Origin: a virus
Lineage: Duplodnaviria > Caudoviricetes
Reading direction: 5' to 3' (one strand)
IMG/VR virus record: IMGVR_UViG_3300036783_000170
Location: 1 to 64,000 of that record
DNA length: 64,000 nt
In this document: positions 1-64,000 of the stretch, piece after piece
Layout of the letters: each line of letters starts with the position of its first letter
Numbering within the stretch: position 1 is the first letter of the stretch
Made by a program: the position numbers and the translations under genes
The notes under the pieces: model-generated
The model's input: only the letters and a program-made list of their open reading frames with translations
Database searches by the model: none
What the model was told of the DNA's origin: nothing

Positions 1-207
1 CTGGTCATCCTGGTCCTGTTCTGGGTCTACGAGCTGACCCACGTCGACCTGTGGCGGCTCGTGATGGGGACCCTCTTCGAGTTCCCAGTACCGCTGTGGG
101 TGCTGCCAGCGCTGGGGCTACTGGCGTCCATGCAGATGCTGGCCATCGTGGTGGGAGGGCGACGGGACGGCCGCCGGCTCACTCGGAGAGAGGACCACGC
201 GCTGTGA
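1..207 (+). CDS. partial hydrophobic/membrane protein (5' end outside window)
   Basis: Open frame LVILVLFWVYELTHV...REDHAL* ending at TGA 205-207, which overlaps the next GTG start. Confidence 0.5.
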   Translation: MVILVLFWVYELTHVDLWRLVMGTLFEFPVPLWVLPALGLLASMQMLAIVVGGRRDGRRLTRREDHAL

Positions 208-1057
208 GCCAGGACGACTACATCAGCGCCGACGAGGTGCTGCGGAGGATGACGCCTATGGCGCGGATAGAGCGGGCCTGGCCGATAGAGGAGAGAGCGG
301 CGATGGAGGTCGAGCGCGAGGACTACGACTACCTGGTCGAGTTGATCTACGAGATGAGTCCAGGAGAGGTCGTGGCGCCCGTCTTCCAGGCGCGCCCGGG
401 GTCTCCGAGGGTAGAGCTGCGGGTGGTGGCCCAGGCCGGCTACCGAAAGATCAGGGCCGCGCTCGTAAACGTACCAGCGACCCAGGTGCTGCGTAGGGGG
501 CGTCCTGACTGGTACTGGGAGGTCGATCGCGAGGGCGACGGCTACCAGGTGCTGGAGGTCTTCGACAGCCTGGGTGAGCAGCGCCGGCACGTGAGAGGCG
601 AGTACCCGCTGCTGATGCAGGCGATCTCTGAGTGCCTCGGGATCGTCTTCAGGGCGCTATGACCTGGGGGCTGAGCGAGCGGGTCCAGTGGGAGCACCAC
701 TACGCCAGCTACATGGAGGTCCGCGAGGGCCTGGTGTGGGCCTCGGCGTCGCTGGGCCCGGCGGGCTCCTCGTACTGGGTCTGCCCCGACGAGGGCGGCC
801 ACCCGGTGTGCGTGAAGGTCGCCCAGAAGGTCAGCCGCCGGTGGGTGCCGTGCCCGCCGTTCTCGATGGCTGACCCGTACACCTCGACGGGCTTCCACAC
901 GCTGGCGGGCCGGCAGCACCTGGTGCTCTCCCGGTCCACGATCGTGAGCTACTCCCCGGGCTGGGTGCTGCGCCGGCTGTCGGACGGCCGCCGTGAGGAG
1001 TTCGCCTCCTGGCGGGCGATGGTGGACTCGGTCCTGTCGGGGGACTGGACTCTCTAA
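204..1057 (+). CDS. two coupled hypothetical phage genes (204-662, 659-1057)
   Basis: GTGA/ATGA start-stop overlaps and GC3-rich codons; second stop TAA lies inside the promoter repeat. Confidence 0.65.
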
Positions 1058-1095
1058 GGATCCTTGTGGTACTATGGATCCACACCGCCAGAGAG
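1046..1095 (+). promoter_or_regulatory. repeated promoter/operator unit, copy 1
   Basis: TGGACT-N18-TACTAT with AAGGATCCTT (1056-1065) in the spacer, TG extension, GCCAGAGAG at 1087-1095. Confidence 0.8.
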
Positions 1096-1109
1096 CCCCG
1101 GAGGATCTG

Positions 1110-2041
1110 ATGACCGCCATGATCACCACCATCAAGGCCACCAACCTCTCTGGTGTATTCGCCCTCGCCGACGGCGCGATCATCCTGCGGGTCTCGGTCC
1201 AGCGTCGGTACGTATACGTGAAGGCCGTCAAGGCCGGTCGCCCCGTACGTCGTCGTTACACCTGGGACCAGATGGTCCGCGTCGAGGTCTGACCAGGTCT
1301 TTTTCCTCTAAGGATCCTTGTGGTACTCTAGAGACACACCGCCAGAGAGCAGCCCCGGAGGGCATCATGAGCAACTACATCATCCGGATCGCCCACTTCT
1401 ACGGGCCGTCCGAGCCGGTATACAAGAACACTTCCTTCAAGACGTACATGGACGCCGTACGGGCGACCACCAGGCTCGACCAGAAGAAGAGCTATGAGAT
1501 CTGGCCCCTCGCCGTCGACCCCGCTGGCTGCGCCTGCACGGAGTGCCTGACCGGCGAGTACGTCCCGCTCGACCAGGCCGATCGCCAGCACGTCGCCGAC
1601 ATGCTGCTCGGCAAGATCGGCAACCACTGCTCCGTCCCGGCGGAGATCGAGGTCACCGTCGGCATCGGCAGCCAGGTATTCACCCTCACCACCGAGCAGA
1701 CCAGCTCGGTCCTCAGTATCTGAGCACTAGTCACCACTCAACCCATGACACTCAAGGAGACCACCATGACCGACCGCGCCGAACAGACCCTCGAGCAGTT
1801 CCAGGCCGACCGCCTGCGCCAGAGCATCGTCAATCGAGCGGAGGCACTCCGTACGCTGGCCGACCGGCTGGACGGCATCGCCAACGGCGTCGACCACGTA
1901 GGCAAGCCCGGCTTCCCGTCCTACGGCTCGCTGGCTGTCGGGGTGGTGCACGAGCTGACGTGGGGCGTCGCCAACGCGAACGTCGACCACGTGGTCCAGG
2001 CCGCCGTGGACGCCGACCAGGCCCGCGCTGCCGGCGAGTAA
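1110..2041 (+). CDS. three small hypothetical proteins (1110-1292, 1367-1723, 1766-2041)
   Basis: Each preceded by a GGAG-type RBS; starts corrected from the ORF track. Confidence 0.65.
1300..1349 (+). promoter_or_regulatory. repeated promoter/operator unit, copy 2
   Basis: AAGGATCCTT 1310-1319, TGGTACTCT 1321-1329, GCCAGAGAG 1341-1349. Confidence 0.8.
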
Positions 2042-2256
2042 TCCTCCTGACGACCTGAGTCGCGCTCAGCACGCCTGAGCGCGGCCCTGGACGCCAGAGA
2101 GGAGAGGAGGGGGCATGGACAAGGGCAGCGACGGCAGCGGCTGGGGCTAGGTCCACCACGAGCCCGAGGTCAGGTCACCTGATCTCGGGCTCTCTACTCA
2201 CGAGAGGAGTCGACCATGTCGACCAGCGAGCAGTATCTGACGCCGGGGGAATGCGC

Positions 2257-4628
2257 GTGACCCAGTGGCGGTACCGCGACTTCGAGGCCCTCGTGTACGG
2301 GGCTGAGGGAGAGCCTGTGGGCCGCGTGCCCATCCCCGGGTGTCTCTCGCCCCACCACTGCGTCGAGGCCGTCCAGTACGCCCTGGGCCTGCTCTCGGAG
2401 GACTACCCCCGCGAGCGCCTGTACGCCGAGGTGCGCTGGGTGGACTACCCGGACCGCGAGCCCGTCAGGGTGGACCTGCCAGATCAGTAGACGCTCCAAG
2501 GATCCTTATGGTATCCTGGAGTCTCACCCGCCGGAGACACAGGGAGCAAGCCATGGACATCGAGTCGATCGAGCAGCCCGAGGTCTCCGGCCACCACGTC
2601 ACCAGTGACGCCCTGATCTTCTGCCCAGTCGCCCAAGACTTCGGGCGACCACGGACCGACCCGTGGGATGGCGCGACCTGCGTCAACTGCGGCGAGGTAG
2701 TGGCCCCGCTCATCGAGTGGCTGGCCGACCAGACATGAGCACGTCGAGTATCGAGGAGCAAGTCATGAGCCGGAGCCGTAAGACCTACCGCGTCACCGTC
2801 AAGAGCGCAGACGGTCAGTCATTCACCACCGCCGAGCGTGTCAGTCAGGTCGCCGCCTACAACGAGGTGTACGCCCCAGTGAACGTCCAGCACGGCGCCT
2901 CCGCCGAGGTCTGGGAGGACGCGGGCGACGGCTGTGGGTACCGCCTCTTCGAGCGCATCGAGTACTGAGGAGCGCGCCATGATCAAGCTATCCGCACCAC
3001 AGGCCCGAGCCCTGCGAGCCGCCTACGACGGCGCGCTCGTCCAGCTGTACATCGGCGACGTGATCCTCTTGACCCTCGGTAGGCACGGCTCGGTCATCGA
3101 GAGCCGCGTACCTCGCTCGACCGTCGAGTCGTTGCTCGAGCAGGGGCTGGTCGAGCGCACCGAGACCCCGTCCCCGAGGTACGCGGGCACCATGATCTAC
3201 GCGACGCGAGCCGGCGGGGCCCGGCTCGGGGAAGCCGGCTACTGACATGAGCCAGCGAGTGCGCAACCTGAGCACCGGCGAGGTCGGCACCGTCGTGCGC
3301 GGCCCGTACACCAAGTACCGCGCCGAGTGGTTCGACGTGGTGTTCCCCAACCCGGAGACCGGGACCGGTGGACGCTACAGCCGCCGCGTCGAGGCCCGCA
3401 ACGTAGAGCCCGTAGAGGAGGGCTGATGACCAAGATCTACCTCGCCGTCCACGATGCGGACGACGGGATGAGCCCCTGTCACGCGTTCACTCGTCGGGAG
3501 GACGCGGAGGCGTACGAGGACGCCAACGACGTGCTGGTGTTCGAGCTGCACGACGCGCCGGTGGAGAAGCGGGACTGGTACGTGATGACCAGTACCACCT
3601 ACTACGACGAGCCCTGGTCCTGGCGCAAGGACTACCTCGGCGACCCCGACGCGTTGGAGTCCAGGTTGGAGTCGCACCGTCTGTACCCGGTCCGACTGGT
3701 CGTTGAGGGCTGGGACCGCGACCAGGTCATCCAGACCTACCTAAAGCTGGCGGCCGAGCACGGCCTGCCCGGCGGATACCCAGCGGAGGGCTGAGGTGTC
3801 CAAGCTGAGTCGGCTAGAGGACGAGATCGAGTCACTACAGGGCACGTACGACGACACATACGACTACCTGAATAAGTTGGTGAACACCGTCATCCGCGAG
3901 CACGACGAGCACCATCCTGAGGCGTTGACTTGGTGCCAGCACGAGTCCTGCCAGCTCGCCCGTGACCTGTGTGATTACCGAGGAGGCTACTGATGGAGAT
4001 CCACGAGCAGCCGGTCCGGTACGCCGTCTCCGCCGTGCCGCTGGAGTGGCTGGGCAGCCGTCACTTCACCGTCCACGTCCAGTGCCTGCGCTCCAACGAG
4101 TGGGTCGTGGAGCGCTACGGCGAGTTCCTCACACCCGCCGGCCAGTGGACCTTCGTCACCGCCGAGCGCGGGAAGTTCGAGCTGGAGGAGGCCCTGGAGA
4201 TGGCCCGCGAGGCCGCCCCGCACCTGACCGTCAACGAGTACACCGTCGCCGACGCCCTGACCAAGGGGTCGGAGTGGTACTGAGGAGATCATAAGATGTC
4301 AGTCGAGGGACGCGACTACCACTACGGCCCGCACCCTGCGGGCGGCCCGACCAAGCACGAGGGGTCGCGGGCGGCGTGCTTCTACCCCGACTGCGACCTG
4401 ACCCACCGCGAGGTCTCCGAGCACGTCCGTCGGTACCTGCGTGAGCACCACGCCCTCTCGATCGTGTCGGTCGTCCACACCGGCTGGCACAACGGCTCCC
4501 GGCGCACGGTCATCTACCCCCGCTGGGAGCGCGCGAGAGAGCTGGAGGCCCTCGTACAAGACGGCTCGCTTAAGGACCTGTCCCGGGTCGTGGAGTGGGA
4601 GGACGGCCACGTGGTCGTGTGGCACTGA
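2257..4628 (+). CDS. cluster of small hypothetical proteins (2257-2490, 2553-2738, ~2765-2968, 2979-3245, 3247-3426, 3426-3794, 3796-3993, 3993-4283, 4296-4628)
   Basis: Head-to-tail, often translationally coupled ORFs with phage-like codon usage; no recognisable families. Confidence 0.6.
2488..2538 (+). promoter_or_regulatory. repeated promoter/operator unit
   Basis: TAGACG-N18-TATCCT, AAGGATCCTT 2498-2507, GCCGGAGAC 2530-2538. Confidence 0.75.
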
Positions 4629-4660
4629 TGGCCCATCGATCCCTACCCGAGGAGAAGCAC

Positions 4661-5203
4661 GTGCACCGACTGACCGCGTCCATCTCGCTGATCTCGCTGT
4701 CGGCCCTCGCGCTGGCCGCGTGCGGATACGTGAGCCCGCCCGGGCCGTCGACGGGTACGACGGCTACCCCGCGCCCGTCCGTGGCCCCCACGGCCGGCTG
4801 CCGGGTCCGTGGCGTGCTGCCCGACCCCGCTTGCACTCCCGGGGCGGCGAACCCCGCCGTCACGCAGGCGAACGTGCACCAGACGATCTGCGTCAAGGGC
4901 TGGACCGCGACGGTCCGGCCGCCGGTCAGCTACACGGCGCCGCTAAAGGTCAGGTCGATCCGCGCGTACGGGTACGTGGACACCGACCCCAGGCACTACG
5001 AGTTCGACCACCTGATCCCGCTGGAGGTGGGCGGCGACCCCACAGCCCCGGCGAACCTGTGGGCCGAGCCCACGCCGACCCCGAACCCCAAGGACAGGGT
5101 CGAGGGCGCGCTGCGGCAGAGGGTGTGCTCGGGGCGCACGACACTGCGCGCCGCCCAGGCGGCGATCGCCATCGACTGGACGACGGCGCTCAGCAAGACG
5201 TAG
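4661..5203 (+). CDS. lipoprotein with HNH-like (His-Me finger) domain
   Basis: Hydrophobic signal ending in lipobox LAAC, Pro/Thr linker, motif YEFDHLIPLEVGG...NLW.EP...NPKD.VE; RBS AGGAG before GTG 4661. Confidence 0.7.
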   Translation: MHRLTASISLISLSALALAACGYVSPPGPSTGTTATPRPSVAPTAGCRVRGVLPDPACTPGAANPAVTQANVHQTICVKGWTATVRPPVSYTAPLKVRSIRAYGYVDTDPRHYEFDHLIPLEVGGDPTAPANLWAEPTPTPNPKDRVEGALRQRVCSGRTTLRAAQAAIAIDWTTALSKT

Positions 5204-5214
5204 CGCTCGGGGCC

Positions 5215-5261
5215 TAGATCCTATAAGGATCCTTATGCTACACTGACGGGGCCAGGGAGAG
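5215..5261 (+). promoter_or_regulatory. repeated promoter/operator unit
   Basis: TAGATC-N18-TACACT, TAAGGATCCTTA 5224-5235, GCCAGGGAGAG 5251-5261. Confidence 0.75.
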
Positions 5262-5285
5262 CATCAGACGATCTGAGGAGCGCGC

Positions 5286-8200
5286 ATGGCCGCTATCACC
5301 ATCAAGGCGCCGGGCAGGTGCTCGGTCCGCTACTACTGCGAGCGCCTGCACACCCCCGACTCGGGCGTCCTCCACGACTCCGGCGTCCGCACCCCGCAAC
5401 GCGCCAGGTGCCGGTACTGCGGCGGGGCCTTCGTCGTGGAGCGCGGCCACTGGGGCGTCTTCTCGCGCGGCGTCGACCACCGGAGGGACGCGGCGCTGTT
5501 CCTGCACCCCCGCCAGGTGATCGCCGAGCGCATGATCGCCGAGACCGGCCGCGACGACCTGGTGGCCCGCTGGGTCGAGGCCGAGGACGCGTGATGGACG
5601 ACTACTACTCGCCGACCGAGGCCCAGCTCGCCAAAGACTGGGCCGAGCGCCGCGTCGACTTCGGCGGCTACAAGCACTACGAGTTCTTCGAGCCCCGCCA
5701 CATAGACTTCGGCCGCAAGCTCCCCTCGCGTCCGGAGCCCGCTGGCGACCAGTGCCGGTGCCCGTCCTGCCAGACCCAGGGGTGGCTCGCCCAGTCGCCG
5801 TGCTGCCGGCTCTGGCGCGCCTGCTGCAGTGAGTGCGGCGGCACCCGGGTCGTGGTCGAGCACCTCGCCCCCGGCCGCTGGCGGAACGTCCCGTGCGACC
5901 TGTGCCAGGAGGAGTGGACACAGGCGGTGCGGTTCTTCCGCGACGCACTGCGTAGCCCCCGCCTGACCGCCGAGAGGCTGCGGGACGGCTCGTACGGCAG
6001 CTGATGCTATGTCTCTAAGGATCCTTGTGATACCATGGAGGCTCACCGCCAGGGACGAGAGGTCGGACGAGATGAAGAGCATCAAGGGCATCCCGCGCCA
6101 GTACCGTTGCCAGCTCTGTGGCCGCAAGGGGGCCTCGGGGTTCACCTACAGCATCAGGCTCGGAGCGCACACCTGCAAGGCGTCGAGGGCGTGCTCCCTC
6201 CGCCAGGCAGCGAAGTGAGCTGAGATGGCACGCAAGAAGATCGACCTGGACATGCTCGCCAACGACGTGGCCGACATGATGGACCGCTTTGGCTACCTCG
6301 ACGACCTGCCCAAGGTGTCCGAGGAGGACATCCGACCACTGCTGGACGGCTTCGTAGCCCAGCTCCGGGAGGCCAACGCGCGCAAACTCGTCGTGATCGA
6401 GGAGGCGGGATGAGCCTCCGCCCGCACCCAGGCAACGCGGACCAGCGAGCGAGCCGCGAGGAGCGCAAGGACAACGCGTGGTTCGTCCTGTGCGACGGCA
6501 CGGACTGCCAGACGAGCCTGGAGGTCAAGGTCCGGATCCCGGTGCTGGCCTTCTACGAGGCCACCTTACACAACGGCTGGCGGCCGGGAGCCAGGTCCAA
6601 GCCGGGCGTGTACTGCCCCGCCTGCGTCGAGGTCGGGGTGGACCAGCCATGAGCAAGTCACTGCAGCGCGCGCGGTTCGCCACCGGGCTCGTCGCGTCCG
6701 TCGTGCTCGCCTGGGTGGTCCTGGGCGGCTTCCAGGCGACGTGGGGGCTCTCCCACCTGTTCTGCCAGGTCGCGCTCGGCGCGGGGGCGCTCAGCCTCGC
6801 GGCGTGGGGCGCGCTGTACCTGGTGGCCCGACTCATGCACGAGGAGGACTGATGTCGATCCTTCACCTATCGTACGTATCTTGTGACAGTTGCGGTCGAG
6901 TGTCCGAGTGGGCCGAACACCACCAGGAGGCCCGCGCCGAGGCCGCGCACGACGGTGGCGTCTACGTCGAGGTCGCCTCCCTCGTCGACTCCTTCCATCC
7001 ACTGAAGTCCAGATCGGGATCACGCGAGGTCACGCCGAAGATGGTCGACCTCTGCCGGAAGTGCTGGCTCGGACTGAGGAAGCCAGAGAGATCACAAGAT
7101 CTGGAGGGTCAGGCATGATGCCGAGCGCCGACGGCGCCATCTGGTGCTGCAAGCCCAGCGTGTACCGGCTCCGCGCCGGCCACTGGGTCACCGACTCGAT
7201 GGGCGGCACCGCCGCGCACCCCACGCTGGGGATGCAGCACCGGCAGGCGTTCGAGAGCTGGGACGCCGCGATGTCGCAGGCGCTGGACATCGCCGCCGAC
7301 CGGCACGAGCAGAACCAGGCCGCGCTCACCTACTACCTCCGCCAGTACGAGTACGCGCTAGCTCTACACCCGCTGGACCTAGGCGAGCCAGAGGGCGAGC
7401 GGGGCGGACGCGAAGGCGAGCACCACGCTCCCCCAGAACATGGCGCCCGCGAGCCATCCGCCTACCGCGAAGGCCAGCACTACTAGCCCCACCACGGCGG
7501 CTGCGGAGACGAGGCCGGCTAGCGCGTACGTGAGCACCAGCGACCAGGCGCTCGGGAACTTCTCTTCATCGGCGATATCCACCCAGTAACCCATGAGTCA
7601 CAGTATAGGAGACAGCATGAGCGACAGCCCCGATCGACCGCTGGTCGTCCAGTCGGTCGACCTGGAGTCGGTGCGCCGGCTCGTCGGCACCGAGCTGAAG
7701 AACGCGCCGGGCGCCACCATCGTGGACGCGGAGCTGGACGACGACGGCGTGACCATCACCGTCGAGGTCCCCGACGCGGCTTGGCGACGACTCGGCTTGA
7801 GCGGCAGGGCGTCGGGGATCTCGATCCAGCACGCACCTCGCGATCAGGTCCCCTACCGCGCGGACTACGAGTCCCCGTGGTCGGCGGCTCTCTGGCCGGA
7901 CCCGGCTCATGAGTAGGGACCTGGATCGCGCCGACGACGGCCGCAGGGACTCGCCGGTGCAGGCGTGGGACGAGAAGTACCCGGACGGCTGCATCGTGAG
8001 TAGCGACCTCCTCGGACCCAGGTGGCCGCAGGAGGGGCTCTACCAGCGCCAGCTGGACACGTGGGTGCCGGTGGCGCGGGATGAGCAGGGGCTCTGGCCG
8101 TGCGTGCGCTGCGGGGTCGGGTCCTGGTGGTGCATACGACGCCAACCACGCGCCTGCTGCACATACTGCGTACGTGGGTCCACCCACCAGGACGAGGCGT

Positions 8201-8507
8201 GGGGCATCGCGCCCGGGCGCCCGTCGCAGGCCGACGTACAGAAGCTCGCGCTGCTGGAGCAGGTCGCCGAGGACGACGTGCGCAGGCTGGCGGCGATGTC
8301 GCGCGAGGAGATAGAGGAGCAGCTGTGGCCGAGGTGACGGTGACCGTCCGCTGGGACGGCCCCGAGGGCCGAGCGGAGCAGGACCGAGACCTGGTCCGGC
8401 GGATGCTGCGCGGCCAGGCGGTCCGGGCCCTGTACCTGGTGGAGGGCACCGGGTGCCTGGTGATCGTGGACGGCCAGTCTGCCTACCCCGAGCCGGGCGC
8501 CGGGTAG
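5286..8507 (+). CDS. cluster of small, often Cys-rich hypothetical proteins (5286-5594, 5594-6004, 6072-6218, 6225-6413, 6410-6652, 6649-6852, 6852-7118, 7115-7486, 7617-7916, 7909-8337, 8334-8507)
   Basis: Coupled ORFs; several CxxC pairs; 6649-6852 has two hydrophobic segments. Confidence 0.6.
6007..6056 (+). promoter_or_regulatory. repeated promoter/operator unit
   Basis: AAGGATCCTT 6017-6026, TGATACCAT 6028-6036, GCCAGGGAC 6048-6056. Confidence 0.75.
7379..7594 (-). CDS. small two-TM membrane protein (antisense to the cluster)
   Basis: 71 aa with two long hydrophobic stretches; fills the gap between + strand genes. Confidence 0.45.
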   Translation of the reverse strand: MGYWVDIADEEKFPSAWSLVLTYALAGLVSAAAVVGLVVLAFAVGGWLAGAMFWGSVVLAFASAPLALWLA

Positions 8508-8510
8508 GGG

Positions 8511-8556
8511 TTGACTCTCTAAGGATCCTTGTACTACTATGGAGTCAGCCAGAGAG
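8511..8556 (+). promoter_or_regulatory. repeated promoter/operator unit with near-consensus sigma70-type boxes
   Basis: TTGACT(8511)-N18-TACTAT(8535), AAGGATCCTT 8521-8530, GCCAGAGAG 8548-8556. Confidence 0.85.
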
Positions 8557-8579
8557 ACCGACTCCCCGAGGAGCCAGAG

Positions 8580-9052
8580 ATGAGCAAGACCGACCGCCGC
8601 AAGAGCACCTACCCCGTCGAGCGCCCCAGCCGCCGCGACATCAGCCTCTACGGCACCCGCCCCGTCCGCCAGGCCGTCCGCCTCGCGACCCGCAAGATCG
8701 TGGTCGACATGGACCTCGCCGACCTGGTCGACGTGCCCACCGACCAGCACCGCCGGGGCGTCCTCTGGTACTGGATGTGATGGCGATGATCAACTTCTTG
8801 TCACCAAGTGAGAGCGTCGAACGCGTACTGGAAGAGAACGAGTACAGGGTCGAGGTCTCTTCTGCCGAGTTCAACCTCAATGAGCAGGCGTGGGAGGTAG
8901 TCCTCTTCCCACTCTCACTCACAGGTCAGACCGACGACGACGTCGAGGGGGTCATCTCCACCCTCCGCCAGCAGTTCAGTGATGACAACGTGAAGATCAA
9001 CAACAGCCTCATGGGTCTCGTGACGATCTCAGTGATCTTCCCCGAAGACTGA
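8580..9052 (+). CDS. two hypothetical proteins (8580-8780, 8780-9052)
   Basis: Coupled TGATG overlap, downstream of the promoter repeat. Confidence 0.6.
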
Positions 9053-9078
9053 CCCGCCAGAGCTAGCACAGCACAGAG

Positions 9079-9109
9079 ACACCCCCGGCGCTAAGACCGC
9101 CGGGGGTGT
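9079..9109 (+). terminator. GC-rich hairpin terminator
   Basis: ACACCCCCGGCG-ctaagac-CGCCGGGGGTGT perfect inverted repeat after a stop codon. Confidence 0.65.
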
Positions 9110-9114
9110 CGCAT

Positions 9115-9160
9115 GTTGCGCTCCAAGGATCCTTGGAGTAAGATCGACAAGGCCGGAGAG
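9115..9160 (+). promoter_or_regulatory. repeated promoter/operator unit with an 18-bp perfect palindrome
   Basis: CTCCAAGGATCCTTGGAG 9121-9138, TAAGAT 9139-9144, GCCGGAGAG 9152-9160. Confidence 0.8.
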
Positions 9161-9184
9161 ATTCTTACACACAGGAGGACAGAT

Positions 9185-9994
9185 ATGACAGACGGCAAGA
9201 TCAAGGTCTCCGTCAAGACAGTCACGCCCCGGATGGCGCAGCAGCTCTTGGACGCCAACGACCACAACCGTCGGGTGCGCCCGCACCTGGTGGACGAGTA
9301 CGCCCGCGACATGAGTGCCGGCCGCTGGGACACCAACGGCGAGACGATCAAGATATCTGACGAGGGGGTCCTGCTCGACGGGCAGCACCGGCTCGCGGCG
9401 GTCGTCAAGGCCGACGTGAGCGTCGAGATGGTCGTCGTGGAGAACCTGCCCGAGGTCATGCAGGAGACCGTCGACACCGGCGCCAAGCGGATGACATCTG
9501 ACGTGCTCACCCTGCGCGGCGAGAGCAACACGCCCATCCTCGCGGCCATCGCCAAGAAGGTGATGATCTTCGTCCGCACCGGCAATAAGGACGTGCAGGT
9601 CCCGTACAACAAGCCCACCACCATCGAGGTGGCCGACGCCATCGACAAGTACCCCATGCTGCGGGAGGCGACAGCCTTCGCGATGTCCCACCGCAACACG
9701 CTCCCCATCGGGCCATCCGTGCTGGGCTTCGCCTTCTGGGCGTGCTCCATGCGGGACGAGAGGGACGCGGCCGAGTTCTTCGACCAGCTCGTCACCGGCT
9801 CCGGCCTGGAGACCGGCGACCCCTCGCTCACGCTGCGGAACAAGTTGATCGAGAAGCGCAGTCGCACCCGTGGCGGCCTGGACGAGCGCGAGGTGCTCGC
9901 GATGGTGTTCCGCGCCTGGAACGTGTACCGCAAGGGCGGCAAGGTCACCATCCTGCGGTTCGGCAAGCACGAGTCCTTCCCGATCCCGAAGTAG
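9185..9994 (+). CDS. ParB/Srx-like N-terminal domain protein
   Basis: NRRV...YARDM..G.W..NGETIKI...G.LLDGQHRLAAV motif typical of phage ParB-like proteins; RBS AGGAGG. Confidence 0.7.
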   Translation: MTDGKIKVSVKTVTPRMAQQLLDANDHNRRVRPHLVDEYARDMSAGRWDTNGETIKISDEGVLLDGQHRLAAVVKADVSVEMVVVENLPEVMQETVDTGAKRMTSDVLTLRGESNTPILAAIAKKVMIFVRTGNKDVQVPYNKPTTIEVADAIDKYPMLREATAFAMSHRNTLPIGPSVLGFAFWACSMRDERDAAEFFDQLVTGSGLETGDPSLTLRNKLIEKRSRTRGGLDEREVLAMVFRAWNVYRKGGKVTILRFGKHESFPIPK

Positions 9995-10236
9995 GAGAGG
10001 CATGAAGATCTACATCGACACAGACGACCGGTGGGTCGGCGTGTACAAGGGCTCGCACCACTGGTACCTGTGCCTGCTGCCCACCGTCGTGATCCGGTGG
10101 GTCCGCGTGCCCCGCTGGAAGGGCTGAGGGTGAGACCGCAGGTGTGGCCGTACGTGGCGGTCGCGGTCCTGCTGCTCATCGCGGTCGTCGGCCTGCTGGC
10201 CGGCGGCATCTGACCGACCGATAAGGAGACCGAGAG

Positions 10237-10569
10237 ATGATCAAGGAGAGAAGGCTCCGCACCATCGCGGATATGACGCGCCTGGAGCACAGGATCTGGT
10301 CGTACACCGCGATCGTGGACGACAACGAGTCCTGCTGGCAGTGGGAGGGGGCGACGACTCCGTACGGCGACCCCATCACGTCCTGGAAGAGCGTGGACGG
10401 GCGGCCGGCCACCGACGAGGAGGCGGTGTTCAAGGGCGCCGGCAAGACGCAGAGCTACCAGGTGCGCCGGCTGCTGCTGTGGCTGATGCACGGGGAGTGG
10501 CAGCGGGCCGGCGACACGTGCGACAACCCGTCGTGCGTGCGGCCGAGGCACCTGCGCCCCCGCGACTAG
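10237..10569 (+). CDS. HNH-type (His-Cys box-like) protein, possibly degenerate
   Basis: CWQWEG...QVRRLL..L.HG...TCDNPSCVRPRHL. Confidence 0.6.
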   Translation: MIKERRLRTIADMTRLEHRIWSYTAIVDDNESCWQWEGATTPYGDPITSWKSVDGRPATDEEAVFKGAGKTQSYQVRRLLLWLMHGEWQRAGDTCDNPSCVRPRHLRPRD

Positions 10570-10571
10570 TA

Positions 10572-10616
10572 GTGATCTTCTAAGGATCCTTGATATGCTC
10601 CCTCGTAGCCAGAGAG
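10572..10616 (+). promoter_or_regulatory. repeated promoter/operator unit
   Basis: AAGGATCCTT 10582-10591, TATGCT, GCCAGAGAG 10608-10616. Confidence 0.7.
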
Positions 10617-10627
10617 ACGGAGGCCCC

Positions 10628-11497
10628 ATGGAAGGCCACTACTGCCCCGCGTGCGGGGAGGACGACCAGCGGGACCGGCTCGTGGTCGCGGGCACCTGGA
10701 TCTGCGGCACCTGCTTCGAGGTCCACCCCCGCGAGCCCGACCTGGAGCCGGCGTCGTGACCTCGCCCGACTACCCGTACACCATCTGGTCCGAGCCCTAC
10801 CCGGGCGCCCAGCCCGAGCAGCTGGACCGGGACGGGCTGCGGTTCGTGGGCGAGTACTCGCGCCGCGAGCCCGCCCAGGCCGAGGCGCTAGAGCGCGCCC
10901 GCCTGTACCGGGTCCGGCACGTCGTGAGGGACGAGCTGGGCATGACCATCAGCGAGCACCTACCCCCAGAGGAGAGCGAGTGAGCACCCTGTACCCGTAC
11001 CGGGTCGTGCGGCCGGGCGACGAGGACGCGCCGTCCACGATCGTCAGCATCCAGCGCACCGAGCGCGAGGCCCGCGAGCAGGCCGACCGGCGCACCCGAG
11101 CCACCCGCGTCGAGCACTACGTGCTGGATAGCTGCGGGCGCCGGTCCTACACCGCAGGGCTGGTGGCGTCGTGAGGTACCGAGTCGAGCGCCGCTCTCCC
11201 GACGCCCGCGCCACCGTCAATGAGTCAGACACGTGGGCCGAGGCGGTAGAGAGTGCCCGACGGGTCGACGCTGCCATCGTCAGCTCAGACCCCGTCGTGG
11301 TCGTAGACGTGCCGACGGGCGCTGTCGTATACGACACGCACGACGCACGTAACCCGGTAGAGGTAGGGATCGACCGCGTGGCGTGGATCGCCAAGGGCGA
11401 CCAGTACTTCGCGCAGGCCGAGGCCGGTGACGGCCGGGAGTGGGTCATGGCCAACGCCATGCTGGCCGCCGCCGCGTACGCCAGGGCCGCGCTGTGA
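10628..11497 (+). CDS. small hypothetical proteins (10628-10759, 10756-10983, 10980-11174, 11171-11497)
   Basis: GTGA-coupled ORFs downstream of the promoter repeat. Confidence 0.55.
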
Positions 11498-12369
11498 CCG
11501 GCCGGCACCGCGCCGAGGACCCGCCGCGACCCTCGCTCCGGGAGCGGCTCCTGGCGGCCTTCACGATGACCGCCACGATGGTGTCGGTGGTGGCGCTCAG
11601 CTGGGCGCTGGCCCCCGTCAGGAAGGTCGACGCGGGCTCGCCAGTGGCGTCCGCCCCGCTGCCGTCGCTGGCCGACCCGGCGAAGAAGGAGATCGCGATG
11701 CAGCTGGTCTCCTCCGCCGAGAACAGCTCGCTGGACTGGCGCGCCCAGTACGGGTACATCGAGGACATCGGCGACGGTCGCGGGTACACCGGCGGGATCG
11801 TGGGCTTCTGCTCCGGCACCGGCGACATGCTGGCGCTGGTGCGGTACTACGGCACGATCGCCCCCAAGGCGGGCCTGCTGCGGTTCCTGCCGGCCCTGAA
11901 GAGGGTCGACGGCACCGCCAGCCACGCCGGCCTCGGGAGCGCGTTCGTCGCGTCCTGGAGGGCCTCGGCGGCCAACGCGGCCTTCCGGGCGGCCCAGGAC
12001 CACGAGCGGGACCGGGTCTACTTCAGCCCCGCCGTCTCCCAGGGGGTCGCGGACCACCTCGGCGTGCTGGGGCAGTTCATCTACTACGACGCGCTGGTGA
12101 TGCACGGGCCCGGCGCCGACCCGGACAGCTTCGGCGGGATCCGCGCGGCGGCGCTGAAGAAGCAGAAGAGCCCGGCGCAGGGCGGCGGCGAGGTCGCGTA
12201 CCTGGACGCATTCCTGGACGCGCGCAAGGCCGCCATGCTCCGCGAGGAGGCGCACTCCGACACCAGCCGGGTCGACACGGAGCAGCGGGTGTTCCTGCGG
12301 GCCGGCAACCTGGACCTGCACACGCCGCTGTCGTGGAGCACCTACGGTGACCGGTACGTGATCCGGTGA
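11494..12369 (+). CDS. csn: GH46 chitosanase with N-terminal signal/TM segment
   Basis: KKEIAMQLVSSAENSSLDW..QYGYIEDIGDGRGYTGGIVGFCSGTGDML...YYDA.VMHG...DTSRVDTEQRVFL matches Streptomyces N174-type CsnA, with catalytic Glu and Asp intact. Confidence 0.93.
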   Translation: MTGRHRAEDPPRPSLRERLLAAFTMTATMVSVVALSWALAPVRKVDAGSPVASAPLPSLADPAKKEIAMQLVSSAENSSLDWRAQYGYIEDIGDGRGYTGGIVGFCSGTGDMLALVRYYGTIAPKAGLLRFLPALKRVDGTASHAGLGSAFVASWRASAANAAFRAAQDHERDRVYFSPAVSQGVADHLGVLGQFIYYDALVMHGPGADPDSFGGIRAAALKKQKSPAQGGGEVAYLDAFLDARKAAMLREEAHSDTSRVDTEQRVFLRAGNLDLHTPLSWSTYGDRYVIR

Positions 12370-12974
12370 GGGGGATCGTCGGCATGACCTTCAACGACGG
12401 GCGAACCCAGCAGCGGGAGATCGAGCGTGACCAGACGGTCAGGCAGTTGCTCGACGTGTCCAAGACGATCCACGAGCGCGAGTTGGCGCGTGAGTGGAGG
12501 CTCGGCTTGCTGACGGTCAAGAAGCTGCCCGCCTCGTCCATATCGATCCACCAGCGCGTCAAGGACCTGCTGCCGCTGCACGCCACCCCGGGCGCGGCGG
12601 CCAAGGAGCTGAGCCAGGGGCTTAAGGAGCTGGAGTACAAGGAGCTGCGTCGGCTAGAGGTCGCCGCGTACGAGGACGCCGAGGCGCACCTGGACGGCGT
12701 GTGCCCGATGTGGCGGTATGTCGAGGACGGCCAGCTCATCACCCGCAAGGAGGCGAGCTGGTGGCTGCTCAAGGCGCACCCGCAGCTCACGCGGGACGAC
12801 CTGATCTTCCTGTCGCTGCACCTGTGCATCACCGGCTGGGCGCTGCCGAGGGCGAAGGCGAAGAAGAAGCGGGTCGACTGGGAAGGTGTGGTACTGGGGA
12901 TCTTTGTGTTCGGCCTTCCGGGGCTCGGGCTCGCCCTCTTCCTCATCGCCGGGATCATGGGGTGGCACGGATGA
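12366..12974 (+). CDS. hypothetical protein with C-terminal TM helix
   Basis: GVVLGIFVFGLPGLGLALFLIAGIMGW at the C-terminus. Confidence 0.6.
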   Translation: MRGIVGMTFNDGRTQQREIERDQTVRQLLDVSKTIHERELAREWRLGLLTVKKLPASSISIHQRVKDLLPLHATPGAAAKELSQGLKELEYKELRRLEVAAYEDAEAHLDGVCPMWRYVEDGQLITRKEASWWLLKAHPQLTRDDLIFLSLHLCITGWALPRAKAKKKRVDWEGVVLGIFVFGLPGLGLALFLIAGIMGWHG

Positions 12975-15103
12975 GCGTCAACTGCGGGTTCTGCGGGAGG
13001 TTCGTCGACTCCACCTGGCGAGAGCAGTGGGGCTGCTTCGCGCACGAGACGACCACGTTCTGCCGGCGCTGCTTCGAGTACGCCCCGACTGACGACTACG
13101 AGGACCGGATGACTTGGGGCCGGCAGGCCGGGCTGATGACGGCCGACGAGGCGTCCCGGCACGTCGAGTTCCGAGCAGAGAGGACGCGATGACGACTATC
13201 GACTTGCACGCCCGCGTACTAGCTGAGATCGATCGGCTGATCTGGCTTGAGATGGACCGACGCGATACCTTCGGCATGGTCCCTAGCCCAGTGCCAGAGA
13301 GCCTGCGTGAGCGGGCCGAGAGGCACGCTCCCTATCCGATCGAACTGTTCGTAGTCGACTCAGTTGTCTGTGCGTATGACAAGAGCCTCGACAACTACGT
13401 GACGTGGCCGTGTCCGGATTACCTGTCTATCTGCCGCGAGATCGGGGTGACGCTGTGAGCGCGGACAACTTCGAAGGATTTGTCGGCCGCGAGTGCGGTG
13501 AGCATCGCACGACGGGTGAACGTGCCTGGTGTTTCGACTGCGGCGAGTGGTGCTACCCGGGTGCGCCATGCGTTCGCTGCTTGGTAGGCCCGTACAGAGA
13601 GCGGATCGAGCAGATGTGGATAGGGGTGCGGTCATGAGCCTGAACACCGGCAGTGCTCACCGCACCTGCATGGTCGAGGGCAAGCATGTCTGTCAGGAAC
13701 CGTCAGGCCGTACCTGCGTCGAGTCGGGCTGCGACCAGGACGCAGGTACGTGGTGGGGTCCGTACTGGTGCCCCGACTGCGATAAGGAGCGCCTGGATCG
13801 CATCTCCAGCTTACTCGACGAGATCGCCGCGAGCTTCGGGGAGACACCGTGATGGTCTGCGTTTTGTGCTGGGCCGGCAACTCCGACTGCATCCACTGCG
13901 TTCGAGGTGAAACGGTACCGATCGCTGATCTTGACGACGCAGTCACCATGCAACCTCCGATGACTGCGGATGGTCTCGACGACGGGGAGGACTAGCCGTG
14001 GTCTTTGATCATAAGTGCCCTACACGACATGATGACGAGATCTGCATTAAAGGCGAGGTCTACGGCTACTGCGAAACACCGACTTGCGGTGGGATGTGCG
14101 AGCCGACAAGAGCCTGTACCTGTGAGTGTCATCAGCCGATGCTTGCACCTAGCCAAGATTGGCCAACCGAGCCTGCGATAAGGGAACTTCTATGACTCTT
14201 GATCAGCGTGACACTGTCCGCCACACCCCGTTTGCGGACCTTGATGACGCCTACCTGCCGGATGACGACTGCCAGTCTTGTGGAGTCCCCGCGTCCGAGT
14301 GCGGCCACGTCCGACCAGAGCAAGACGCTGGGTACGAGTTCATCATCCAGAAGGGCTGGAGCAGATGACCGACGAGGCACCCATCGCACGGCCCGACCGC
14401 CGGCTCCAGGCGTGCGTGGAGCGCTGGTACGACGCCTACACCGGCGGCTTCGACCCGAGCTGCTGCCGGTTTCCCAAGAGCTGCTCGGCCGGCGTCTACC
14501 GCGACGACATCGATGAGTCCAAGCTGGAGGGAGGCGACGGATGAGCACCCCCTACGAGGCGTACCCTCACGAGTTCATCTCTGGAGAGCAGCTGAGTCGG
14601 TGCGATCGCTGTGATCTGAGGGAGACGGCGTTCGTGCACCAGTCGACCGCCATCTTGCATGCCCGCGTACTAGCCCGCATCGCCGAACTGGCGTCTGCGG
14701 CGACGAGTGGCAGCTATAGCGATAGCGGTGATGATTGGATCGCTAACCGACTCGCTGCTTCGTGGCGTGAGCGGGCAGAGAGGCACAAGCCGGTGACCGG
14801 CTGGAGCGGCCTGGTGTGCGGCTACTGCATGGAGACCTCTCCTGACTACGAGCTGGACGGCAGCAGCCCGGTCAACTCCGACGCGCCATGCGTCGAGCTG
14901 TGCGCTCTCTGCCGCGAGATCGAGGTGGGGCCGTGAGCGAGCCTATCTTTGATAACTGGCTGCACGACAACGCGCCCGGTCATGAGGTCTACGAGGGAAG
15001 CGAGTTCTCCGACACGTGGACTGGTCAGGAAGTCCGGGACGTGATGCGTTCCGCGTTCTGGGCTGGGTATCGCGCTGCGAAGGAAGAGGAGTTGGGGCAG
15101 TGA
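12971..15103 (+). CDS. lower-GC cluster of Cys-rich small proteins (12971-13192, 13189-13458, 13455-13637, 13634-13852, ~13998-14195, 14192-14368, 14365-14544, 14541-14936, 14933-15103)
   Basis: Coupled ORFs; more A/T-ending codons than flanks; 13189 and 14541 share LHARVLA...RERAERH...PC...CREI. Confidence 0.55.
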
Positions 15104-15663
15104 GCATCGAGATGCCGTTGAGGGTCGGCGAGTTCACGCTGGACATCGTCGAGTTCGTCAGAGCGAGGCTGGATGAGAGGGAGGCGTGGGCTCGCGCCGC
15201 GTCGCATCCCTATCGCTACGCCATCGGCGACCCCGCTCCGCCCGTCGAGGGAGTGCACTGGCAGTGGGTCGCGGGCGGGGACTGGGAGCCAGTCACGCCC
15301 GACCCTGTCGTGGACGAGTTCGTCGGCGAGCAGGTCGACTCCAACGTCAACCTGGCCACTGTCGAGAGGTGGCCGACGAAGATCTTCCGTGAGATGCGCA
15401 AGACGTACGCAGGGTCGATCCAGGAGATGGATCCGTCGGCGGCCGGCCACATCCTCGCCAACGACCCCGCGTCCGTGTTGCGGGACATCGCGGCGAAGCG
15501 CGCCGTCGTGGACCTATGCGAGAAGCTCGCCCGGGCGGCTGCTATCAGGTGCGAGCCGGGCAGTCCCCTCGAGTCGATGTGGACCGCGTACGAGGAAGTG
15601 GCGAAGCAGTTCGCCGCGATCGATTCCGGTCACGCGGATTACCAAAAGGAGTGGGCACCATGA
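15100..15663 (+). CDS. DUF6221-like actinophage protein
   Basis: IVEFVRARLDEREAWARAA...HILANDPASVLRDIAAKRAVV...HADYQKEWAP. Confidence 0.7.
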   Translation: MSIEMPLRVGEFTLDIVEFVRARLDEREAWARAASHPYRYAIGDPAPPVEGVHWQWVAGGDWEPVTPDPVVDEFVGEQVDSNVNLATVERWPTKIFREMRKTYAGSIQEMDPSAAGHILANDPASVLRDIAAKRAVVDLCEKLARAAAIRCEPGSPLESMWTAYEEVAKQFAAIDSGHADYQKEWAP

Positions 15664-17652
15664 GTGAGCCTATCGGAGTCGTCGCGCACGCCGGCTACGT
15701 CTTCCTAGACGTCCCGGACGACTGCGGGTGCCTGACGTACGAGCAGACCATGCGGCTGATATGGAAGCTCCAGCGCGCCTCGGGGGAGGCCATCAAGCAC
15801 CAGCTGAGGGGCCTGGACGGGTCCACCCGATCGGCGGTCCAGATGCTGACCGGGTTCTCCGACGAGAAGCTCGAAGAGCTGGGAGGTGTCGAGGATGAGT
15901 GACGATAAGCGCCCATCGGGGTCGCCGTGGCTGGACTCTGCCGACATCGAGTAGGAGGCCGCCGCTATACGCGGCGGCCCTGCGGTGCCTAGTACCAGCA
16001 GTGGAACAGGTGCAGGACTACGTGGACGTAGAGCATCAAGACACCCCCTCTCGCCCTCGGCGGGACGAACCGACCACAACCTACTCGTAAGGAGATCGAC
16101 ATGCCTCGCAGGACCGGCCAGCAGGAGGTCGCCAACAGCATCCGCCCGACGACCAGCGAGCGCCCGCCGCGCCCCGTGCAGCGGTCGTCCAAGGACCGCG
16201 AGCTGAACGAGCTGCGGGCGCGGGTGACGATGCTGGAGGAGGCCGTGGTGGCGGCCTGGGAGCTGTGGACGGACTCGATCACTAACCCGAGCTACCGCGC
16301 TTACTGCGCCGAGGCGCTGGGCGAGACGGTCGACGAGATCGTCGCCCGGCGCCCCGACGTACTCAACCAGCCGTGAGCCGCCTCGTGTTCGGCGAGCCGT
16401 ACTCCGGCCCGGCCACGGGCTCCTGCACCTACGAGGAGTGCGCGGAGCCGGCGGCCTACGTGGTCGAGTGGGCCGACGGCCCCTACCTGTCGGAGACGTG
16501 CGTGGAGCACGGCGCGCTGCTCCGGCGGAAGTACCCCGAGTACGTCGCGCGCATCCGCAGCTCCTGACCGAGACCCTTCTCCCCTAAGCAAACTTGTAGT
16601 AAGATCCCGCCATCGACCCTCGCCGCCAGAGAGGGGAAGCAACATGGCGGAGCCCTACAGCGCGCTTGAGCGTCTGGACTACCAGACCCCCATCCCGTGC
16701 TACTACATCGACATGTCTCGCAGGGACGACTGCGAGACTGTCGCGCACATGCTCGTCACCCGCGAGTGCTCCTCCGGCCATCGGCTGGAGAACCCGTACT
16801 GCGTCGTCCACGCCACCGCCATGACCGGCGACCCGAGGTGCTGCCTCGCCTGCGGAGGAATGACTCGCTGCGTCTACGTGCGGCCTGTCCCTCCGGACTA
16901 CTGGCCCGGTGAGGACCGGTGATCCTCCTCCAGCTCGTGCTCCGGGCGCTGCTCTCGTGGCTGCCCCAGGACGCCTACGATACCGGGGGCGATGATGACT
17001 GATCTCCTACCGCACACGGAGTGCTTCTGCTGCATCTGCATCGCCCACGAGACAGGGCCGTCGAGCAGCATCATGATCCGTGAGGCACGGTGCCCGGTAC
17101 ACGGCGACGAGCCGACCTCGTGTCCGGTGCACCGTCGGGTCGCGGCGTGAGCACCCCGCAGAGGGGGCTGGCGATCTGGGTGGTCGTGGTCCTGCTGGCC
17201 GCCGCAGTCGGGTGGCTCACCGCTAGGGCGCCGCAAGGAGCCTTGTTAGACTCCGAGTAGCCAGAGAGTGACCGAGGGGACACCGCGTGACTAGATCAAG
17301 AGATCTCAAGGCCGAGTACGGCGACGAGTGGAAGCTCTACGTCGAGGTGGGCGCCGACATGGCCGCCGACCTCGTCCGCAAGGGGCTCGCCTCCCGCTCC
17401 GACCGACCGTACGTGGTCGACGTGACCGACCGGATCGTCTCGGGCCGCTGGGTGCCGCTCGGCGAGGGCTCGTACGTGCTGAGCGACACCACGCAGAGCC
17501 GGCCGAAGGTCAAGGGCCAGCGCGCCCAGGTCGGGCTCGGCTGGTGGGTAGACGGCGCCATCACCCGTGAGCGAGGTGTCCACACCCTGTGGATCGAGGG
17601 GCTCCCGTACAGCGTCTTCAAGCGGTTCGTGCGGCTGACCGACGCCGCGTAG
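15660..17652 (+). CDS. hypothetical proteins (15660-15902, 16101-16376, 16373-16567, 16644-16922, 17287-17652)
   Basis: RBS-preceded ORFs with typical codon bias. Confidence 0.55.
16580..16633 (+). promoter_or_regulatory. degenerate promoter/operator unit
   Basis: AAGCAAACTT 16586-16595, TAAGAT 16600-16605, GCCAGAGAG 16625-16633. Confidence 0.55.
17230..17268 (+). promoter_or_regulatory. promoter/operator unit variant
   Basis: AAGGAGCCTT 17235-17244, TAGACT, GCCAGAGAG 17260-17268. Confidence 0.6.
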
Positions 17653-17668
17653 CACTACACACAGACCC

Positions 17669-17704
17669 CCGGGGGGCGAGCAGCCAAAGGGCCTCGCCCT
17701 CCGG
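17669..17704 (+). terminator. hairpin terminator
   Basis: CCGGGGGGCGAG...CTCGCCCTCCGG inverted repeat between a stop codon and the next promoter. Confidence 0.5.
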
Positions 17705-17713
17705 ATGTGCGCC

Positions 17714-17761
17714 TGGACTACTATAGGGATCCTTGATAACATGGCCCCACACGCCAGAGAG
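17714..17761 (+). promoter_or_regulatory. promoter/operator unit variant
   Basis: TGGACT-N17-TAACAT, AGGGATCCTT 17725-17734, GCCAGAGAG 17753-17761. Confidence 0.7.
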
Positions 17762-17776
17762 ACGAAGGAGACTGTC

Positions 17777-18549
17777 ATGGAGGAGGACCGCATCGACGGG
17801 ATGCTCCGGGAGATCGAGGGCCAGTGGTACGTCCAGCAGAGCGCGCTCCGCGAGGAGCAGGCCGAGGACGAGACGCCGGTGCCGAGCGTCCTGGCCGCTA
17901 TGGTCTGGCCGATGATCATCATCACCTGCGGCGCGTTCTGGGTGCTGCTCCTCGGCTTCCTCCTGGGGCTGTTCTGATGGCCGACCGCAGGCCCGCCTTC
18001 CGGCGTGGGATGCCCCCGCAGGCCGTGTACTCGCCGCGCCCGCAGCGCCGGGTCGTCAGGGACGCCCAGTACGACGGCTGGTGCTACGCGTGTAGCGAGC
18101 ACATCGACGCGGGCGACCGGATCACCCCCAGTGACGAGGGCTGGGTGCACGAGGAGTGCGGCCGGGAAGAGCCCGCGCCGTCGACTCGTCAGATGGGCGA
18201 CTACCACAGCGCTCCGGAGTTCTAGCCCGACAGGAGGATCTTCATGACGGAAGACGAGCGCTGCGAGCTGACGGAGCTGCTTCGGTCGGAGTGCTCGCAC
18301 TGCCGGCCAAACCGGGCGATGGAGAGCCTCGCCAACCGGGTCAACCGCCCGTGGCGTCCACCTGAGCAGCACAAGAGCGGCGACGGCCCTCGGGGGCGAG
18401 GCCTCCCCTTCAAGGAGTGGCTGGACGACTGCTTCGAGGCCAAGATGCCCGATACCTGCGTGTCGTGCGGCGGCCGGATCGCCCCTGGTGATCGGGTACG
18501 GCGCGTCCTGGAGTACAACACGGGCGTCATCCATGGTGAGTGCCCGTAG
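17777..18549 (+). CDS. membrane protein (17777-17977) and two paralogous Zn-binding proteins (17977-18225, 18244-18549)
   Basis: First has a C-terminal TM; the others share C-x2-C-x3-I-x2-GD-R...H-x-E-C. Confidence 0.6.
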
Positions 18550-18608
18550 CGCAGTAAGGGGATAAGCTGGCAGGCGACCGCCACCAGCTTCCTTAGGAGT
18601 ACCGCAGG

Positions 18609-19484
18609 ATGACCGTGACCTTCCAGGGAGGCCGGCTGCGGCCGACCCCCACCAAGCCGCGCCTCTGGCTCTCCCGCCACCTCACGGGCGCGGTGCCGGC
18701 CCCGGCGACCGCCGACTGGCTCTCGAAGGTGCAGAGCTGGCCGATGGGCCACAACGACTCGTGCGGCGACTGCACGATAGCCACCGAGCAGCACGCCATC
18801 GAGATCGTATCGACGTACGGGCAGGGCAAGACGACCACCATCGGCGACGACGTGGTGCTCGCCAAGTACGAGGCCCTGTCCGGCTACGACCCGGCCACCG
18901 GCGCCAACGACACCGGGCTCGTGGTCCAGGACGTGCTGAACGACTGGGTCAAGAACGGGATCGGCGGCCACAAGGCCCTCGCCTTCGCCCAGGTCGACCT
19001 CTCCAACGCCGCCGAGGTCAAGGCCGCGATCGCCATCTTCGGCTGGGTGTACCTCGGCATCAACTTCCCCGCCTCCGCGATGGACCAGTTCAACGCGGGC
19101 AAGCCGTGGGACGTGGTCAAGGGCGCCAGGATCGAGGGCGGCCACGCCGTTCCTCTGGGCTACTACGACTCCAGCAAGTACAAGGCGGTGACCTGGGGGC
19201 GTCCGCAGGACATGACTCTCGCCTTCTTTCAGAAGTATGCAGAGGAGTGCTGGGCAGTGATCACGCCGGAGTGGCTCTCCACCGTCGGCACCAGCCCCAC
19301 CGGGCTCGACCTGTACGGCCTCGGCCAGGACCTGTCCAGCATCACCGGGAGGGCGAACCCGTTCCCGAAGCCTCAGCCGCAGCCGACTCCGTCTCCCACA
19401 CCCGCCCCGACCCCGAAGCCATCCGACCCGGACTCGGTGTTCGCCATGGCGGCCAAGGCGTGGCTGGCGGCCAAGCATTTTTAG
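18609..19484 (+). CDS. papain-like (clan CA) cysteine peptidase
   Basis: HNDSCGDCT (nucleophile Cys), GGHAV (His), TWG; Pro-rich C-terminal linker. Confidence 0.7.
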   Translation: MTVTFQGGRLRPTPTKPRLWLSRHLTGAVPAPATADWLSKVQSWPMGHNDSCGDCTIATEQHAIEIVSTYGQGKTTTIGDDVVLAKYEALSGYDPATGANDTGLVVQDVLNDWVKNGIGGHKALAFAQVDLSNAAEVKAAIAIFGWVYLGINFPASAMDQFNAGKPWDVVKGARIEGGHAVPLGYYDSSKYKAVTWGRPQDMTLAFFQKYAEECWAVITPEWLSTVGTSPTGLDLYGLGQDLSSITGRANPFPKPQPQPTPSPTPAPTPKPSDPDSVFAMAAKAWLAAKHF

Positions 19485-19521
19485 GAGCCCTCTGGCGGTT
19501 GGTCACCGGCAGGGGGCGTAC

Positions 19522-20142
19522 GTGAGTAGGCCGACACCCGAGTTCGACTTCAGCGAGGCCAGCCAGGAGCGCGTCCAGGAGTCGGCGCTGGTGATGCACC
19601 TGGCGCTGGACCTGCGGCGTCTGGGCACCGACGAGGACGTGCTCTGGGCCCAGGAACTTACAAAAGAGATGCCGAGGTACGGCGACGCCGGCCCGTCCTG
19701 GTGGGCGGAGAAGGTGCAGGAGCGACTGGCGGAGATCGCCAGGAGGTAAGGCCGGCGGCGCTTGGTCAGTGGGTATCGAGAGATGCCTGGCCGCCGGCCT
19801 ACAAGGATCCTAGCAGAAGAGAGGGCTCGCGTGACACCAGAGGAGATGGCCCGAGAGCTGGGTCTCGTGCGGATCGCTCTCGGGCGCGTGTCGGTGTACG
19901 AGGGCATCACGGACGTGAGTCCCACCGTGATGATGGTGGACGACCTGGTCCGGAACTACGCCGAGCTGGAAGCTCGGATCGACGCCGCCATGATGGTCCT
20001 GACGGGCCTCAAGGGGCTCCAAGAGGCCCGGGGCGACTTCCTGCTCTACAACGACCTCACCGATGCGCTGGACTCCGTCTACGGCCTCCTGAGGGGCGGG
20101 ACGCGGGTACCTGACGACCCGTCCGCCCTCGACGGGGATTGA
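19522..20142 (+). CDS. two hypothetical proteins (19522-19749, 19831-20142)
   Basis: ORFs with typical codon bias; partial repeat AAGGATCCTA at 19803. Confidence 0.55.
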
Positions 20143-20183
20143 CCAGCTACAAGGATTCTTGGTAGCATCCTCCTGCCGGAGAG
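20139..20183 (+). promoter_or_regulatory. promoter/operator unit
   Basis: TTGACC-N18-TAGCAT, AAGGATTCTT 20151-20160, GCCGGAGAG 20175-20183. Confidence 0.8.
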
Positions 20184-20213
20184 CGAGTCACCCCCAGCAG
20201 GAGGAGTAAGCCT

Positions 20214-20456
20214 ATGTCTGATGTCCAGCGCACCGCCCAGGTGGAGGTCACCTGGGTCGAGTACCCGGACATGGGGTACATCCGGTTGACCACCCGAGAA
20301 GAAGCCATCGTCGAGGACGTGAGGGCCGTCTCCGTCCCTGGTGGCCAGATCATCCTGGACCTCGACAAGCACGGTCGACTCATCGGCATCGAGGTCATGA
20401 ACCCGTCTCAGGTGCTGCCAGCCGACCTGCTCGGTCGGTTATTGGCCGAGTCCTGA
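20214..20456 (+). CDS. DUF2283-like protein
   Basis: YPDMGYIRL...IILDLDKHGRLIGIEVMNPS pattern. Confidence 0.7.
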   Translation: MSDVQRTAQVEVTWVEYPDMGYIRLTTREEAIVEDVRAVSVPGGQIILDLDKHGRLIGIEVMNPSQVLPADLLGRLLAES

Positions 20457-22447
20457 TGGGCGAGATCATCGTCCGGCTCCACGACGTGCACTGGGACGGC
20501 CTGGAGACCCAGGCCGTCATCGGCGGCTGGATGGCGGCCAAGCAGATGGGCCTGACCGTCGAGCAGAGCGACGCCATCGTGCTGCCGGCCTTCCAGGCGC
20601 TCCGCGAGCGAGTGGAGCTGTGGGCCGGCCAGCAGGCCAAGGAGACACCCTCGGGCGAGCAGAAGCAGCGCGCCCTGCGCCACACGCTGGCCGAGGTCGA
20701 CATCGTCCAGCACGACGCGATGGTCGAGCAGCACATCTCATCGGCCGAGGCGCTGGACAAGATCGAGGCCCTGATCACCGCGTACCTGGACGAGTGGGAG
20801 CACGGCGCGTGGTAGCCGACGACGAGAAGAGGAACACGATGATCGAGAACACTGAGAACACCGACCCGCTTACTCATATCATTGGCTCGCTCGCCATGGG
20901 GCCGAGCGAGTACATCGAGCACACCGAGGCGCAGGGGCAGCGACAGCTCGTCGCCTCCGACCTGCTGCCGATCGAGATCACGGGCCGACCCGGCGTCCGC
21001 AACGTGTTCCTTCACCTAGGGTTCGTCTTCGGCGACGCCGTCGAGGACGACCCGCTGTTCCAGCACGTGACACTGCCTGAGGGCTGGTACCGCAAGGGCA
21101 GCGACCACGACATGTGGTCGTACCTGGTCGACGACGAAGGCAACCGCCGGGTGGCGATCTTCTACAAGGCCGCCTTCTACGACCGCAAGGCGTTCATGCG
21201 GCTGCTGGAGCACTCAGAGGTCGAGCAGGACCGCCTCGCCCACGAGACGCTGTGGACGGTCCAGTACGCCGGCCAGGTCATCCCGTACGAGACGTACGAG
21301 GCCGCCTACGCGATGTTTGAGAAGATCTGCGACCGACGCCAGGCGAATGAAGACTACAGCGGCTCCTTCCCGGCTGTCGTGACCCCTCGCAGCCACTGGC
21401 GGCGAGATGCCTGACGACTGCCCTGGTACAGCGGCAAGAGCAAGAGGGGGGAATTGATGACTGAGTATCGAATTGAGTACGCGATCCAGCGCTGTGACTC
21501 CTTTGGTGAGGAGTTCGTCGAGATCGGATTCGGGAGTTCCGGAAGCTGCTCCGACCTGGATGGTTGTACCTTCTCGATCGAGTCGCAGGTGAACAATGGG
21601 ATATGGGAGACCGAGAAGGGCCAGCCCGATCCCGCCGATGTCATGCGGGCCATCCAGATCGAGTCTGAGGGTGGCTGAGATGCAGCTCAAGGAGTGCGAG
21701 GTCTGCCACCGGGTCGGCTACAAGGCGTTCGTGCCGTATGGCGACGCGGGCTGGCGCTGCGGCCGCGACGACCTGTGTCGGGCCCGGGTGCACCGCGTGC
21801 TCAGCCGCTGGCTCCGGGGGCAGACCCTGACGGAGCGGCTCTACGTCATCGAGCGCTACCAGGACGACGGGCGCGTGCACCCGCTGACGTGCGGCGTCGA
21901 CTCCCAGCACCTGCTGGTGCCCAGGGTCGTGGACGACGCGGTCATCTTGCGGTGCTCGGAGTGCTCGTACGACCAGCACTGGATCCCGTGGCATGTGCTG
22001 CGGCCCTACGCGATCAGGCACGGACTGACTAAGGAGGAGGACTGATGGACGACCTCAAGATCTACGTGACCATCGATGGCACCTTCCGACTCTGGTGCGA
22101 CACGTGCAAGACGGTCCTCTTCGAGGACGATGAGGCGTCTCTGAGACACATCGCTGACATCGCTGTCTTGCACTCTTGCGAGGCGGTCGAGGATGCCTGA
22201 CGAGCTTGGGCCACTCGCGGACAACAATATCCGCGTCCATTTCTTCGACGGCGGGGACGTGTCGCTGTACGCCTGGGTGAAGGCGGTACCGCGCCAGGGC
22301 GACAGGATGGAGATCCCCGCCTCGCAGTTCCGCGACGACCTGTTCGAGGTCGCCGAGGTCATCTGGCCGCTGCTGCCAACCGTCTCCAGGCAGGCCCGGG
22401 TAGGGACGGTCAGGGTTCGACTGAGGAGGTCCGGCGATGCCCGGTAA
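20456..22447 (+). CDS. hypothetical proteins (20456-20815, 20839-21414, 21457-21678, 21680-22045, 22193-22447)
   Basis: 20839 ORF carries a phage-type motif LPEGW...GSDHDMWSYLVD..G.RRVAIFYKAAFYDR. Confidence 0.6.
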
Positions 22448-22925
22448 GTACGCGGCCGAGACCTCGGTCTCGCCGGAGAAGTCGCAGATGGAGATCAAGG
22501 CGACCCTGACCCGCTACGGCGCGGACAGCTTCGCGTTCGCGGAGAACCGCGAGGGCGCGGTGGTGATGTTCGAGGCGCACGGCCGCAAGGTCCGATTCGA
22601 CCTGCCGCTGCCCGACCCGGACGCCCGCGAGTTCAAGATCACCCCGAGCAACCGGATGCGCACCGACCAGGCCGCCATCAGGGCCGCGTACGAGCAGGCC
22701 GTACGGCAGCGCTGGCGGGCGCTCCTGCTCACCATCAAGGCGATGCTAGAGGCCATCGAGGTCGGGCTGCTGACCTTCGACCAGGCGTTCCTGGCGCACA
22801 TCATGGTCCAGGACGGCTCGACCGTCGGGGCCTCGCTGATCCACCGGCTGGACGAGATCAGCGACCAGCGGAGCCTGATGGCCCCGTTCCAGGCGCATCG
22901 AGAGATCGAGTCAGGAGAACAATGA
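22437..22925 (+). CDS. conserved phage hypothetical protein
   Basis: YAAETSVSPEKSQMEI..TL.RYGA...RQRWRALLL.IKA.LEAIE.G..TF.QAFLAHI, a widespread phage family. Confidence 0.7.
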   Translation: MPGKYAAETSVSPEKSQMEIKATLTRYGADSFAFAENREGAVVMFEAHGRKVRFDLPLPDPDAREFKITPSNRMRTDQAAIRAAYEQAVRQRWRALLLTIKAMLEAIEVGLLTFDQAFLAHIMVQDGSTVGASLIHRLDEISDQRSLMAPFQAHREIESGEQ

Positions 22926-25005
22926 GCTACGACGACACCGTCGACGCGCACGTGGCCGGGCTCGCAGGGACGATCAGGGAGTCGATCAGGGTCGCCCTCC
23001 GCGACCACCTGAGCGTCACCGAGAGGGCCGAGATGGAGCGCGAGCACGACCGGCCTGTGCTCCGGTACGACGAGGGCGACATCGCCGACACCTACTGTGG
23101 CGTACTGACCGGTGAGGGCGAGTTCTGCGACGACAAGGCTGGCATCGTCGGAGGGTACTACGTGCCTTGTGCCTACCACCTGATGTGCGAGCTGCGCAGC
23201 CTCCGGATCGCGCTGGCGATGACGCGCTCGGACCACGCTCAGCTCCTGGAGCGCTGGGCCAAGCTGGACGGCCAGGTCGAGCGCGTAGCCGACCTCCAGG
23301 GCTGGTTCGCTCGTCGGCAGGAGGCCGACACCTACGGCGGCCGTACGGTCGCCGACCTCATCCAGGAGTCGCTCGATGGCGACCCCGACAGGGAGAAGTG
23401 ATGGGAGACCGACCGACCCACGTGCGCGGCTACTGTCCTATGGGCTGCGGCCAGACGCTGCTCCTCACCGACGAGGACTCCGCCCAGTCCGACGGGCTGG
23501 CCGTCACGGTCTGCTGCGGTAACCCCGAGTGCCCGAGACCGCACGCGGTCGCCGAGATCATCGCCGACGCGGAGACCGAGCACCTCGTCACGTTCACCGA
23601 GAGCGACTGGACGATCAAGCACCCGCTGCGGGAGCGACTAAACGATGCGCTGCTCAAGTGCGAGCTGCCCTCGTTCGTCGGCCAGTTCTTCGCGCTCAAC
23701 TACGTGGACGCCGGCCGGTACCGGGTACGAAGCAAGCCCGGTGGCGGCTGGCTGCCCGCAGAGAAGCTGGAGGACTGATGAGCCAGCTCAAGGCGTGCCC
23801 TCCTGGCGAGTGTCAGTTCGGTGCGTGCGAGAACACGAGCTACAGCGACTACGGCTGCGGTAGCTGCTGCAGCTGCCAGGGGGTCTGCGCGCGGGTCTAC
23901 GTCGCCTGTATCTGCCCGGAGGTCTCGATCGGCGATAGCGCCCAGCAGTACCCGATCCCCCACCCACTCTGCAAGGTCCACGGGAAGGACACCATCTGAT
24001 GGAGAGCAAGAAGCGCACCGAAGAGCACGTCGTCACGCGGGAGCGGTTCGACCTGCTGGACATGGCCGACGAGGAGGTGCGCGTCCTGGTACTGGGGCTA
24101 GAGAAGATCGTCCGCGAGTACAACGACCCCACCAGCGTGACCCGGTCGATGGCGAAGCACGTGCTCAGCAAGCTGCCGGCCGAGTTCCTGACGGACGTCG
24201 CCGGCCCTTGGGCGGCGGCTCGATGAACGACCTGATCGAGGCCCTACAGCTGATGGCCACGCGGGCCACGCCGGAGTCCCCGACGTGGTGCACTCACGAC
24301 GAGCTGCACGTCGCTGGCGTCGACCCGGAGCTGTTCACCCCGGCGGAGATCGTCCGGCTGGACGAGCTGGGCTTCTTCGTGAGCGGGGACGGCGACTTCA
24401 TGTCGTTCCGGTTCGGGAGCGCCTGATGATCAGGCAGCTCCGCCTCACCAAGGGGGTCGATAGCGGCCGGACTCTGATCGAGAGGGCGCCGGACCGCTCG
24501 GAGGTCACCGTGGAGTGGTGGTCGATGGCCGCCGGAGAGAAGTGGCCGCGCGGCTACGTCAAGACCTCCCGCACCGGTGTCGTCATCACTGACGACGACT
24601 CCCGCTACGTGGAGTACCAGATCGTGCGCTGGTCACGCCGGAGAGAGACCCTGATCGTCCGCAAGGTCCGAGACGAGGTGAGGGCCGATGCCTGACTTCG
24701 ACATGCGCGCGACGATGCAGCGGACCGCCGAGTTCCTCGATCGCGTGCAGGCGCTGACCCCGCAGGAGATCACCCAGCAGCTCGTCCAGTGCGGCCGGTA
24801 CCAGATCTTTCAGGACTCCTCCGCTGTTGACGACGAGTACCTGATGATCTTGCAGGAGGAGGCCGTCGTTCGGATGGGCAGTGACGAGGTCTTGAGGAAG
24901 ATCGAGCACCTCATCCAAGACGGCGAAGAGCAGTACCGACCCCAGGTCGAGGTACTGGGCAACATCGCCGTCCTCCTCAGCATGCACCGAGCCGGAGAGG
25001 CGTGA
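22922..25005 (+). CDS. hypothetical proteins (22922-23401, 23401-23778, 23778-23999, 23999-24226, 24223-24426, 24426-24695, 24688-25005)
   Basis: Coupled ORFs with stop/start overlaps. Confidence 0.6.
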
Positions 25006-25053
25006 CGGAACTACCGACTCGCCCTTGTTCACTGACGTAGGAGGAGCACGCGC

Positions 25054-26082
25054 ATGACGCAGAGTTCATCGACTCGCGGCTGGTGGCTGGGGGCGGCGCA
25101 GGACTGCCTCGCCCGCATGGAGGAGACGGCGGCGAACGCCGACCCGACCCTGAACAAGAACGGCCCGACGTTCGCGGCCATGGCGCGGGCGGTAGGCGAG
25201 CACGTCGGCTGGGACGACCCGAGGGTCAAGCAGTGGTTCGACACGGCGCTCGCGGTCCGGTCGCCGTCCGGCGCCTGGGGCGTGGGCGCCTCGCTGGACG
25301 GGCTGCCGACGAACACCAACTTCATGATCACGACGGCCTGCTTCACCGCCCCGCACCTCGCCGCCGGCTTCGCCAACAACGTCGCCCCCAGCGGGTCGGA
25401 CCCGGGCAGGACGCTGGTCACGCAGGCGTCCATGGACCAGCTGCTGGACACCGTGCGCAACTGGCCGGCGTACGCGTACCCGTACGGGATATCGGGCCAG
25501 CCGGTCGCGCTCCCGGACTACTCCGCGAGCTACACGGGCGCCCCGACGAGCCAGCACTCCCAGGAGCGGATCTGGAACATCTCCGCCGCTGCCGCCGCGT
25601 TCCTGCTCTACAACCGGAACCGGCACAGCGTCGCAGCCGCGCAGTCGGACTGCCTCACCAAGGGCACCAACTGGAAGAACGGCGTCCAGTGGGCGATGAA
25701 CCGGCCCACCAACTTCGGCGGCTGGCTCTACCAGGGCATCTACACCACCGGTGGGTCGCCGACCCCGGTGCGCTCCGACGGCGGCCACAACTGGGTGTGC
25801 GCGAACCTCGTCCCGTGGCTGGGCACGGCGCCGATGATGACCCAGCTGGCCGCAGGGGTGGTGCCCGGGGACTCGATCGCCAACCCGTCCGACCCGTGGG
25901 CCGCGTACCTCGCTGGCGCGGTGGCGCTGATGGCGGAGCAGCCGGCCGCCGCCGGCTACCTCGACGTGCTGGTGGGGCGCGTCATCAACCGCGTGGACGC
26001 GAGCATGTCGAGCACCGACCCCGGCGGCCACGCGGTCAACGCCATCAACCTGCTGCACATGCACAAGAACGGGCTGCTGTAG
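25054..26082 (+). CDS. 342-aa protein, possibly alpha/alpha-barrel hydrolase-like
   Basis: Long ORF with RBS AGGAGG; Trp/Tyr/Asn-rich helical repeats (GAWG, GGWLY, HNWV); fold is a guess. Confidence 0.5.
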   Translation: MTQSSSTRGWWLGAAQDCLARMEETAANADPTLNKNGPTFAAMARAVGEHVGWDDPRVKQWFDTALAVRSPSGAWGVGASLDGLPTNTNFMITTACFTAPHLAAGFANNVAPSGSDPGRTLVTQASMDQLLDTVRNWPAYAYPYGISGQPVALPDYSASYTGAPTSQHSQERIWNISAAAAAFLLYNRNRHSVAAAQSDCLTKGTNWKNGVQWAMNRPTNFGGWLYQGIYTTGGSPTPVRSDGGHNWVCANLVPWLGTAPMMTQLAAGVVPGDSIANPSDPWAAYLAGAVALMAEQPAAAGYLDVLVGRVINRVDASMSSTDPGGHAVNAINLLHMHKNGLL

Positions 26083-28587
26083 TGGGGGTCCGGATCTCGT
26101 TCGCCACCGAGGACATGGGCACCGCCTTCGCGTACGTGGAGGCGGTGCCCCGGGTCGGCGAGGTGGTCGCCCTGCTCGACTACGACAACAAGGTGCACCA
26201 CCTCGCGGTCGACGCCGTCGTCCACTCGTTCGGCTTGTCCGAGCACGATGGTGACGAGGCCCGGCTCCGCGAGGTCGCCGTCTTCCTGAGGGGCAAGACC
26301 AAGAGCTGATTGCAGGCAAGGATCCTTACTGATACCGTCCGTCCCGACCCGCCAGAGAGATCGAAGAGGGGACCCCCATGACGACTACCGTCACCACGCG
26401 CGACCAGCGGATCGTGCTGCACTGCCTGAGCTGCGAGGGCGACCCGGTCATCCACGAGTCGTCGTACCTCTTCGAGGAGGCGCTCGACAACCTCGTGCAG
26501 GCCGCCGAGCAGCACTTCCAGGAGGCCCACGATGCCTGAGGACCCCCGGGAGCGAGAGCCGCTGTGGTGGTACGAGCGCGGCTCTGCCGAGTGGGAGAGG
26601 CTGGTCTCCGAGGCCACCGACGACACCGACTGGGACGCCCTGGAGGCCAACGCCCGTAGCGAGCACTACTACTGGGCGACGTTCACGCCGCCAGGTGCGC
26701 GGATGCCGCTGAGGATCGGACCCCGCACCCTCGACTACATCTTCGACGCCATGAGCTACGCGGGAGTGCCAGTGCGCACAGACATGGATCAGTCATGATG
26801 GCGCGGCTATGGCGCCGGGTGGTATGGCTGTGGCTCGGTGTCGTCTGGGAGGTCGCGACGGTGATGGGGCGCGAGGAGCGGGCAGCGTACGAGGAGGACT
26901 GGATGTTCGCCGACGTGCTGGGGGCCAGCCCGTACCGGGAGGACCCGCACGTCGTCTCCCGGGGCCGGCACCGGGGCGAGGAGGTCTCCCAGCTCGTAGA
27001 CCACGTCGGCCGGCACCGCGCCTGGTACGACCCGGCCGACCACCTGGCGCCCTGGCGCGCGTAGATCTCCAAAGATCTTTAGAGTAAGATGGACGAATTG
27101 ACTGAGAGGACCGACATGCCGTTGCCGATATCCGAGAGGGAACCAGCAGCCGATGGCTCTACCCCCTACTTCGATAGATGGGACGAGCTGTATAAGGCCG
27201 CGTACAGGGCGGTGATGTTCGGGGACGAGAAGATCTCCAAGACAGAGAGGCTGGAGCGCGCCAAGTACTTCTTCGACGCCGCCGGTTACGAGTTTATCCG
27301 CTGGGTCCAGGTGAACTACCAGAATCGCCCTCAGCTACCCGCGCAGGACTGGTCCGGCGTCGTGCCGAAGCTCGGCCCGCTCATCGGCGTGTCTCTGGCC
27401 ACCACCAAGCACCCCGAGCAGGACCGCATGGAGATGCTCGCCCTCCGCGCTCGCGCTGAGGAGGCAGAGCGCGTGGTGGAGCAGGAGCGGCTCAACAAGG
27501 AGGGGATGCGCAAGACAATCCAGGTCGTCCGGGAGGACTACGAGGAGCGCCTCTCGGTCCTGCGGCGGTCATATGACTCTCACCACGACGCCGTCGAGCG
27601 GGTGCAGCTACTGCTGGACTTCATCGCCGGAGCGAACCCGGACGCGGCGATGCTCACGCACGTAGAGAAGTTGCTAAGGCCGGTGCTAGCGAGCGTCGTG
27701 CCGTACGAGCCGGAAGACGACTCAGACAGCTGGACGGAGAGCAACTCTTGACATCATATGATCTCGATGAGTCCGTCGAGACGGCGTGCGCCGAGACCGA
27801 CTGCGACGCCGCGATCCACTGCGGCGACCAGTACCTGTGCGGGGGCTGCGAGGACTTCTTCTGCGACGAGCACATGGTCGTGATAGCCGAGGGCGAGCGG
27901 TGGACGCAGGTGTGCGTCGAGTGCGACCGAGAGGAGGAGGAAGAGGATGAGCAAGACTGACCTGGCCGCGCTGAGGGACTGCCCCGACTGCGGGGTCGCC
28001 CCCGGCGGTAGCCACAAGATGGGGTGCGACGTGGAGCGCTGCCCCGGCTGCGGCTGGCAGCGGATCCAGTGCGACAGCGAGGACCACCAGCTCATGCCGG
28101 ACGGCCCGTGGGATGGCGTCTGGCCCGGGGTAGAGGAGTGCCAGGAGTACGGCTGGTACGTCCGCGTCAACCCGCCCGGCGTGACGCCGTGCTTCCAGCC
28201 GGCGACCGTCGAAGAAGCTGACCACCAGGACGTGACGGAGGACCTCAACACGCTCGGTAGGGAGGCCGCCCTCGGCCACCTGGTGTGGGACCGTGAGCTG
28301 GTGCGCTGGGTGCGGGCGTGAGGGGCTCCGACATCACGGACCTGCGGTTCCTGCTGGCGATGCGGGACGTGCGCCTGGGCGCCCGCGTGTACTCCGAGAC
28401 CGTCAGCCGGTGGGACCTGGCGTCGGCCCTGGACTCGGTGCCCGAGAGGGTGCTGCTCTCCAAGGCGAGCAAGGTGATCAAGCGCGGCCTGGTGACCGGC
28501 TGCGCCTGCGGGTGCCGGGGCGACTTCGCCCTCACCGAGAAGGGCATCGCCCTGCTGGTCGAGCACGGCGGAGACGTACAGCTCTAA
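26082..28587 (+). CDS. hypothetical proteins (26082-26309, 26378-~26539, 26532-26798, 26795-27064, 27116-27751, 27748-27960, 27947-28321, 28318-28587)
   Basis: Coupled ORFs; 27947 has CPDCGV.PG..H..GCDVERCP.CG.Q.IQC, a Zn-binding phage motif. Confidence 0.6.
26310..26359 (+). promoter_or_regulatory. promoter/operator unit
   Basis: TTGCAG-N17-TACCGT, AAGGATCCTT 26318-26327, GCCAGAGAG 26351-26359. Confidence 0.7.
27062..27090 (+). promoter_or_regulatory. promoter/operator variant with compensatory palindrome
   Basis: TAGATC-N17-TAAGAT with AAAGATCTTT 27071-27080. Confidence 0.65.
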
Positions 28588-28620
28588 GGATCTTTATGGT
28601 ACGATGGGCAGGCCAGAGAG
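28580..28620 (+). promoter_or_regulatory. promoter/operator unit
   Basis: AAGGATCTTT 28586-28595, TGGTACGAT, GCCAGAGAG 28612-28620. Confidence 0.75.
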
Positions 28621-28632
28621 TACCCAGCGACC

Positions 28633-29079
28633 TTGGAGGATCACGTGTTCGAGCCTAAGCCTGGCGCCCCCAGGACGATCCTCGTCGATGTCGACGGGAC
28701 GGTGGCCCTCCGTGGCGACCGGTCGCCGTACGACGAGACCCGGGTGCACGAGGACCTGCCTAACCCGCCGGTGGTCGAGGTCGTGAGGGCCATGCACGCC
28801 CGGGGCCTCAAGGTGATCTTCTGCTCCGGTCGGACCGACGCCTGCTACGAGGCCACCAGCCTCTGGATCAAGCAGAACGTGCTCGCCGAGCCCACCCACC
28901 TGTTCATGCGCAAGGCCGGCGACACCCGCAAGGACTCGATCGTGAAGCGGGAGATGTTCGACCAGCACATCCGCGACCGGTTCGATGTCCAGTTCGTCCT
29001 GGATGACCGGAATCAGGTCGTCGAGATGTGGCGCTCCCTGGGCCTGACGGTCCTGCAGGTCGCCGATGGAAACTTCTAG
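28633..29079 (+). CDS. HAD-family 3'-phosphatase (T4 polynucleotide kinase C-terminal-like)
   Basis: ILVDVDGTVA.RGDRSPYD...D.PN..V...FCSGR...LFMR..GD.RKD.IVK.E.F...FVLDDRNQVV.MWR.LGL.VLQV. Confidence 0.88.
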   Translation: MEDHVFEPKPGAPRTILVDVDGTVALRGDRSPYDETRVHEDLPNPPVVEVVRAMHARGLKVIFCSGRTDACYEATSLWIKQNVLAEPTHLFMRKAGDTRKDSIVKREMFDQHIRDRFDVQFVLDDRNQVVEMWRSLGLTVLQVADGNF

Positions 29080-29090
29080 GAGGAACCAGG

Positions 29091-31128
29091 ATGAATGACA
29101 CCTGCCCGACCTGCGGGCCCGGCTACCGGTACGGCGACGAGGGCTGCCGGCACGAGCCATCGCGCGTGTTCGACTTCCCGCTCCGGGTCGACCCGGAGGT
29201 GCCGGACGACGAGGTCCGCGTCGAGCCCCCGGAGGGGCTGACCGAGATCCAGCGGATCAACGCGCGGCTGGAGAGGCTGGAGACGTTCGTCCGGATCACG
29301 TCAGCCCACCACCCGCTCCGCGACCTGCCAGCCGAGCTGAACCGGGCCATGGTGGATAAGAACAATGCCGAGTACCAGCTCGGGTTCGTCCGGCACAAGC
29401 TTGCCAACGAGCAGGAGCGCTACGAGTCCGCCCGAGCGCGGGCGGCGGCCGCCGAGGCCGAGCGCGACGAGGGGAAGAAGGACCTCGACGCTTTCGTGTC
29501 GACGGTCAACCACGTCATTGAGATCCTTGACGGTGCGGGAGTCCCCGATGAGGGGCGTACCGTGCAGCAGCGAGTCGGCCAGCTCGTGCACATGTTCGAC
29601 CTCGCGCAGGCGCAGCATGTCGAGGTGGTCCGTCTCCTCAAGGCCGCCGAGGCCAAGCTGGCCAAGGTCGCGGACGGTAGACCGTGAGCCGGCATAGCGC
29701 CGACGACCGCCGCAGCGAGCTACGTGGCGAGGTCTGCGGGGTGGGGCACCCGGACCGGCCAGAGGTGCTCTGCGACAAGCACGTTCCATGTTTCGGCCAG
29801 CACTCCAGCGTGGCGCACCTGACGAGCTGGCCTGGCCGGTCGGTGCCCAACCGCAAGAGCAGGACGGTGGAGATGACGAAGATCGCCAACGCAGCAGCCC
29901 GGAGGACGACGTGAGCGACTTCTTCGACGGCCCCCTACCGACCGAGCAGGAGAAGGTCCTGCACCACCTGCGGGTCGGGAGCAGTGTGGATGTCAGTAAG
30001 AGGGCTCTCTCTCACCTGAGACTCCCCAGCGGCGTCCACAACGCGACGCTGGAGGTCTCCGACCAGGAGAGGTTCATCCAGGACGAGCTGGCGTTCAAGC
30101 TCACCGCCTACGTGCTGGCCGACCACCTGCCCCCGGAGCGGTACGAGGCCGGCACGGTGGTGGAGTTCAAGCAGCCGGCGTCCTGGTGGCAGCACTGGAA
30201 GCTGGCCCACTCTCGCGGGCGCCTGCTCGGCTGGGTGGCTCGGCGGTGGCCCGTCCAGATGCTCACCGTGACCGAGCCCGTCACGCTCGCCGTGGACCTG
30301 CACAAGGCGTACGCGTTCCCCGAGGCGCCCTCGATGGAGTGGCCCCACGAGCAGCTCGGCCGGCCGGTGCGGATGCACTACCTGAGGACCGAGTTCTTCG
30401 GGACCGAGTCGCGCTTCGAGGTCGAGTGATGGCTGCCGGGCAGATCTTCACCCTGGTGATGCTGGCGATCGTCGCGATCTGCTACCTGGTCTTCTTGCGG
30501 GTCGCCTGGAAGGCCCGGCACGAGCACAAGCGTAAGTTCCCCGTCGAGGCGGACATCGTGGAGGAGGAGCGCGACCTGTGAGCGAGGAGGAGACCACGGC
30601 GAAGATCGCCGCGCTGTACGACGTGCCGGTGGAGATCGTGCAGGACTACTACGGCCTGCATCAGTTCCAGAGCGACACAGAGGCGCTCGGTATGAAGATC
30701 GTGAACGAGGAGGTCGCCGCCGTCGAGGAAGTCGTCAGAGAGCGGCTGAAGAGGCTCGGTCGGTGATGGCTGACTTCGCCGATGGTCTCGACGTGGTGGC
30801 CAATGTGTTGACGGTCCCGTGGTGGGTCTTCATCTCCATCAGCATCGCCGACACCTTCGGCTCCAAAGGATCGGGACTCAGGCGCGTGACGAGCTGGCTG
30901 GTCGTGGAGATGCTGCCGTGGGCCATATTGATAGTGGCCGTCGAGACCGCCGACTCCCTGGTTCGCCATAGGTGGGTATCGGCAGTACTGAACGGCGTCA
31001 TCCTCGTCTTGTACCTGCTGCGCTGGCACCATAACGACGACGACCGGTGGAAGCGCAGGCGCCGGAGGCTGGTCGAGAAGGTCAAGCAGCTCGGCTCCCG
31101 GCTGGTGGTCGCGCCCAGCGAGACGTAG
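29091..31128 (+). CDS. hypothetical proteins (29091-29687 coiled-coil, 29911-30429, 30429-30581, 30578-30766, 30766-31128 membrane)
   Basis: Coupled ORFs; 30766 has three hydrophobic segments. Confidence 0.6.
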
Positions 31129-31130
31129 CA

Positions 31131-31162
31131 CTGTCCTACCTGCTGACCCACCTCCGAATGAG
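31131..31162 (+). promoter_or_regulatory. putative late promoter CTGTCC-N18-CGAATGAG
   Basis: Sits at the boundary into the head module; same spacing recurs upstream of other virion genes. Confidence 0.65.
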
Positions 31163-31170
31163 CAAGGGAG

Positions 31171-31917
31171 GTGGGTCGCTTGCGTCATGACGCGGCACGA
31201 CCGAAGAAGCTGGTCGCCGAGGACCAGGAGTCCACGGCGGCGGAGCCGATGAGAGGCAGCCAGCCGTCCGTGCGCCGCAACCCCTCCACAGATCAGAAGA
31301 AGACGCGCCGGCAGATGCAGCGATCCCAGCAGAGGACCGCCATCAGCGTCTGCGCGGCCTGTCAGGCGTCGTCAGCCGGACCCTGCCAGTCATGCGGCTG
31401 CACCCTCGTCACGAGGGCGACCGTGCTCCCTACCAACGCGGAGCGACTGCAGTCGGGCCACGTCCTGCGGCTGCCGTCCGGCCAACGGGTCAAGGTCAAG
31501 GGCGTCAGGCCGCACGAGAACAGCGGCGGCCACCTGTACCTGGACACCGACATAGGCACCAGCGTGGTGGACCGCAAGGCCCAGTTCCACGTCATGCAGG
31601 GCGACGCCGCCGAGCGCGGCGCCCCGTTCAAGCAGCCGACCAACCGCGAGACCCCCGGCAACTTCAACACCAACCTGGCCGAGTCCACGGAGAAGCCCGA
31701 GGCCGCCCCGGCGGCCGGCAAGTGCCCCAACTGCGGCAAGGGTCCGCTGGTCAACCACGGGGGCAAGATGGTGTGCCGGAACTGCGGCTACACCAGCTCC
31801 GGCGGCGACTCCGACTTCGGCGACGCAGGGTACCGACGCCCCACCGCCTTCCTGCACGACGGCATGACGGCCGTAGCCCGGCGAGCCCAGACGCTCGTGG
31901 AGAGGACAGAACAGTGA
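31171..31917 (+). CDS. head-module protein with Zn-ribbon motifs
   Basis: CAAC...CQSCGC and CPNCG...CRNCGY; first gene after the late-type promoter. Confidence 0.65.
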   Translation: MGRLRHDAARPKKLVAEDQESTAAEPMRGSQPSVRRNPSTDQKKTRRQMQRSQQRTAISVCAACQASSAGPCQSCGCTLVTRATVLPTNAERLQSGHVLRLPSGQRVKVKGVRPHENSGGHLYLDTDIGTSVVDRKAQFHVMQGDAAERGAPFKQPTNRETPGNFNTNLAESTEKPEAAPAAGKCPNCGKGPLVNHGGKMVCRNCGYTSSGGDSDFGDAGYRRPTAFLHDGMTAVARRAQTLVERTEQ

Positions 31918-34280
31918 CCACCCGAGCAGACATCTTGCGGTCCATCAACGCGGCCCGCTCCGGCGAGGAGCAGCGGCTAGCGGTGCTCGCCCTGGACGCC
32001 TACGACCGGCAGGTCGTCGCGCGCCAGCGGTCCGACCGAGAGCTGGACCTGACCAACCGCGTCGTCCAGGACCGGATGGTCGCGGTCGCCACGCACGAGC
32101 GGTCCACCATCCAGACCGACTGGCTCGGCGACGTGACCGCCTCGGCCGGACCGGACGCCGAGCAGAAGGTGATGGCCGAGGCCGCCCTCTGGTACCGGGG
32201 CACGCCGGAGATGGTGCGCCAGGACGCCGAGGAGTTCACCATCCAGGCGCAGGGCAAGGCCCGGCGCGTCGCCAGCGCGTACGGCGAGTCGGCCGAGGCG
32301 CTGGAGCGGTCGTTCCTGAACTACGTCGCGTTCCTGAGCCGGCAGGCAGCCAGCGGGCTGGACCAGGTCCAGCAGCTGGTGGACTCGCACGAGGACCCGA
32401 AGCGGACCCCGCTGCCGACCGAGGTCTTCGACACCTTCCAGCCCGAGGTCGACCCGGTCAACGCGGGCGTCACCGGCACCGAGACCTCCGAGCGCGCCCC
32501 GCTGATGCAGGAGATCATGCAGGGCGACGCGTACGGCGAGGGACCGGAGAAGCCGGGAGGGCACTCCACCAGCTTCGACGGCTCCGGCGGATACTCCGAG
32601 GTGCCCGCCGACGCCGCCGACGCGCACCGGACGGCGGCGGTCAACCAGCTGCTCACCCTCGATGACTACCGGCTGCAGTTCGCCGCCGAGGCCCGGAGGG
32701 CGGACCCAAAAGAAGGTAGCTCCCACGAGGGGCGCATCGACCACGAGACCAGCAGCGACGGGCCCCGGATCCCGAGCCTGCCCGGCGCCCCGTCGGACTC
32801 GAAGGCCCGCGAGTACCAGGACGAGTTCGAGGAGAACACGAAGAGGCTGCGGGACGAGTTCGAGGAGAACGAGCGCTCGCGCAAGCAGGGCGCGTCCGGG
32901 CTGGACGAGGTCCAGCAGGTCGTGAACCCGCACGAGGACCCCGCCCCGACGCCGATGCCGACGGACGTGGCCTTCCCGTGGGTGGACGGGCAGGACGAGT
33001 ACGAGCAGGACCACCCCGGCCAGAAGGCCGCCGTGGCCCGGCACCGGCTGGTGGCCTCGATCCTGAGCAAGGAGCCGGCCTCCGTCACTCGTGCTGAGCT
33101 GCGGGAAGTGCTCTCGTTCGCCAAGGACGTGCGCGGCGGCGAGTACGCCAGCACGATGGCGGCGAAGCTGGCCAGCGCCGACACCGGCCCGAGCACCTGG
33201 CACCAGGCCGTCTACCACCTCGGGGTGGCTGATCCTGAGGTCGCGCGTACTGCAGTCAAGAAGACCGCAGACCAGTGGACCGCGCCGCACGAGGTCCCCG
33301 GCGGCCAGGTCGCCAACTCGCCGGCCACCACGCCGGAGTCGTCGAAGGGCACGTACGCGGACGGGTACGCGGAGGGCGGCGAGGACGCCAGGTCCGGCGA
33401 GGCCCCCACCTTCGCGGACGCGTCCAGCCACGCTCCGGAGTTCGTCCAGGGCCACACCAAGGGCTACCAGGACGCCAAGCAGACCGTCGAGAAGGGCCTG
33501 CCCAAGGACGAGCCGGCCTCGATGGGCGGCCAGGCCGCGCAGACCCCCGGCGCCGACGCCACCAGTAACCCGTACGCCGACCCCGGCGGCCGGTCGTACG
33601 CGAGGAAGATCTCCAGCCTCGTCAGCACCACGGCGGCCCGGCAGGACGCGGACTTCCTCAAGGGCATGCGGTACGCCCAGAAGTGGCGCCCAGGGCGTCC
33701 GCTGGTGACGCAGGGCTCCGCCGAGTTCGAGGGCGGCCTGTACGCGGGCATCAGCGACAACGCCGACAACCAGTACGCCTGGGTCGCGGAGCACCAGCGG
33801 CTCGCCCGGCGGGACCAGCGGTTCGCGGACCGGATCAGTCGGCACGCGGAGTACAGCGAGACGGTGGCTACCGACCTGCGGGCCATGGTCGTCGGGCCGT
33901 ACCTGCGGCTGGAGGCGGCCACGTCCACCGACCTGGACACCACGGCGCCGAACACCAGCCCCAGCCCGGTCGGGGACACCCCGATCAACGGGCCCGGCAA
34001 GGTCCCCCCGCTGGCTGGCCAGGAGGACCCGGCCGCCGCTGGTGGACCTGCGCCATATAATTCAGCTCCTCCCTACGGCAAACCTGTGGTTCCGCAGGGA
34101 GAGATGGCTGCCGGTACAGGGTCAAATACGACCATCAATACCACCATAGGTGGTCCGATGGATCAGGCCGCTGAAGAACGTCGACGCATGCGCCCTACCA
34201 CCTTGGCCTTTAGGCATCGAGTACAAGCGTCTCTGGTGCAGGACCGTCAGGAGAGGGTGAATGCCAGCTCTCGCCCTTGA
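31914..34280 (+). CDS. large acidic head-associated protein (788 aa) with internal repeat and slippery site
   Basis: GTG 31914 coupled to the upstream stop; duplicated ASGLDxVQQxVxxHEDP.xTPxPT motif; C-CCA-AAA at 32705. Confidence 0.75.
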   Translation: MTTRADILRSINAARSGEEQRLAVLALDAYDRQVVARQRSDRELDLTNRVVQDRMVAVATHERSTIQTDWLGDVTASAGPDAEQKVMAEAALWYRGTPEMVRQDAEEFTIQAQGKARRVASAYGESAEALERSFLNYVAFLSRQAASGLDQVQQLVDSHEDPKRTPLPTEVFDTFQPEVDPVNAGVTGTETSERAPLMQEIMQGDAYGEGPEKPGGHSTSFDGSGGYSEVPADAADAHRTAAVNQLLTLDDYRLQFAAEARRADPKEGSSHEGRIDHETSSDGPRIPSLPGAPSDSKAREYQDEFEENTKRLRDEFEENERSRKQGASGLDEVQQVVNPHEDPAPTPMPTDVAFPWVDGQDEYEQDHPGQKAAVARHRLVASILSKEPASVTRAELREVLSFAKDVRGGEYASTMAAKLASADTGPSTWHQAVYHLGVADPEVARTAVKKTADQWTAPHEVPGGQVANSPATTPESSKGTYADGYAEGGEDARSGEAPTFADASSHAPEFVQGHTKGYQDAKQTVEKGLPKDEPASMGGQAAQTPGADATSNPYADPGGRSYARKISSLVSTTAARQDADFLKGMRYAQKWRPGRPLVTQGSAEFEGGLYAGISDNADNQYAWVAEHQRLARRDQRFADRISRHAEYSETVATDLRAMVVGPYLRLEAATSTDLDTTAPNTSPSPVGDTPINGPGKVPPLAGQEDPAAAGGPAPYNSAPPYGKPVVPQGEMAAGTGSNTTINTTIGGPMDQAAEERRRMRPTTLAFRHRVQASLVQDRQERVNASSRP

Positions 34281-34764
34281 TCACTCGCGTCATTTGCGTG
34301 GGACTGATGCCGTACTCTCTGGCCAGTCCTCGATAGGTGCCCGTGCCTTCGATGAATCTCCTTCGGACTTCGTGAACCTGATCCCAGGTGAGGATGGCTC
34401 GGCCGTGGTCTTCGCCGCGACGCAGGTGTCCTCCGTCTCGCCCCCGCTCGACTCTGTCCCTGACGTTTTGAGCGTTGTTGCCGAGATAGAGGTGGGACAG
34501 ATTTACGCAAGGTCGGTTATCACACCGATGGAGAACGTGCTCTTCGTCAGTGATCGCTGGAGCAACCATGATGCGGTAGATCCAGCGATGGGCTCGTACG
34601 ACTCGGCGCCGGTTACGGCTATGAGGGTTAGGTGCCCCTCCATGAAACTGCCCGTACCCCTTGGCGTCGGTATGACTTGTCCAAGTCCAGCAGGCGTCTT
34701 CGCCTCTCGACTTGTCGACCTTGATCCAGAAGCGGGCGAGAAGATCTTCAACGGTTGCCTCCAT
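34210..34764 (-). CDS. free-standing HNH homing endonuclease
   Basis: RFWIKVDK...CWTWT...GYGQF...RAHRW.Y...VLHRCDNRPCVN..HL.LG..AQNVRD..ERGR, plus C-terminal HTH (LAREYGISPTQMTRVI). Confidence 0.9.
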   Translation of the reverse strand: MEATVEDLLARFWIKVDKSRGEDACWTWTSHTDAKGYGQFHGGAPNPHSRNRRRVVRAHRWIYRIMVAPAITDEEHVLHRCDNRPCVNLSHLYLGNNAQNVRDRVERGRDGGHLRRGEDHGRAILTWDQVHEVRRRFIEGTGTYRGLAREYGISPTQMTRVIKGESWHSPSPDGPAPETLVLDA

Positions 34765-34793
34765 GGGTGCAACCTTACCTGGGGGAGGACCAC

Positions 34794-35336
34794 ATGTCTG
34801 ATGAGCTGAACGACCTGATGTGGGTGGAGGCCACGCGAGACCTGGAGTCCGAGGCGAGCGAGATGTCCGCCGAGCGGGCCAGGATCGCCAGCTCCTCGCT
34901 GTGGCCGTTCCTGGCCGCCGCCCGCTCCGAGCCCGAGTTCGACGGCCGCCTCAGCGTCGCCGCCGAGCACCTTGAGGCCGTCGCCGTCGAGACCGGCCAC
35001 CCCGTCGAGGCGCTGGCCGCCGACCTGCGGGGGCAGTGGCGGCTGCTCGCGGAGGCTCGCGGCTCCGACCCGGTCGACCACGAGGGGCACGACTACGACC
35101 ACGACGACGAGGACCCCGAGGGCGACGAGGAGGACGCGCAGAACGGCGCCGAGTGGGACAAGCACATGGGCTACAGCCCGTACGACCACTACGCGTCGCT
35201 GCGCACCGCCTTGGAGGAGGGCGTCGACCCGCTCTCCTGGGTGGAGGACGAGGCGGAGTACGGCTCCGGAGCCGAGGAGGTAGGCGGCCACCAGAGCGGC
35301 GCCACCGCGTCCCGGGACGCCGACCCAAAAGCCTGA
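34794..35336 (+). CDS. head-associated protein, short form (180 aa)
   Basis: RBS GGGGGAGG; LWPFLAAARSEPEFDGRL motif; ends GAC CCA AAA GCC TGA. Confidence 0.75.
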   Translation: MSDELNDLMWVEATRDLESEASEMSAERARIASSSLWPFLAAARSEPEFDGRLSVAAEHLEAVAVETGHPVEALAADLRGQWRLLAEARGSDPVDHEGHDYDHDDEDPEGDEEDAQNGAEWDKHMGYSPYDHYASLRTALEEGVDPLSWVEDEAEYGSGAEEVGGHQSGATASRDADPKA

Positions 35337-36409
35337 GCCCCGTGCAGGGGCAGGGTCCGGTATCGGACACCAACGTCCCCCAGGACCCAGGCGGGTCCGG
35401 CGCGGGGATGGCCCCGATGCCCGACTCGGGCGTGCCTGGCGGGGGCGCCCCAAGCAGCGGCGGGGGCAGCGACTTCGACCCCGCGTCCCTCGCGGGCGCG
35501 AACGCCAACACGACCCCCGAGGGCACCCAGTCCGACATGACGGGCCGGATGCTCAACTCCGCCATGCTGGTGGCCGCCGCGAACCCCGAGCTGGACGACG
35601 AGGCGTGCGCGACCCTCGCGGTCCTGGCCGGCCGCCGGCTGGCCGCGAACCCGCTGGGGTACGGCCACCGTCCGTCCGTGGAGGGCCCGCTCACGCAGCG
35701 GGTCAAGAACCGGGTCAACGAGCTGGTCAGCGGCGAGTACCAGAGGCGACACCAGCCGCGCCCGCAGGGCCGCCCGAGCGGGCAGCCCGGCGCGGGCAAG
35801 GGCGTCCGCCCTACCCCGCGCCCGGCCCCGAGCGTGGGCGAGCAGCTGCTGAACCTCGTCCCCCTCAAGCCGCACGAGCGCAGGCTGGTGGACGGCATCC
35901 GGGGGCTCATCAAGAAGCACCGCGACCGGGCGGGCAACCCTCCTCCTCCGCACCACAACGCCCCTCCGGTACCGGCCCCGCCGTGGCTGGACGAGGACGA
36001 CCAGGAGGACGTCGACCGGCCCGACGAGCAGCCCCGGCCGGCCGCGCCTGGGGTGCTACCTCCGGGGGCTAGCCCCCACGACTTGAACGGTGACGACGAG
36101 GGCTCGTCCGAGGGCGAGTCCAGCGGCAGCAAGGCCGCCGTGCGGCACCAGGCCGACAACCCGCTGGACTTCGGCAACCGGGCGCCGGTGCCGGAGGGCC
36201 CGCTCGAGCAGAAGGCGGTCGACTCCATCAACGAGGCGGAGGACGCGGTCCCGATGCCCGGCGACACCTCGAAGGTACCGGGCATGGGGGGCGGCAAGGG
36301 CTCCGGAGGCAAGGCGCCGGAGGGCGCTGGTGCCGGCGCGGGCGAGGCGGCCGGCGGCGAGGCGGCCCTGGGCGAGGTGGGCGAGCTGGCCCCGATGATC
36401 GCGGTCTGA
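35330..36409 (+). CDS. -1 frame extension of the 34794 gene (or separate gene without a clear RBS)
   Basis: Open -1 frame begins at the slippery heptamer; Pro/Gly/acidic content like other head proteins. Confidence 0.6.
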   Translation, partial: SLSPVQGQGPVSDTNVPQDPGGSGAGMAPMPDSGVPGGGAPSSGGGSDFDPASLAGANANTTPEGTQSDMTGRMLNSAMLVAAANPELDDEACATLAVLAGRRLAANPLGYGHRPSVEGPLTQRVKNRVNELVSGEYQRRHQPRPQGRPSGQPGAGKGVRPTPRPAPSVGEQLLNLVPLKPHERRLVDGIRGLIKKHRDRAGNPPPPHHNAPPVPAPPWLDEDDQEDVDRPDEQPRPAAPGVLPPGASPHDLNGDDEGSSEGESSGSKAAVRHQADNPLDFGNRAPVPEGPLEQKAVDSINEAEDAVPMPGDTSKVPGMGGGKGSGGKAPEGAGAGAGEAAGGEAALGEVGELAPMIAV

Positions 36410-36411
36410 GC

Positions 36412-36882
36412 GTGGTCAACGACGGCGACGAGGTCTTCTACTCAGGCTACGAGCGCGCGGGGGCGCTGGTGGGCGACCACGGCCAGGTGCTGGCCTCCAG
36501 CGGGTCCGCAGCGCACGTGAAGTGGAGCACCGGCGCCCGCGCCGGCTCGGTGAGCCTGGAGCACCAGGACGACCTGGAGCCGCGCCGCGCCACCCGGTCG
36601 CTGCTGGCCGACAGCCTGGAGTACGGGGAGCTGCAGGTGGCCGCCGCCCGTAGCCGGTACGACGAGGCCGGCCCGCAGGGCGTGCTCTCGATGCTGGCGG
36701 AGGACGGCCACCTGATGGCCTTCGCGGAGATCGCGGAGGAGGCGCTGGCGATGGTGGCGTATCGGGTGCGGCACGACCCGTCGGTGCGGGCCGCTACGGC
36801 GTCCCTGGACGACGACGAGGGCGAGCAGGTGGTGAGGGCCGCGTCGGCGGCCCTCATCTACGACGCGTTCAGCCTAGAGTGA
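36412..36882 (+). CDS. hypothetical head-module protein
   Basis: 156-aa ORF directly after 36409. Confidence 0.65.
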   Translation: MVNDGDEVFYSGYERAGALVGDHGQVLASSGSAAHVKWSTGARAGSVSLEHQDDLEPRRATRSLLADSLEYGELQVAAARSRYDEAGPQGVLSMLAEDGHLMAFAEIAEEALAMVAYRVRHDPSVRAATASLDDDEGEQVVRAASAALIYDAFSLE

Positions 36883-37168
36883 GCGTCCGCTCGGCGGCCG
36901 CGACCCGGGGGTCGTCGTGGCGCGAGCTGTCGAGCAGGTAGTTCTCCAGCTCGTCCATCTCCTCGATGTCGTCCCGAGTGACGTGCCGCAGGGTGGCCCA
37001 GGAGCCGTCGTCCTGGCGCTTCTGGATGTCGGCCTCGGCGCCACGACTCAGCAGCCCGACGGTCTCGTTCAGCGCCTGCCACAGGCCCTCGGGGGCCGGG
37101 GCCTTGCCGTTGACGCCGTTCGGGTACTCGAAGCTCACTCGGTAGCTGAGTCGCTGTCCACGCTTCAT
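36869..37168 (-). CDS. hypothetical protein inserted antisense, with its own promoter
   Basis: RBS GGGAGAG and a promoter repeat upstream on the minus strand. Confidence 0.65.
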   Translation of the reverse strand: MKRGQRLSYRVSFEYPNGVNGKAPAPEGLWQALNETVGLLSRGAEADIQKRQDDGSWATLRHVTRDDIEEMDELENYLLDSSRHDDPRVAAAERTLTLG

Positions 37169-37204
37169 GGTCTCTCCCTGGCCGGTTCTTCTGGCGATGA
37201 GTCC

Positions 37205-37234
37205 ATAGTACCATAAGGATCCTTGTAGTGGCTA
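37205..37234 (-). promoter_or_regulatory. promoter/operator unit (minus strand)
   Basis: Minus strand TAGCCA-N18-TACTAT with AAGGATCCTT 37215-37224 and TG extension. Confidence 0.8.
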
Positions 37235-37418
37235 GTCCTCCGAGACATCCACTGGAGCAGTAGGGCGACCTCGACGTACTCGACGGCCCAGTCCTCGTCG
37301 TACCAGCGCTCGACCACGCGGCCTCCTGGTCTTAGGTCCTACGTCCAGTAGTCGACGTAGCCCCACGGCGGATGAGTGTGACCTGCCTCACCGTTTTAAA
37401 CGATCTGCCACTTACCTA

Positions 37419-37450
37419 CTGCCCGCCCGGTGCCGAGCCCGGCGTAATAG
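37419..37450 (+). promoter_or_regulatory. putative late promoter variant CTGCCC-N18-CGTAATAG
   Basis: Precedes RBS GGAGG and ATG 37465. Confidence 0.5.
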
Positions 37451-37464
37451 GCAGGAGGTGGGGC

Positions 37465-38752
37465 ATGCCGAAGTACCCCGTCAACGACCGTAAGTGCGAG
37501 GACTGCGGCGAGCGCGTCCCGCCGGGCACGCCACGCCGGACCTCGGACGGCCAGCTCGTGTGCTCGAAGTGCTTCACGCGCCGGTCCGCCATGACCCTCT
37601 ACCGCCAGGCGGCCGAGCAGTACCCGACCTCGGAGCCGGTGGCCCCCTCGCGCCCTGACTGGCGCCAGGATGCCGCCAGGGCCCGCACCGCCGCGCTCGT
37701 CAAGAGGGCGCACGATTCGGGCAATCAGGTAGATATCTACCACTGTCCGTTCTGCGGCAGCGGTCAGGTCGTGGGTAGATCTGACCGGACCGTCGAGTGC
37801 ACGTTCTGCAACGCCGTGTTCACCGTCCAGGTCCAGCCGATGTACTCCGGCGTCCCGCAGACCATCGACGGCGAGTCCGTCGAGGAGCCCGGCGCCCCGG
37901 GGATGGATGGCGAGCCAGACGTGGCCGGGGACGAGATGCTCCCCGAGGAGCAGGGCACCATGAACGGCCAGCTGCCCCCCGAGGAGGACGCGGACCAGGA
38001 CGGCGAGCCCGACGACGAGGAGGGCGACGACGAGCCCGCGTTCCTGAAGGGCTCGATGCTGCGGACCGCCAACGGCACCCCCGTGCCGATCCCCGACCTG
38101 ATCAACCACATGGCGCTGCTCCAGGCCACCGACGAGGAGCGGCCGGCGATCCTGGCCCGCATCCGCGAGGAGCGCGCACGATGACCCGGTACCGCGCGGC
38201 CGTAGACATGCGCCTGCCTGGCCAGTCCGTCAGCCGCGACGACGTGCTGGACATGGACACCTCGACCGCCATCGCCCGCAGGGACGTGGAGGGCATGGTC
38301 TCTCGCGGGCTCCTGGTGGCCGTGGAGGACGAGCAGGACCAGCCACCGGAGCAGGAGCCCGACTCAGCGGCCGAGGAGCGCATGTCGACTCCTCGGGGCC
38401 GCAAGAGGGGGCGCTGATGAGCGCGCCCCCGTCGATGCTCGCCCTCGTCCGCGACGGGAAGATCGACATCCCGTTCCTGTGCGTGGAGCGGGAGTGCGAG
38501 GGCAGCCGCTACCACACGCCGACGCCGCTGGAGGTCGCGCCGTACCTGTTCCACGTGGACGACATCGCCGCGTACTACGGCCCGTCCACGAGCGACGCGA
38601 CCTGGCTATGCGGCACCTGCGCGGCCAACCTCCGCGTCTTCTTCGGGCTGATGCGCGGCACCGACGGCAGCATGCCCTGGGAGGTCCAGCGGGAGTTCGG
38701 CAACGGCATCCGCCGGATCGGCAAGATGATGTGGAGGGCAGCTGATGCCTGA
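37465..38752 (+). CDS. three pre-portal genes (37465-38184 Zn-finger/acidic, 38181-38417, 38417-38752)
   Basis: CEDCG..C.KC and CPFCGSG...ECTFC motifs; coupled to the portal. Confidence 0.65.
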
Positions 38753-40979
38753 GCGCCGCAGGAGGAGGGTCGTACGCGCCCCCCAGGCGTCCCGACGCGC
38801 GTCGGTGGCGCAGCAGCAGGCCACCTTCGCCCAGCTCGCCTCGGCCGCCCGTAGGGGCGGCTCGCAGGCCGTGGAGGGGCAGGAGGCGGAGCTGGCCGAG
38901 ATGGCCAGGTCGCGCCGGCGTATCGCGGTGGCCTCGGGCGCCGGGTCGGCCCCGTACGGCGGGGGCGGCAGCGTCAGCTTCGCCACCGGGCGGCCCCGAG
39001 ACCCGTTCTTCTACTGGCGGCAGAACAACCTCTTCTACGACTTCGAGGACAACACCCAGCTGACTCGGGTGCGGCAGTTCTGCCACCTGCTGTACACGAG
39101 CCACTCGCTGATCGGGTCCTGCGTCGACATCTACACCGAGTACCCGCTGCTCGGGATGGAGCTGCGGTCGAAGGACGACAAGATCACGGACTTCTACTCA
39201 GATCTTTTTATGTCGCCGCGCCGGCTGAACTACCCGAAGTTCTTGGCCGACCTCGGCCGGTCGTACTGGCTGCTCGGCGAGGCGTGGCCGTTCGGCTCCT
39301 TTAACGAGAAGCTCGGCGTCTGGGAGGACGAGGAGCTTCTCAACCCGGACGACATCGACGTGGAGCGCTCCCCGTTCCAGCGGGAGCCGCGCTACCTGAT
39401 GCGGCTGCCCTCGACGCTGCGCGAGCTGCTGCAGAGCCGCTCCCCCGCGTACGAGTACCAGAAGCTGATCCAGGCGTACCCGGAGCTGGTTCGGTACCAG
39501 AACGAGGCGGAGATGATGCCCGTCAGCGGCATCCTGCTCCGGCAGCTGAAGTTCGACGGGCTGATGTTCAACAAGCGCGGCATCCCGCTGCTCAACCGGG
39601 CGCTGCGCCCGATCGTGCAGGAGGAGATGCTCAACTCGGCGATGGACGCGATCGCCGATCGGCTGTACGTGCCGCTGCTGATCGCCAAGCTCGGGGCGTC
39701 CGCCAACGACCTGGGCACCGAGGTACCGTGGATCCCCACCGAAGACGACATGGCCGCGTTCGAGGAGACCGCCGACGCCGCGCTGGCCGCCGACTTCCGG
39801 CTGCTGATCACCAACTTCGCCACCAGCGTGGAGTCCGTGTTCGGCCGGGAGCAGATGCCGGACCTGACCGCCGACTTCGAGCGCATCGAGGACAAGATCC
39901 TCCAGACGTTCGGGCTCTCTAAGACGATGCTCACCGGGGCGAGTTCAGGCGAGACGTACGCGGCGGACGCGCTCAACAGGGACCTCATCAGCCAGATGCT
40001 GACCCGGTACCAGCGGATGCTCTCCGACCACTACGAGGAGCGCGCGCTCGTGGTCGCCGAGGCGCAGGGGCACTTTGATTACGAGGAACGCGGCGGTAAG
40101 AAGTACGTCAAGATGGAAGAGATCCTCGAAGTGGACGAGGAGAGCGGCGAGGAACGAATCATCCAGCAGCCCAAGCTGCTCATCCCAGAGCTTCGCTTCA
40201 AGACGCTCAACCTGAAAGACGAGGAGGCCGAGCGGGCCTTCTACGAGCAGCTCCGCGAGGCCGGCGTCCCGATCTCCATGAAGACGCGGCTGATCAACGT
40301 GCCCATCGACCTCCAGGACGAGATGGAGATCAGCCAGGACGAGCAGGTCCAGCTCGCGGTGAAGGAGCAGGAGACGAGAAAGGCGATCTTCCTGGCGCTC
40401 CGTCAGAAGGGGCTGCCGATCCCAGCGGACCTGCTGGCGGACTTCAGTCCGCAGATCAACCCTCTCCCGCAGCCGGCGGACATGGCCAGCCGGGTGCCGA
40501 TGCTCGGTATCGACCCGCTGACCGACACCCCGAACCTCGCCCCGACCGGCGAGGACCTGGCCGCGCTGCCCACCGAGGGCACCGAGATCGCGGGCCAGCC
40601 CAGCCAGCCCGTGGAGCCGGTCGCGGTGATCGGCGGAGACGGCTCGATCACGCCGATGGGCGACCAGTCGCAGCGACCACCGGAGAGTGACGAGATGCGC
40701 GCCGACATGCCAAAGGCGGCGTCGATACTGAGCGAGGCCGCGCTGTGGCGGAACGCCAAGACGATGCGCCACGTGGTAGACGAGCAGCTCGGCAAGGTCT
40801 CGGACGAGATCGCTCGGCAGCGCGACATGCTGGTCACTGCGCAGGTGGTCCAGGGTCAGCACGAGGGCGACGAGACGCCGCCGTTGGACATGGAGCCCGC
40901 CGGACTCACAGGGCCGAGGCACGTTGGAATGCGTCGATACCTGGACATAGACGACACCGTACCAATGGAGGAGTGGTAG
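38745..40979 (+). CDS. portal protein (Bxz1/E3-like)
   Basis: 744 aa; IGSCVDIYTEYPLLGM, EAWPFGSFNE.LG.WE.EELLNPDD, RGIPLL.RA, DRLY.PLLIAKLG, REAGVPIS; position upstream of protease and capsid. Confidence 0.8.
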   Translation: MPERRRRRVVRAPQASRRASVAQQQATFAQLASAARRGGSQAVEGQEAELAEMARSRRRIAVASGAGSAPYGGGGSVSFATGRPRDPFFYWRQNNLFYDFEDNTQLTRVRQFCHLLYTSHSLIGSCVDIYTEYPLLGMELRSKDDKITDFYSDLFMSPRRLNYPKFLADLGRSYWLLGEAWPFGSFNEKLGVWEDEELLNPDDIDVERSPFQREPRYLMRLPSTLRELLQSRSPAYEYQKLIQAYPELVRYQNEAEMMPVSGILLRQLKFDGLMFNKRGIPLLNRALRPIVQEEMLNSAMDAIADRLYVPLLIAKLGASANDLGTEVPWIPTEDDMAAFEETADAALAADFRLLITNFATSVESVFGREQMPDLTADFERIEDKILQTFGLSKTMLTGASSGETYAADALNRDLISQMLTRYQRMLSDHYEERALVVAEAQGHFDYEERGGKKYVKMEEILEVDEESGEERIIQQPKLLIPELRFKTLNLKDEEAERAFYEQLREAGVPISMKTRLINVPIDLQDEMEISQDEQVQLAVKEQETRKAIFLALRQKGLPIPADLLADFSPQINPLPQPADMASRVPMLGIDPLTDTPNLAPTGEDLAALPTEGTEIAGQPSQPVEPVAVIGGDGSITPMGDQSQRPPESDEMRADMPKAASILSEAALWRNAKTMRHVVDEQLGKVSDEIARQRDMLVTAQVVQGQHEGDETPPLDMEPAGLTGPRHVGMRRYLDIDDTVPMEEW

Positions 40980-41059
40980 GCCGGCGGCGCGAAATGAGTG
41001 GATCCCGATCACTCTCTGGCCGCCGACCTACAAGGAACTTTAGCAGATAGGAGGCCACG

Positions 41060-41359
41060 ATGGCCAGGAGAGTACAAGTGGCCACCGGCCACGCTGACGT
41101 GGTGCTGCCGGACGGGTTCCGCCACCAGGCCGGCGACCAGGTCACGCTGACGGACGCCCAGTACGCCCAGATCGGCACCGCCGTCACCGCCGGGGTCGTC
41201 ACGGACCTCGGGGAGGTGGCCGACGGGGCGGTGACCGTCAACGGCAAGACGGGCTCCAACATCACCCTGACGCCCGCCGACCTCGGGCTGCCAAACATCG
41301 CGGTGCAGGCCAGCGCCCCCAGCTCGCCGGCCACCAACGACGTGTGGCTGGACACGTGA
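41060..41359 (+). CDS. small virion-type protein
   Basis: VTVNGKTG..ITLTPADLG and SAPSSPATNDVWLD motifs typical of fibre/structural proteins. Confidence 0.6.
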   Translation: MARRVQVATGHADVVLPDGFRHQAGDQVTLTDAQYAQIGTAVTAGVVTDLGEVADGAVTVNGKTGSNITLTPADLGLPNIAVQASAPSSPATNDVWLDT

Positions 41360-41363
41360 GTAC

Positions 41364-41395
41364 CTGTCGCCCCCCGCGCCAGCGCGGCGAATAGA
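41364..41395 (+). promoter_or_regulatory. putative late promoter CTGTCG-N18-CGAATAGA
   Basis: Precedes RBS AGGAGG and ATG 41413. Confidence 0.65.
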
Positions 41396-41412
41396 CAGGC
41401 AGAGGAGGCACG

Positions 41413-43259
41413 ATGGGACTGGGCAGCCGACGCGCTAGCCGTCACGACACCGAGGCGGTGCGCAAGCTCGCCGGAGTGCGCTCGGAGGACTACTGGGATC
41501 ACTCGCCGGGCGACCACGTGATGACCTGCGACGGGTTCCCCGGCGTGGTCACCGCCGTGCTGGACGGGTTCGCCCCGGGCAACGAGTCGTACGAGGTAAA
41601 GCTGGACGGCGGGACCGGCGGCGGCCTGTACTCCAGCGGGCAGCTGCGGCAGCGCGCCAGCACGGAGGCGAGCACCGCCCACACGGCGGAGTCCGACTAC
41701 CCGGAGCTTGGGTCGATCCTCCGCGACCGGCCCGACCCGGCGCTGGACCAGGTGATGGCCCGCCGGCAGGCGGCGGAGTACTCCCCGGAGACCGAGGAGG
41801 CCGAGCTGGTCAACCCCGGCATCTCCGCCAGCGACCCCGAGCTGGACCCCGACGCGGTCGAGGAGGACTTCGACCACCAGGCGTCGCTGGGCACCAGCAC
41901 CGCGTACGCCATCCTCGCGGAGGCGATGGCGCAGGGCGCCACCGACGCGGAGGTGGACAGCCTGATGGCCGCCGCCGGCCTGCGCCGGTCCGCGACCTCA
42001 GCGAACCCGTGGGGCGAGCCGGAGCCGCGCCGGGTGGACTACCAGCCCGGCCCGACCTCGCCGCCGAACCCCGGCCAGAACCCGGCCTCCGCCGGGCCGC
42101 TGTCGGCGATGGACCCGGACGGCTGGAACCGTGGCGAGCTGCCGACCCGGGTCACTCCGATAGACGCGTATGCCGCGCTGCACGACGAGCCCGAGCCGGC
42201 GCTTCCGTTCACCGACGGCGCGGACGAGGCCGACTCGGACCTCCCGCGCCAGGCGCGCTTCCACTTCGCCAACCCTGCGCTGCTGGCAGCCCTACCCGAG
42301 CTGATGGGCGCCAGCGAGGCGGGTGCCGGCGGCGAGCTGGCGGGGTCGCTGCCGGGCATGATGGGCGGCGGTGAGTCCCACGGCGGAGGGGCCGACGAGG
42401 ACGCGGGGTCGCACCCGACGCCAGACCCGACCCAGACCGGCGAGCAGGCGATCCGGGACCCAGCGGTGACCTCCCGCGCGGGCCTGAACATCGAGCCCGA
42501 CCCGGAGATGGACGACGCGGCCATGTCCGACCTGGCCCCTAGGGCGGCGATGGCCGACGACGTCGACGACGTGGTCAGGCAGTTCCAGGCCACCGCAGCC
42601 GGCAGGGACTTCAGCTCGGGGGTGAGCAAGACGGCGCTGAAGGACTTCACCGCCGACGAGCGTAAGTCTCTGATCGATGAGGGGCGCGGCACCCGTGCAG
42701 GAAATCTTGACAAACTGGACGTAGCCGGCACCCACTACGCAGCGCAGCTCGATGACGAGGACGTGACATGGCTGGGATGACCGACGCTCCGGTACCGATC
42801 GACAAGCAGCTCACCCCGCGCGCCGCGCGCAAGAGCCGTACCCCCGAGTCAGAGGCCCCGCCGACGCAGCCGATGGTCGAGGAGTTCCGGGTGGTCGATC
42901 CGTTCGAGGGCAAGACCACCAAGGTCGAGGGCGTCGTCGGCCTCTACCACGTGGCCCAGGTGAGGGACGAGATCGCCGCCGCCGCCGGTCTGGAGCCCGA
43001 CGGCGTCCAGATCGCGCTGATCCTCAGGGACCCGTACAGCGAGGCCAGCGAGGACAACCCAGGCGTCGTCTACGTCAGCCCCGCCGTCGACGTGAAGCTG
43101 GTCAAGAAGGCGCTGGCCGACCACGAGGCGGACCCGCAGTACGGGGTCACCGAGGAGCACGCCGAGTGGCTCAAGCTCAAGGAGAGGCTCCAGGGCGACG
43201 AGGACATGTCCACCGCCGAGCTTCGTGACGCACTGCGGGCCGTGGCTAACCGTATGTAG
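41413..43259 (+). CDS. acidic head-associated proteins (41413-42780, 42777-43259)
   Basis: ATGA-coupled; low-complexity acidic composition. Confidence 0.7.
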
Positions 43260-43262
43260 CCA

Positions 43263-43294
43263 CTGTCCGCGCGGCGTCGAGCCGCTCGAATAGA
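43263..43294 (+). promoter_or_regulatory. putative late promoter CTGTCC-N18-CGAATAGA
   Basis: Exact spacing match to the 31131 and 41364 copies. Confidence 0.65.
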
Positions 43295-43325
43295 CAGAGG
43301 GAACGCTTCTCACGTTGGAGGGAAG

Positions 43326-44817
43326 ATGGCACTCATCGGACTCGTACTCGTCATCGTGGCGGGGATCCTGGTCGTCGTCCACATCGCGCTCGGCTCCCGG
43401 GGGAACGCGTGGGCGGGCAGCGGGTACCTACTCCCGGTAGCCCTGCTCCTCGTGATCGCCGCCCTGGCCTTCTTCGGGGTCCAGCCACTCGTTAAGGGCT
43501 GAGCGATCAGCCGCGCAGCAACCAGCACGAGATGGGCGGCCCGTCATGGTCGATAGCGCACCATCCATGCACGAGATCAGCCGCCGGCTCGACGAGGTCG
43601 TGACGCGGCTGGAGTCGCTGTCCGGGCACCTGGAGAAGACGTACGTACGGCTCGACCTATTCCAGGCCACCCGGCAGCTCTCCGACACCGAGCGGCAGCA
43701 GATGGACGTGCGGCTGTCGAAGCTGGAGTCGAGGCAGGAGTGGCTGGTCCGCACGGTAGGCGGGATCATCATCGCAGCGGTCCTCGGGGCCGTCATCGCG
43801 ACGACGAAGCTCACCGGCGGGGGATGACGACTGTGCTGAGGCGAGCGACGGCCGCCGCAGGCAAGGGCGTGGCCAAGGTCTTCGACCGGAAGACGCTGGT
43901 CGTCCTCATCGTGCTCGCCATCAGCCTCTCGGTCCTGTTCGCGGTGGTCGACAGCGTCCGGTCCCGTCGGGACGCGGAGCGGCACTCGATCGCCGTCGAC
44001 GCGCACTCGGCCGCCGTCGACGCCCAGAACCAGCAGCTCATCAAGCAGGCGGCGGCGGCGGCCGCCGAGGCCCGCAGGAACACCCAGCAGCTGGCCCAGC
44101 TACAGGCCCAGCTCGCGGAGCAGAACCGCCAGCTGGCGGCCCTGAGGCAGCAGCTGCTGGACTCGGGCATCTCCCCGACCAGTACGACGCCTACGACTCC
44201 CTCGGGACCGTCAGCGACCGGCTCAGGGGCGGGGTCGCGCACCTCCGGCGGCCCTACCCCCGTGAGCCCGAAGCCGACCCCGTCGAGGCCCGTGGTGAAG
44301 CCCCCAGTCCCGCCCCCGCCCGCCCACGGACCAGGTGGGATCGTGGGGGTCGTCTGCAGCGTCCCCCTGGTCAACGACCTGCTGTGCTGAGGAGATCATG
44401 ATGGACGAAGAGGGGCACTCGCCGCAGACCATCGACGAGCTGCGCACGGTCGTGGCCGGCCTGACGAGCGTGGTCAAGGACCTGCAGGTGACGGTGAAGG
44501 ACCAGGTCCCGGTGACGACGAGGCGTCGGACGATCGGGTGGATCATCCTGCTGGTCCTGGTCGCGGCGATCGGCGGCCTGCTGATCACCCAGCGGATGGA
44601 CACGGCCTTCCAGCAGAAGGCCAACATCGCCGCCTGCGAGGCAGAGAACGACCAGCTCCGCTCGGCGCGCTCCCTCTACCAGGGGTTGATCGTGGCGGAG
44701 CAGCAGATCCCGTCGACCTCCGGGACGAACATCTCGATCAAGCAGGCCAGGATCTCCGCGTACATGACGGCCATCAACGCCATCAAGATCACTGACTGCC
44801 AGCGGCAGTACGGGTAG
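43326..44817 (+). CDS. four membrane proteins (43326-43502 two-TM, 43546-43827 coiled-coil+TM, 43824-44390, 44398-44817); possible lysis/holin cassette
   Basis: Each has a clear TM helix; coiled-coils; under a late-type promoter. Confidence 0.6.
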
Positions 44818-44826
44818 CCTACTGAC

Positions 44827-45033
44827 ATGCGGTGGACGATCGAGCCGGACGGCGACGACCTGATGCTGATCGAGGGCCGCCGTGCGCGGCTCTGGGGCGC
44901 GACCGAGGACGAGGTCAAGAGGTACCTGCGCAAGCACATGACCTCTGGCGACGAGGTCCGCCGGGTCGAGCCCGACGGGTCGATCACGACGACTCGTGAC
45001 GCTCCCCTGGGCCGCCGGCACTGGCGCAGCTAG
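44827..45033 (+). CDS. hypothetical protein
   Basis: 68-aa ORF before the protease. Confidence 0.55.
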   Translation: MRWTIEPDGDDLMLIEGRRARLWGATEDEVKRYLRKHMTSGDEVRRVEPDGSITTTRDAPLGRRHWRS

Positions 45034-45036
45034 CTC

Positions 45037-45066
45037 CTGCCGCCACGTATCCGAGCCCGAGGAATG
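45037..45066 (+). promoter_or_regulatory. putative late promoter CTGCCG-N18-GGAATG
   Basis: Directly upstream of the protease gene. Confidence 0.55.
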
Positions 45067-47298
45067 GGTAAGGACACGGAGGTGGGCGGGATGCTGCGTA
45101 AGTTCGCGACCGCGATGGTGCTCGATAAGTTCGTGGTGCCAGCGGACGCCGGGGCCGAGGCCATGCGGCGGATCGCGCACCGGCACGAGTTCCAGTACGA
45201 CGTGAGGCCGGGCTACCTCTATGTCCGTTCTCGTATGATTAGTTCCAGATGTAACGACAACTACGACGAGTTCCCCGCAGAAGAGATCAAGAAGGCGTAC
45301 CGGACCTTCGTCGGCAAGCCCGTCTTCGTCAACCACAACAACGAGGACCACCGGCGCGCCCGGGGCGTGATCATCGACGCCGCCCTGCACGACGACCGGA
45401 ACCCCGACGGCACCCCCGACCTGTGGGTCGAGGGGCTGATGGAGATCGACGCCGTCCGGTTCCCGATGCTGGCCAAGGCCATCGTCGCCGGCCACGTGGA
45501 CCGCACCTCGATGGGCACCGACGTGGCGTTCTCCGTCTGCTCGATCTGCAACAACAAGGCCACCACGCCGCTGGAGTACTGCCGGCACATCCCCGCGCAG
45601 AAGGGGCGCCGGATCTTCCGCGCCAACCCGAAGACCGGCAAGAGGGTCGGCGTGCTGGTCCGGGAGACCTGCTACGGGCTCTCATTCTTCGAGAACAGCC
45701 TGCTGGTCGAGCCCCCGGCGGACCCGACGGCGTTCTTCACGGGCGTCGACGCGCGCGGGCTGAGCGCCCACGCCGCCCGGCACCCGGAGGCGCCGAAGGG
45801 CAAGCCGACCCCTAAGCGTCAGACCCCCGCCGCGCGCCGGCAGGAGGGCGAGCGGCTCGCGTCCCTGCGCGCCGTCGTCGCCGAGGGCGAGGAGGCTGGG
45901 CCGCCGCCGAACCACCGGCCGCAGGGCGACCCCGTGGTCCGCGAGGAGGCCGCCTGCGCGACCTGCGGCGGCGCGATCTTCCACTCAAAGAACGGCGACG
46001 TGTGGATCCACTCCGAGCAGACCGGCGGCGGGATGCCGCACCAGGCCAACCCCGGCGAGGAGGGGTACGACGGCGCCAGCGGCCAGATGGTCCCGCAGAA
46101 CAAGGCGTACGAGAGCCACTCGACCAGCAAGGAGTCGCACCTCTCCGACGGCGCGCACAGCGAGAAGGAGATGGACGACTACAACCGTGGCCGCCGGGTG
46201 GACCTGGAGGACCCGATCGACCTCAAGAGCCACCTGATGGAGACCCACGGCTGGGCTCCGGAGGACTTCCACCAGCACGCCATGGACCGCCACCACCCGG
46301 CGCTCGGGGACACCGACGGCGCGAGCCGGCCGTACACCAGCACCGAGGTCCAGCACATCCACGCGTTCGAGCACACCCCGGCCGGCGGCGGCCACGACTT
46401 CCCGGACGCCCGGGTGGAGGACGGCATGCACAGGCACGCGTCGCTGGTGGCCGAGGCCAAGCCGAAGTACGAGGACCCGGGCGAGCACCCGGCGATGAAG
46501 GCGCTCGGCCTGCACCCCGGCAACGTCGTCGGCCACTGGGACATGGCCACCGACGAGGAGAAGGGCCAGGGCAAGAACTGGTACGAGGACGCCCACCACA
46601 TCGCCAAGGCGATCGCGGGCGGCGACGCGCACAAGGGCGCGGGGGTGCTGGCCGCGTACTCCCCGCAGACCGCGTGGCCGGCGAACATGTTCAACGCGTC
46701 CCGGTCGTTCCGGGAGGGCAAGGCGATCGGCGGCAAGGGCTCCGGCGTGATGGCTTCTGGCCAGATGCGCGACGCCGCGCAGCGGATCATGAACGGCGAG
46801 CGGCACGAGGACGTATTCAAGGGCAACAAGATCAGCGACTTCGCGCACCTGATCGAGCACGGCGGCAACAAGGACGACAACGACCCGAAGGTCGTCGTCG
46901 ACCGACACGCGCTGTCGGTGGCCGCTGGCCGTCGGCTCCCGGAGACCGAGACGGGCCCCGCGCAGGCTGCGATCGCGAACCGCCACTACTACCAGCACGC
47001 GGTGGACACCTACCACCAGGCCGCGAAGCACATCAACGAGCGCGACGGCCGCACGGGCGAGGACCAGGTGAAGCCGCACGAGGTGCAGGCCGTCACCTGG
47101 CTGGCCCGGCAGCGGATGAACCAGAAGGAGGACCGCGACTCCGGTACCGCGATGGGCAAGGGCCGCGCGAGCGGCTTCGAGAAGGCGCACCAGCAGTGGC
47201 TGGAGCATGCCCGGAACCACTACGACGGGTTGGAAGGCAACATGCACATGGCCCTGCTGCGCGCGCCCAAGGAGTCCCAAAGGCGCACAGGTGCCTAG
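45064..47298 (+). CDS. capsid maturation protease fused to His/Cys-rich linker and C-terminal enzyme-like domain
   Basis: N-term RSRMISSRCNDNYDEFP.EEI..AY.TFVGKPVFVNH.N...ARGVI.D...TSMGTDV..SVCSIC.N...ETCYGL.FFENS.LVEPPADPTA (prohead protease-like); start may be ATG 45091. Confidence 0.78.
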   Translation: MGKDTEVGGMLRKFATAMVLDKFVVPADAGAEAMRRIAHRHEFQYDVRPGYLYVRSRMISSRCNDNYDEFPAEEIKKAYRTFVGKPVFVNHNNEDHRRARGVIIDAALHDDRNPDGTPDLWVEGLMEIDAVRFPMLAKAIVAGHVDRTSMGTDVAFSVCSICNNKATTPLEYCRHIPAQKGRRIFRANPKTGKRVGVLVRETCYGLSFFENSLLVEPPADPTAFFTGVDARGLSAHAARHPEAPKGKPTPKRQTPAARRQEGERLASLRAVVAEGEEAGPPPNHRPQGDPVVREEAACATCGGAIFHSKNGDVWIHSEQTGGGMPHQANPGEEGYDGASGQMVPQNKAYESHSTSKESHLSDGAHSEKEMDDYNRGRRVDLEDPIDLKSHLMETHGWAPEDFHQHAMDRHHPALGDTDGASRPYTSTEVQHIHAFEHTPAGGGHDFPDARVEDGMHRHASLVAEAKPKYEDPGEHPAMKALGLHPGNVVGHWDMATDEEKGQGKNWYEDAHHIAKAIAGGDAHKGAGVLAAYSPQTAWPANMFNASRSFREGKAIGGKGSGVMASGQMRDAAQRIMNGERHEDVFKGNKISDFAHLIEHGGNKDDNDPKVVVDRHALSVAAGRRLPETETGPAQAAIANRHYYQHAVDTYHQAAKHINERDGRTGEDQVKPHEVQAVTWLARQRMNQKEDRDSGTAMGKGRASGFEKAHQQWLEHARNHYDGLEGNMHMALLRAPKESQRRTGA

Positions 47299-48373
47299 GC
47301 TCGCGTACGGGGAGACGGTAGCGCCGGAGCAGGTCGACACGCTCCGGGACGAGGAGTGCCCGATCTGCGGCACCACCGACGCCTTCGACGGCGACCGGTG
47401 CCAGGAGTGCGGGTTCGTGCTGCCGCCGTCGTTCGTTCGCGACCCGGACCTAGAGCTGGCCAAGCAGCTGGACCTCCGAGGCAAGGACTCGGAGCCGCCG
47501 ACGCTCACCCCGGAGGAGGCCGGCCCCGGCGGGCCCACCCCCGGGCCGGTGCCGCTGGACCCGGGCCAGATCGCGGAGGACGGCTCCGTGCCCAGCGAGG
47601 AGCAGGACACCGTCGACCCCGACGAGGTCCCCGAGGACACCGACGAGGACGAGGCCGCCGAGGACGGCGTCGCGGAGCTGCCGCCCGACGAGCAGCCCGC
47701 TGTCGACCCGGCGGCGGCCGAGGGGCACGTGCAGCAGGGCGGCGAGTCGTTCACCGAGGGGCCGAACGACCCCGAGAGGCCCGAGCAGCCCGTCGACCCG
47801 CAGGACCTCGACGAGGACGGCGAGCTGACCGAAGAGCCCCAAGAGGCCGCTGAGGAGCCCCAAGAGGGCGCTGAGGAACCCCCGGAGAGCTCGGAGGCCC
47901 CCGATGAGGTACCGGGAGCGGGTGTGGGCCCGGAGGACGACTCCGGGGTCGTGGAGGGTGACGTGGAGACCCTGGGCGAGGAGGAGCCCCAGCAGGCGAC
48001 CACCGTCGGCGAGCCACCGCCCCCAGGGACGCCCGGGGACGAGACCCCCGACCTGGTGTGCCCGGCGTGCGGCTACACCGCGCCGGCAGCCCGACCGACG
48101 AGCACGAGCATGGACGACCCGTCGAGCCCGGACGCCGACGGTGACGGGCTGCTGGCCGGCGACGCGTGCCCGCAGTGCGGGATGGCCACGGTGATGCCGA
48201 TCAGCGACCTGGAGGAGATGGACGCCGAGGCGCCCGTCGAGGAGGGGGTCGAGCCTGAGGACGACGCTGAGGGGGCGCCAGAGGAAGAGGGCGAGGCTCC
48301 CGAGGAGGACGAGGAAGTACCAGAAGAGGACGACCAGGACGGCGACGAGGAGAAGAAGCCGCCGTTCGAGTAG
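47291..48373 (+). CDS. highly acidic Zn-ribbon protein (scaffold/internal-protein-like)
   Basis: GTG 47291 overlaps the protease stop; VDTLRDEECPICG...CQECG and CPACG...CPQCG; very E/D-rich. Confidence 0.7.
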   Translation: MPRLAYGETVAPEQVDTLRDEECPICGTTDAFDGDRCQECGFVLPPSFVRDPDLELAKQLDLRGKDSEPPTLTPEEAGPGGPTPGPVPLDPGQIAEDGSVPSEEQDTVDPDEVPEDTDEDEAAEDGVAELPPDEQPAVDPAAAEGHVQQGGESFTEGPNDPERPEQPVDPQDLDEDGELTEEPQEAAEEPQEGAEEPPESSEAPDEVPGAGVGPEDDSGVVEGDVETLGEEEPQQATTVGEPPPPGTPGDETPDLVCPACGYTAPAARPTSTSMDDPSSPDADGDGLLAGDACPQCGMATVMPISDLEEMDAEAPVEEGVEPEDDAEGAPEEEGEAPEEDEEVPEEDDQDGDEEKKPPFE

Positions 48374-48418
48374 GAGCAGGTCGGGGCGGGTACCCGCGAC
48401 CTGACGAGAGGAGCCATC

Positions 48419-48502
48419 ATGCGCGGAGGTTACTGGGGCGGCGGCCTGGTCGGCCTGGTCCTGCTCATCATCCTGGTCGTGATCCTGGTGCGGCTCGTCT
48501 AG
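48419..48502 (+). CDS. 27-aa single-TM peptide, DUF3309-like
   Basis: MRGGYWGGGLVGLVLLIILVVILVRLV*; RBS GAGGAG; below the ORF-track cutoff. Confidence 0.6.
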   Translation: MRGGYWGGGLVGLVLLIILVVILVRLV

Positions 48503-48519
48503 TAGATCATATGATGTAG

Positions 48520-48550
48520 GGGCGCCAGGGTGCTGCGGTCCTGGCGCCCC
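48520..48550 (+). terminator. hairpin terminator
   Basis: GGGCGCCAGG...CCTGGCGCCC inverted repeat. Confidence 0.55.
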
Positions 48551-48553
48551 TCC

Positions 48554-48588
48554 CTGTCCTGTCCTGCCTCTCGGCCACGGAATGTGAG
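48554..48588 (+). promoter_or_regulatory. putative late promoter CTGTCC-N19-GGAATGTGAG
   Basis: Upstream of the scaffold-like gene. Confidence 0.6.
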
Positions 48589-48635
48589 AGAGCCGCCGTC
48601 GGCGACTCAGCCAGGTCGAAGGACAGGAGTAAGCC

Positions 48636-49559
48636 GTGGCTAAGGCAAGCGCAGGGACGCGCCCGGTGATCGCCGCCGTGCAGGGCCAGCAGAAGAACCT
48701 CCAGACGCTCAAGGGCGTCGTGGTCGCGCAGTCCCACGAGATCGAGAAGCTGAAGCTCAAGCTGGCGTACGTGGCCCGGCTGGCCGGCGTCTCGGACGAG
48801 ATGGACGCCATCGAGAAGCGCGCCAACCAGATCAAGCGGGCCGACGTGGCGAACCCCGGCCAGCCGGTCCCCGACCCCGCCTCCCAGGGCCCGACCGAGA
48901 GCACCGAGCAGGCCGTCACCCCCGAGACCTACGACGACCCGCGCCGGCCCGGTCAGACCCCGGGCTCCGTGCAGGACCTGCCGGCGGACGCCACTGACCT
49001 GGCCCTGAACCCGGGCGAGACCCTGCCGACCTCCCCGTACGGCGACATGGTGGACGTGACCGCGCCGGTGGCCGGCACCGAGACCCACGTCCCGAACGAG
49101 CAGACCCGGATCGAGACCGACGTGCGGGTCGGCGACCCGATGAGCATGGACACCGCGTTCCCCTGGGTCACCAGCCCGAACCAGTCCAACGGCCAGCCCC
49201 CGGCGTCCGGCGAGATGGGCCAGGGCAAGGCGGCGTCGGTGTCCTCTGAAGACCTGGCGCGGGTGCGGACGTTCGCGTCCATCACACTCGCCCGGCTGCG
49301 CATCCAGGCCGGCATCGCCCAGGGCGACGACCTGTCGGTGGCCGGCTCGATCGAGCAGTCCGAGCTGACCGACGGGGCGATCGACCACGAGATCAAGACG
49401 CTGTCCAAGGTGCAGAAGGCCGCAGCGCAGCGGCCACGGCCGGCCGGGCTCGTCCCGCGATCGGCCAGCGCCCAGCGGACCACCCCGTCGCTGGCGGGCG
49501 GGGCGACCCCGTTCGCGCAGCCGGCCGTGAGCCAGCTGGTGGAGGACTCCTTCCTGTAG
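48636..49559 (+). CDS. scaffolding-like head protein
   Basis: N-terminal coiled-coil; position immediately upstream of decoration and capsid genes. Confidence 0.6.
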   Translation: MAKASAGTRPVIAAVQGQQKNLQTLKGVVVAQSHEIEKLKLKLAYVARLAGVSDEMDAIEKRANQIKRADVANPGQPVPDPASQGPTESTEQAVTPETYDDPRRPGQTPGSVQDLPADATDLALNPGETLPTSPYGDMVDVTAPVAGTETHVPNEQTRIETDVRVGDPMSMDTAFPWVTSPNQSNGQPPASGEMGQGKAASVSSEDLARVRTFASITLARLRIQAGIAQGDDLSVAGSIEQSELTDGAIDHEIKTLSKVQKAAAQRPRPAGLVPRSASAQRTTPSLAGGATPFAQPAVSQLVEDSFL

Positions 49560-49569
49560 GCCCTCCGCA

Positions 49570-49604
49570 GAGACCCCGCCACCCCTCGTGGGCGACGGGG
49601 TCTC
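49570..49604 (+). terminator. hairpin
   Basis: GAGACCCCG...CGGGGTCTC inverted repeat. Confidence 0.55.
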
Positions 49605-49607
49605 GTC

Positions 49608-49639
49608 CTGTCCGAGGGCGGTCGAGCGCGGAGAAGGTG
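49608..49639 (+). promoter_or_regulatory. putative late promoter CTGTCC-N18-AGAAGGTG
   Basis: Upstream of the decoration/capsid genes. Confidence 0.55.
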
Positions 49640-49709
49640 CAGGAGGAAGGGCTCGACGGAAGGTCCGGAGGGTCGACACGGCTCCCAGACAAAAGGAGGG
49701 CTGCATCTC

Positions 49710-50213
49710 ATGCTTCGAGTGCGAGACGCCAGCAAGTCCTATCTCAAGCGCACGCTCCGGGAGCTGTACGGCTTCCACCAGGCGACCCCGAAGAGCGTGT
49801 TCCTCGACGCCGCGTGGGACCGGTCGGTAGCCATCTGGCCCGGCATGGTCATGTCGCGCACGTCCGGCGAGAACGTCACCCTGTACGGCGCCAGCCCGCT
49901 GAACGTGGCGTACGGCCTGTGCGGGATGTACATCGGCGGCGACGGCATCGACGAGCTGCTCAACGCCGGCCTGAACGTGATGGCGGTCTGGGTACTGAAC
50001 CGGGACGCGGAGTTCGAGGTCCTCGCGCCGGCCTTCGACACCACGGCCACCTACACCGACCCGGGCGACGGCACTGAGGTGCTCCTCACGGCGGCCGTCA
50101 GCGGCGCGACCCGAGGCAAGCTCACCACCACCGGGGCCAACTCCGGCAACGCGATCGCGCGGCTGCTGAAGGTCAACTCGGCGACCAAGATCACCATCGG
50201 CGGACTCCGCTAA
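49710..50213 (+). CDS. capsid decoration/head protein (Bxz1-like)
   Basis: KRTLR.LYG.HQATPK.VFLD...I.PGMVM...G.DGIDE...VWVL..DAEFEVLAPAFD; directly before the capsid gene. Confidence 0.7.
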   Translation: MLRVRDASKSYLKRTLRELYGFHQATPKSVFLDAAWDRSVAIWPGMVMSRTSGENVTLYGASPLNVAYGLCGMYIGGDGIDELLNAGLNVMAVWVLNRDAEFEVLAPAFDTTATYTDPGDGTEVLLTAAVSGATRGKLTTTGANSGNAIARLLKVNSATKITIGGLR

Positions 50214-50241
50214 GACCGCTGCGAGAGGAGAGGTAACCAGC

Positions 50242-51222
50242 ATGAGCACTGCGCTCGCCCCCAGCGGCCTGTACGGCAAGGTCGCCATCAAGAGCGACGA
50301 CTACGTCGCCGCACTGGAGCGGAAGCGGGCCTCGGGCCCGCTGGACCACACCCAGAAGGTCCGTCGCCTGGCGATGGTCCTCTCCGACCAGGTCGACGGT
50401 ATCCGCCGGCTCGGCGTCGGCATGGTCGGCCCGATCCAGCTGAAGCTGCGCTACCAGGGCATCACCCGCAACGTGCTGGTCGAGGACCCGGTCACCCCGG
50501 GCACCCCGGTCCAGTACGACGTGTGGGACGACCTGGGCCAGGCGTACCTCATGTCCAGCACCGACGGCGAGGTCCGCGTGACCCCGTTCGAGGGCAAGCG
50601 CGTGGACGTGAACTTCTTCCGGATCGCCTCGCAGCCCACGATCCGCAAGGAGGACCTGTACTACCTCCGGATCAACGCGGTGGAGCAGGTCCAGGACGAG
50701 ACCAAGCAGTCGATCCTCAAGCAGGAGGACAACCGGCTGCTGCAGATCCTGCAGGCCGCGATCACCGACTACGCCAGCCGGCCGGACCACGTGGTCACCC
50801 CGAACCACACGATCACCGAGGCGTCGGGCTACCTGACCCCCGGCTCGCTGTACTCGGCGGTCGCGATGACGGACCTGCACGAGCTGCAGTCGGCGCGGAT
50901 CCTGATCAACCCGTTCGACTTCCGGGACATGTACCGCTGGGATATCAACCAGACCGGCTGGGCCTTCAAGGACCGGGTCGTCGCGGGTGAGACCATCACC
51001 AGCTTCGGCGAGTTCCAGATCCAGCGGTCGATCATCGTCCCGCAGAACAAGATCTTCTTGACCCCGGAGCCGAACTTCCTCGGTGTCTTCCCGGTCCTGT
51101 ACTCCCTGGACGTGGAGGAGAACCACCAGGTCGCCAGCTTCATGAAGGGCTGGGTCTTCGATGAGATGGTCAATATGACCGTTTTGAACCCCAGGGGCCT
51201 GGCAGTGATTAACAAGGTTTAG
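50242..51222 (+). CDS. major capsid protein (Bxz1/E3-like)
   Basis: 326 aa; LGVGMVGPIQLKLRYQGI.RNVL.ED, EGKR..V.FFRIAS.P.I.KEDLY.LR, GWVFDEMV.M.VLNPRG. Confidence 0.85.
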   Translation: MSTALAPSGLYGKVAIKSDDYVAALERKRASGPLDHTQKVRRLAMVLSDQVDGIRRLGVGMVGPIQLKLRYQGITRNVLVEDPVTPGTPVQYDVWDDLGQAYLMSSTDGEVRVTPFEGKRVDVNFFRIASQPTIRKEDLYYLRINAVEQVQDETKQSILKQEDNRLLQILQAAITDYASRPDHVVTPNHTITEASGYLTPGSLYSAVAMTDLHELQSARILINPFDFRDMYRWDINQTGWAFKDRVVAGETITSFGEFQIQRSIIVPQNKIFLTPEPNFLGVFPVLYSLDVEENHQVASFMKGWVFDEMVNMTVLNPRGLAVINKV

Positions 51223-51251
51223 GGTTTGGGGGTAAAAACCCATCTCTTTAC

Positions 51252-51315
51252 TAGACATTGATAAGGGCCTCCACTAAACTCTGATCTAACCGTCAGAGAG
51301 AAGTGGAGGCCCTTA
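51252..51315 (+). promoter_or_regulatory. sigma70-type promoter inside an RBS-sequestering 14-bp hairpin
   Basis: TAGACA(51252)-N17-TAAACT(51275); TAAGGGCCTCCACT (51262-51275) pairs with AGTGGAGGCCCTTA (51302-51315), which contains GGAGG. Confidence 0.75.
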
Positions 51316-51318
51316 CTC

Positions 51319-52098
51319 ATGGGCAGACCTGCTGGACCACGCGCGACTCGTCAGTGCGAAGCATGTGACGCAAAGTTTGAGGTAGTTCCCTCCTCGAAGC
51401 AGCGCTTCTGCGGAAAGTTGTGCTCAAACAAGGCGACAGCGCAACAGCGTGGCGCCAATCGGCGTGCGGAAGCTCGCTATAAGCCCCCAGTCTGTCCCTG
51501 CGGAACAGAGATCAAGCCTCCGCCTGGGATGAAGTACGTCTACGAGAACAGCAAGAAGTACTGCTCGAAGGAGTGTCGCCAGCAGTACGGTCGGCCGACG
51601 AACGTGAAAAATCCGGCAAACCATATCACCTTTACGTGTCAGAACTGCGGCAAGGAGAAGACGCGTCCGAAGGGCTACGGGGCCAACAAGTACTGCTCGA
51701 ACGACTGCGCCAAGCGACACACCAAGGTCCGCCGGCACGTCGTCGTCCGCGAGGGCGACATCGTGATGGATTCCAGCTGGGAGGCCCTCGTCTGGGGACT
51801 CTGCAGGTTCCGCAAGCTACCGATCGACCGCTTCGACCGGGAGAACGGCGTGGAGTGGCGCGAGGGCCAGTGGTACGCGCCGGACTTCATCTTGCCGACG
51901 GCCGGCATCGCGCTGGAGGTCAAGGGCCAGCAGGACTCCGAGGACCACCTGAAGTGGGCGGCGTACCGCGAGCAGCACGGGCTGCTGGCCGTCCTCGGAG
52001 AGGTCGAGCTGGACGCCCTGAGGCTGGCTGCCGGTAGCTCCGTATCGCTCCTGGCTCGTCTCCGGGAGATCGCGACCCAGCCCGTCACGGGAGGTTGA
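51319..52098 (+). CDS. putative homing endonuclease: CxxC Zn-finger repeats plus PD-(D/E)xK nuclease domain
   Basis: CEAC...FCGKLC, CPCG...YCSKEC, CQNCG...YCSNDC, then DSSWE...YAPDF.LP...LEVKG. Confidence 0.75.
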   Translation: MGRPAGPRATRQCEACDAKFEVVPSSKQRFCGKLCSNKATAQQRGANRRAEARYKPPVCPCGTEIKPPPGMKYVYENSKKYCSKECRQQYGRPTNVKNPANHITFTCQNCGKEKTRPKGYGANKYCSNDCAKRHTKVRRHVVVREGDIVMDSSWEALVWGLCRFRKLPIDRFDRENGVEWREGQWYAPDFILPTAGIALEVKGQQDSEDHLKWAAYREQHGLLAVLGEVELDALRLAAGSSVSLLARLREIATQPVTGG

Positions 52099-52192
52099 AC
52101 GACACGCCCGTTCGCTCGACTCTCGGCGCACCCCCTTGAGCCCCTCTCGATCGTCTGTACGCTGTCTGCATCCGATCTGTAGGAGGGCACCC

Positions 52193-53341
52193 ATGCCTGT
52201 CGAGTCCCGAGACGTACTGATCACCGTGTCGCCGCAGGTGCTGGCCGACTTCACCGAGGCGCGAGACGAGCTGAGCGAGGTCGGCGAGCCCGACGCGAGG
52301 TCCCTCAACCAGTGCGACGCCGTCCCGCACCTCAAGGTCATCCCCTGGAGCAGCGAGGTGATCCAGGACGTGTCGGAGAGCAGCCTCCTGGAGGACGACC
52401 CGCTGGAGCTGGAGGCGGTCTGGCAGCGGCTCCGCGACCTAGCCGCCATCGTCCAGGCCGACGCAGGAGGGTACGTCCCCAAGACCTACCGGGGGCTCGC
52501 CGGCCTGGAGCGGCTGCTGCTCTCTGACGAGCAGTGGCACGAGCGCTGGGAACTCCGCGAGCGGGCCGTGCGCGAGGGCATCTGGGAGAAGGTCCACCCG
52601 CAGGTCAAGAGGTTCTGCGAGGTCATGCTCGCCGCGATGAAGGAGGAGGGCGACTGGAAGCTCGTCCTGAGCCCGTCACCGGAGCCGGCCAGAGAGGCAC
52701 CGGCCGCCGAGTACGAGGGCTACGAGGTAGGGCCCGAGTCGTTCCCCCAGCTGGCGGGTCCGATGGGCCCCGACTCCTCCGTCCTCGATGAGTACTGGAG
52801 CAGGCTGGCCTGGAACCGACTGATCGCCAGGGCCGACAGGGAGAAGATCCCCCTCCGCGACCTGGAGGACATCCCCCGCACGCTGCAAGGGCTGGCGGAG
52901 CTGGAGTGGCGCGTCTACGACGCCGAGACCTTCCTCAAGCTGTACCGGCTCCGGATGGACGGGGCCATGGGCTCCGTGAACCTGGGGAACGGCGACGTGA
53001 TCCTGCGTAACCTGCTGATGAGGCAGCTGATGGAGCTGGCCATGCCGGCCGAGCTGCTAGCCGAGGCCACCCAGGACCAGCGTCAGCACTTGAAGCCTGC
53101 AGGCAACGTGGGGCACGCCCCCGAGGCGGAGGGCGGCAAGCGGGTCACCTACAACATGTCCGGTCGTGCGGTGGCCGCCCTCGACAGCTGCGCGGCGCTC
53201 ACCGACGCCAACGACACCCAGATCCGCGACCAGGCCGTGACCCTGCTGGCAGACGTGCTGGAGGCGCAGGCGGCCGGCGGCGGCATCTGGATCCAGCGCC
53301 GACCCGGTGACGAGCGCGAGCGAGTGAGGGTCTACCTGTAG
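52193..53341 (+). CDS. hypothetical protein with C-terminal ribbon-helix-helix domain
   Basis: KRVTYNMSGRAVAALDSCAALTDANDTQIRDQAV...GGGIWIQR. Confidence 0.6.
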   Translation: MPVESRDVLITVSPQVLADFTEARDELSEVGEPDARSLNQCDAVPHLKVIPWSSEVIQDVSESSLLEDDPLELEAVWQRLRDLAAIVQADAGGYVPKTYRGLAGLERLLLSDEQWHERWELRERAVREGIWEKVHPQVKRFCEVMLAAMKEEGDWKLVLSPSPEPAREAPAAEYEGYEVGPESFPQLAGPMGPDSSVLDEYWSRLAWNRLIARADREKIPLRDLEDIPRTLQGLAELEWRVYDAETFLKLYRLRMDGAMGSVNLGNGDVILRNLLMRQLMELAMPAELLAEATQDQRQHLKPAGNVGHAPEAEGGKRVTYNMSGRAVAALDSCAALTDANDTQIRDQAVTLLADVLEAQAAGGGIWIQRRPGDERERVRVYL

Positions 53342-53358
53342 AGGCGCGAGCACAGAGG

Positions 53359-53392
53359 AGCCCCGACCCACGAGAGGGTCGGGGCTCTTTGG
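53359..53392. terminator. terminator between convergent genes
   Basis: GAGCCCCGACCC-acgaga-GGGTCGGGGCTC followed by TTT. Confidence 0.75.
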
Positions 53393-53394
53393 TG

Positions 53395-55015
53395 CTAGCA
53401 GCAGCCGCAGCCCGGCCTCGGCTGGGTCGGGCACTCGTGGACGTGCGCGCCCCCCTCGCCCCCGCACGCCTCGCACTCGCGGCCGTCGAGGCACCAGAGC
53501 GCGGCGTTCAGCACCGCCAGCCGCTTCTCCAGTGGCTCGGTGCGGAGCGGGTGCTGGCCGTCTTGGAGGATGTCGTCCAGCTCCCCGATGACGCCGCGCC
53601 GCCGCTCTTCGAGCACCTCACGCTGCTGGGAGACCTCCCCGTACGGCATGTCCTGCATCCTCTGCATGAGGAACACTCCCTCCGTGTCGGTCACGACGAC
53701 CACCCCCCGACGAAGTCCCACCCGGGGCCGATGTCCTCGGGCTTGAGGGGGAACTGCGTGACGCCACTGCTCATCTCCCAGGGGTTAGAGACGGCGACCT
53801 CGAGGTCGAGGATCGGCAGCGCCCTGGCCTCGCCGGCCTCCACTCGGGCGACGCCGTGCAGGTGCTCTTCTCGCTGCTGGATCAGCGTGTCCTGGTCGTC
53901 GGGGCCGCCGGACCACGTCTGACCGCAGGTGCAGTCCATCGCGACTCCCTCGCGCCCTTCGTTGAACGTGCCTCTCACGCGACTCACGGCGTGTGTGGGT
54001 CCTGGGTCCGGCCAGACCCCGACGCGTTCTTGTCGGAACTGGCGCTCCTCGACCTCCTCCGGCGAGTAGAACTCCTCGTCCGGGTCCATCTCCGGTGCGT
54101 ACTCGATCATGTCTTGTCCTCTTCTCGCCTGTGGGTTAGCAGTCCAGGTCATCGAGGGCCGGGTCTCGCCACCGCGACCTCCAGTGGATCAGTCCCCGCT
54201 CCAGTGCCTGCTCATACTCCTTGACCCTCTTCGCGGTGCGTGGATGGCGGTACGGGACGCGAGTCGCGCCGTAGTAGAAGCTCGGGATGCGGCCGGGGGT
54301 GTCGTCGCCTCCACGCCAGATGTAATCGGTAGGGATGCCGCCTACTGCGTCGCTGATCGCCACGACGCCCTTCCTCACCCTGCTGGACTCGCAGTAGATG
54401 CAGCCGCCGTCGGCGCAGATGATGTCGGGCTCGGGCCAGCAGACCTTGCGGGGCATCAGACGATCCCTCGTACGCGCACGCTCATCCTCGCTTACTTCGG
54501 CGGGTAGCTGTGCCGGCGGGCCCAGCCCTCGGGCGTGGGCAGGTCGTAGAGGCCGTCCTCCTGCGCCAGGCGGGTCATCTCGGCCAGCACCTCCTGCTGT
54601 TGGGCGTGCTCTTTCCGGCGTTCGAGAGAGAGGATCCGCCAGGCCAGGATGGTGCCGACGTGCTGTCCGGTCATCTTGGCTATCTTGACGTGCATGACTC
54701 CCGACCGTATGGCGTCGGCGACCGCGTCGTGCAGCTCGTTCTCCGCCCGCGTGTAGGCGTAGTCGGCCTGGCGGACCCGCTTGACGGCCTGGAGCTGCTC
54801 TTCGACTGCCTCGTCTTCGGCACTCATCGCTGCTCCTCGAACTCCTGGCGAGTGCCGAACCAGATGGCGTCGTGCTCGGTCCAGTGCGCGTCCGCCGAGG
54901 CGACGTACTCCTGCTTGGTGCCGTCGGCCTCGGTGACGTTGACGTAGACCTCCCAGCGGGACTCGGTGATCACGACCTTCTGCGGCGCCTTGATGACGGT
55001 GATGTCGACGCTCAC
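53395..55015 (-). CDS. minus-strand accessory genes (53395-53721, 53691-54110, 54136-54456, 54492-54827 HTH-like, 54824-55015)
   Basis: Co-oriented ORFs, several overlapping or coupled. Confidence 0.55.
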
Positions 55016-55911
55016 GAGAAGACCACCCTGAACATCTCCTCGCTACCGACTGGCTTGAGCCAGACCTCCTGGGCGTTGGTGACCGTGTCGGTGATCTGGA
55101 TGCTCCGGTTGATCGTCTCGGTCTGGCTCCACTCCATGCGCTGGGAGAGCCGCTCCTTGGCCTCGGCGGAGCGCCGGGTGAGGTTCAGAGTGACGCGCTT
55201 GGTGACCTGGTCCATAGGTGTCTCGCCCGTGGTCGACTTGGTCGGGGCCTTCGGGTAGATCATGTCGATGAAGTGGCCGAGCGAGCCATCCTCAGTCCTG
55301 ATCAACATGCCGATCAGGTCGGTATGTAACTCCTGAGCCCACCCCAGCAGGATGACGCCGGCCTGCTCGCGCAGGGCCGTCAGCGCTCGGTCGTCGTGGA
55401 CGCTGGCGTCGTAGATACGACGGCTCTTGACGAGCAGCTCTGGCTGGTCACTGGCGTAGGCCACCAGCTCCGCCTCGCCTCTCATCAACGGCGGGTCGGG
55501 CTGGTGGTCGTGGATACTGAGCCGGGTGCGCGCCTCAGAGAACGGGGACATCACCTTCGTTACGTGCGCCTTGACACCCTCTTTTGGCGGGAACGGATCC
55601 CGGTAGAGCCTCCCGGCCTCGTCGACAGATAGAAGGACGGCATTCAACTCGTCTGGGTGGTCTATCCTCCACTGGTCTAGGACTGCCTCTAAATGCTTGA
55701 ATGCGCCGTCGACGGTCTGGTTGATCTCGTCCCAGTGGAACCGCTGGTTCCTGACCACTGCTCCGAAGCCCGCGACGTACGCCACCAGCTCGACCTCTCG
55801 GGGCACTAGCGGCGGATCCGTCTTGTAGTGGGGGATGAGCACTTCTTCTTCGACAGGCATGCAGCTCTCCTCTGGCGTCTGATACATCTTTGGTACATCG
55901 ATAGTATGCAT
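55012..55911 (-). CDS. protein with internally duplicated domain and C-terminal RHH
   Basis: DPPLV.REVELVAY / DPPLMRGEAELVAY duplication; KRVTLNLTRRSAEAKERLSQRMEWSQTETINRSIQ; lower GC. Confidence 0.6.
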   Translation of the reverse strand: MHTIDVPKMYQTPEESCMPVEEEVLIPHYKTDPPLVPREVELVAYVAGFGAVVRNQRFHWDEINQTVDGAFKHLEAVLDQWRIDHPDELNAVLLSVDEAGRLYRDPFPPKEGVKAHVTKVMSPFSEARTRLSIHDHQPDPPLMRGEAELVAYASDQPELLVKSRRIYDASVHDDRALTALREQAGVILLGWAQELHTDLIGMLIRTEDGSLGHFIDMIYPKAPTKSTTGETPMDQVTKRVTLNLTRRSAEAKERLSQRMEWSQTETINRSIQITDTVTNAQEVWLKPVGSEEMFRVVFS

Positions 55912-55946
55912 GATCGACGCCAGAGGCAAGAGCTTCCTTGTAGTGG

Positions 55947-56219
55947 CTACGCCTGGCCCATCTCTTCTCGGGCCCGGCACTCCTCCGCGAACCTGACGAG
56001 CTGCTCCAGCTCGGTCGAGCTGAGGGTGAACGACCGGATCCCCCACTCGTCCCGGCACAGCTCGACCTGGTCGCCCACGATCTTGACGTGCATCAGGGTG
56101 TCGTAGAAGCGGCCCGGCGTCCGGATCTCGGCGGACCGGGTGATCTGTCGGCGGGTGATGGTGTCCGGCTGCGCCGGTCGCTGAGTCTTGCGAGTGAGCC
56201 AGCCCATATATTCCTCCAT
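55947..56219 (-). CDS. hypothetical protein
   Basis: RBS GGAGG; AT-rich divergent promoter region 56200-56260. Confidence 0.55.
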   Translation of the reverse strand: MEEYMGWLTRKTQRPAQPDTITRRQITRSAEIRTPGRFYDTLMHVKIVGDQVELCRDEWGIRSFTLSSTELEQLVRFAEECRAREEMGQA

Positions 56220-56245
56220 ACGTATATAGAGTCGAGTCGCTGATA

Positions 56246-56285
56246 TTGTACTCTAAAGATGTTTGGAGTTATACCCGCCGGAGAG
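56246..56285 (+). promoter_or_regulatory. promoter/operator variant
   Basis: TTGTAC, AAAGATGTTT 56255-56264, GCCGGAGAG 56277-56285. Confidence 0.55.
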
Positions 56286-56299
56286 CAGGAGATCAAGAG

Positions 56300-56965
56300 A
56301 TGATGGGTTACAGCCACAGCCTCAGTGGGGCCGCCGCCTGGCTCGCCGCCGCGCCGGTGGTCGCCCTGGTCGCCCCCATGGGCCCCAGGGAGGTGCTGAT
56401 GGGCGCCGTGGTGACCGCAGGAGGCGCGCTGCTGCCCGACCTGGACTCGGTGGGGTCCACGGCCTCCCGGGCGCTCGGAGGCGCCTCGCGGGGCTTCTCG
56501 CGGCTCGTACGGCACGCCAGCGGCGGGCACCGGCAGGGCACCCACTCGCTGCTCGCGGCCGGCCTGATGGGGCTGCTGGCCCAGCTCGGGGTCGTACTGG
56601 GCTTCTCCTGGGCGCCGGTCGCGCTGGTGCTCTGGGTCGGGCTCCGGGGCCTCAAGCTCCTGCGGTCCGCCAAGACGGTGCTGCTGGCGTTCGCGGCGTG
56701 CGTCGCGGGGGTCGTCGGCCTGCACTACGCGGGGGTCGGGATGTCCTGGGTCGGGGTCGCGGTCGCCCTGGGCGCGCTGGCGCACCTGGTGGGGGACGCT
56801 CTCACCCCGGAGGGGGTGCCGTTGATGTGGGCGCCGTGGCACCGGCGGGCCCGCCGGTACACGCTGTCGCTGTTCACCACGAACACCTGGCCGGAGCACC
56901 TCGTGGTCACCCCGATACTGGTCGTCGGCATCCTGCTCCTGGGGCGGCTCAGCCTCGTAGGCTGA
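56300..56965 (+). CDS. YdjM-family metal-dependent membrane hydrolase
   Basis: MMGYSH...GALLPDLD...HRQGTHSLL...LAHLVGDALTPEGVPL with TM helices. Confidence 0.85.
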   Translation: MMGYSHSLSGAAAWLAAAPVVALVAPMGPREVLMGAVVTAGGALLPDLDSVGSTASRALGGASRGFSRLVRHASGGHRQGTHSLLAAGLMGLLAQLGVVLGFSWAPVALVLWVGLRGLKLLRSAKTVLLAFAACVAGVVGLHYAGVGMSWVGVAVALGALAHLVGDALTPEGVPLMWAPWHRRARRYTLSLFTTNTWPEHLVVTPILVVGILLLGRLSLVG

Positions 56966-56989
56966 TGCGTATACCCACCAGGAGGAAAG

Positions 56990-57853
56990 ATGATCAAGCT
57001 GCTGCTCGCCGCCCTGATGGCGGTCCCCCAGCTCGTGCCCCACGCCGCGCCGGCACCGGTCTACGGCTGGACCGTGGACGACGTGTCCGGCGTCTCTCAG
57101 GTCGTCGCGTCGCTCCAGGCGTCGCCGCGCCGACTCACCACCCGCGTGGTGCTGGACCCGGGCACCACCCCCGCCGACTACCGGCCGGCGATCGCCGCCA
57201 TGCACCCGTACTCGGCGCTGATGGGCGAGCTGGTGGACTCCGAGTCGATGGCCGGTACCTCGGTCGCCGCGTACCGCAGCAGGGCGTCCTCGTTCGTCTC
57301 CGGGCTGCCGCTGGTGGACGTGTGGGAGGTCGGGAACGAGGTCAACGGCGACTGGACCGGCTCGTACCCCTCCGTGCAGCAGAAGGTCGACGCCACCTAC
57401 CAGGTGGTCGCGGCGGCTAGCAAGCCGGCGGCGCTGACGCTCTGGTACAACCCCGGCTGCAAGGGCAGCTCCCGGGAGCTGGACCCGGTCTCGTTCAGCC
57501 AGCAGTACGTCACCCCCGCCACCCGGCAGGGCCTCGCGTACGTGTGGGTCAGCTACTACGAGACCGAGTGCAACAGCTACCGGCCGACCGCCGCCGTGCT
57601 CACGTCGCTGTTCACCCAGCTGCACCAGCTCTACCCGGGCGCGCTACTGGGCTTCGGGGAGGTCGGGCTGCCGAGCAAGGCCGGCACGAGGACGCTCGCG
57701 ACGGCGCGGTCGATCATGTCGTACTACTACGGGCTGCACGTCGACGCGCCCGGGTACGTCGGCGGGTACTTCTGGTGGTACGGGCGCGAGGACCTTGCCC
57801 CCACTAGCAAGCCGCTCTGGTCGACCTTCTCGGCGGCGGTCCAGCAGTACTAA
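56990..57853 (+). CDS. secreted glycoside hydrolase-like protein (GH-A clan TIM barrel)
   Basis: Signal peptide; DVWEVGNEVNGDW acid/base motif; GFGEVG nucleophile-like motif. Confidence 0.65.
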   Translation: MIKLLLAALMAVPQLVPHAAPAPVYGWTVDDVSGVSQVVASLQASPRRLTTRVVLDPGTTPADYRPAIAAMHPYSALMGELVDSESMAGTSVAAYRSRASSFVSGLPLVDVWEVGNEVNGDWTGSYPSVQQKVDATYQVVAAASKPAALTLWYNPGCKGSSRELDPVSFSQQYVTPATRQGLAYVWVSYYETECNSYRPTAAVLTSLFTQLHQLYPGALLGFGEVGLPSKAGTRTLATARSIMSYYYGLHVDAPGYVGGYFWWYGREDLAPTSKPLWSTFSAAVQQY

Positions 57854-57890
57854 GGATTCTTATGGTATCGTGGCATCTCCGCCATGAGAG
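57845..57890 (+). promoter_or_regulatory. promoter/operator unit
   Basis: AAGGATTCTT 57852-57861, TGGTATCGT, GCCATGAGAG. Confidence 0.7.
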
Positions 57891-57898
57891 GAGAGCCA

Positions 57899-58332
57899 AT
57901 GAGCCGGGTGACCGTGACAGACAACGGCAGCAACCTGACCATCGATGACGAGACCTTCGAGATCATCACCTACATCCACCAGAGGCGAGGCGCCAGGATC
58001 GAGATCAACGCGTACAGGGTCGACCTGGACGCGTTCGCGGACGAGGAGAACGACGACTCCGGGACGCTCACGCTGGACATGAGCCGCGCCCAGTTCAAGC
58101 ACTTCCTGCTCGCCTGCCTCGACAAGCTGATCGACTGATGGCCGTCGTGGACGACGAGCCGATGCCGGCGTGCGGCTACCGGTACCTAGTGAGCTGGTAT
58201 AGGCGAGACGGAGACGGCCCGTGGATGAAGACCTTCCAGACCACCGACGAGATGCTCGCCTTCGTCGCCGAGACGGCGAGCGAGGCGATGGAGTTCACCG
58301 TCTCCTGTCTGTACGAGGATGAGGTCGAATGA
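57899..58332 (+). CDS. two small hypothetical proteins (57899-58138, 58138-58332)
   Basis: Coupled ORFs after the promoter. Confidence 0.6.
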
Positions 58333-59171
58333 GCGAGTCCCGGGCCCCGTCGTCGTGGCGGGCCGAGAGGATCGGGCCGATGGTCCCGTTCATGCCGGAC
58401 TCCTCCACGCAGCGAGTCGCCGCCTCCGGGATGATCCTGCGGGTGATGGCCGGCTCGGCGATCCACGGCACCTCGATCGGCGGCAGCGACCGGGACGAGA
58501 TGGGCGTCTGCGTCGAGCCGCCGCAGACCGTAGTCGGCCTGAAGAGGTTCGAGCAGTACCAGTTCCGCTCGCAGCCGCAGGGGGTGGTGTCTGGCCCTGG
58601 AGACCTGGACCTCACGATCTACGGGCTCCGCAAGTACGCCGCGCTGGCCGCGCAGGGCAACCCGACGATCTTGTCGCTTCTGTTCACCCGAGACGAGCAC
58701 ACGCTCTACGCCACCGGGATCGGCGACGACCTGCGGCAGCGCCGCGCCATGTTCCTCTCCCGGCAGGCCGGCGCCCGGTTCCGGGGCTACCTGGAGTCGC
58801 AGCGGCGCGGGCTGATGGGCCTGCGCTCCGGAGGCAGCCGTAACCAGGGCCGGTCCGACATCCGTGAGAAGTACGGGTTCGACACGAAGTTCGCGGCGCA
58901 TATGGTCCGGCTGGGGCTACAGGGGGTCGAGCTGCTCGCCACCGGCGAGATCAGCCTCCCGGTGCCCGAGCCCGATCGCACCTGGCTGCTGGAGCTGCGC
59001 CGGGGCGAGCACACCAAGCAGGAGGCGCTGGCCCGCGCCGAGCACCTGGAGCACCAGATCGACGGGCTGATGCGCTCCGACGAGTCCCCGCTCCCGGAGC
59101 AGCCCGCCTGGGACGACATCAACGACTGGCTGGCAGCCGTCCACCGCCAGCACTGGGGGTGGGATCGGTGA
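58329..59171 (+). CDS. Pol-beta-superfamily nucleotidyltransferase (RlaP/PF10127-like)
   Basis: VMAGSAIHGTS..GSDRDEMGV...DLDLTIYGLRKY..LA.QGNPTIL.LLF...KYGFDTKFAAH.VRL..QG.ELL..G. Confidence 0.85.
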   Translation: MSESRAPSSWRAERIGPMVPFMPDSSTQRVAASGMILRVMAGSAIHGTSIGGSDRDEMGVCVEPPQTVVGLKRFEQYQFRSQPQGVVSGPGDLDLTIYGLRKYAALAAQGNPTILSLLFTRDEHTLYATGIGDDLRQRRAMFLSRQAGARFRGYLESQRRGLMGLRSGGSRNQGRSDIREKYGFDTKFAAHMVRLGLQGVELLATGEISLPVPEPDRTWLLELRRGEHTKQEALARAEHLEHQIDGLMRSDESPLPEQPAWDDINDWLAAVHRQHWGWDR

Positions 59172-59595
59172 TCGGCGCCCTCGTCATGCTCGCGTGGCTG
59201 ACCCTCGGCGTCGTCATGTACCGGCTCTGGTGGTGCGGCGTCGACGGCCAGTACCGCTGGCGCGACCTCGCCGTGTTCTGGGCCTGGTGGGTGCTGCTGT
59301 GGCCGCTGGCGTACGGGTGGGAGATCGGTAGCCGGCTGCCGCTGGCGTGGCGAGAGTACTGGCGCATACACAGAGAGACGGGTCGATGGCTATGAGGAAG
59401 TGGACTGGCTCTACTAGCGCCGCTGACTGGGTGCGCCATAACTACGGCGTGCCGGCGCGGCGATTCAGTCAGGTCCGGGTCGACGGGCACCTCGGTCGGA
59501 TCACCTCGTTCGACCCTCCGTACATCAACGTCCGGTTCGAGGGCGAGAGGCGCTCGCAGCCGTGCCACCCGAGCTGGCGAGTGGAGTACCTATGA
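59168..59595 (+). CDS. membrane protein (59168-59395) and small protein (59392-59595)
   Basis: Coupled ORFs; first has two hydrophobic segments. Confidence 0.55.
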
Positions 59596-60104
59596 GGCCC
59601 GTGATCCTCGGCGAGGCGCCGAGCAAGAGCGGCGACCGCTACTGGCAGTTCCCCCTGTCGGGCGCGGTCGGGCAGCGTCTGTGCGAGTGGGCTGGACTGG
59701 AGCCGGAGGCCGGCGGGAGTAGGTACGGCCGCTACTACTGGCCGCTCAACGAGGCGTTCGAGCTGCGCAACCTGCTGGAGCGCTACCCAGGACCGCAGGG
59801 GCGCGGGGCCGCCCTGCCGATGGGGCTTGCCCGGTCGGCGTGGGAGGAGCTGGAGCCGGCGCTCGCGGGGAGGGTGCTCGTCGTGCTCGGCTCTCGCCTC
59901 CGCGAGGTCGTAGGGATAGACCCGACCTTCTACGAGTGGAACCTGATCGACAGGAAGGACCCAGGGTGTCCCCGGGGGTTCGTCCGTGCCTGCGCTATCC
60001 CCCACCCGTCCGGTCTGAACCGGGCCTACAACGCCGAAGAGGCGAGGGCTAGGGCCTCCGCGACGCTCCGTGAGGCGCTGGACATGACGAGCATTGTGCT
60101 CTAA
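59592..60104 (+). CDS. uracil-DNA glycosylase superfamily protein
   Basis: VILGEAPS motif 1, ELRNLL..YP, VLVVLG, IPHPSGLNRAYN motif 2. Confidence 0.75.
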   Translation: MRPVILGEAPSKSGDRYWQFPLSGAVGQRLCEWAGLEPEAGGSRYGRYYWPLNEAFELRNLLERYPGPQGRGAALPMGLARSAWEELEPALAGRVLVVLGSRLREVVGIDPTFYEWNLIDRKDPGCPRGFVRACAIPHPSGLNRAYNAEEARARASATLREALDMTSIVL

Positions 60105-60138
60105 GGATCCTTGTAGTATCGTGGATCTTGCCAGAGAG
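60094..60138 (+). promoter_or_regulatory. promoter/operator unit
   Basis: TTGTGC-N17-TATCGT, AAGGATCCTT 60103-60112, GCCAGAGAG 60130-60138. Confidence 0.75.
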
Positions 60139-60159
60139 AACCACACAGAGGAGACCACG

Positions 60160-60590
60160 ATGAGCATCCGCTGCGGGAGCTGCAAGGACCGTCACGACAC
60201 CGTCGGCGACGTTCGCGACTGCTTCGCCGAGGCCGCCCACTGGAACGAGGTCGACTCGGAGGCCAACTACCTCGCCGAGGCCGCCGCCGAGAACGCCTGG
60301 CTGCGCCACGCGGAGGACGCCGGCTGGCAGGAGGCGCTACTGGATCGGGCCATGGAGGACGCGCGCGGCGTCGTCCAGTTCGAGGACGCCTACGCGATGG
60401 CGATGGGCGAGCTGTGAGCGCCTACCAGGTCATCGTGGAGACCGACCACCAGCCCCGTGAGTTCGTCCTCAGCGAGTTCATCGGCCCCGAGGACATCGCC
60501 CGCGACGCCGCCGACCAGGAGGTGCTGCGGGTGCTGTCCGACCCGCCGGAGGGTGTCACCAACGCGTACGCGCACCGCAGGCACTACTGA
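60160..60590 (+). CDS. two small hypothetical proteins (60160-60417, 60414-60590)
   Basis: RBS GAGGAG; GTGA coupling. Confidence 0.55.
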
Positions 60591-60598
60591 GAGAGCCG

Positions 60599-60638
60599 AG
60601 GCCACCCTGGGTCGGAGGGGTACCCAGGGTGGCCTCCT
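60599..60638 (+). terminator. hairpin terminator
   Basis: GAGGCCACCCTGGGT...ACCCAGGGTGGCCTC inverted repeat. Confidence 0.65.
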
Positions 60639-60694
60639 CATGTCCACGGTAGCGCGAGCGCCCGAAGGTGCAGGACCCCCTCGGACGGAGAGCC

Positions 60695-61195
60695 ATGACC
60701 CCACCCCCAGGCACCATAGGGCTCTCGCGGATCGGCGGCGTCATGGGCGCGGCCATCGGCCTCGGCCAGCTCCTGAACGGCGATGCCTCCAGGTACACGC
60801 ACGCGTTCATCCTGCTGGACGACGGCACCACGCTGGGCGCTTACATGGGCGGCGCGAAGATCATCACCCTGGAGGAGGAGACCCGCCGGCACGGCCAGCC
60901 CGGCTACCTCCGCTACCCGCTGTCGTACGCTCAGCAGCTCAGCGTCGTCTCGATCGCGCGGTCCTACGTCGGCACGCCGTACAGCCTCGTGGAGTACCCG
61001 GCGCTGGCCGCCGTCCGGCTCGGGCTGCCCAACGAGGCGCTGTGCCGGTACGTGGCCGACAGTCATCATATGATCTGCTCGCAGCTCGTCGACCAGATCT
61101 ACCTCGACGCGGGTATCCACCTCTTCTCCGACGGCCGGTCTCCTGGCGCGGTCACGCCCGGCGACCTCGGTAACCTGGCGCTGGAGCTGGCCTGA
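60695..61195 (+). CDS. permuted papain-like NlpC/P60 amidase (YaeF/YiiX-like)
   Basis: YTHAFI (His first) ... YVGTPYS ... MICSQLVD (Cys late) ... VTPGDL. Confidence 0.75.
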   Translation: MTPPPGTIGLSRIGGVMGAAIGLGQLLNGDASRYTHAFILLDDGTTLGAYMGGAKIITLEEETRRHGQPGYLRYPLSYAQQLSVVSIARSYVGTPYSLVEYPALAAVRLGLPNEALCRYVADSHHMICSQLVDQIYLDAGIHLFSDGRSPGAVTPGDLGNLALELA

Positions 61196-61197
61196 CC

Positions 61198-61230
61198 CTG
61201 TCCTGCGTATCGCGAGGGCCCCGGAATGAG
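61198..61230 (+). promoter_or_regulatory. putative late promoter CTGTCC-N19-GGAATGAG
   Basis: Marks the return to virion genes. Confidence 0.6.
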
Positions 61231-61259
61231 CAGGAGACGACTACGTAGGAGGGGCGAAT

Positions 61260-61796
61260 ATGCCTGAGATCGAGCAGCTCGCGGTGCGCAACATGATGCC
61301 GGGACCCACGGTGCTGGGCCTGGACATCAACGGACGCCTGTCCGTCGAGTGGATGGGCGCGAACGACCCCGACGGCAAGGACGTGCAGTACGTCCCCGAC
61401 GAGGTCGCCAAGTCCGTTCAGTTCCGGCGCGCCTGCGAGCGCGGGATCCTCCAGGTGGAGGACGACCCGTCCAGCTCGATCGAGAAGCAGAACGTCGCCT
61501 GGGAGCGCCGGACCACCCAGTCCGACGAGGAGGCGCAGGCGATCATCAGCCAGCTGCCGAAGAACGACTACGTCGGCCTGGAGTGCGTCGGCCCCGGCGG
61601 CCGGGAGGGTGCGACGGTCGACTGCGGGGCCCCGGTGCCGTTGCGGGTCAGCCAGATCGCCACCGTCCCGCCGCTGTGCGAGCGCCACATCCAGCTCTCC
61701 AGCCGGTACGACCCGGAGAAGGTCGTAGAGGAGCGCCAGAACAACGACGGAGAGACGATCCAGGTCACCACCACCCGGTGGCACCTGGCGCGCTGA
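61260..61796 (+). CDS. conserved post-capsid virion-module protein
   Basis: VRN.MPGPTV...VEW.GA.DP.G.DVQ.VP; RBS AGGAGG. Confidence 0.6.
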   Translation: MPEIEQLAVRNMMPGPTVLGLDINGRLSVEWMGANDPDGKDVQYVPDEVAKSVQFRRACERGILQVEDDPSSSIEKQNVAWERRTTQSDEEAQAIISQLPKNDYVGLECVGPGGREGATVDCGAPVPLRVSQIATVPPLCERHIQLSSRYDPEKVVEERQNNDGETIQVTTTRWHLAR

Positions 61797-61807
61797 GAGG
61801 GAGACTG

Positions 61808-62416
61808 ATGGGCTACCAGGAGAGTCCGGACTACGTCCCGGACCCGACGCACATGAGCGGCACGCTGGACACCAGCGGCATCTTCGGCGGCGGCCAGCAC
61901 GAGGACGTGAGGGGGGTCAGCGGGGTCTTCGACGCGGCCGACTCACCGGCCCCCGAGGGCGACGGGAACGTCGTCCCCAACGACGACGAGGTGCGGCTGC
62001 CCGACCGGCCCAGCCCGTTCCCCGAGGGCACCATCGACGCCTCCGACGTGCTCTCCGACGCCGAGATGCGCCAGCGGGTGGACCCGGACGCGCCGCCGCT
62101 CCCGCCGGAGGCGTACACCACGGACCCCGAGGGCAAGCCGCTGCCAGGTAGCGAGCAGGGCGGCTTCGACCCCGCCGAGCACACCGTGCCGGAGGTCAAG
62201 GAGCACCTGTCCGAGGCCGACGAGTCCGAGGCGGCCCGGGTACTCGCGGAGGAGGAGGCCGGGAGGCAGCGCAAGACGCTGATCGGCGAGTTCAACCCGT
62301 CCGAGCACACGGTCGAAGAGGTCAACAAGTACCTGGCCGCTGCCGACGAGGAAGAGCGCGAGCGCGTCCTGGACGCCGAGCGAGCGGACCGGGCCCGCAA
62401 GGGCATCATCGGATAG
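61808..62416 (+). CDS. acidic protein with tandem C-terminal helical repeats
   Basis: FDPAEHTVPEVKEHL...EAARVLAEE...RKTLI and FNPSEHTVEEVNKYL...ERERVLDAE...RKGII. Confidence 0.65.
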   Translation: MGYQESPDYVPDPTHMSGTLDTSGIFGGGQHEDVRGVSGVFDAADSPAPEGDGNVVPNDDEVRLPDRPSPFPEGTIDASDVLSDAEMRQRVDPDAPPLPPEAYTTDPEGKPLPGSEQGGFDPAEHTVPEVKEHLSEADESEAARVLAEEEAGRQRKTLIGEFNPSEHTVEEVNKYLAAADEEERERVLDAERADRARKGIIG

Positions 62417-62432
62417 TCAAGGAGCCAGCGCA

Positions 62433-63803
62433 GTGACCTCTCCAGCCACGGAAGTCGACACCGAAGGCGTCACCGGCAACACCGGCGCCGCCCCCGTCGG
62501 CACGGCCGCCACGTCGGGCAAGGACGTGGAGACCTCGACCGCGCCGGGCGCCGCGTACGGCAGCACGACGCCGGCACCGAACCCCCCGACCGTGTCGGGC
62601 ACCTTCGACACCGAGGCGGCCAACGGCGGCCGGCTGGTGAACAGCCCGACCTCGACCCAGCCGCTGCTGGTGAAGACCCTCGACACCCTCGCCGGTGGCG
62701 GGGAGCCGATCCAGGACGCGAACCCGCCGTACCGGGCCCCGAGCCTGCCGGCGCCCGCGATCATCGTCGACACCACCTGGACGGACCGGCCGACCTCCGA
62801 CGGGCTGCCCCACGTGCCGTCCGCCAACAACGTCGGCGGGACGCTGGAGACCGGGAGCATCGGAGCGGTCCCCGCGCCAGCCAGCCACAACACCCCACCG
62901 GCGCCGTCGGCCCCCACCGTCGTGGCTGCGGCTCGCGGCGTGCAGGTGACCTGGGTGGCCCCGACGCCGGTCTCCGGCGCCCCGACCCTGGGGTACCAGA
63001 TCCAGAGCGACACCGGCGGCGTCCGGTACGCGAACGCGAACCAGCTGACGAAGTTCTTCGACACGCTGACCCCGAACCAGGCGTACAAGTTCCGGGTCGC
63101 GGCCCGCAACTACAACGGCTGGGGCGCCTACTCGGCGTTCTCCTCGACCGCGACCCCGTATAACCCGGACGAGAACGACGCGGGCAAGCCGGCGCCGGGG
63201 CTCACCCCCGACAACCGGGTCAACCCGATCTACAAGCCGGACGGCACCGTCGTGCCGGGCACCGGCGGCTGGCCGACCACCCCCAAGACCGTCGCCGCCG
63301 TGCAGGCCAGCGCGACCACGGCCACCGTCACCTGGGCGGCCCCCGACTACGGGCTGCCTCTGACCAACTACGTCGTTACGGCGTCTACGGGCCAGACCGC
63401 CACCGTCTCCGGCACGACGCTCACCGCGACCGTCACCGGCCTGACCACCGGCACGGCGGTGACCTTCACCGTCAAGGCGGTCAACTCCAAGGGCAGCTTC
63501 ACGTCGGCCCCGTCCAACAGCGTCACCCCGGGGGCGCCGTCGACCCCGAAGACCGTGGCGGCGGCGATCGCCAGCGCTACCTCGGCGACGGTCACCTGGG
63601 CGGCACCGGACTTCGGCCTGCCGCTGACCGGCTACACGGTGACCCCGTCCGTCGGAGGCTCCCCTCAGACCGTGTCGGGGACCACCCTCACGGCCACGAT
63701 GACCGGGCTGACGACGGGGACGCCGGTGACCTTCACGGTGACCGCGACCAACTCTTACGGCACCTTCACCTCGCCGGCCAGCAACTCGATCACGCCGGCC
63801 TGA
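62433..63803 (+). CDS. fibronectin type III repeat protein (virion surface)
   Basis: Three Fn3 units (V.W.AP...Y.V...LT.G..Y/VTF.V.A.N..G), the last two near-duplicates. Confidence 0.85.
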   Translation: MTSPATEVDTEGVTGNTGAAPVGTAATSGKDVETSTAPGAAYGSTTPAPNPPTVSGTFDTEAANGGRLVNSPTSTQPLLVKTLDTLAGGGEPIQDANPPYRAPSLPAPAIIVDTTWTDRPTSDGLPHVPSANNVGGTLETGSIGAVPAPASHNTPPAPSAPTVVAAARGVQVTWVAPTPVSGAPTLGYQIQSDTGGVRYANANQLTKFFDTLTPNQAYKFRVAARNYNGWGAYSAFSSTATPYNPDENDAGKPAPGLTPDNRVNPIYKPDGTVVPGTGGWPTTPKTVAAVQASATTATVTWAAPDYGLPLTNYVVTASTGQTATVSGTTLTATVTGLTTGTAVTFTVKAVNSKGSFTSAPSNSVTPGAPSTPKTVAAAIASATSATVTWAAPDFGLPLTGYTVTPSVGGSPQTVSGTTLTATMTGLTTGTPVTFTVTATNSYGTFTSPASNSITPA

Positions 63804-63804
63804 C

Positions 63805-64000
63805 GTGTACGCGCTGGGGGCCTCCTCCTTCGGCAGCCAGTCCACTGCGGACCTGGCCGCCGAGCTGGGGGTCCCCATCCCCGTCTCCCGGGCGTACCTG
63901 ACTACCCCTCCGCGCGCGCTCCCGCAGGGCCTGTCTCTCGTAGGCCCGGTAGTGCTCAGCGCCAAGCCGGACCTCGCGCAGCAGGCGGCCGGGCAGCTCG
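63805..64000 (+). CDS. partial ORF running off the window
   Basis: GTG 63805 frame is open to the window end. Confidence 0.35.
   Translation, partial: MYALGASSFGSQSTADLAAELGVPIPVSRAYLTTPPRALPQGLSLVGPVVLSAKPDLAQQAAGQL

Follow-up and report, generated by a model that had tools for sequence, protein, structure and literature searches.

The question raised by this locus is whether a slippery heptamer lying in phase within a long gene upstream of the portal gene of an uncultured phage is used for programmed -1 frameshifting, so that a 788-residue protein and a much shorter product with the same N-terminus would be made from one gene, and whether the identical heptamer in the neighbouring gene is used in the opposite sense. 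The window (the whole stretch of DNA that was analysed, 64,000 nucleotides) covers the initial 64 kb of an IMG/VR virus record, linear and 74.5 kb long, from a soil metagenome, with a CheckV completeness of about 50% and a G+C content of 68%. Both genes are located 3–6 kb upstream of the portal gene (38745–40979), whose product holds ~40% identity to portals of cluster C mycobacteriophages and of Rhodococcus and Gordonia myoviruses; a protease–DUF7178 fusion (45064–47298) and the major capsid protein (50242–51222) are encoded further downstream. The features of the first gene, P0001, are as follows.

31914–34280, + strand: P0001 gene, 788 aa, GTG start, codon starts divisible by 3
32346–32438, + strand: internal repeat 1, aa 145–175, AASGLDQVQQ.VD..E.P..TP.P..V
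32705–32711, + strand: slippery heptamer C CCA AAA (site 1), phased as X XXY YYZ with the zero frame
32717–32719, + strand: -1-frame TAG, two codons past the shifted codons, which would terminate a 268-aa product
32889–32981, + strand: internal repeat 2, aa 326–356, first conserved element of the C-terminal module

The start codon of P0001 sits 7 nt after GGAGAGGA and can be fixed at the GTG at 31914, since the homologues begin with MTTRADIL. The protein is predicted to consist of helical domains connected through long disordered linkers (AF2 model, mean pLDDT 66), and the protein alignment of the family reveals two internal copies of the pattern ASGLDQ[VI]QQ.VD..E.P..TP.P, flanking a variable linker.

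At site 1 the zero frame reads GCG GAC CCA AAA GAA GGT AGC, whereas a slip of one base back would give CCC AAA AGA AGG TAG and a product of 268 aa ending in ...ADPKRR. The first-pass annotation had proposed exactly this arrangement, an in-frame GAC CCA AAA G in the upstream gene followed by AGA AGG TAG in the -1 frame, and both the codon phase of the heptamer and the predicted length of 268 aa are borne out by the sequence. The reading preferred here, with a probability of roughly 0.7, is that site 1 is a programmed -1 frameshift signal that yields an N-terminal 268-aa isoform beside the 788-aa protein. According to this model, most ribosomes would read through the site to produce the full-length protein, while a fraction would slip one base back on C CCA AAA, with the tRNA-Pro moving from CCA to CCC and the tRNA-Lys from AAA to AAA, add two codons (Arg-Arg) and stop at the TAG. 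The resulting isoform would comprise the N-terminal helical domain, repeat 1, and a helix ending at residue 263, so that free copies of the N-terminal module and copies joined to the C-terminal module would be made in a fixed ratio, after the logic of E. coli dnaX tau/gamma. In the neighbouring gene, a slip at the identical heptamer is proposed to have the opposite effect and to lengthen the product.

This downstream site (site 2) is contained in the following features.

34210–34764, - strand: HNH homing-endonuclease gene, 184 aa (phrog_1872, phrog_59 and others; PHROG E-values down to 5e-24)
34794–35336, + strand: downstream gene (P0002), 180 aa, ending ...ADPKA, the zero-frame product of site 2
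35324–35330, + strand: site 2, the second C CCA AAA heptamer; the zero-frame stop follows 3 codons later
35324–36409, + strand: -1-frame extension of site 2, open for 361 codons
35337–35351, + strand: hairpin GCCCC-GTGCA-GGGGC, 6 nt after site 2 (-15.5 kcal/mol with flanking pairs, z -1.6)

The identical 10-mer GACCCAAAAG is found at site 1 and, again in frame, at 35322–35331, and the R-x-A-D-P-K peptide that had been noticed at both sites is indeed encoded at each of them, as RRADPK at site 1 and RDADPK at site 2. The protein encoded in the -1 frame at site 2 (PKSLSPVQGQGP.SD.NVPQ) is conserved from the heptamer onward, before any start codon, and its indels come in multiples of three, which argues that the same cassette, 2.6 kb downstream of site 1, is very probably active there. 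The extension type of site 2 is present in the window's clade and in five other relatives (L012, L017, L029, L031, and L034). The HNH gene occupies about 510 nt between the two recoded genes and is absent from three close relatives (L002–L004), whose downstream gene begins directly at the stop of the upstream gene or overlaps it; the HNH gene is thus regarded as a mobile insertion.

A short motif, YG.G.E..GGH (YG.GPE..GGH), precedes both ADPK sites, at 32535–32573 (residues 207–219 of P0001) and at 35259–35297 (residues 169–181 of P0002), and L004 holds YGSGPEKP at site 2. Paralogy of the two short modules was considered and rejected (hhalign probability 0.25%), the only element shared being the short YG.GPE..GGH motif within the window's clade.

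Such heptamers are rare in this genome. CCCAAAA occurs only twice in the 74.5-kb contig when both strands are searched, both times on the + strand and in phase, and the whole contig contains 11 XXX(A/T)3N heptamers and nine occurrences of AAAA on the + strand. Both codons involved are rare, AAA representing 2.6% of the Lys codons and CCA 7.5% of the Pro codons (18,709 codons, + strand ORFs). The genome-wide count of in-frame CCA AAA that had been suggested as a check on rarity results in two CCA-AAA pairs among 34 Pro-Lys pairs, against 0.066 expected. Apart from these two sites, the + strand of the contig has a single in-phase A/T heptamer, T TTA AAC at 37395–37401, at codon 8 of an ORF (37372–38184) for a Lar/zinc-finger-like protein, where it may fall in the leader if the true start of this ORF is further downstream.

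Conservation of the site was examined in the DNA of four close homologues, with amino acid identities of 76% (L001), 66% (L002), 63% (L003), and 58% (L004). GAC CCA AAA G is kept in phase in all four, inside an otherwise variable linker, and its AAAA is almost the sole AAAA in their contigs. At the protein level, ADPK is conserved in the five closest homologues, within the variable linker between the two internal repeats. The -1-frame TAG is found at the same place in three of the four (L001–L003), even though the zero-frame residues differ (KEGS, KVGS, KAGS, KVAS), with a rare codon, GGT or GCT, supplying the T of the stop codon; L004 has its -1 stop 14 codons from the heptamer start. The conservation check proposed in the first-pass annotation has thus come out in its favour, with the rare-codon heptamer kept in 4/4 close homologues, which is more than the encoded protein would call for, and a -1 stop two codons on in 3/4. 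In a sliding window over synonymous sites, the window at site 1 ranks first (1.00), tied with others, with a codon-bias background of 0.70 that leaves this test little power.

Two other explanations of the local sequence were considered and rejected. Transcriptional slippage would require a longer run than the four A residues present here. An internal SD and start site at AAGAAGG is not conserved, the equivalent positions reading GAAGG, GTAGG, GCAGG, and GTAGC.

Beyond the close relatives, distant loci of 38–45% identity were collected from JGI/ENA metagenomes and IMG/VR, and among them other canonical heptamers are found, in phase and in the same linker. G GGA AAA is found in eight of them (L006, L008, L009, L013, L037, L039, L040, and L041), C CCT TTC in four (L017, L029, L031, and L044), and A AAT TTT in one (L060), while L012 has C CCT TTC about 50 aa after repeat 2. 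In every distant truncating case, a -1 stop follows 3–14 codons after the heptamer start, mostly at 4 codons; the background for -1 stops in these genes is 5.1% of positions within 4 codons and 1.0% at exactly 4, with a median distance of 74. Among the GC3-rich ORFs of all loci, in-phase A/T-type heptamers appear 71 times in 153,114 codons. The site 1 linker accounts for about 21 of them, and site 2, which lies within the next gene or at its end, for about 18; several of the remainder are not coding sequence but AT-rich motifs that immediately precede start codons. In a maximum-likelihood tree of the N-domain, the four heptamer types are scattered over six or more clades, and lineages devoid of a heptamer are interspersed between these.

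These data bear on the proposal that the heptamer in P0001 is a chance match, a passive copy of the site 2 cassette, or a regulatory DNA or RNA motif shared by both sites, with no recoding in P0001. Such a copy would account for the identical 10-mer and RxADPK peptide at the two sites, as well as for the YG.GPE..GGH motif that precedes both. However, it does not account for the other clades, which hold different heptamers in the same linker and always in phase, nor is chance easily reconciled with the 0.066 CCA-AAA pairs expected. A shared DNA or RNA motif, in turn, is excluded because the sequence of the heptamer changes while its X XXY YYZ form stays. Taken as a whole, this proposal is hardly credible.

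With respect to elements that might stimulate a slip at site 1, two candidates are found around the heptamer.

32695–32699, + strand: SD-like GGAGG, 5 nt upstream of the heptamer
32719–32733, + strand: possible hairpin GCTCC-CACGA-GGGGC, 5 bp (one G-U pair) with a 5-nt loop, 7 nt after the heptamer; marginal

The 5-bp stem and 5-nt loop that had been reported as common to both sites can be formed at each of them, by GCTCC-CACGA-GGGGC 7 nt after the first heptamer and by GCCCC-GTGCA-GGGGC 6 nt after the second. The hairpin at site 1 is present at the distance that had been described, but its stability does not exceed that of shuffled sequence (z +1.05 for 61 nt and -0.65 for 29 nt), and the weight placed on it in the first-pass annotation is not supported. 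L003 and L004 hold different, stronger hairpins 5–7 nt downstream of the heptamer (z -2.5 and -2.9), and across the family the downstream structure is inconsistent, being clear in L003, L004, L013, L041, and L053 and absent in several others. That site 1 has the weaker structure of the two sites would agree with a short form made in minor amounts. On the 5' side of the heptamer, CGGAG does not vary among the five CCCAAAA-type sequences. The SD-like element of dnaX, which stimulates the -1 shift, lies 10–14 nt upstream; at site 1, the GGAGG is placed at 5 nt, and not at about 10 nt as in the dnaX type.

On a related matter, a rare Gly codon pair, GGT GGT, is found 2–5 nt upstream of the G GGA AAA and C CCT TTC sites, and is conserved in eight relatives (L006, L009, L037, L039, L040, L029, L031, and L017). 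This pair, partly complementary to the anti-SD, may act as an upstream stimulator.

In the AF2 model, residue K266, encoded by the heptamer, directly follows a predicted helix (residues 249–263) and precedes a stretch predicted to be disordered (residues 267–292). This position, together with the weak stimulatory structure at site 1, would be compatible with rare codons that impose a translational pause at a helix-to-disorder boundary and so aid co-translational folding, with no meaningful frameshifting. A pause, however, needs only rare codons, and not the X XXY YYZ phasing that is kept here, which involves even the last base of the preceding codon (GAC, CAG/CTG, GCC/CGC, CCA). It also gives no reason for a -1 stop within 3–14 codons in 19/19 truncating cases, and leaves unexplained the two relatives in which the slip would extend the product (L053 and L064, see below). 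Pausing as the whole explanation is thus very unlikely.

The relatives differ further in how the junction between the two modules of P0001 is built. In L053 and L064, CCA AAT TTT lies 3–7 codons before the stop of a gene that encodes the N module only, and the -1 frame is open for 590–696 codons and encodes the C module, so that a slip would extend the product instead of truncating it. The same heptamer is found in the fused gene of L060, with the -1 stop three codons from the heptamer start. Site 2 exhibits a role reversal of the same kind: in L006, L008, and L009 the second gene is fused, and holds C CCT TTC with a -1 stop 4 codons from the heptamer start. At least nine relatives (L015, L016, L018, L019, L021–L023, L025, and L027) split the N and C modules into two genes that lie next to each other, are linked by coupled stop and start codons, and have no heptamer. 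Because these relatives encode the two modules separately, the free N module can be considered a natural state. In L007, a G-to-T change with respect to its sister L037 (about nt 4181) has turned G GGA AAA into G TGA AAA, which places a TGA in frame; this could reflect readthrough, loss or dispensability of the long form, a defect, or a sequencing error. Since roughly half of the fused homologues are without an A/T-type heptamer, the frameshift device is not essential to the P0001 family.

The role reversal predicted from these layouts is well documented among the relatives. The claim of the first-pass annotation that recoding sites act in opposite senses in neighbouring genes is also well supported, by the conservation in close homologues, by the presence of other heptamers at the same linker, and by the reversed layouts.

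The diversity of junctions also bears on the possibility that slippage does occur but the short product is a discarded by-product, so that the site would attenuate or tune the output of the full-length protein. The immediate -1 stop fits such a simple abort, and searches of Pfam, PHROG, PDB, and folds have assigned no function to either product. Attenuation is nevertheless unlikely: the split-gene relatives provide the N module with a gene of its own, the extension-type relatives make it the default product, and the cut at site 1 coincides with a predicted helix end and domain boundary. In the preferred reading, that of a programmed frameshift that yields a second isoform, we infer from the sequences that ribosomes would actually slip at site 1 and that the short form would be functional. 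It is a reasonable inference, in addition, that recoding at sites 1 and 2 would control the stoichiometry of the products.

Among the known systems that site 1 resembles in its layout is tau/gamma from E. coli dnaX, where a -1 slip on X XXY YYZ within a long ORF is followed by a near-immediate -1 stop to give an N-terminal short isoform. Unlike dnaX, site 1 has C CCA AAA as its heptamer (A AAA AAG in dnaX), a weak hairpin, and no SD-like element at 10 nt, and it belongs to an unrelated protein encoded in a phage virion-module gene. With G/GT from phage lambda, site 1 would share a conserved -1 slip in a late gene of a dsDNA phage that fixes a short/long ratio, with heptamers that vary between relatives. 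The known G/GT shifts always result in an extension, and are found between the tail tube and tape-measure genes, in small proteins. The genes described here lie upstream of the portal gene instead, and the slip at site 1 would be internal to, and truncate, a 788-aa protein; neither the position nor an extension near the end of a small gene, by which tail assembly chaperones of the G/GT type are recognized, is found at site 1. Truncating -1 frameshifts are also represented by alphavirus 6K/TF and cardiovirus 2B*, which involve eukaryotic ribosomes and RNA genomes and often protein or pseudoknot stimulators, and which resemble site 1 in the shift into a frame with an early stop that gives a shortened product. 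To our knowledge, few recoding sites are known in dsDNA phages besides the tail-chaperone pair, and truncating ones are rare.

Frameshifts in the capsid genes of T7 (10A/10B) and Lactobacillus phage A2 (cited in PMC10885494 as ref 41) likewise represent -1 frameshifts in a phage structural gene that give two isoforms with a common N-terminus. These shifts add a C-terminal extension to the major capsid protein, whereas the slip at site 1 would remove two thirds of a non-capsid protein. For dnaX, it has been pointed out that, where both products are wanted, a change as small as a single base can make the other product the one that depends on the shift (PMC5009743), and the P0001 family exhibits this product swap naturally.

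The locus is best read as a new gene family in which a known recoding mechanism would be employed in its less common, truncating sense, paired with an extension site in the next gene. In a broader proposal, whose chances of being correct are judged about even, a large, uncultured group of soil actinophages (about 150 kb) would possess a chain of modules formed by two adjacent virion-module genes, and evolution could move each junction of the chain among five states: fusion with a truncating slip, splitting with an extending slip, plain splitting, plain fusion, and interruption by an in-frame UGA. Such a natural series would point to selection for a fixed short-to-long ratio, and the locus would represent the first dnaX-like truncating frameshift with a documented role reversal in a structural module of a dsDNA phage. 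With dozens of natural variants of one junction, comprising four heptamer types, both topologies, split genes, and a stop codon, the P0001 family constitutes a good system for studying how frameshift efficiency and gene architecture trade places. The annotation of the region can also be corrected, as gene callers miss the predicted 268-aa isoform and report another gene where the extension continues past 35336, and attention is drawn to two proteins encoded next to the portal whose amounts seem to be under tight control by the phage.

The nature of these proteins has been approached by several searches. P0001, P0002, and P0003 gave nothing in Pfam or PHROGs, and P0001 belongs to no named family; a search of the ESM Atlas for function yielded nothing (best score 0.87), and neither Foldseek against the PDB nor a profile search of PDB sequences gave a match for these proteins. 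The label of head protein that the 788-aa product had received is consequently not supported by any Pfam, PHROG, PDB, or fold match, and that head components are what the recoding would balance is a conjecture. Among cultured phages, a megablast of positions 31000–37000 and a tblastn of P0001 against 50,697 phage records gave no match. Among the sequencing runs listed as containing this phage there is no RNA run, and the single run that contains it in full is probably the soil metagenome from which it came. Rhodococcus phage Finch gp12 and gp13 (799 and 526 aa), which occupy the same position upstream of the portal, were rejected as homologues, the hhalign probability being 0.2% and a corresponding heptamer being absent. 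A single-protein scan of IMG/VR with P0001 found no homologues, whereas an alignment-based scan of the same database did recover them, and P0001 counts 86 metagenomic homologues.

Some further observations concern the gene content of these phages and the second gene of the pair. A small RF-1-domain protein (PF00472) and a Thg1-like protein are encoded upstream of the recoded genes in L004 (2562–2930 and 2927–3733) and in the P0009 contig; no RF-1 domain was found in the partial (half) genome analysed here. The contig of this phage also contains a complete glycoside hydrolase family 46 (chitosanase) gene at 11440–12369 (Pfam E 2e-92). Finally, in L012 (nt 2864 and 3311) and L036 (nt 4873 and 6235), the second gene has one in-phase heptamer that is soon followed by a -1 stop and another at its end, from which the -1 frame is open over a long stretch; this suggests that three products could be made from one gene.

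Follow-up and report, generated by a model that had tools for sequence, protein, structure and literature searches.

A probable programmed -1 ribosomal frameshift in a gene upstream of the portal gene of actinobacterial phages

Background

To our knowledge, few phage frameshifts are known outside the tail-chaperone genes. Those who annotate actinobacteriophage genomes routinely model only the tail-chaperone frameshift. In the major head protein gp5A/gp5B of Lactobacillus phage A2, which Garcia and co-workers are said to have described in 2004, the frameshift signal reportedly consists of the heptamer C CCA AAA and a downstream stem-loop, the same as at the locus considered here. That A2 uses -1 frameshifting in its head gene is stated in a review (PMC5009743). 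The G/GT frameshift of phage lambda, a -1 frameshift conserved among tailed phages, sets the ratio of a short to a long product; its position is kept while its sequence diverges, and some lineages substitute other arrangements. Tandem-slippage heptamers of the X XXA AAR class, accompanied by a downstream stem-loop, are present in dnaX (tau/gamma) and in the orfAB genes of IS3/IS911. In IS3-type signals, a 0-frame stop lies just past the motif (PMC4066793).

The locus analysed here consists of two ORFs, ORF A and ORF B, which most probably are a single gene that yields two products through programmed -1 ribosomal frameshifting (a probability of roughly 0.85, judged from sequence comparison). 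It resembles A2 in that a morphogenesis-region gene would be recoded by -1 frameshifting close to its 3' end, giving a short product and a C-terminally extended one. However, the recoded gene is not that of the major capsid protein, which lies at 50242-51222, and neither ORF has a match among capsid families. The extension here is 359 aa long and mostly disordered, whereas that of A2 is an Ig-like decoration domain. In addition, the host here is a high-GC actinobacterium, and different members of the family have one of two heptamers or an in-frame fusion. The properties given above for lambda G/GT are also shared, but the pair lies upstream of the portal gene and not between the major tail and tape-measure genes, and it has no similarity to chaperone families in PHROGs or Pfam. 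The first-pass annotation of this DNA had likewise placed the frameshift outside the tail-chaperone context. With dnaX and orfAB the locus has in common the class of heptamer and the downstream stem-loop: the site at 35324 fuses, as in orfAB, and a second site, at 32705, would truncate, as in dnaX. Unlike those systems, there is no clearly conserved upstream SD-like stimulator at 35324, the heptamer ends in A and not in G, and the proteins are unrelated. A search of the available literature found no published description of this family or of its recoding signal.

Setting of the locus

The window, meaning the whole 64-kb stretch of DNA that was analysed, is the first part of a 74.5-kb IMG/VR virus record (~69% GC; CheckV completeness ~50%). 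The ORF A/ORF B pair is followed, in this order, by a portal gene (38745-40979; phrog_2833) 3.4 kb downstream, a protease gene (45064-47298), and the major head protein gene (phrog_2522, E 2.6e-100). The portal protein of the window is ~40% identical to the portals of the phages E3, Finch, Stormageddon, and Phrappuccino and to those of cluster C mycobacteriophages. The pair had been described as "head-module" ORFs, a label that its position upstream of the portal gene would suggest, but neither product matches a known head protein. By position, the gene lies at the edge of the head/packaging module and may have a role there.

The ORF A/ORF B junction

ORF A (34794-35336, + strand) encodes a 0-frame product of 180 aa with 154 homologues at E<=1e-3. 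Its ATG, at 34794, has an SD strength of -11.2 kcal/mol; on this scale, well-supported gene starts score -8 to -12.7 kcal/mol. The 3' end of ORF A reads GAC CCA AAA GCC TGA (peptide end ...SRDADPKA) and contains the slippery heptamer C CCA AAA (35324-35330, + strand), an X XXY YYZ sequence in which CCA and AAA are the 0-frame codons and Pro-Lys is encoded in both frames. One sense codon past the heptamer is the 0-frame TGA stop (35334-35336, + strand). A hairpin, GCCCC-GUGCA-GGGGC, the likely stimulator, occupies positions 35337-35351 on the same strand (arms at 35337-35341 and 35347-35351), leaving a spacer of 6 nt after the heptamer. ORF B is the -1 frame segment from 35330 to 36409 (+ strand), with 359 codons and a stop at 36407-36409; it begins SLSPVQGQGPVSDTNVPQ and finishes ...AGAGEAAG..EVGELAPMIAV, and its relatives are P0005 and P0006. 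When 34794-35330 is joined to ORF B, the conceptual trans-frame product has 538 aa and the junction ...RDADPK/SLSPVQGQG.

These features are as the first-pass annotation had them: the heptamer, the stop, the hairpin, and the -1 frame open to 36409 all lie exactly where it put them, and its product sizes of 180 aa and ~538 aa agree with conceptual translation. A further hairpin that it reported, GTCCG-GTAT-CGGAC (35355-35368, + strand), does exist in the window. It is not conserved, however, as it is mismatched in one relative (L002) and split by an insertion in another (L005); this second hairpin is probably incidental and irrelevant to frameshifting.

The heptamer is made of rare codons. In ten confident genes of the window, CCA accounts for 5.1% of Pro codons and AAA for 3.8% of Lys codons, with a GC3 of 93%, so that both codons are indeed atypical for this genome, as had been claimed. 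The two CCCAAAA sites account for two of the five AAA codons counted in these ten genes. On the window sequence by itself, the heptamer could be a chance occurrence, given that CCCAAAA is present twice and 12 of 100 shuffles reach that number; its significance comes from its being kept in relatives. The earlier statement that the -1 frame lacks an obvious RBS also stands. The SD strength is -2.0 kcal/mol before GTG 35342, which has no distinct RBS, and -6.8 kcal/mol before ATG 35408, a value inside the ORF-internal background of this G-rich ORF (mean -4.8, sd 3.1); neither rises above background.

If the frameshift operates as proposed, a ribosome on C CCA AAA would carry tRNA-Pro and tRNA-Lys in its P and A sites, paired with CCA and with the rare AAA, respectively, while the G-C hairpin 6 nt downstream would be positioned where the mRNA enters the ribosome. 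Pausing may be prolonged further by the 0-frame stop one codon on. The majority of ribosomes would then terminate, giving the 180-aa product, composed of a helical N-domain and an acidic linker. In a fraction of ribosomes, both tRNAs would re-pair one base back (CCC AAA), and translation would continue in the -1 frame. These ribosomes would produce the 538-aa protein, which contains the GPVSDTNVPQ segment, NPL-x-[FY]G repeats, and a Gly/Ala-rich tail ending in ELAPMIAV. From the sequences we infer that slippage occurs at some rate, that the hairpin acts as its stimulator, and that the roles of the two products, in or near the head/portal assembly module, differ. Since ATG 35408 is kept in the closest relatives, an ORF B product separately initiated there may be made in addition to the fusion.

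Conservation of the signal in relatives

In a set of 5.8 billion proteins, ORF B has two relatives, of 69% and 54% identity, encoded on contigs L002 and L005. Both contigs have the gene order of the window, and the stretch GACCCAAAAGCCTGAGCCCCGT[G/C]CAGGGGCAGGG is unchanged in both. Two more contigs (L003 and L004) have junctions identical to that of L002, so that this junction is represented by three separate runs and assemblies. An exhaustive HMMER search with ORF A returned the 154 homologues, and the next-nearest contigs were then inspected; a pattern scan of metagenome contigs for the cassette added one lineage, L021. The cassette was not found when viral contigs were scanned for the pattern, and related-locus searches with single proteins found nothing.

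The heptamer C CCA AAA is identical in seven lineages (the window, L002, L005, L006, L008, L021, and L025). All of these except L025 have in common the sequence GACCCAAAAG[C/G]CTGAGCCC[C/T]-N5-[G/A]GGGC, although the identity of ORF A among these six lineages falls as low as 43%. Thus, L006 (52% identity) has GAC CCA AAA GGC TGA followed by GCCCU-GUGCA-AGGGC, and L008 (43% identity) has TCC CCA AAA GCC TGA followed by GCCCC-GAGCA-GGGGC. L025 has C CCA AAA GCC TGA with a different stem (6 bp). The heptamer is thus kept at synonymous positions, although CCA and AAA make up only about 5% and 4% of their synonymous sets in the window.

In four other lineages (L007, L022, L023, and L024), the homologous place is taken by C CCU UUC, and every one of the four has a stem-loop of its own. 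In L007 (40% identity) the sequence is CGC CCT TTC GCG TAA, and a long stem-loop of -36 kcal/mol begins 7 nt on; in the other three the stop comes immediately after C CCT TTC. The stem-loops of these four lineages and of L025, which are not shared, lie 4-8 nt downstream of the heptamer. In all 11 metagenomic lineages inspected, the stop is 0-1 codon past the heptamer. Sharma et al. 2014 (PMC4066793) place the heptamer classes V_VV.A_AA.R and H_HH.U_UU.Y among those of highest efficiency in E. coli. Both C CCA AAA and C CCU UUC fall in these classes, although the host here is actinobacterial and not E. coli.

Among 150 representatives of the family's 50%-identity clusters, P-F(x) is the ending of 22 and P-K(A/G) that of 6-7, together about 28; in several more, P-F sits 2-6 residues from the end. 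Every contig retrieved for a protein ending in P-F or P-K has the matching heptamer. In a tree of the N-domain, which is poorly resolved, the frameshift-type proteins cluster, and the starred branches force at least 5 changes of the PF state and at least 2 of the PK state. This is an indication that the frameshift state has been gained or lost repeatedly, although the tree is too weak for polarity.

The hairpin is fully paired as a 5-bp helix in all six lineages that share it, with variation at two positions of its loop. Two substitutions in L006, both synonymous in the -1 frame, have turned the closing pair from C-G into U-A. This is the single compensatory pair, and such covariation is equalled or exceeded in 81 of 500 shuffles. 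Fold z-scores, for the window hairpin as for the stems of the other lineages, are ordinary for GC-rich sequence. The stem of L006 reaches 10 bp, and L002 and L005 add a lower helix across an internal loop. Statistical support for the structure is thus thin, but the hairpin is plausible and correctly placed for a stimulator.

Change of coding frame and absence of a conserved start

The heptamer marks a change in the pattern of substitutions. Within ORF A, frame-0 third positions account for 45 of the 76 differences between the window and L002, and the differences from L005 and L006 are likewise mainly at such positions. From the heptamer onward, and throughout the body of ORF B, differences from all three relatives cluster at -1-frame third positions. 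This already applies to the 77 nt that precede the first conserved ATG, where -1-frame third positions account for 7/10 (L002), 8/14 (L005), and 13/24 (L006) of the differences.

The stretch from the heptamer to the GPVSDTNVPQ motif contains no conserved start codon; L002, L021, L008, and L007 have none there, and in L021 the open -1 frame contains no start codon anywhere upstream of the motif. GTG 35342 of the window is GTC in L002, GTA in L021, and GAG in L008. Conversely, where the gene caller chose a GTG in L002, the window has GTA. The window, L002, L005, and L021 share ATG 35408.

Homologues encoded as a single ORF

Several of the homologues retrieved with ORF A alone have the motifs of ORF B on the same chain. 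ORF B corresponds to the C-terminal half of each of two single-ORF homologues, P0046 and P0053, and by itself it matches residues 216-351 of P0046 (E 4e-7, small database). The conceptual 538-aa fusion aligns end to end with P0046, P0053, and P0144. Segments shared in this alignment are the N-terminal domain, the acidic linker, YASL..G.DPL.W, VSDTNVPQDP, NP.L, PL.YG.R..GP.T..VK, and the tail AGAGEAAG...E.AELAPLLLL. Relative to these three fused homologues, the cassette is an insertion of ~10 residues.

A search with a 9-sequence alignment found eleven further IMG/VR loci (L010-L020), in phage genomes of ~150 kb, in which the N-domain is part of a single ORF of 416-876 aa. Five of the eleven (L010, L011, L012, L015, and L016) finish at the C terminus with the tail just given, and so do the -1 extensions of the window, L002, L021, L006, and L008; that of L005 ends in a variant. 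The one-chain architecture is the ancestral one as read from these sequences, the N-domain tree itself being too weak for polarity. The first-pass annotation had pointed to homologues as the place to look for a conserved heptamer or an in-frame fusion; both were found, the former in the seven lineages and the latter in P0046, P0053, and P0144.

Alternative explanations

The main alternative to be weighed is that there are two independent genes, with ORF B starting at ATG 35408 or GTG 35342 and the heptamer arising as a by-product of a D-P-K motif in the protein. Gene callers do split the ORFs, the ATG is kept in four lineages (the window, L002, L005, and L021), and the R-x-A-D-P-K peptide is present again at 32705. 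However, the 77 nt ahead of the ATG evolve as -1-frame coding sequence, the GTG is not conserved, L007, L008, L002, and L021 have no start before the conserved motif, and no SD stands above background. Nor does a peptide motif explain why codons used at 5% and 4% should be fixed, or why C CCA AAA should be swapped for C CCU UUC, which encodes Pro-Phe. Since homologues with a single chain also exist, two independent genes are an unlikely description of this locus. Transcriptional slippage at A4, or termination at the TGA followed by reinitiation, could take the place of tRNA re-pairing, and it would fit the A run at the junction and, in the window, the GTG located 5 nt past the stop. Productive slippage by a polymerase needs longer runs, usually of 7 or more, whereas only four A's are present here. 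Because lineages with C CCU UUC exist and lack any such run, transcriptional slippage is impossible as a general mechanism. Against reinitiation, the GTG past the stop is not conserved in relatives, and the X XXY YYZ register, which is kept in every lineage, is required only by tandem tRNA slippage. We regard either process as very improbable.

A frameshift mutation, or a homopolymer error in sequencing or assembly that conceals a true A5 or A3 and a single ORF, has in its favor that single-ORF homologues are known and that the split falls at an A run. Yet A4 with a stop and a hairpin recurs in at least seven lineages, which come from different samples and were assembled independently, the identical L002-type junction comes from three separate runs, and none of the metagenomic lineages has its 0-frame stop more than one codon past the heptamer. 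Furthermore, the PF-type lineages have no homopolymer longer than 3, and the cassette is an insertion of ~10 residues relative to the fused homologues. The chance of such an artifact or mutation is very small indeed. Programmed -1 frameshifting, in contrast, is supported because the heptamer, stop, and hairpin are conserved, the coding frame switches, no start is conserved, and fused homologues exist. Thus, the original proposal, that a -1 frameshift fuses the 180-aa ORF to the ORF downstream, is strengthened by the comparison of seven lineages. The fusion itself draws on the second type of heptamer, the frame switch, the unconserved starts, and the single-ORF homologues that match end to end.

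The proteins and their counterparts in cultured phages

AlphaFold, given a 39-sequence alignment, predicts that residues 1-90 of ORF A form a five-helix domain (pLDDT >92) with disorder after it; the linker that follows the N-domain is acidic and disordered. Searches of PHROGs, Pfam, and NCBIfam with ORF A and ORF B gave nothing or low-complexity noise only, and blastn/tblastn against 50,697 phage records gave no match to the region or to either ORF. No match to P0040 was found among the phage records, and for P0015 only a 58-aa stretch was matched, in Streptomyces phages. With the N-domain, Foldseek found nothing in the PDB at E<=0.001, only generic helical matches; a VIA wide search had a best Z of 6.1, the noise level for a helical bundle; the Atlas gave generic helical matches only; and a PDB profile search gave nothing.

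The BFVD returned matches of weak E but high probability to gp12 of Rhodococcus phage Finch and to a 524-aa protein, the length of E3 gp68. These were used as leads only and were backed by tblastn between phages and by weak hhalign matches. By tblastn, the N-domain of E3 gp68 is linked to Finch gp12, to gp8 of Gordonia phage Stormageddon, and to gp44 of Mycobacterium phage Phrappuccino. Links of these phage proteins to the window family by hhalign are weak (E 4e-4 and 6e-3), and BLASTP of Finch gp12 and gp13 against the window proteins found no similarity. The four phages E3, Finch, Stormageddon, and Phrappuccino all have the N-domain gene 1-4 genes ahead of the portal gene. As a best guess, held with low confidence, the product could be an assembly or internal protein whose C-terminal tail docks to another component.

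Gene 68 of Rhodococcus phage E3 ends CGC CCT TTC GTC CGT CGG CGG TGA. Gene 69 is in the -1 frame, this frame being open from two codons before the heptamer, and an 8-bp stem is present 7 nt after the heptamer. E3 gp68/gp69 is thereby a candidate for an unannotated frameshift in a cultured phage.

A second candidate site

A second in-frame C CCA AAA lies in the 788-aa gene upstream (31914-34280), where it is a candidate for a truncating, dnaX-like frameshift (32705-32719, + strand), with the -1 frame closed by a TAG at 32717-32719. The 10-mer GACCCAAAAG is also found here, in frame, at 32703-32712. The heptamer of this site is conserved in L002, L005, and L006 and is absent from L007; the -1 stop comes 2 codons after it in three lineages and 11 codons after it in L006. 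No conserved hairpin was found at this site in the relatives. L024 has a comparable CCCTTTT, also in frame and in the context DADPF, and its -1 frame closes 4 codons later. The possibility that the 788-aa protein is a paralogue of ORF A was rejected or is unproven (hhalign probability 14%). A CCCAAAG at 47276 was also considered and was discarded as a frameshift site, since it is out of register with the protease gene.

Tentatively, the truncating site at 32705 and the extending site at 35324 might be paired recoding switches that set the short/long ratios of portal-proximal assembly or cargo proteins. On this reading, both sites would be built on R-x-A-D-P-K / C CCA AAA and would lie in disordered linkers whose counterparts in single-ORF relatives have an R/K-x-A motif. 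Such switches might replace prohead protease cleavage or supplement it. This whole proposal is doubtful as it stands.

Implications

As a programmed -1 frameshift, the ORF A/ORF B junction would be a new case, found across a whole family, of recoding by a mechanism already known; the mechanism itself is not new. The signal would be present in roughly a fifth of the family's 50%-identity clusters of portal-proximal proteins. Gene models would be corrected accordingly, with two "hypothetical proteins" becoming one gene with two products, and the short and the long forms would both be under selection. For E3 gp68/gp69, the prediction can be tested directly in a cultured phage.

The occurrence of two heptamers and an in-frame fusion in one family would provide a natural experiment on the gain, exchange, and loss of frameshift signals. 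If the paired switches suggested above are real, CCCAAAA/CCCUUUC recoding would be a general, repeatedly evolved expression device of large actinobacterial phages.

Candidate truncating frameshift in the 788-aa gene

The gene upstream of ORF A (the 180-aa ORF) is listed as a 962-aa ORF, whose first ~170 codons (window 31392-31913) resemble out-of-frame sequence and are rich in Arg and Pro. The conserved 788-aa protein starts at GTG 31914 (SD -8.2), and its relatives use the same start. Inside this gene (31914-34280) lies a second, in-frame GAC CCA AAA G (window 32703-32719), which comparison of the metagenomic relatives finds kept in L002, L005 and L006 and missing in L007. The -1 frame at this site reaches a TAG two codons on; in L006 the stop comes only after 11 codons. 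A conserved hairpin was looked for 3' of the site, and none was found. The site is a candidate for a truncating -1 frameshift, with a predicted product of ~268 aa.

In L024, a relative in which the short product ends P-F (PF-type), the large gene that precedes the PF-type family member contains an in-frame CCCTTTT (L024:985-991). Its peptide context is D-A-D-P-F, the -1 frame meets a stop 4 codons on, and the site resembles the R-A-D-P-K site at window 32705.

An HNH endonuclease gene (34210-34764, - strand; phrog_1872/59, E about 1e-22) separates the 788-aa gene from ORF A and runs antisense to both. Its absence from the corresponding place in L002, L005 and L006 indicates that it is a recent mobile insertion.

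Other sites in the window

In the protease-fusion gene (45064-47298), the last 92 nt (window 47207-47298) overlap with the ORF that follows, whose putative start is ATG 47207. CCCAAAG at 47276 was rejected as a -1 site, since its X XXY YYZ register does not match the protease frame. The zinc-ribbon gene (37372-38184) has an in-frame TTTAAAC (37395-37401) close to its start; in the window sequence, a -1 shift at this site would enter a frame with 30 open codons.

The gp68/gp69 junction of Rhodococcus phage E3

E3 (HM114277; here L026) annotates gp70 as a two-piece pseudogene, "structural protein" (gp70-gp71, L026:2962-6726). The gp70 start frame contains no stop from 2962 to 6726, running through gp71, and this gene model looks questionable. 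gp68 (524 aa), which has an N-domain of the same fold as that of ORF A, and gp69 are annotated as separate genes. At their junction (L026:2771-2840), the 3' end of gp68 reads CGC CCT TTC ... TGA, and the coding frame of gp69 is the -1 frame, open from two codons ahead of the C CCT TTC heptamer. An 8-bp stem (GGCGGUGA/UCACCGCC) follows 7 nt after the heptamer. The gp68/gp69 junction is a candidate for an unannotated frameshift in a cultured phage.
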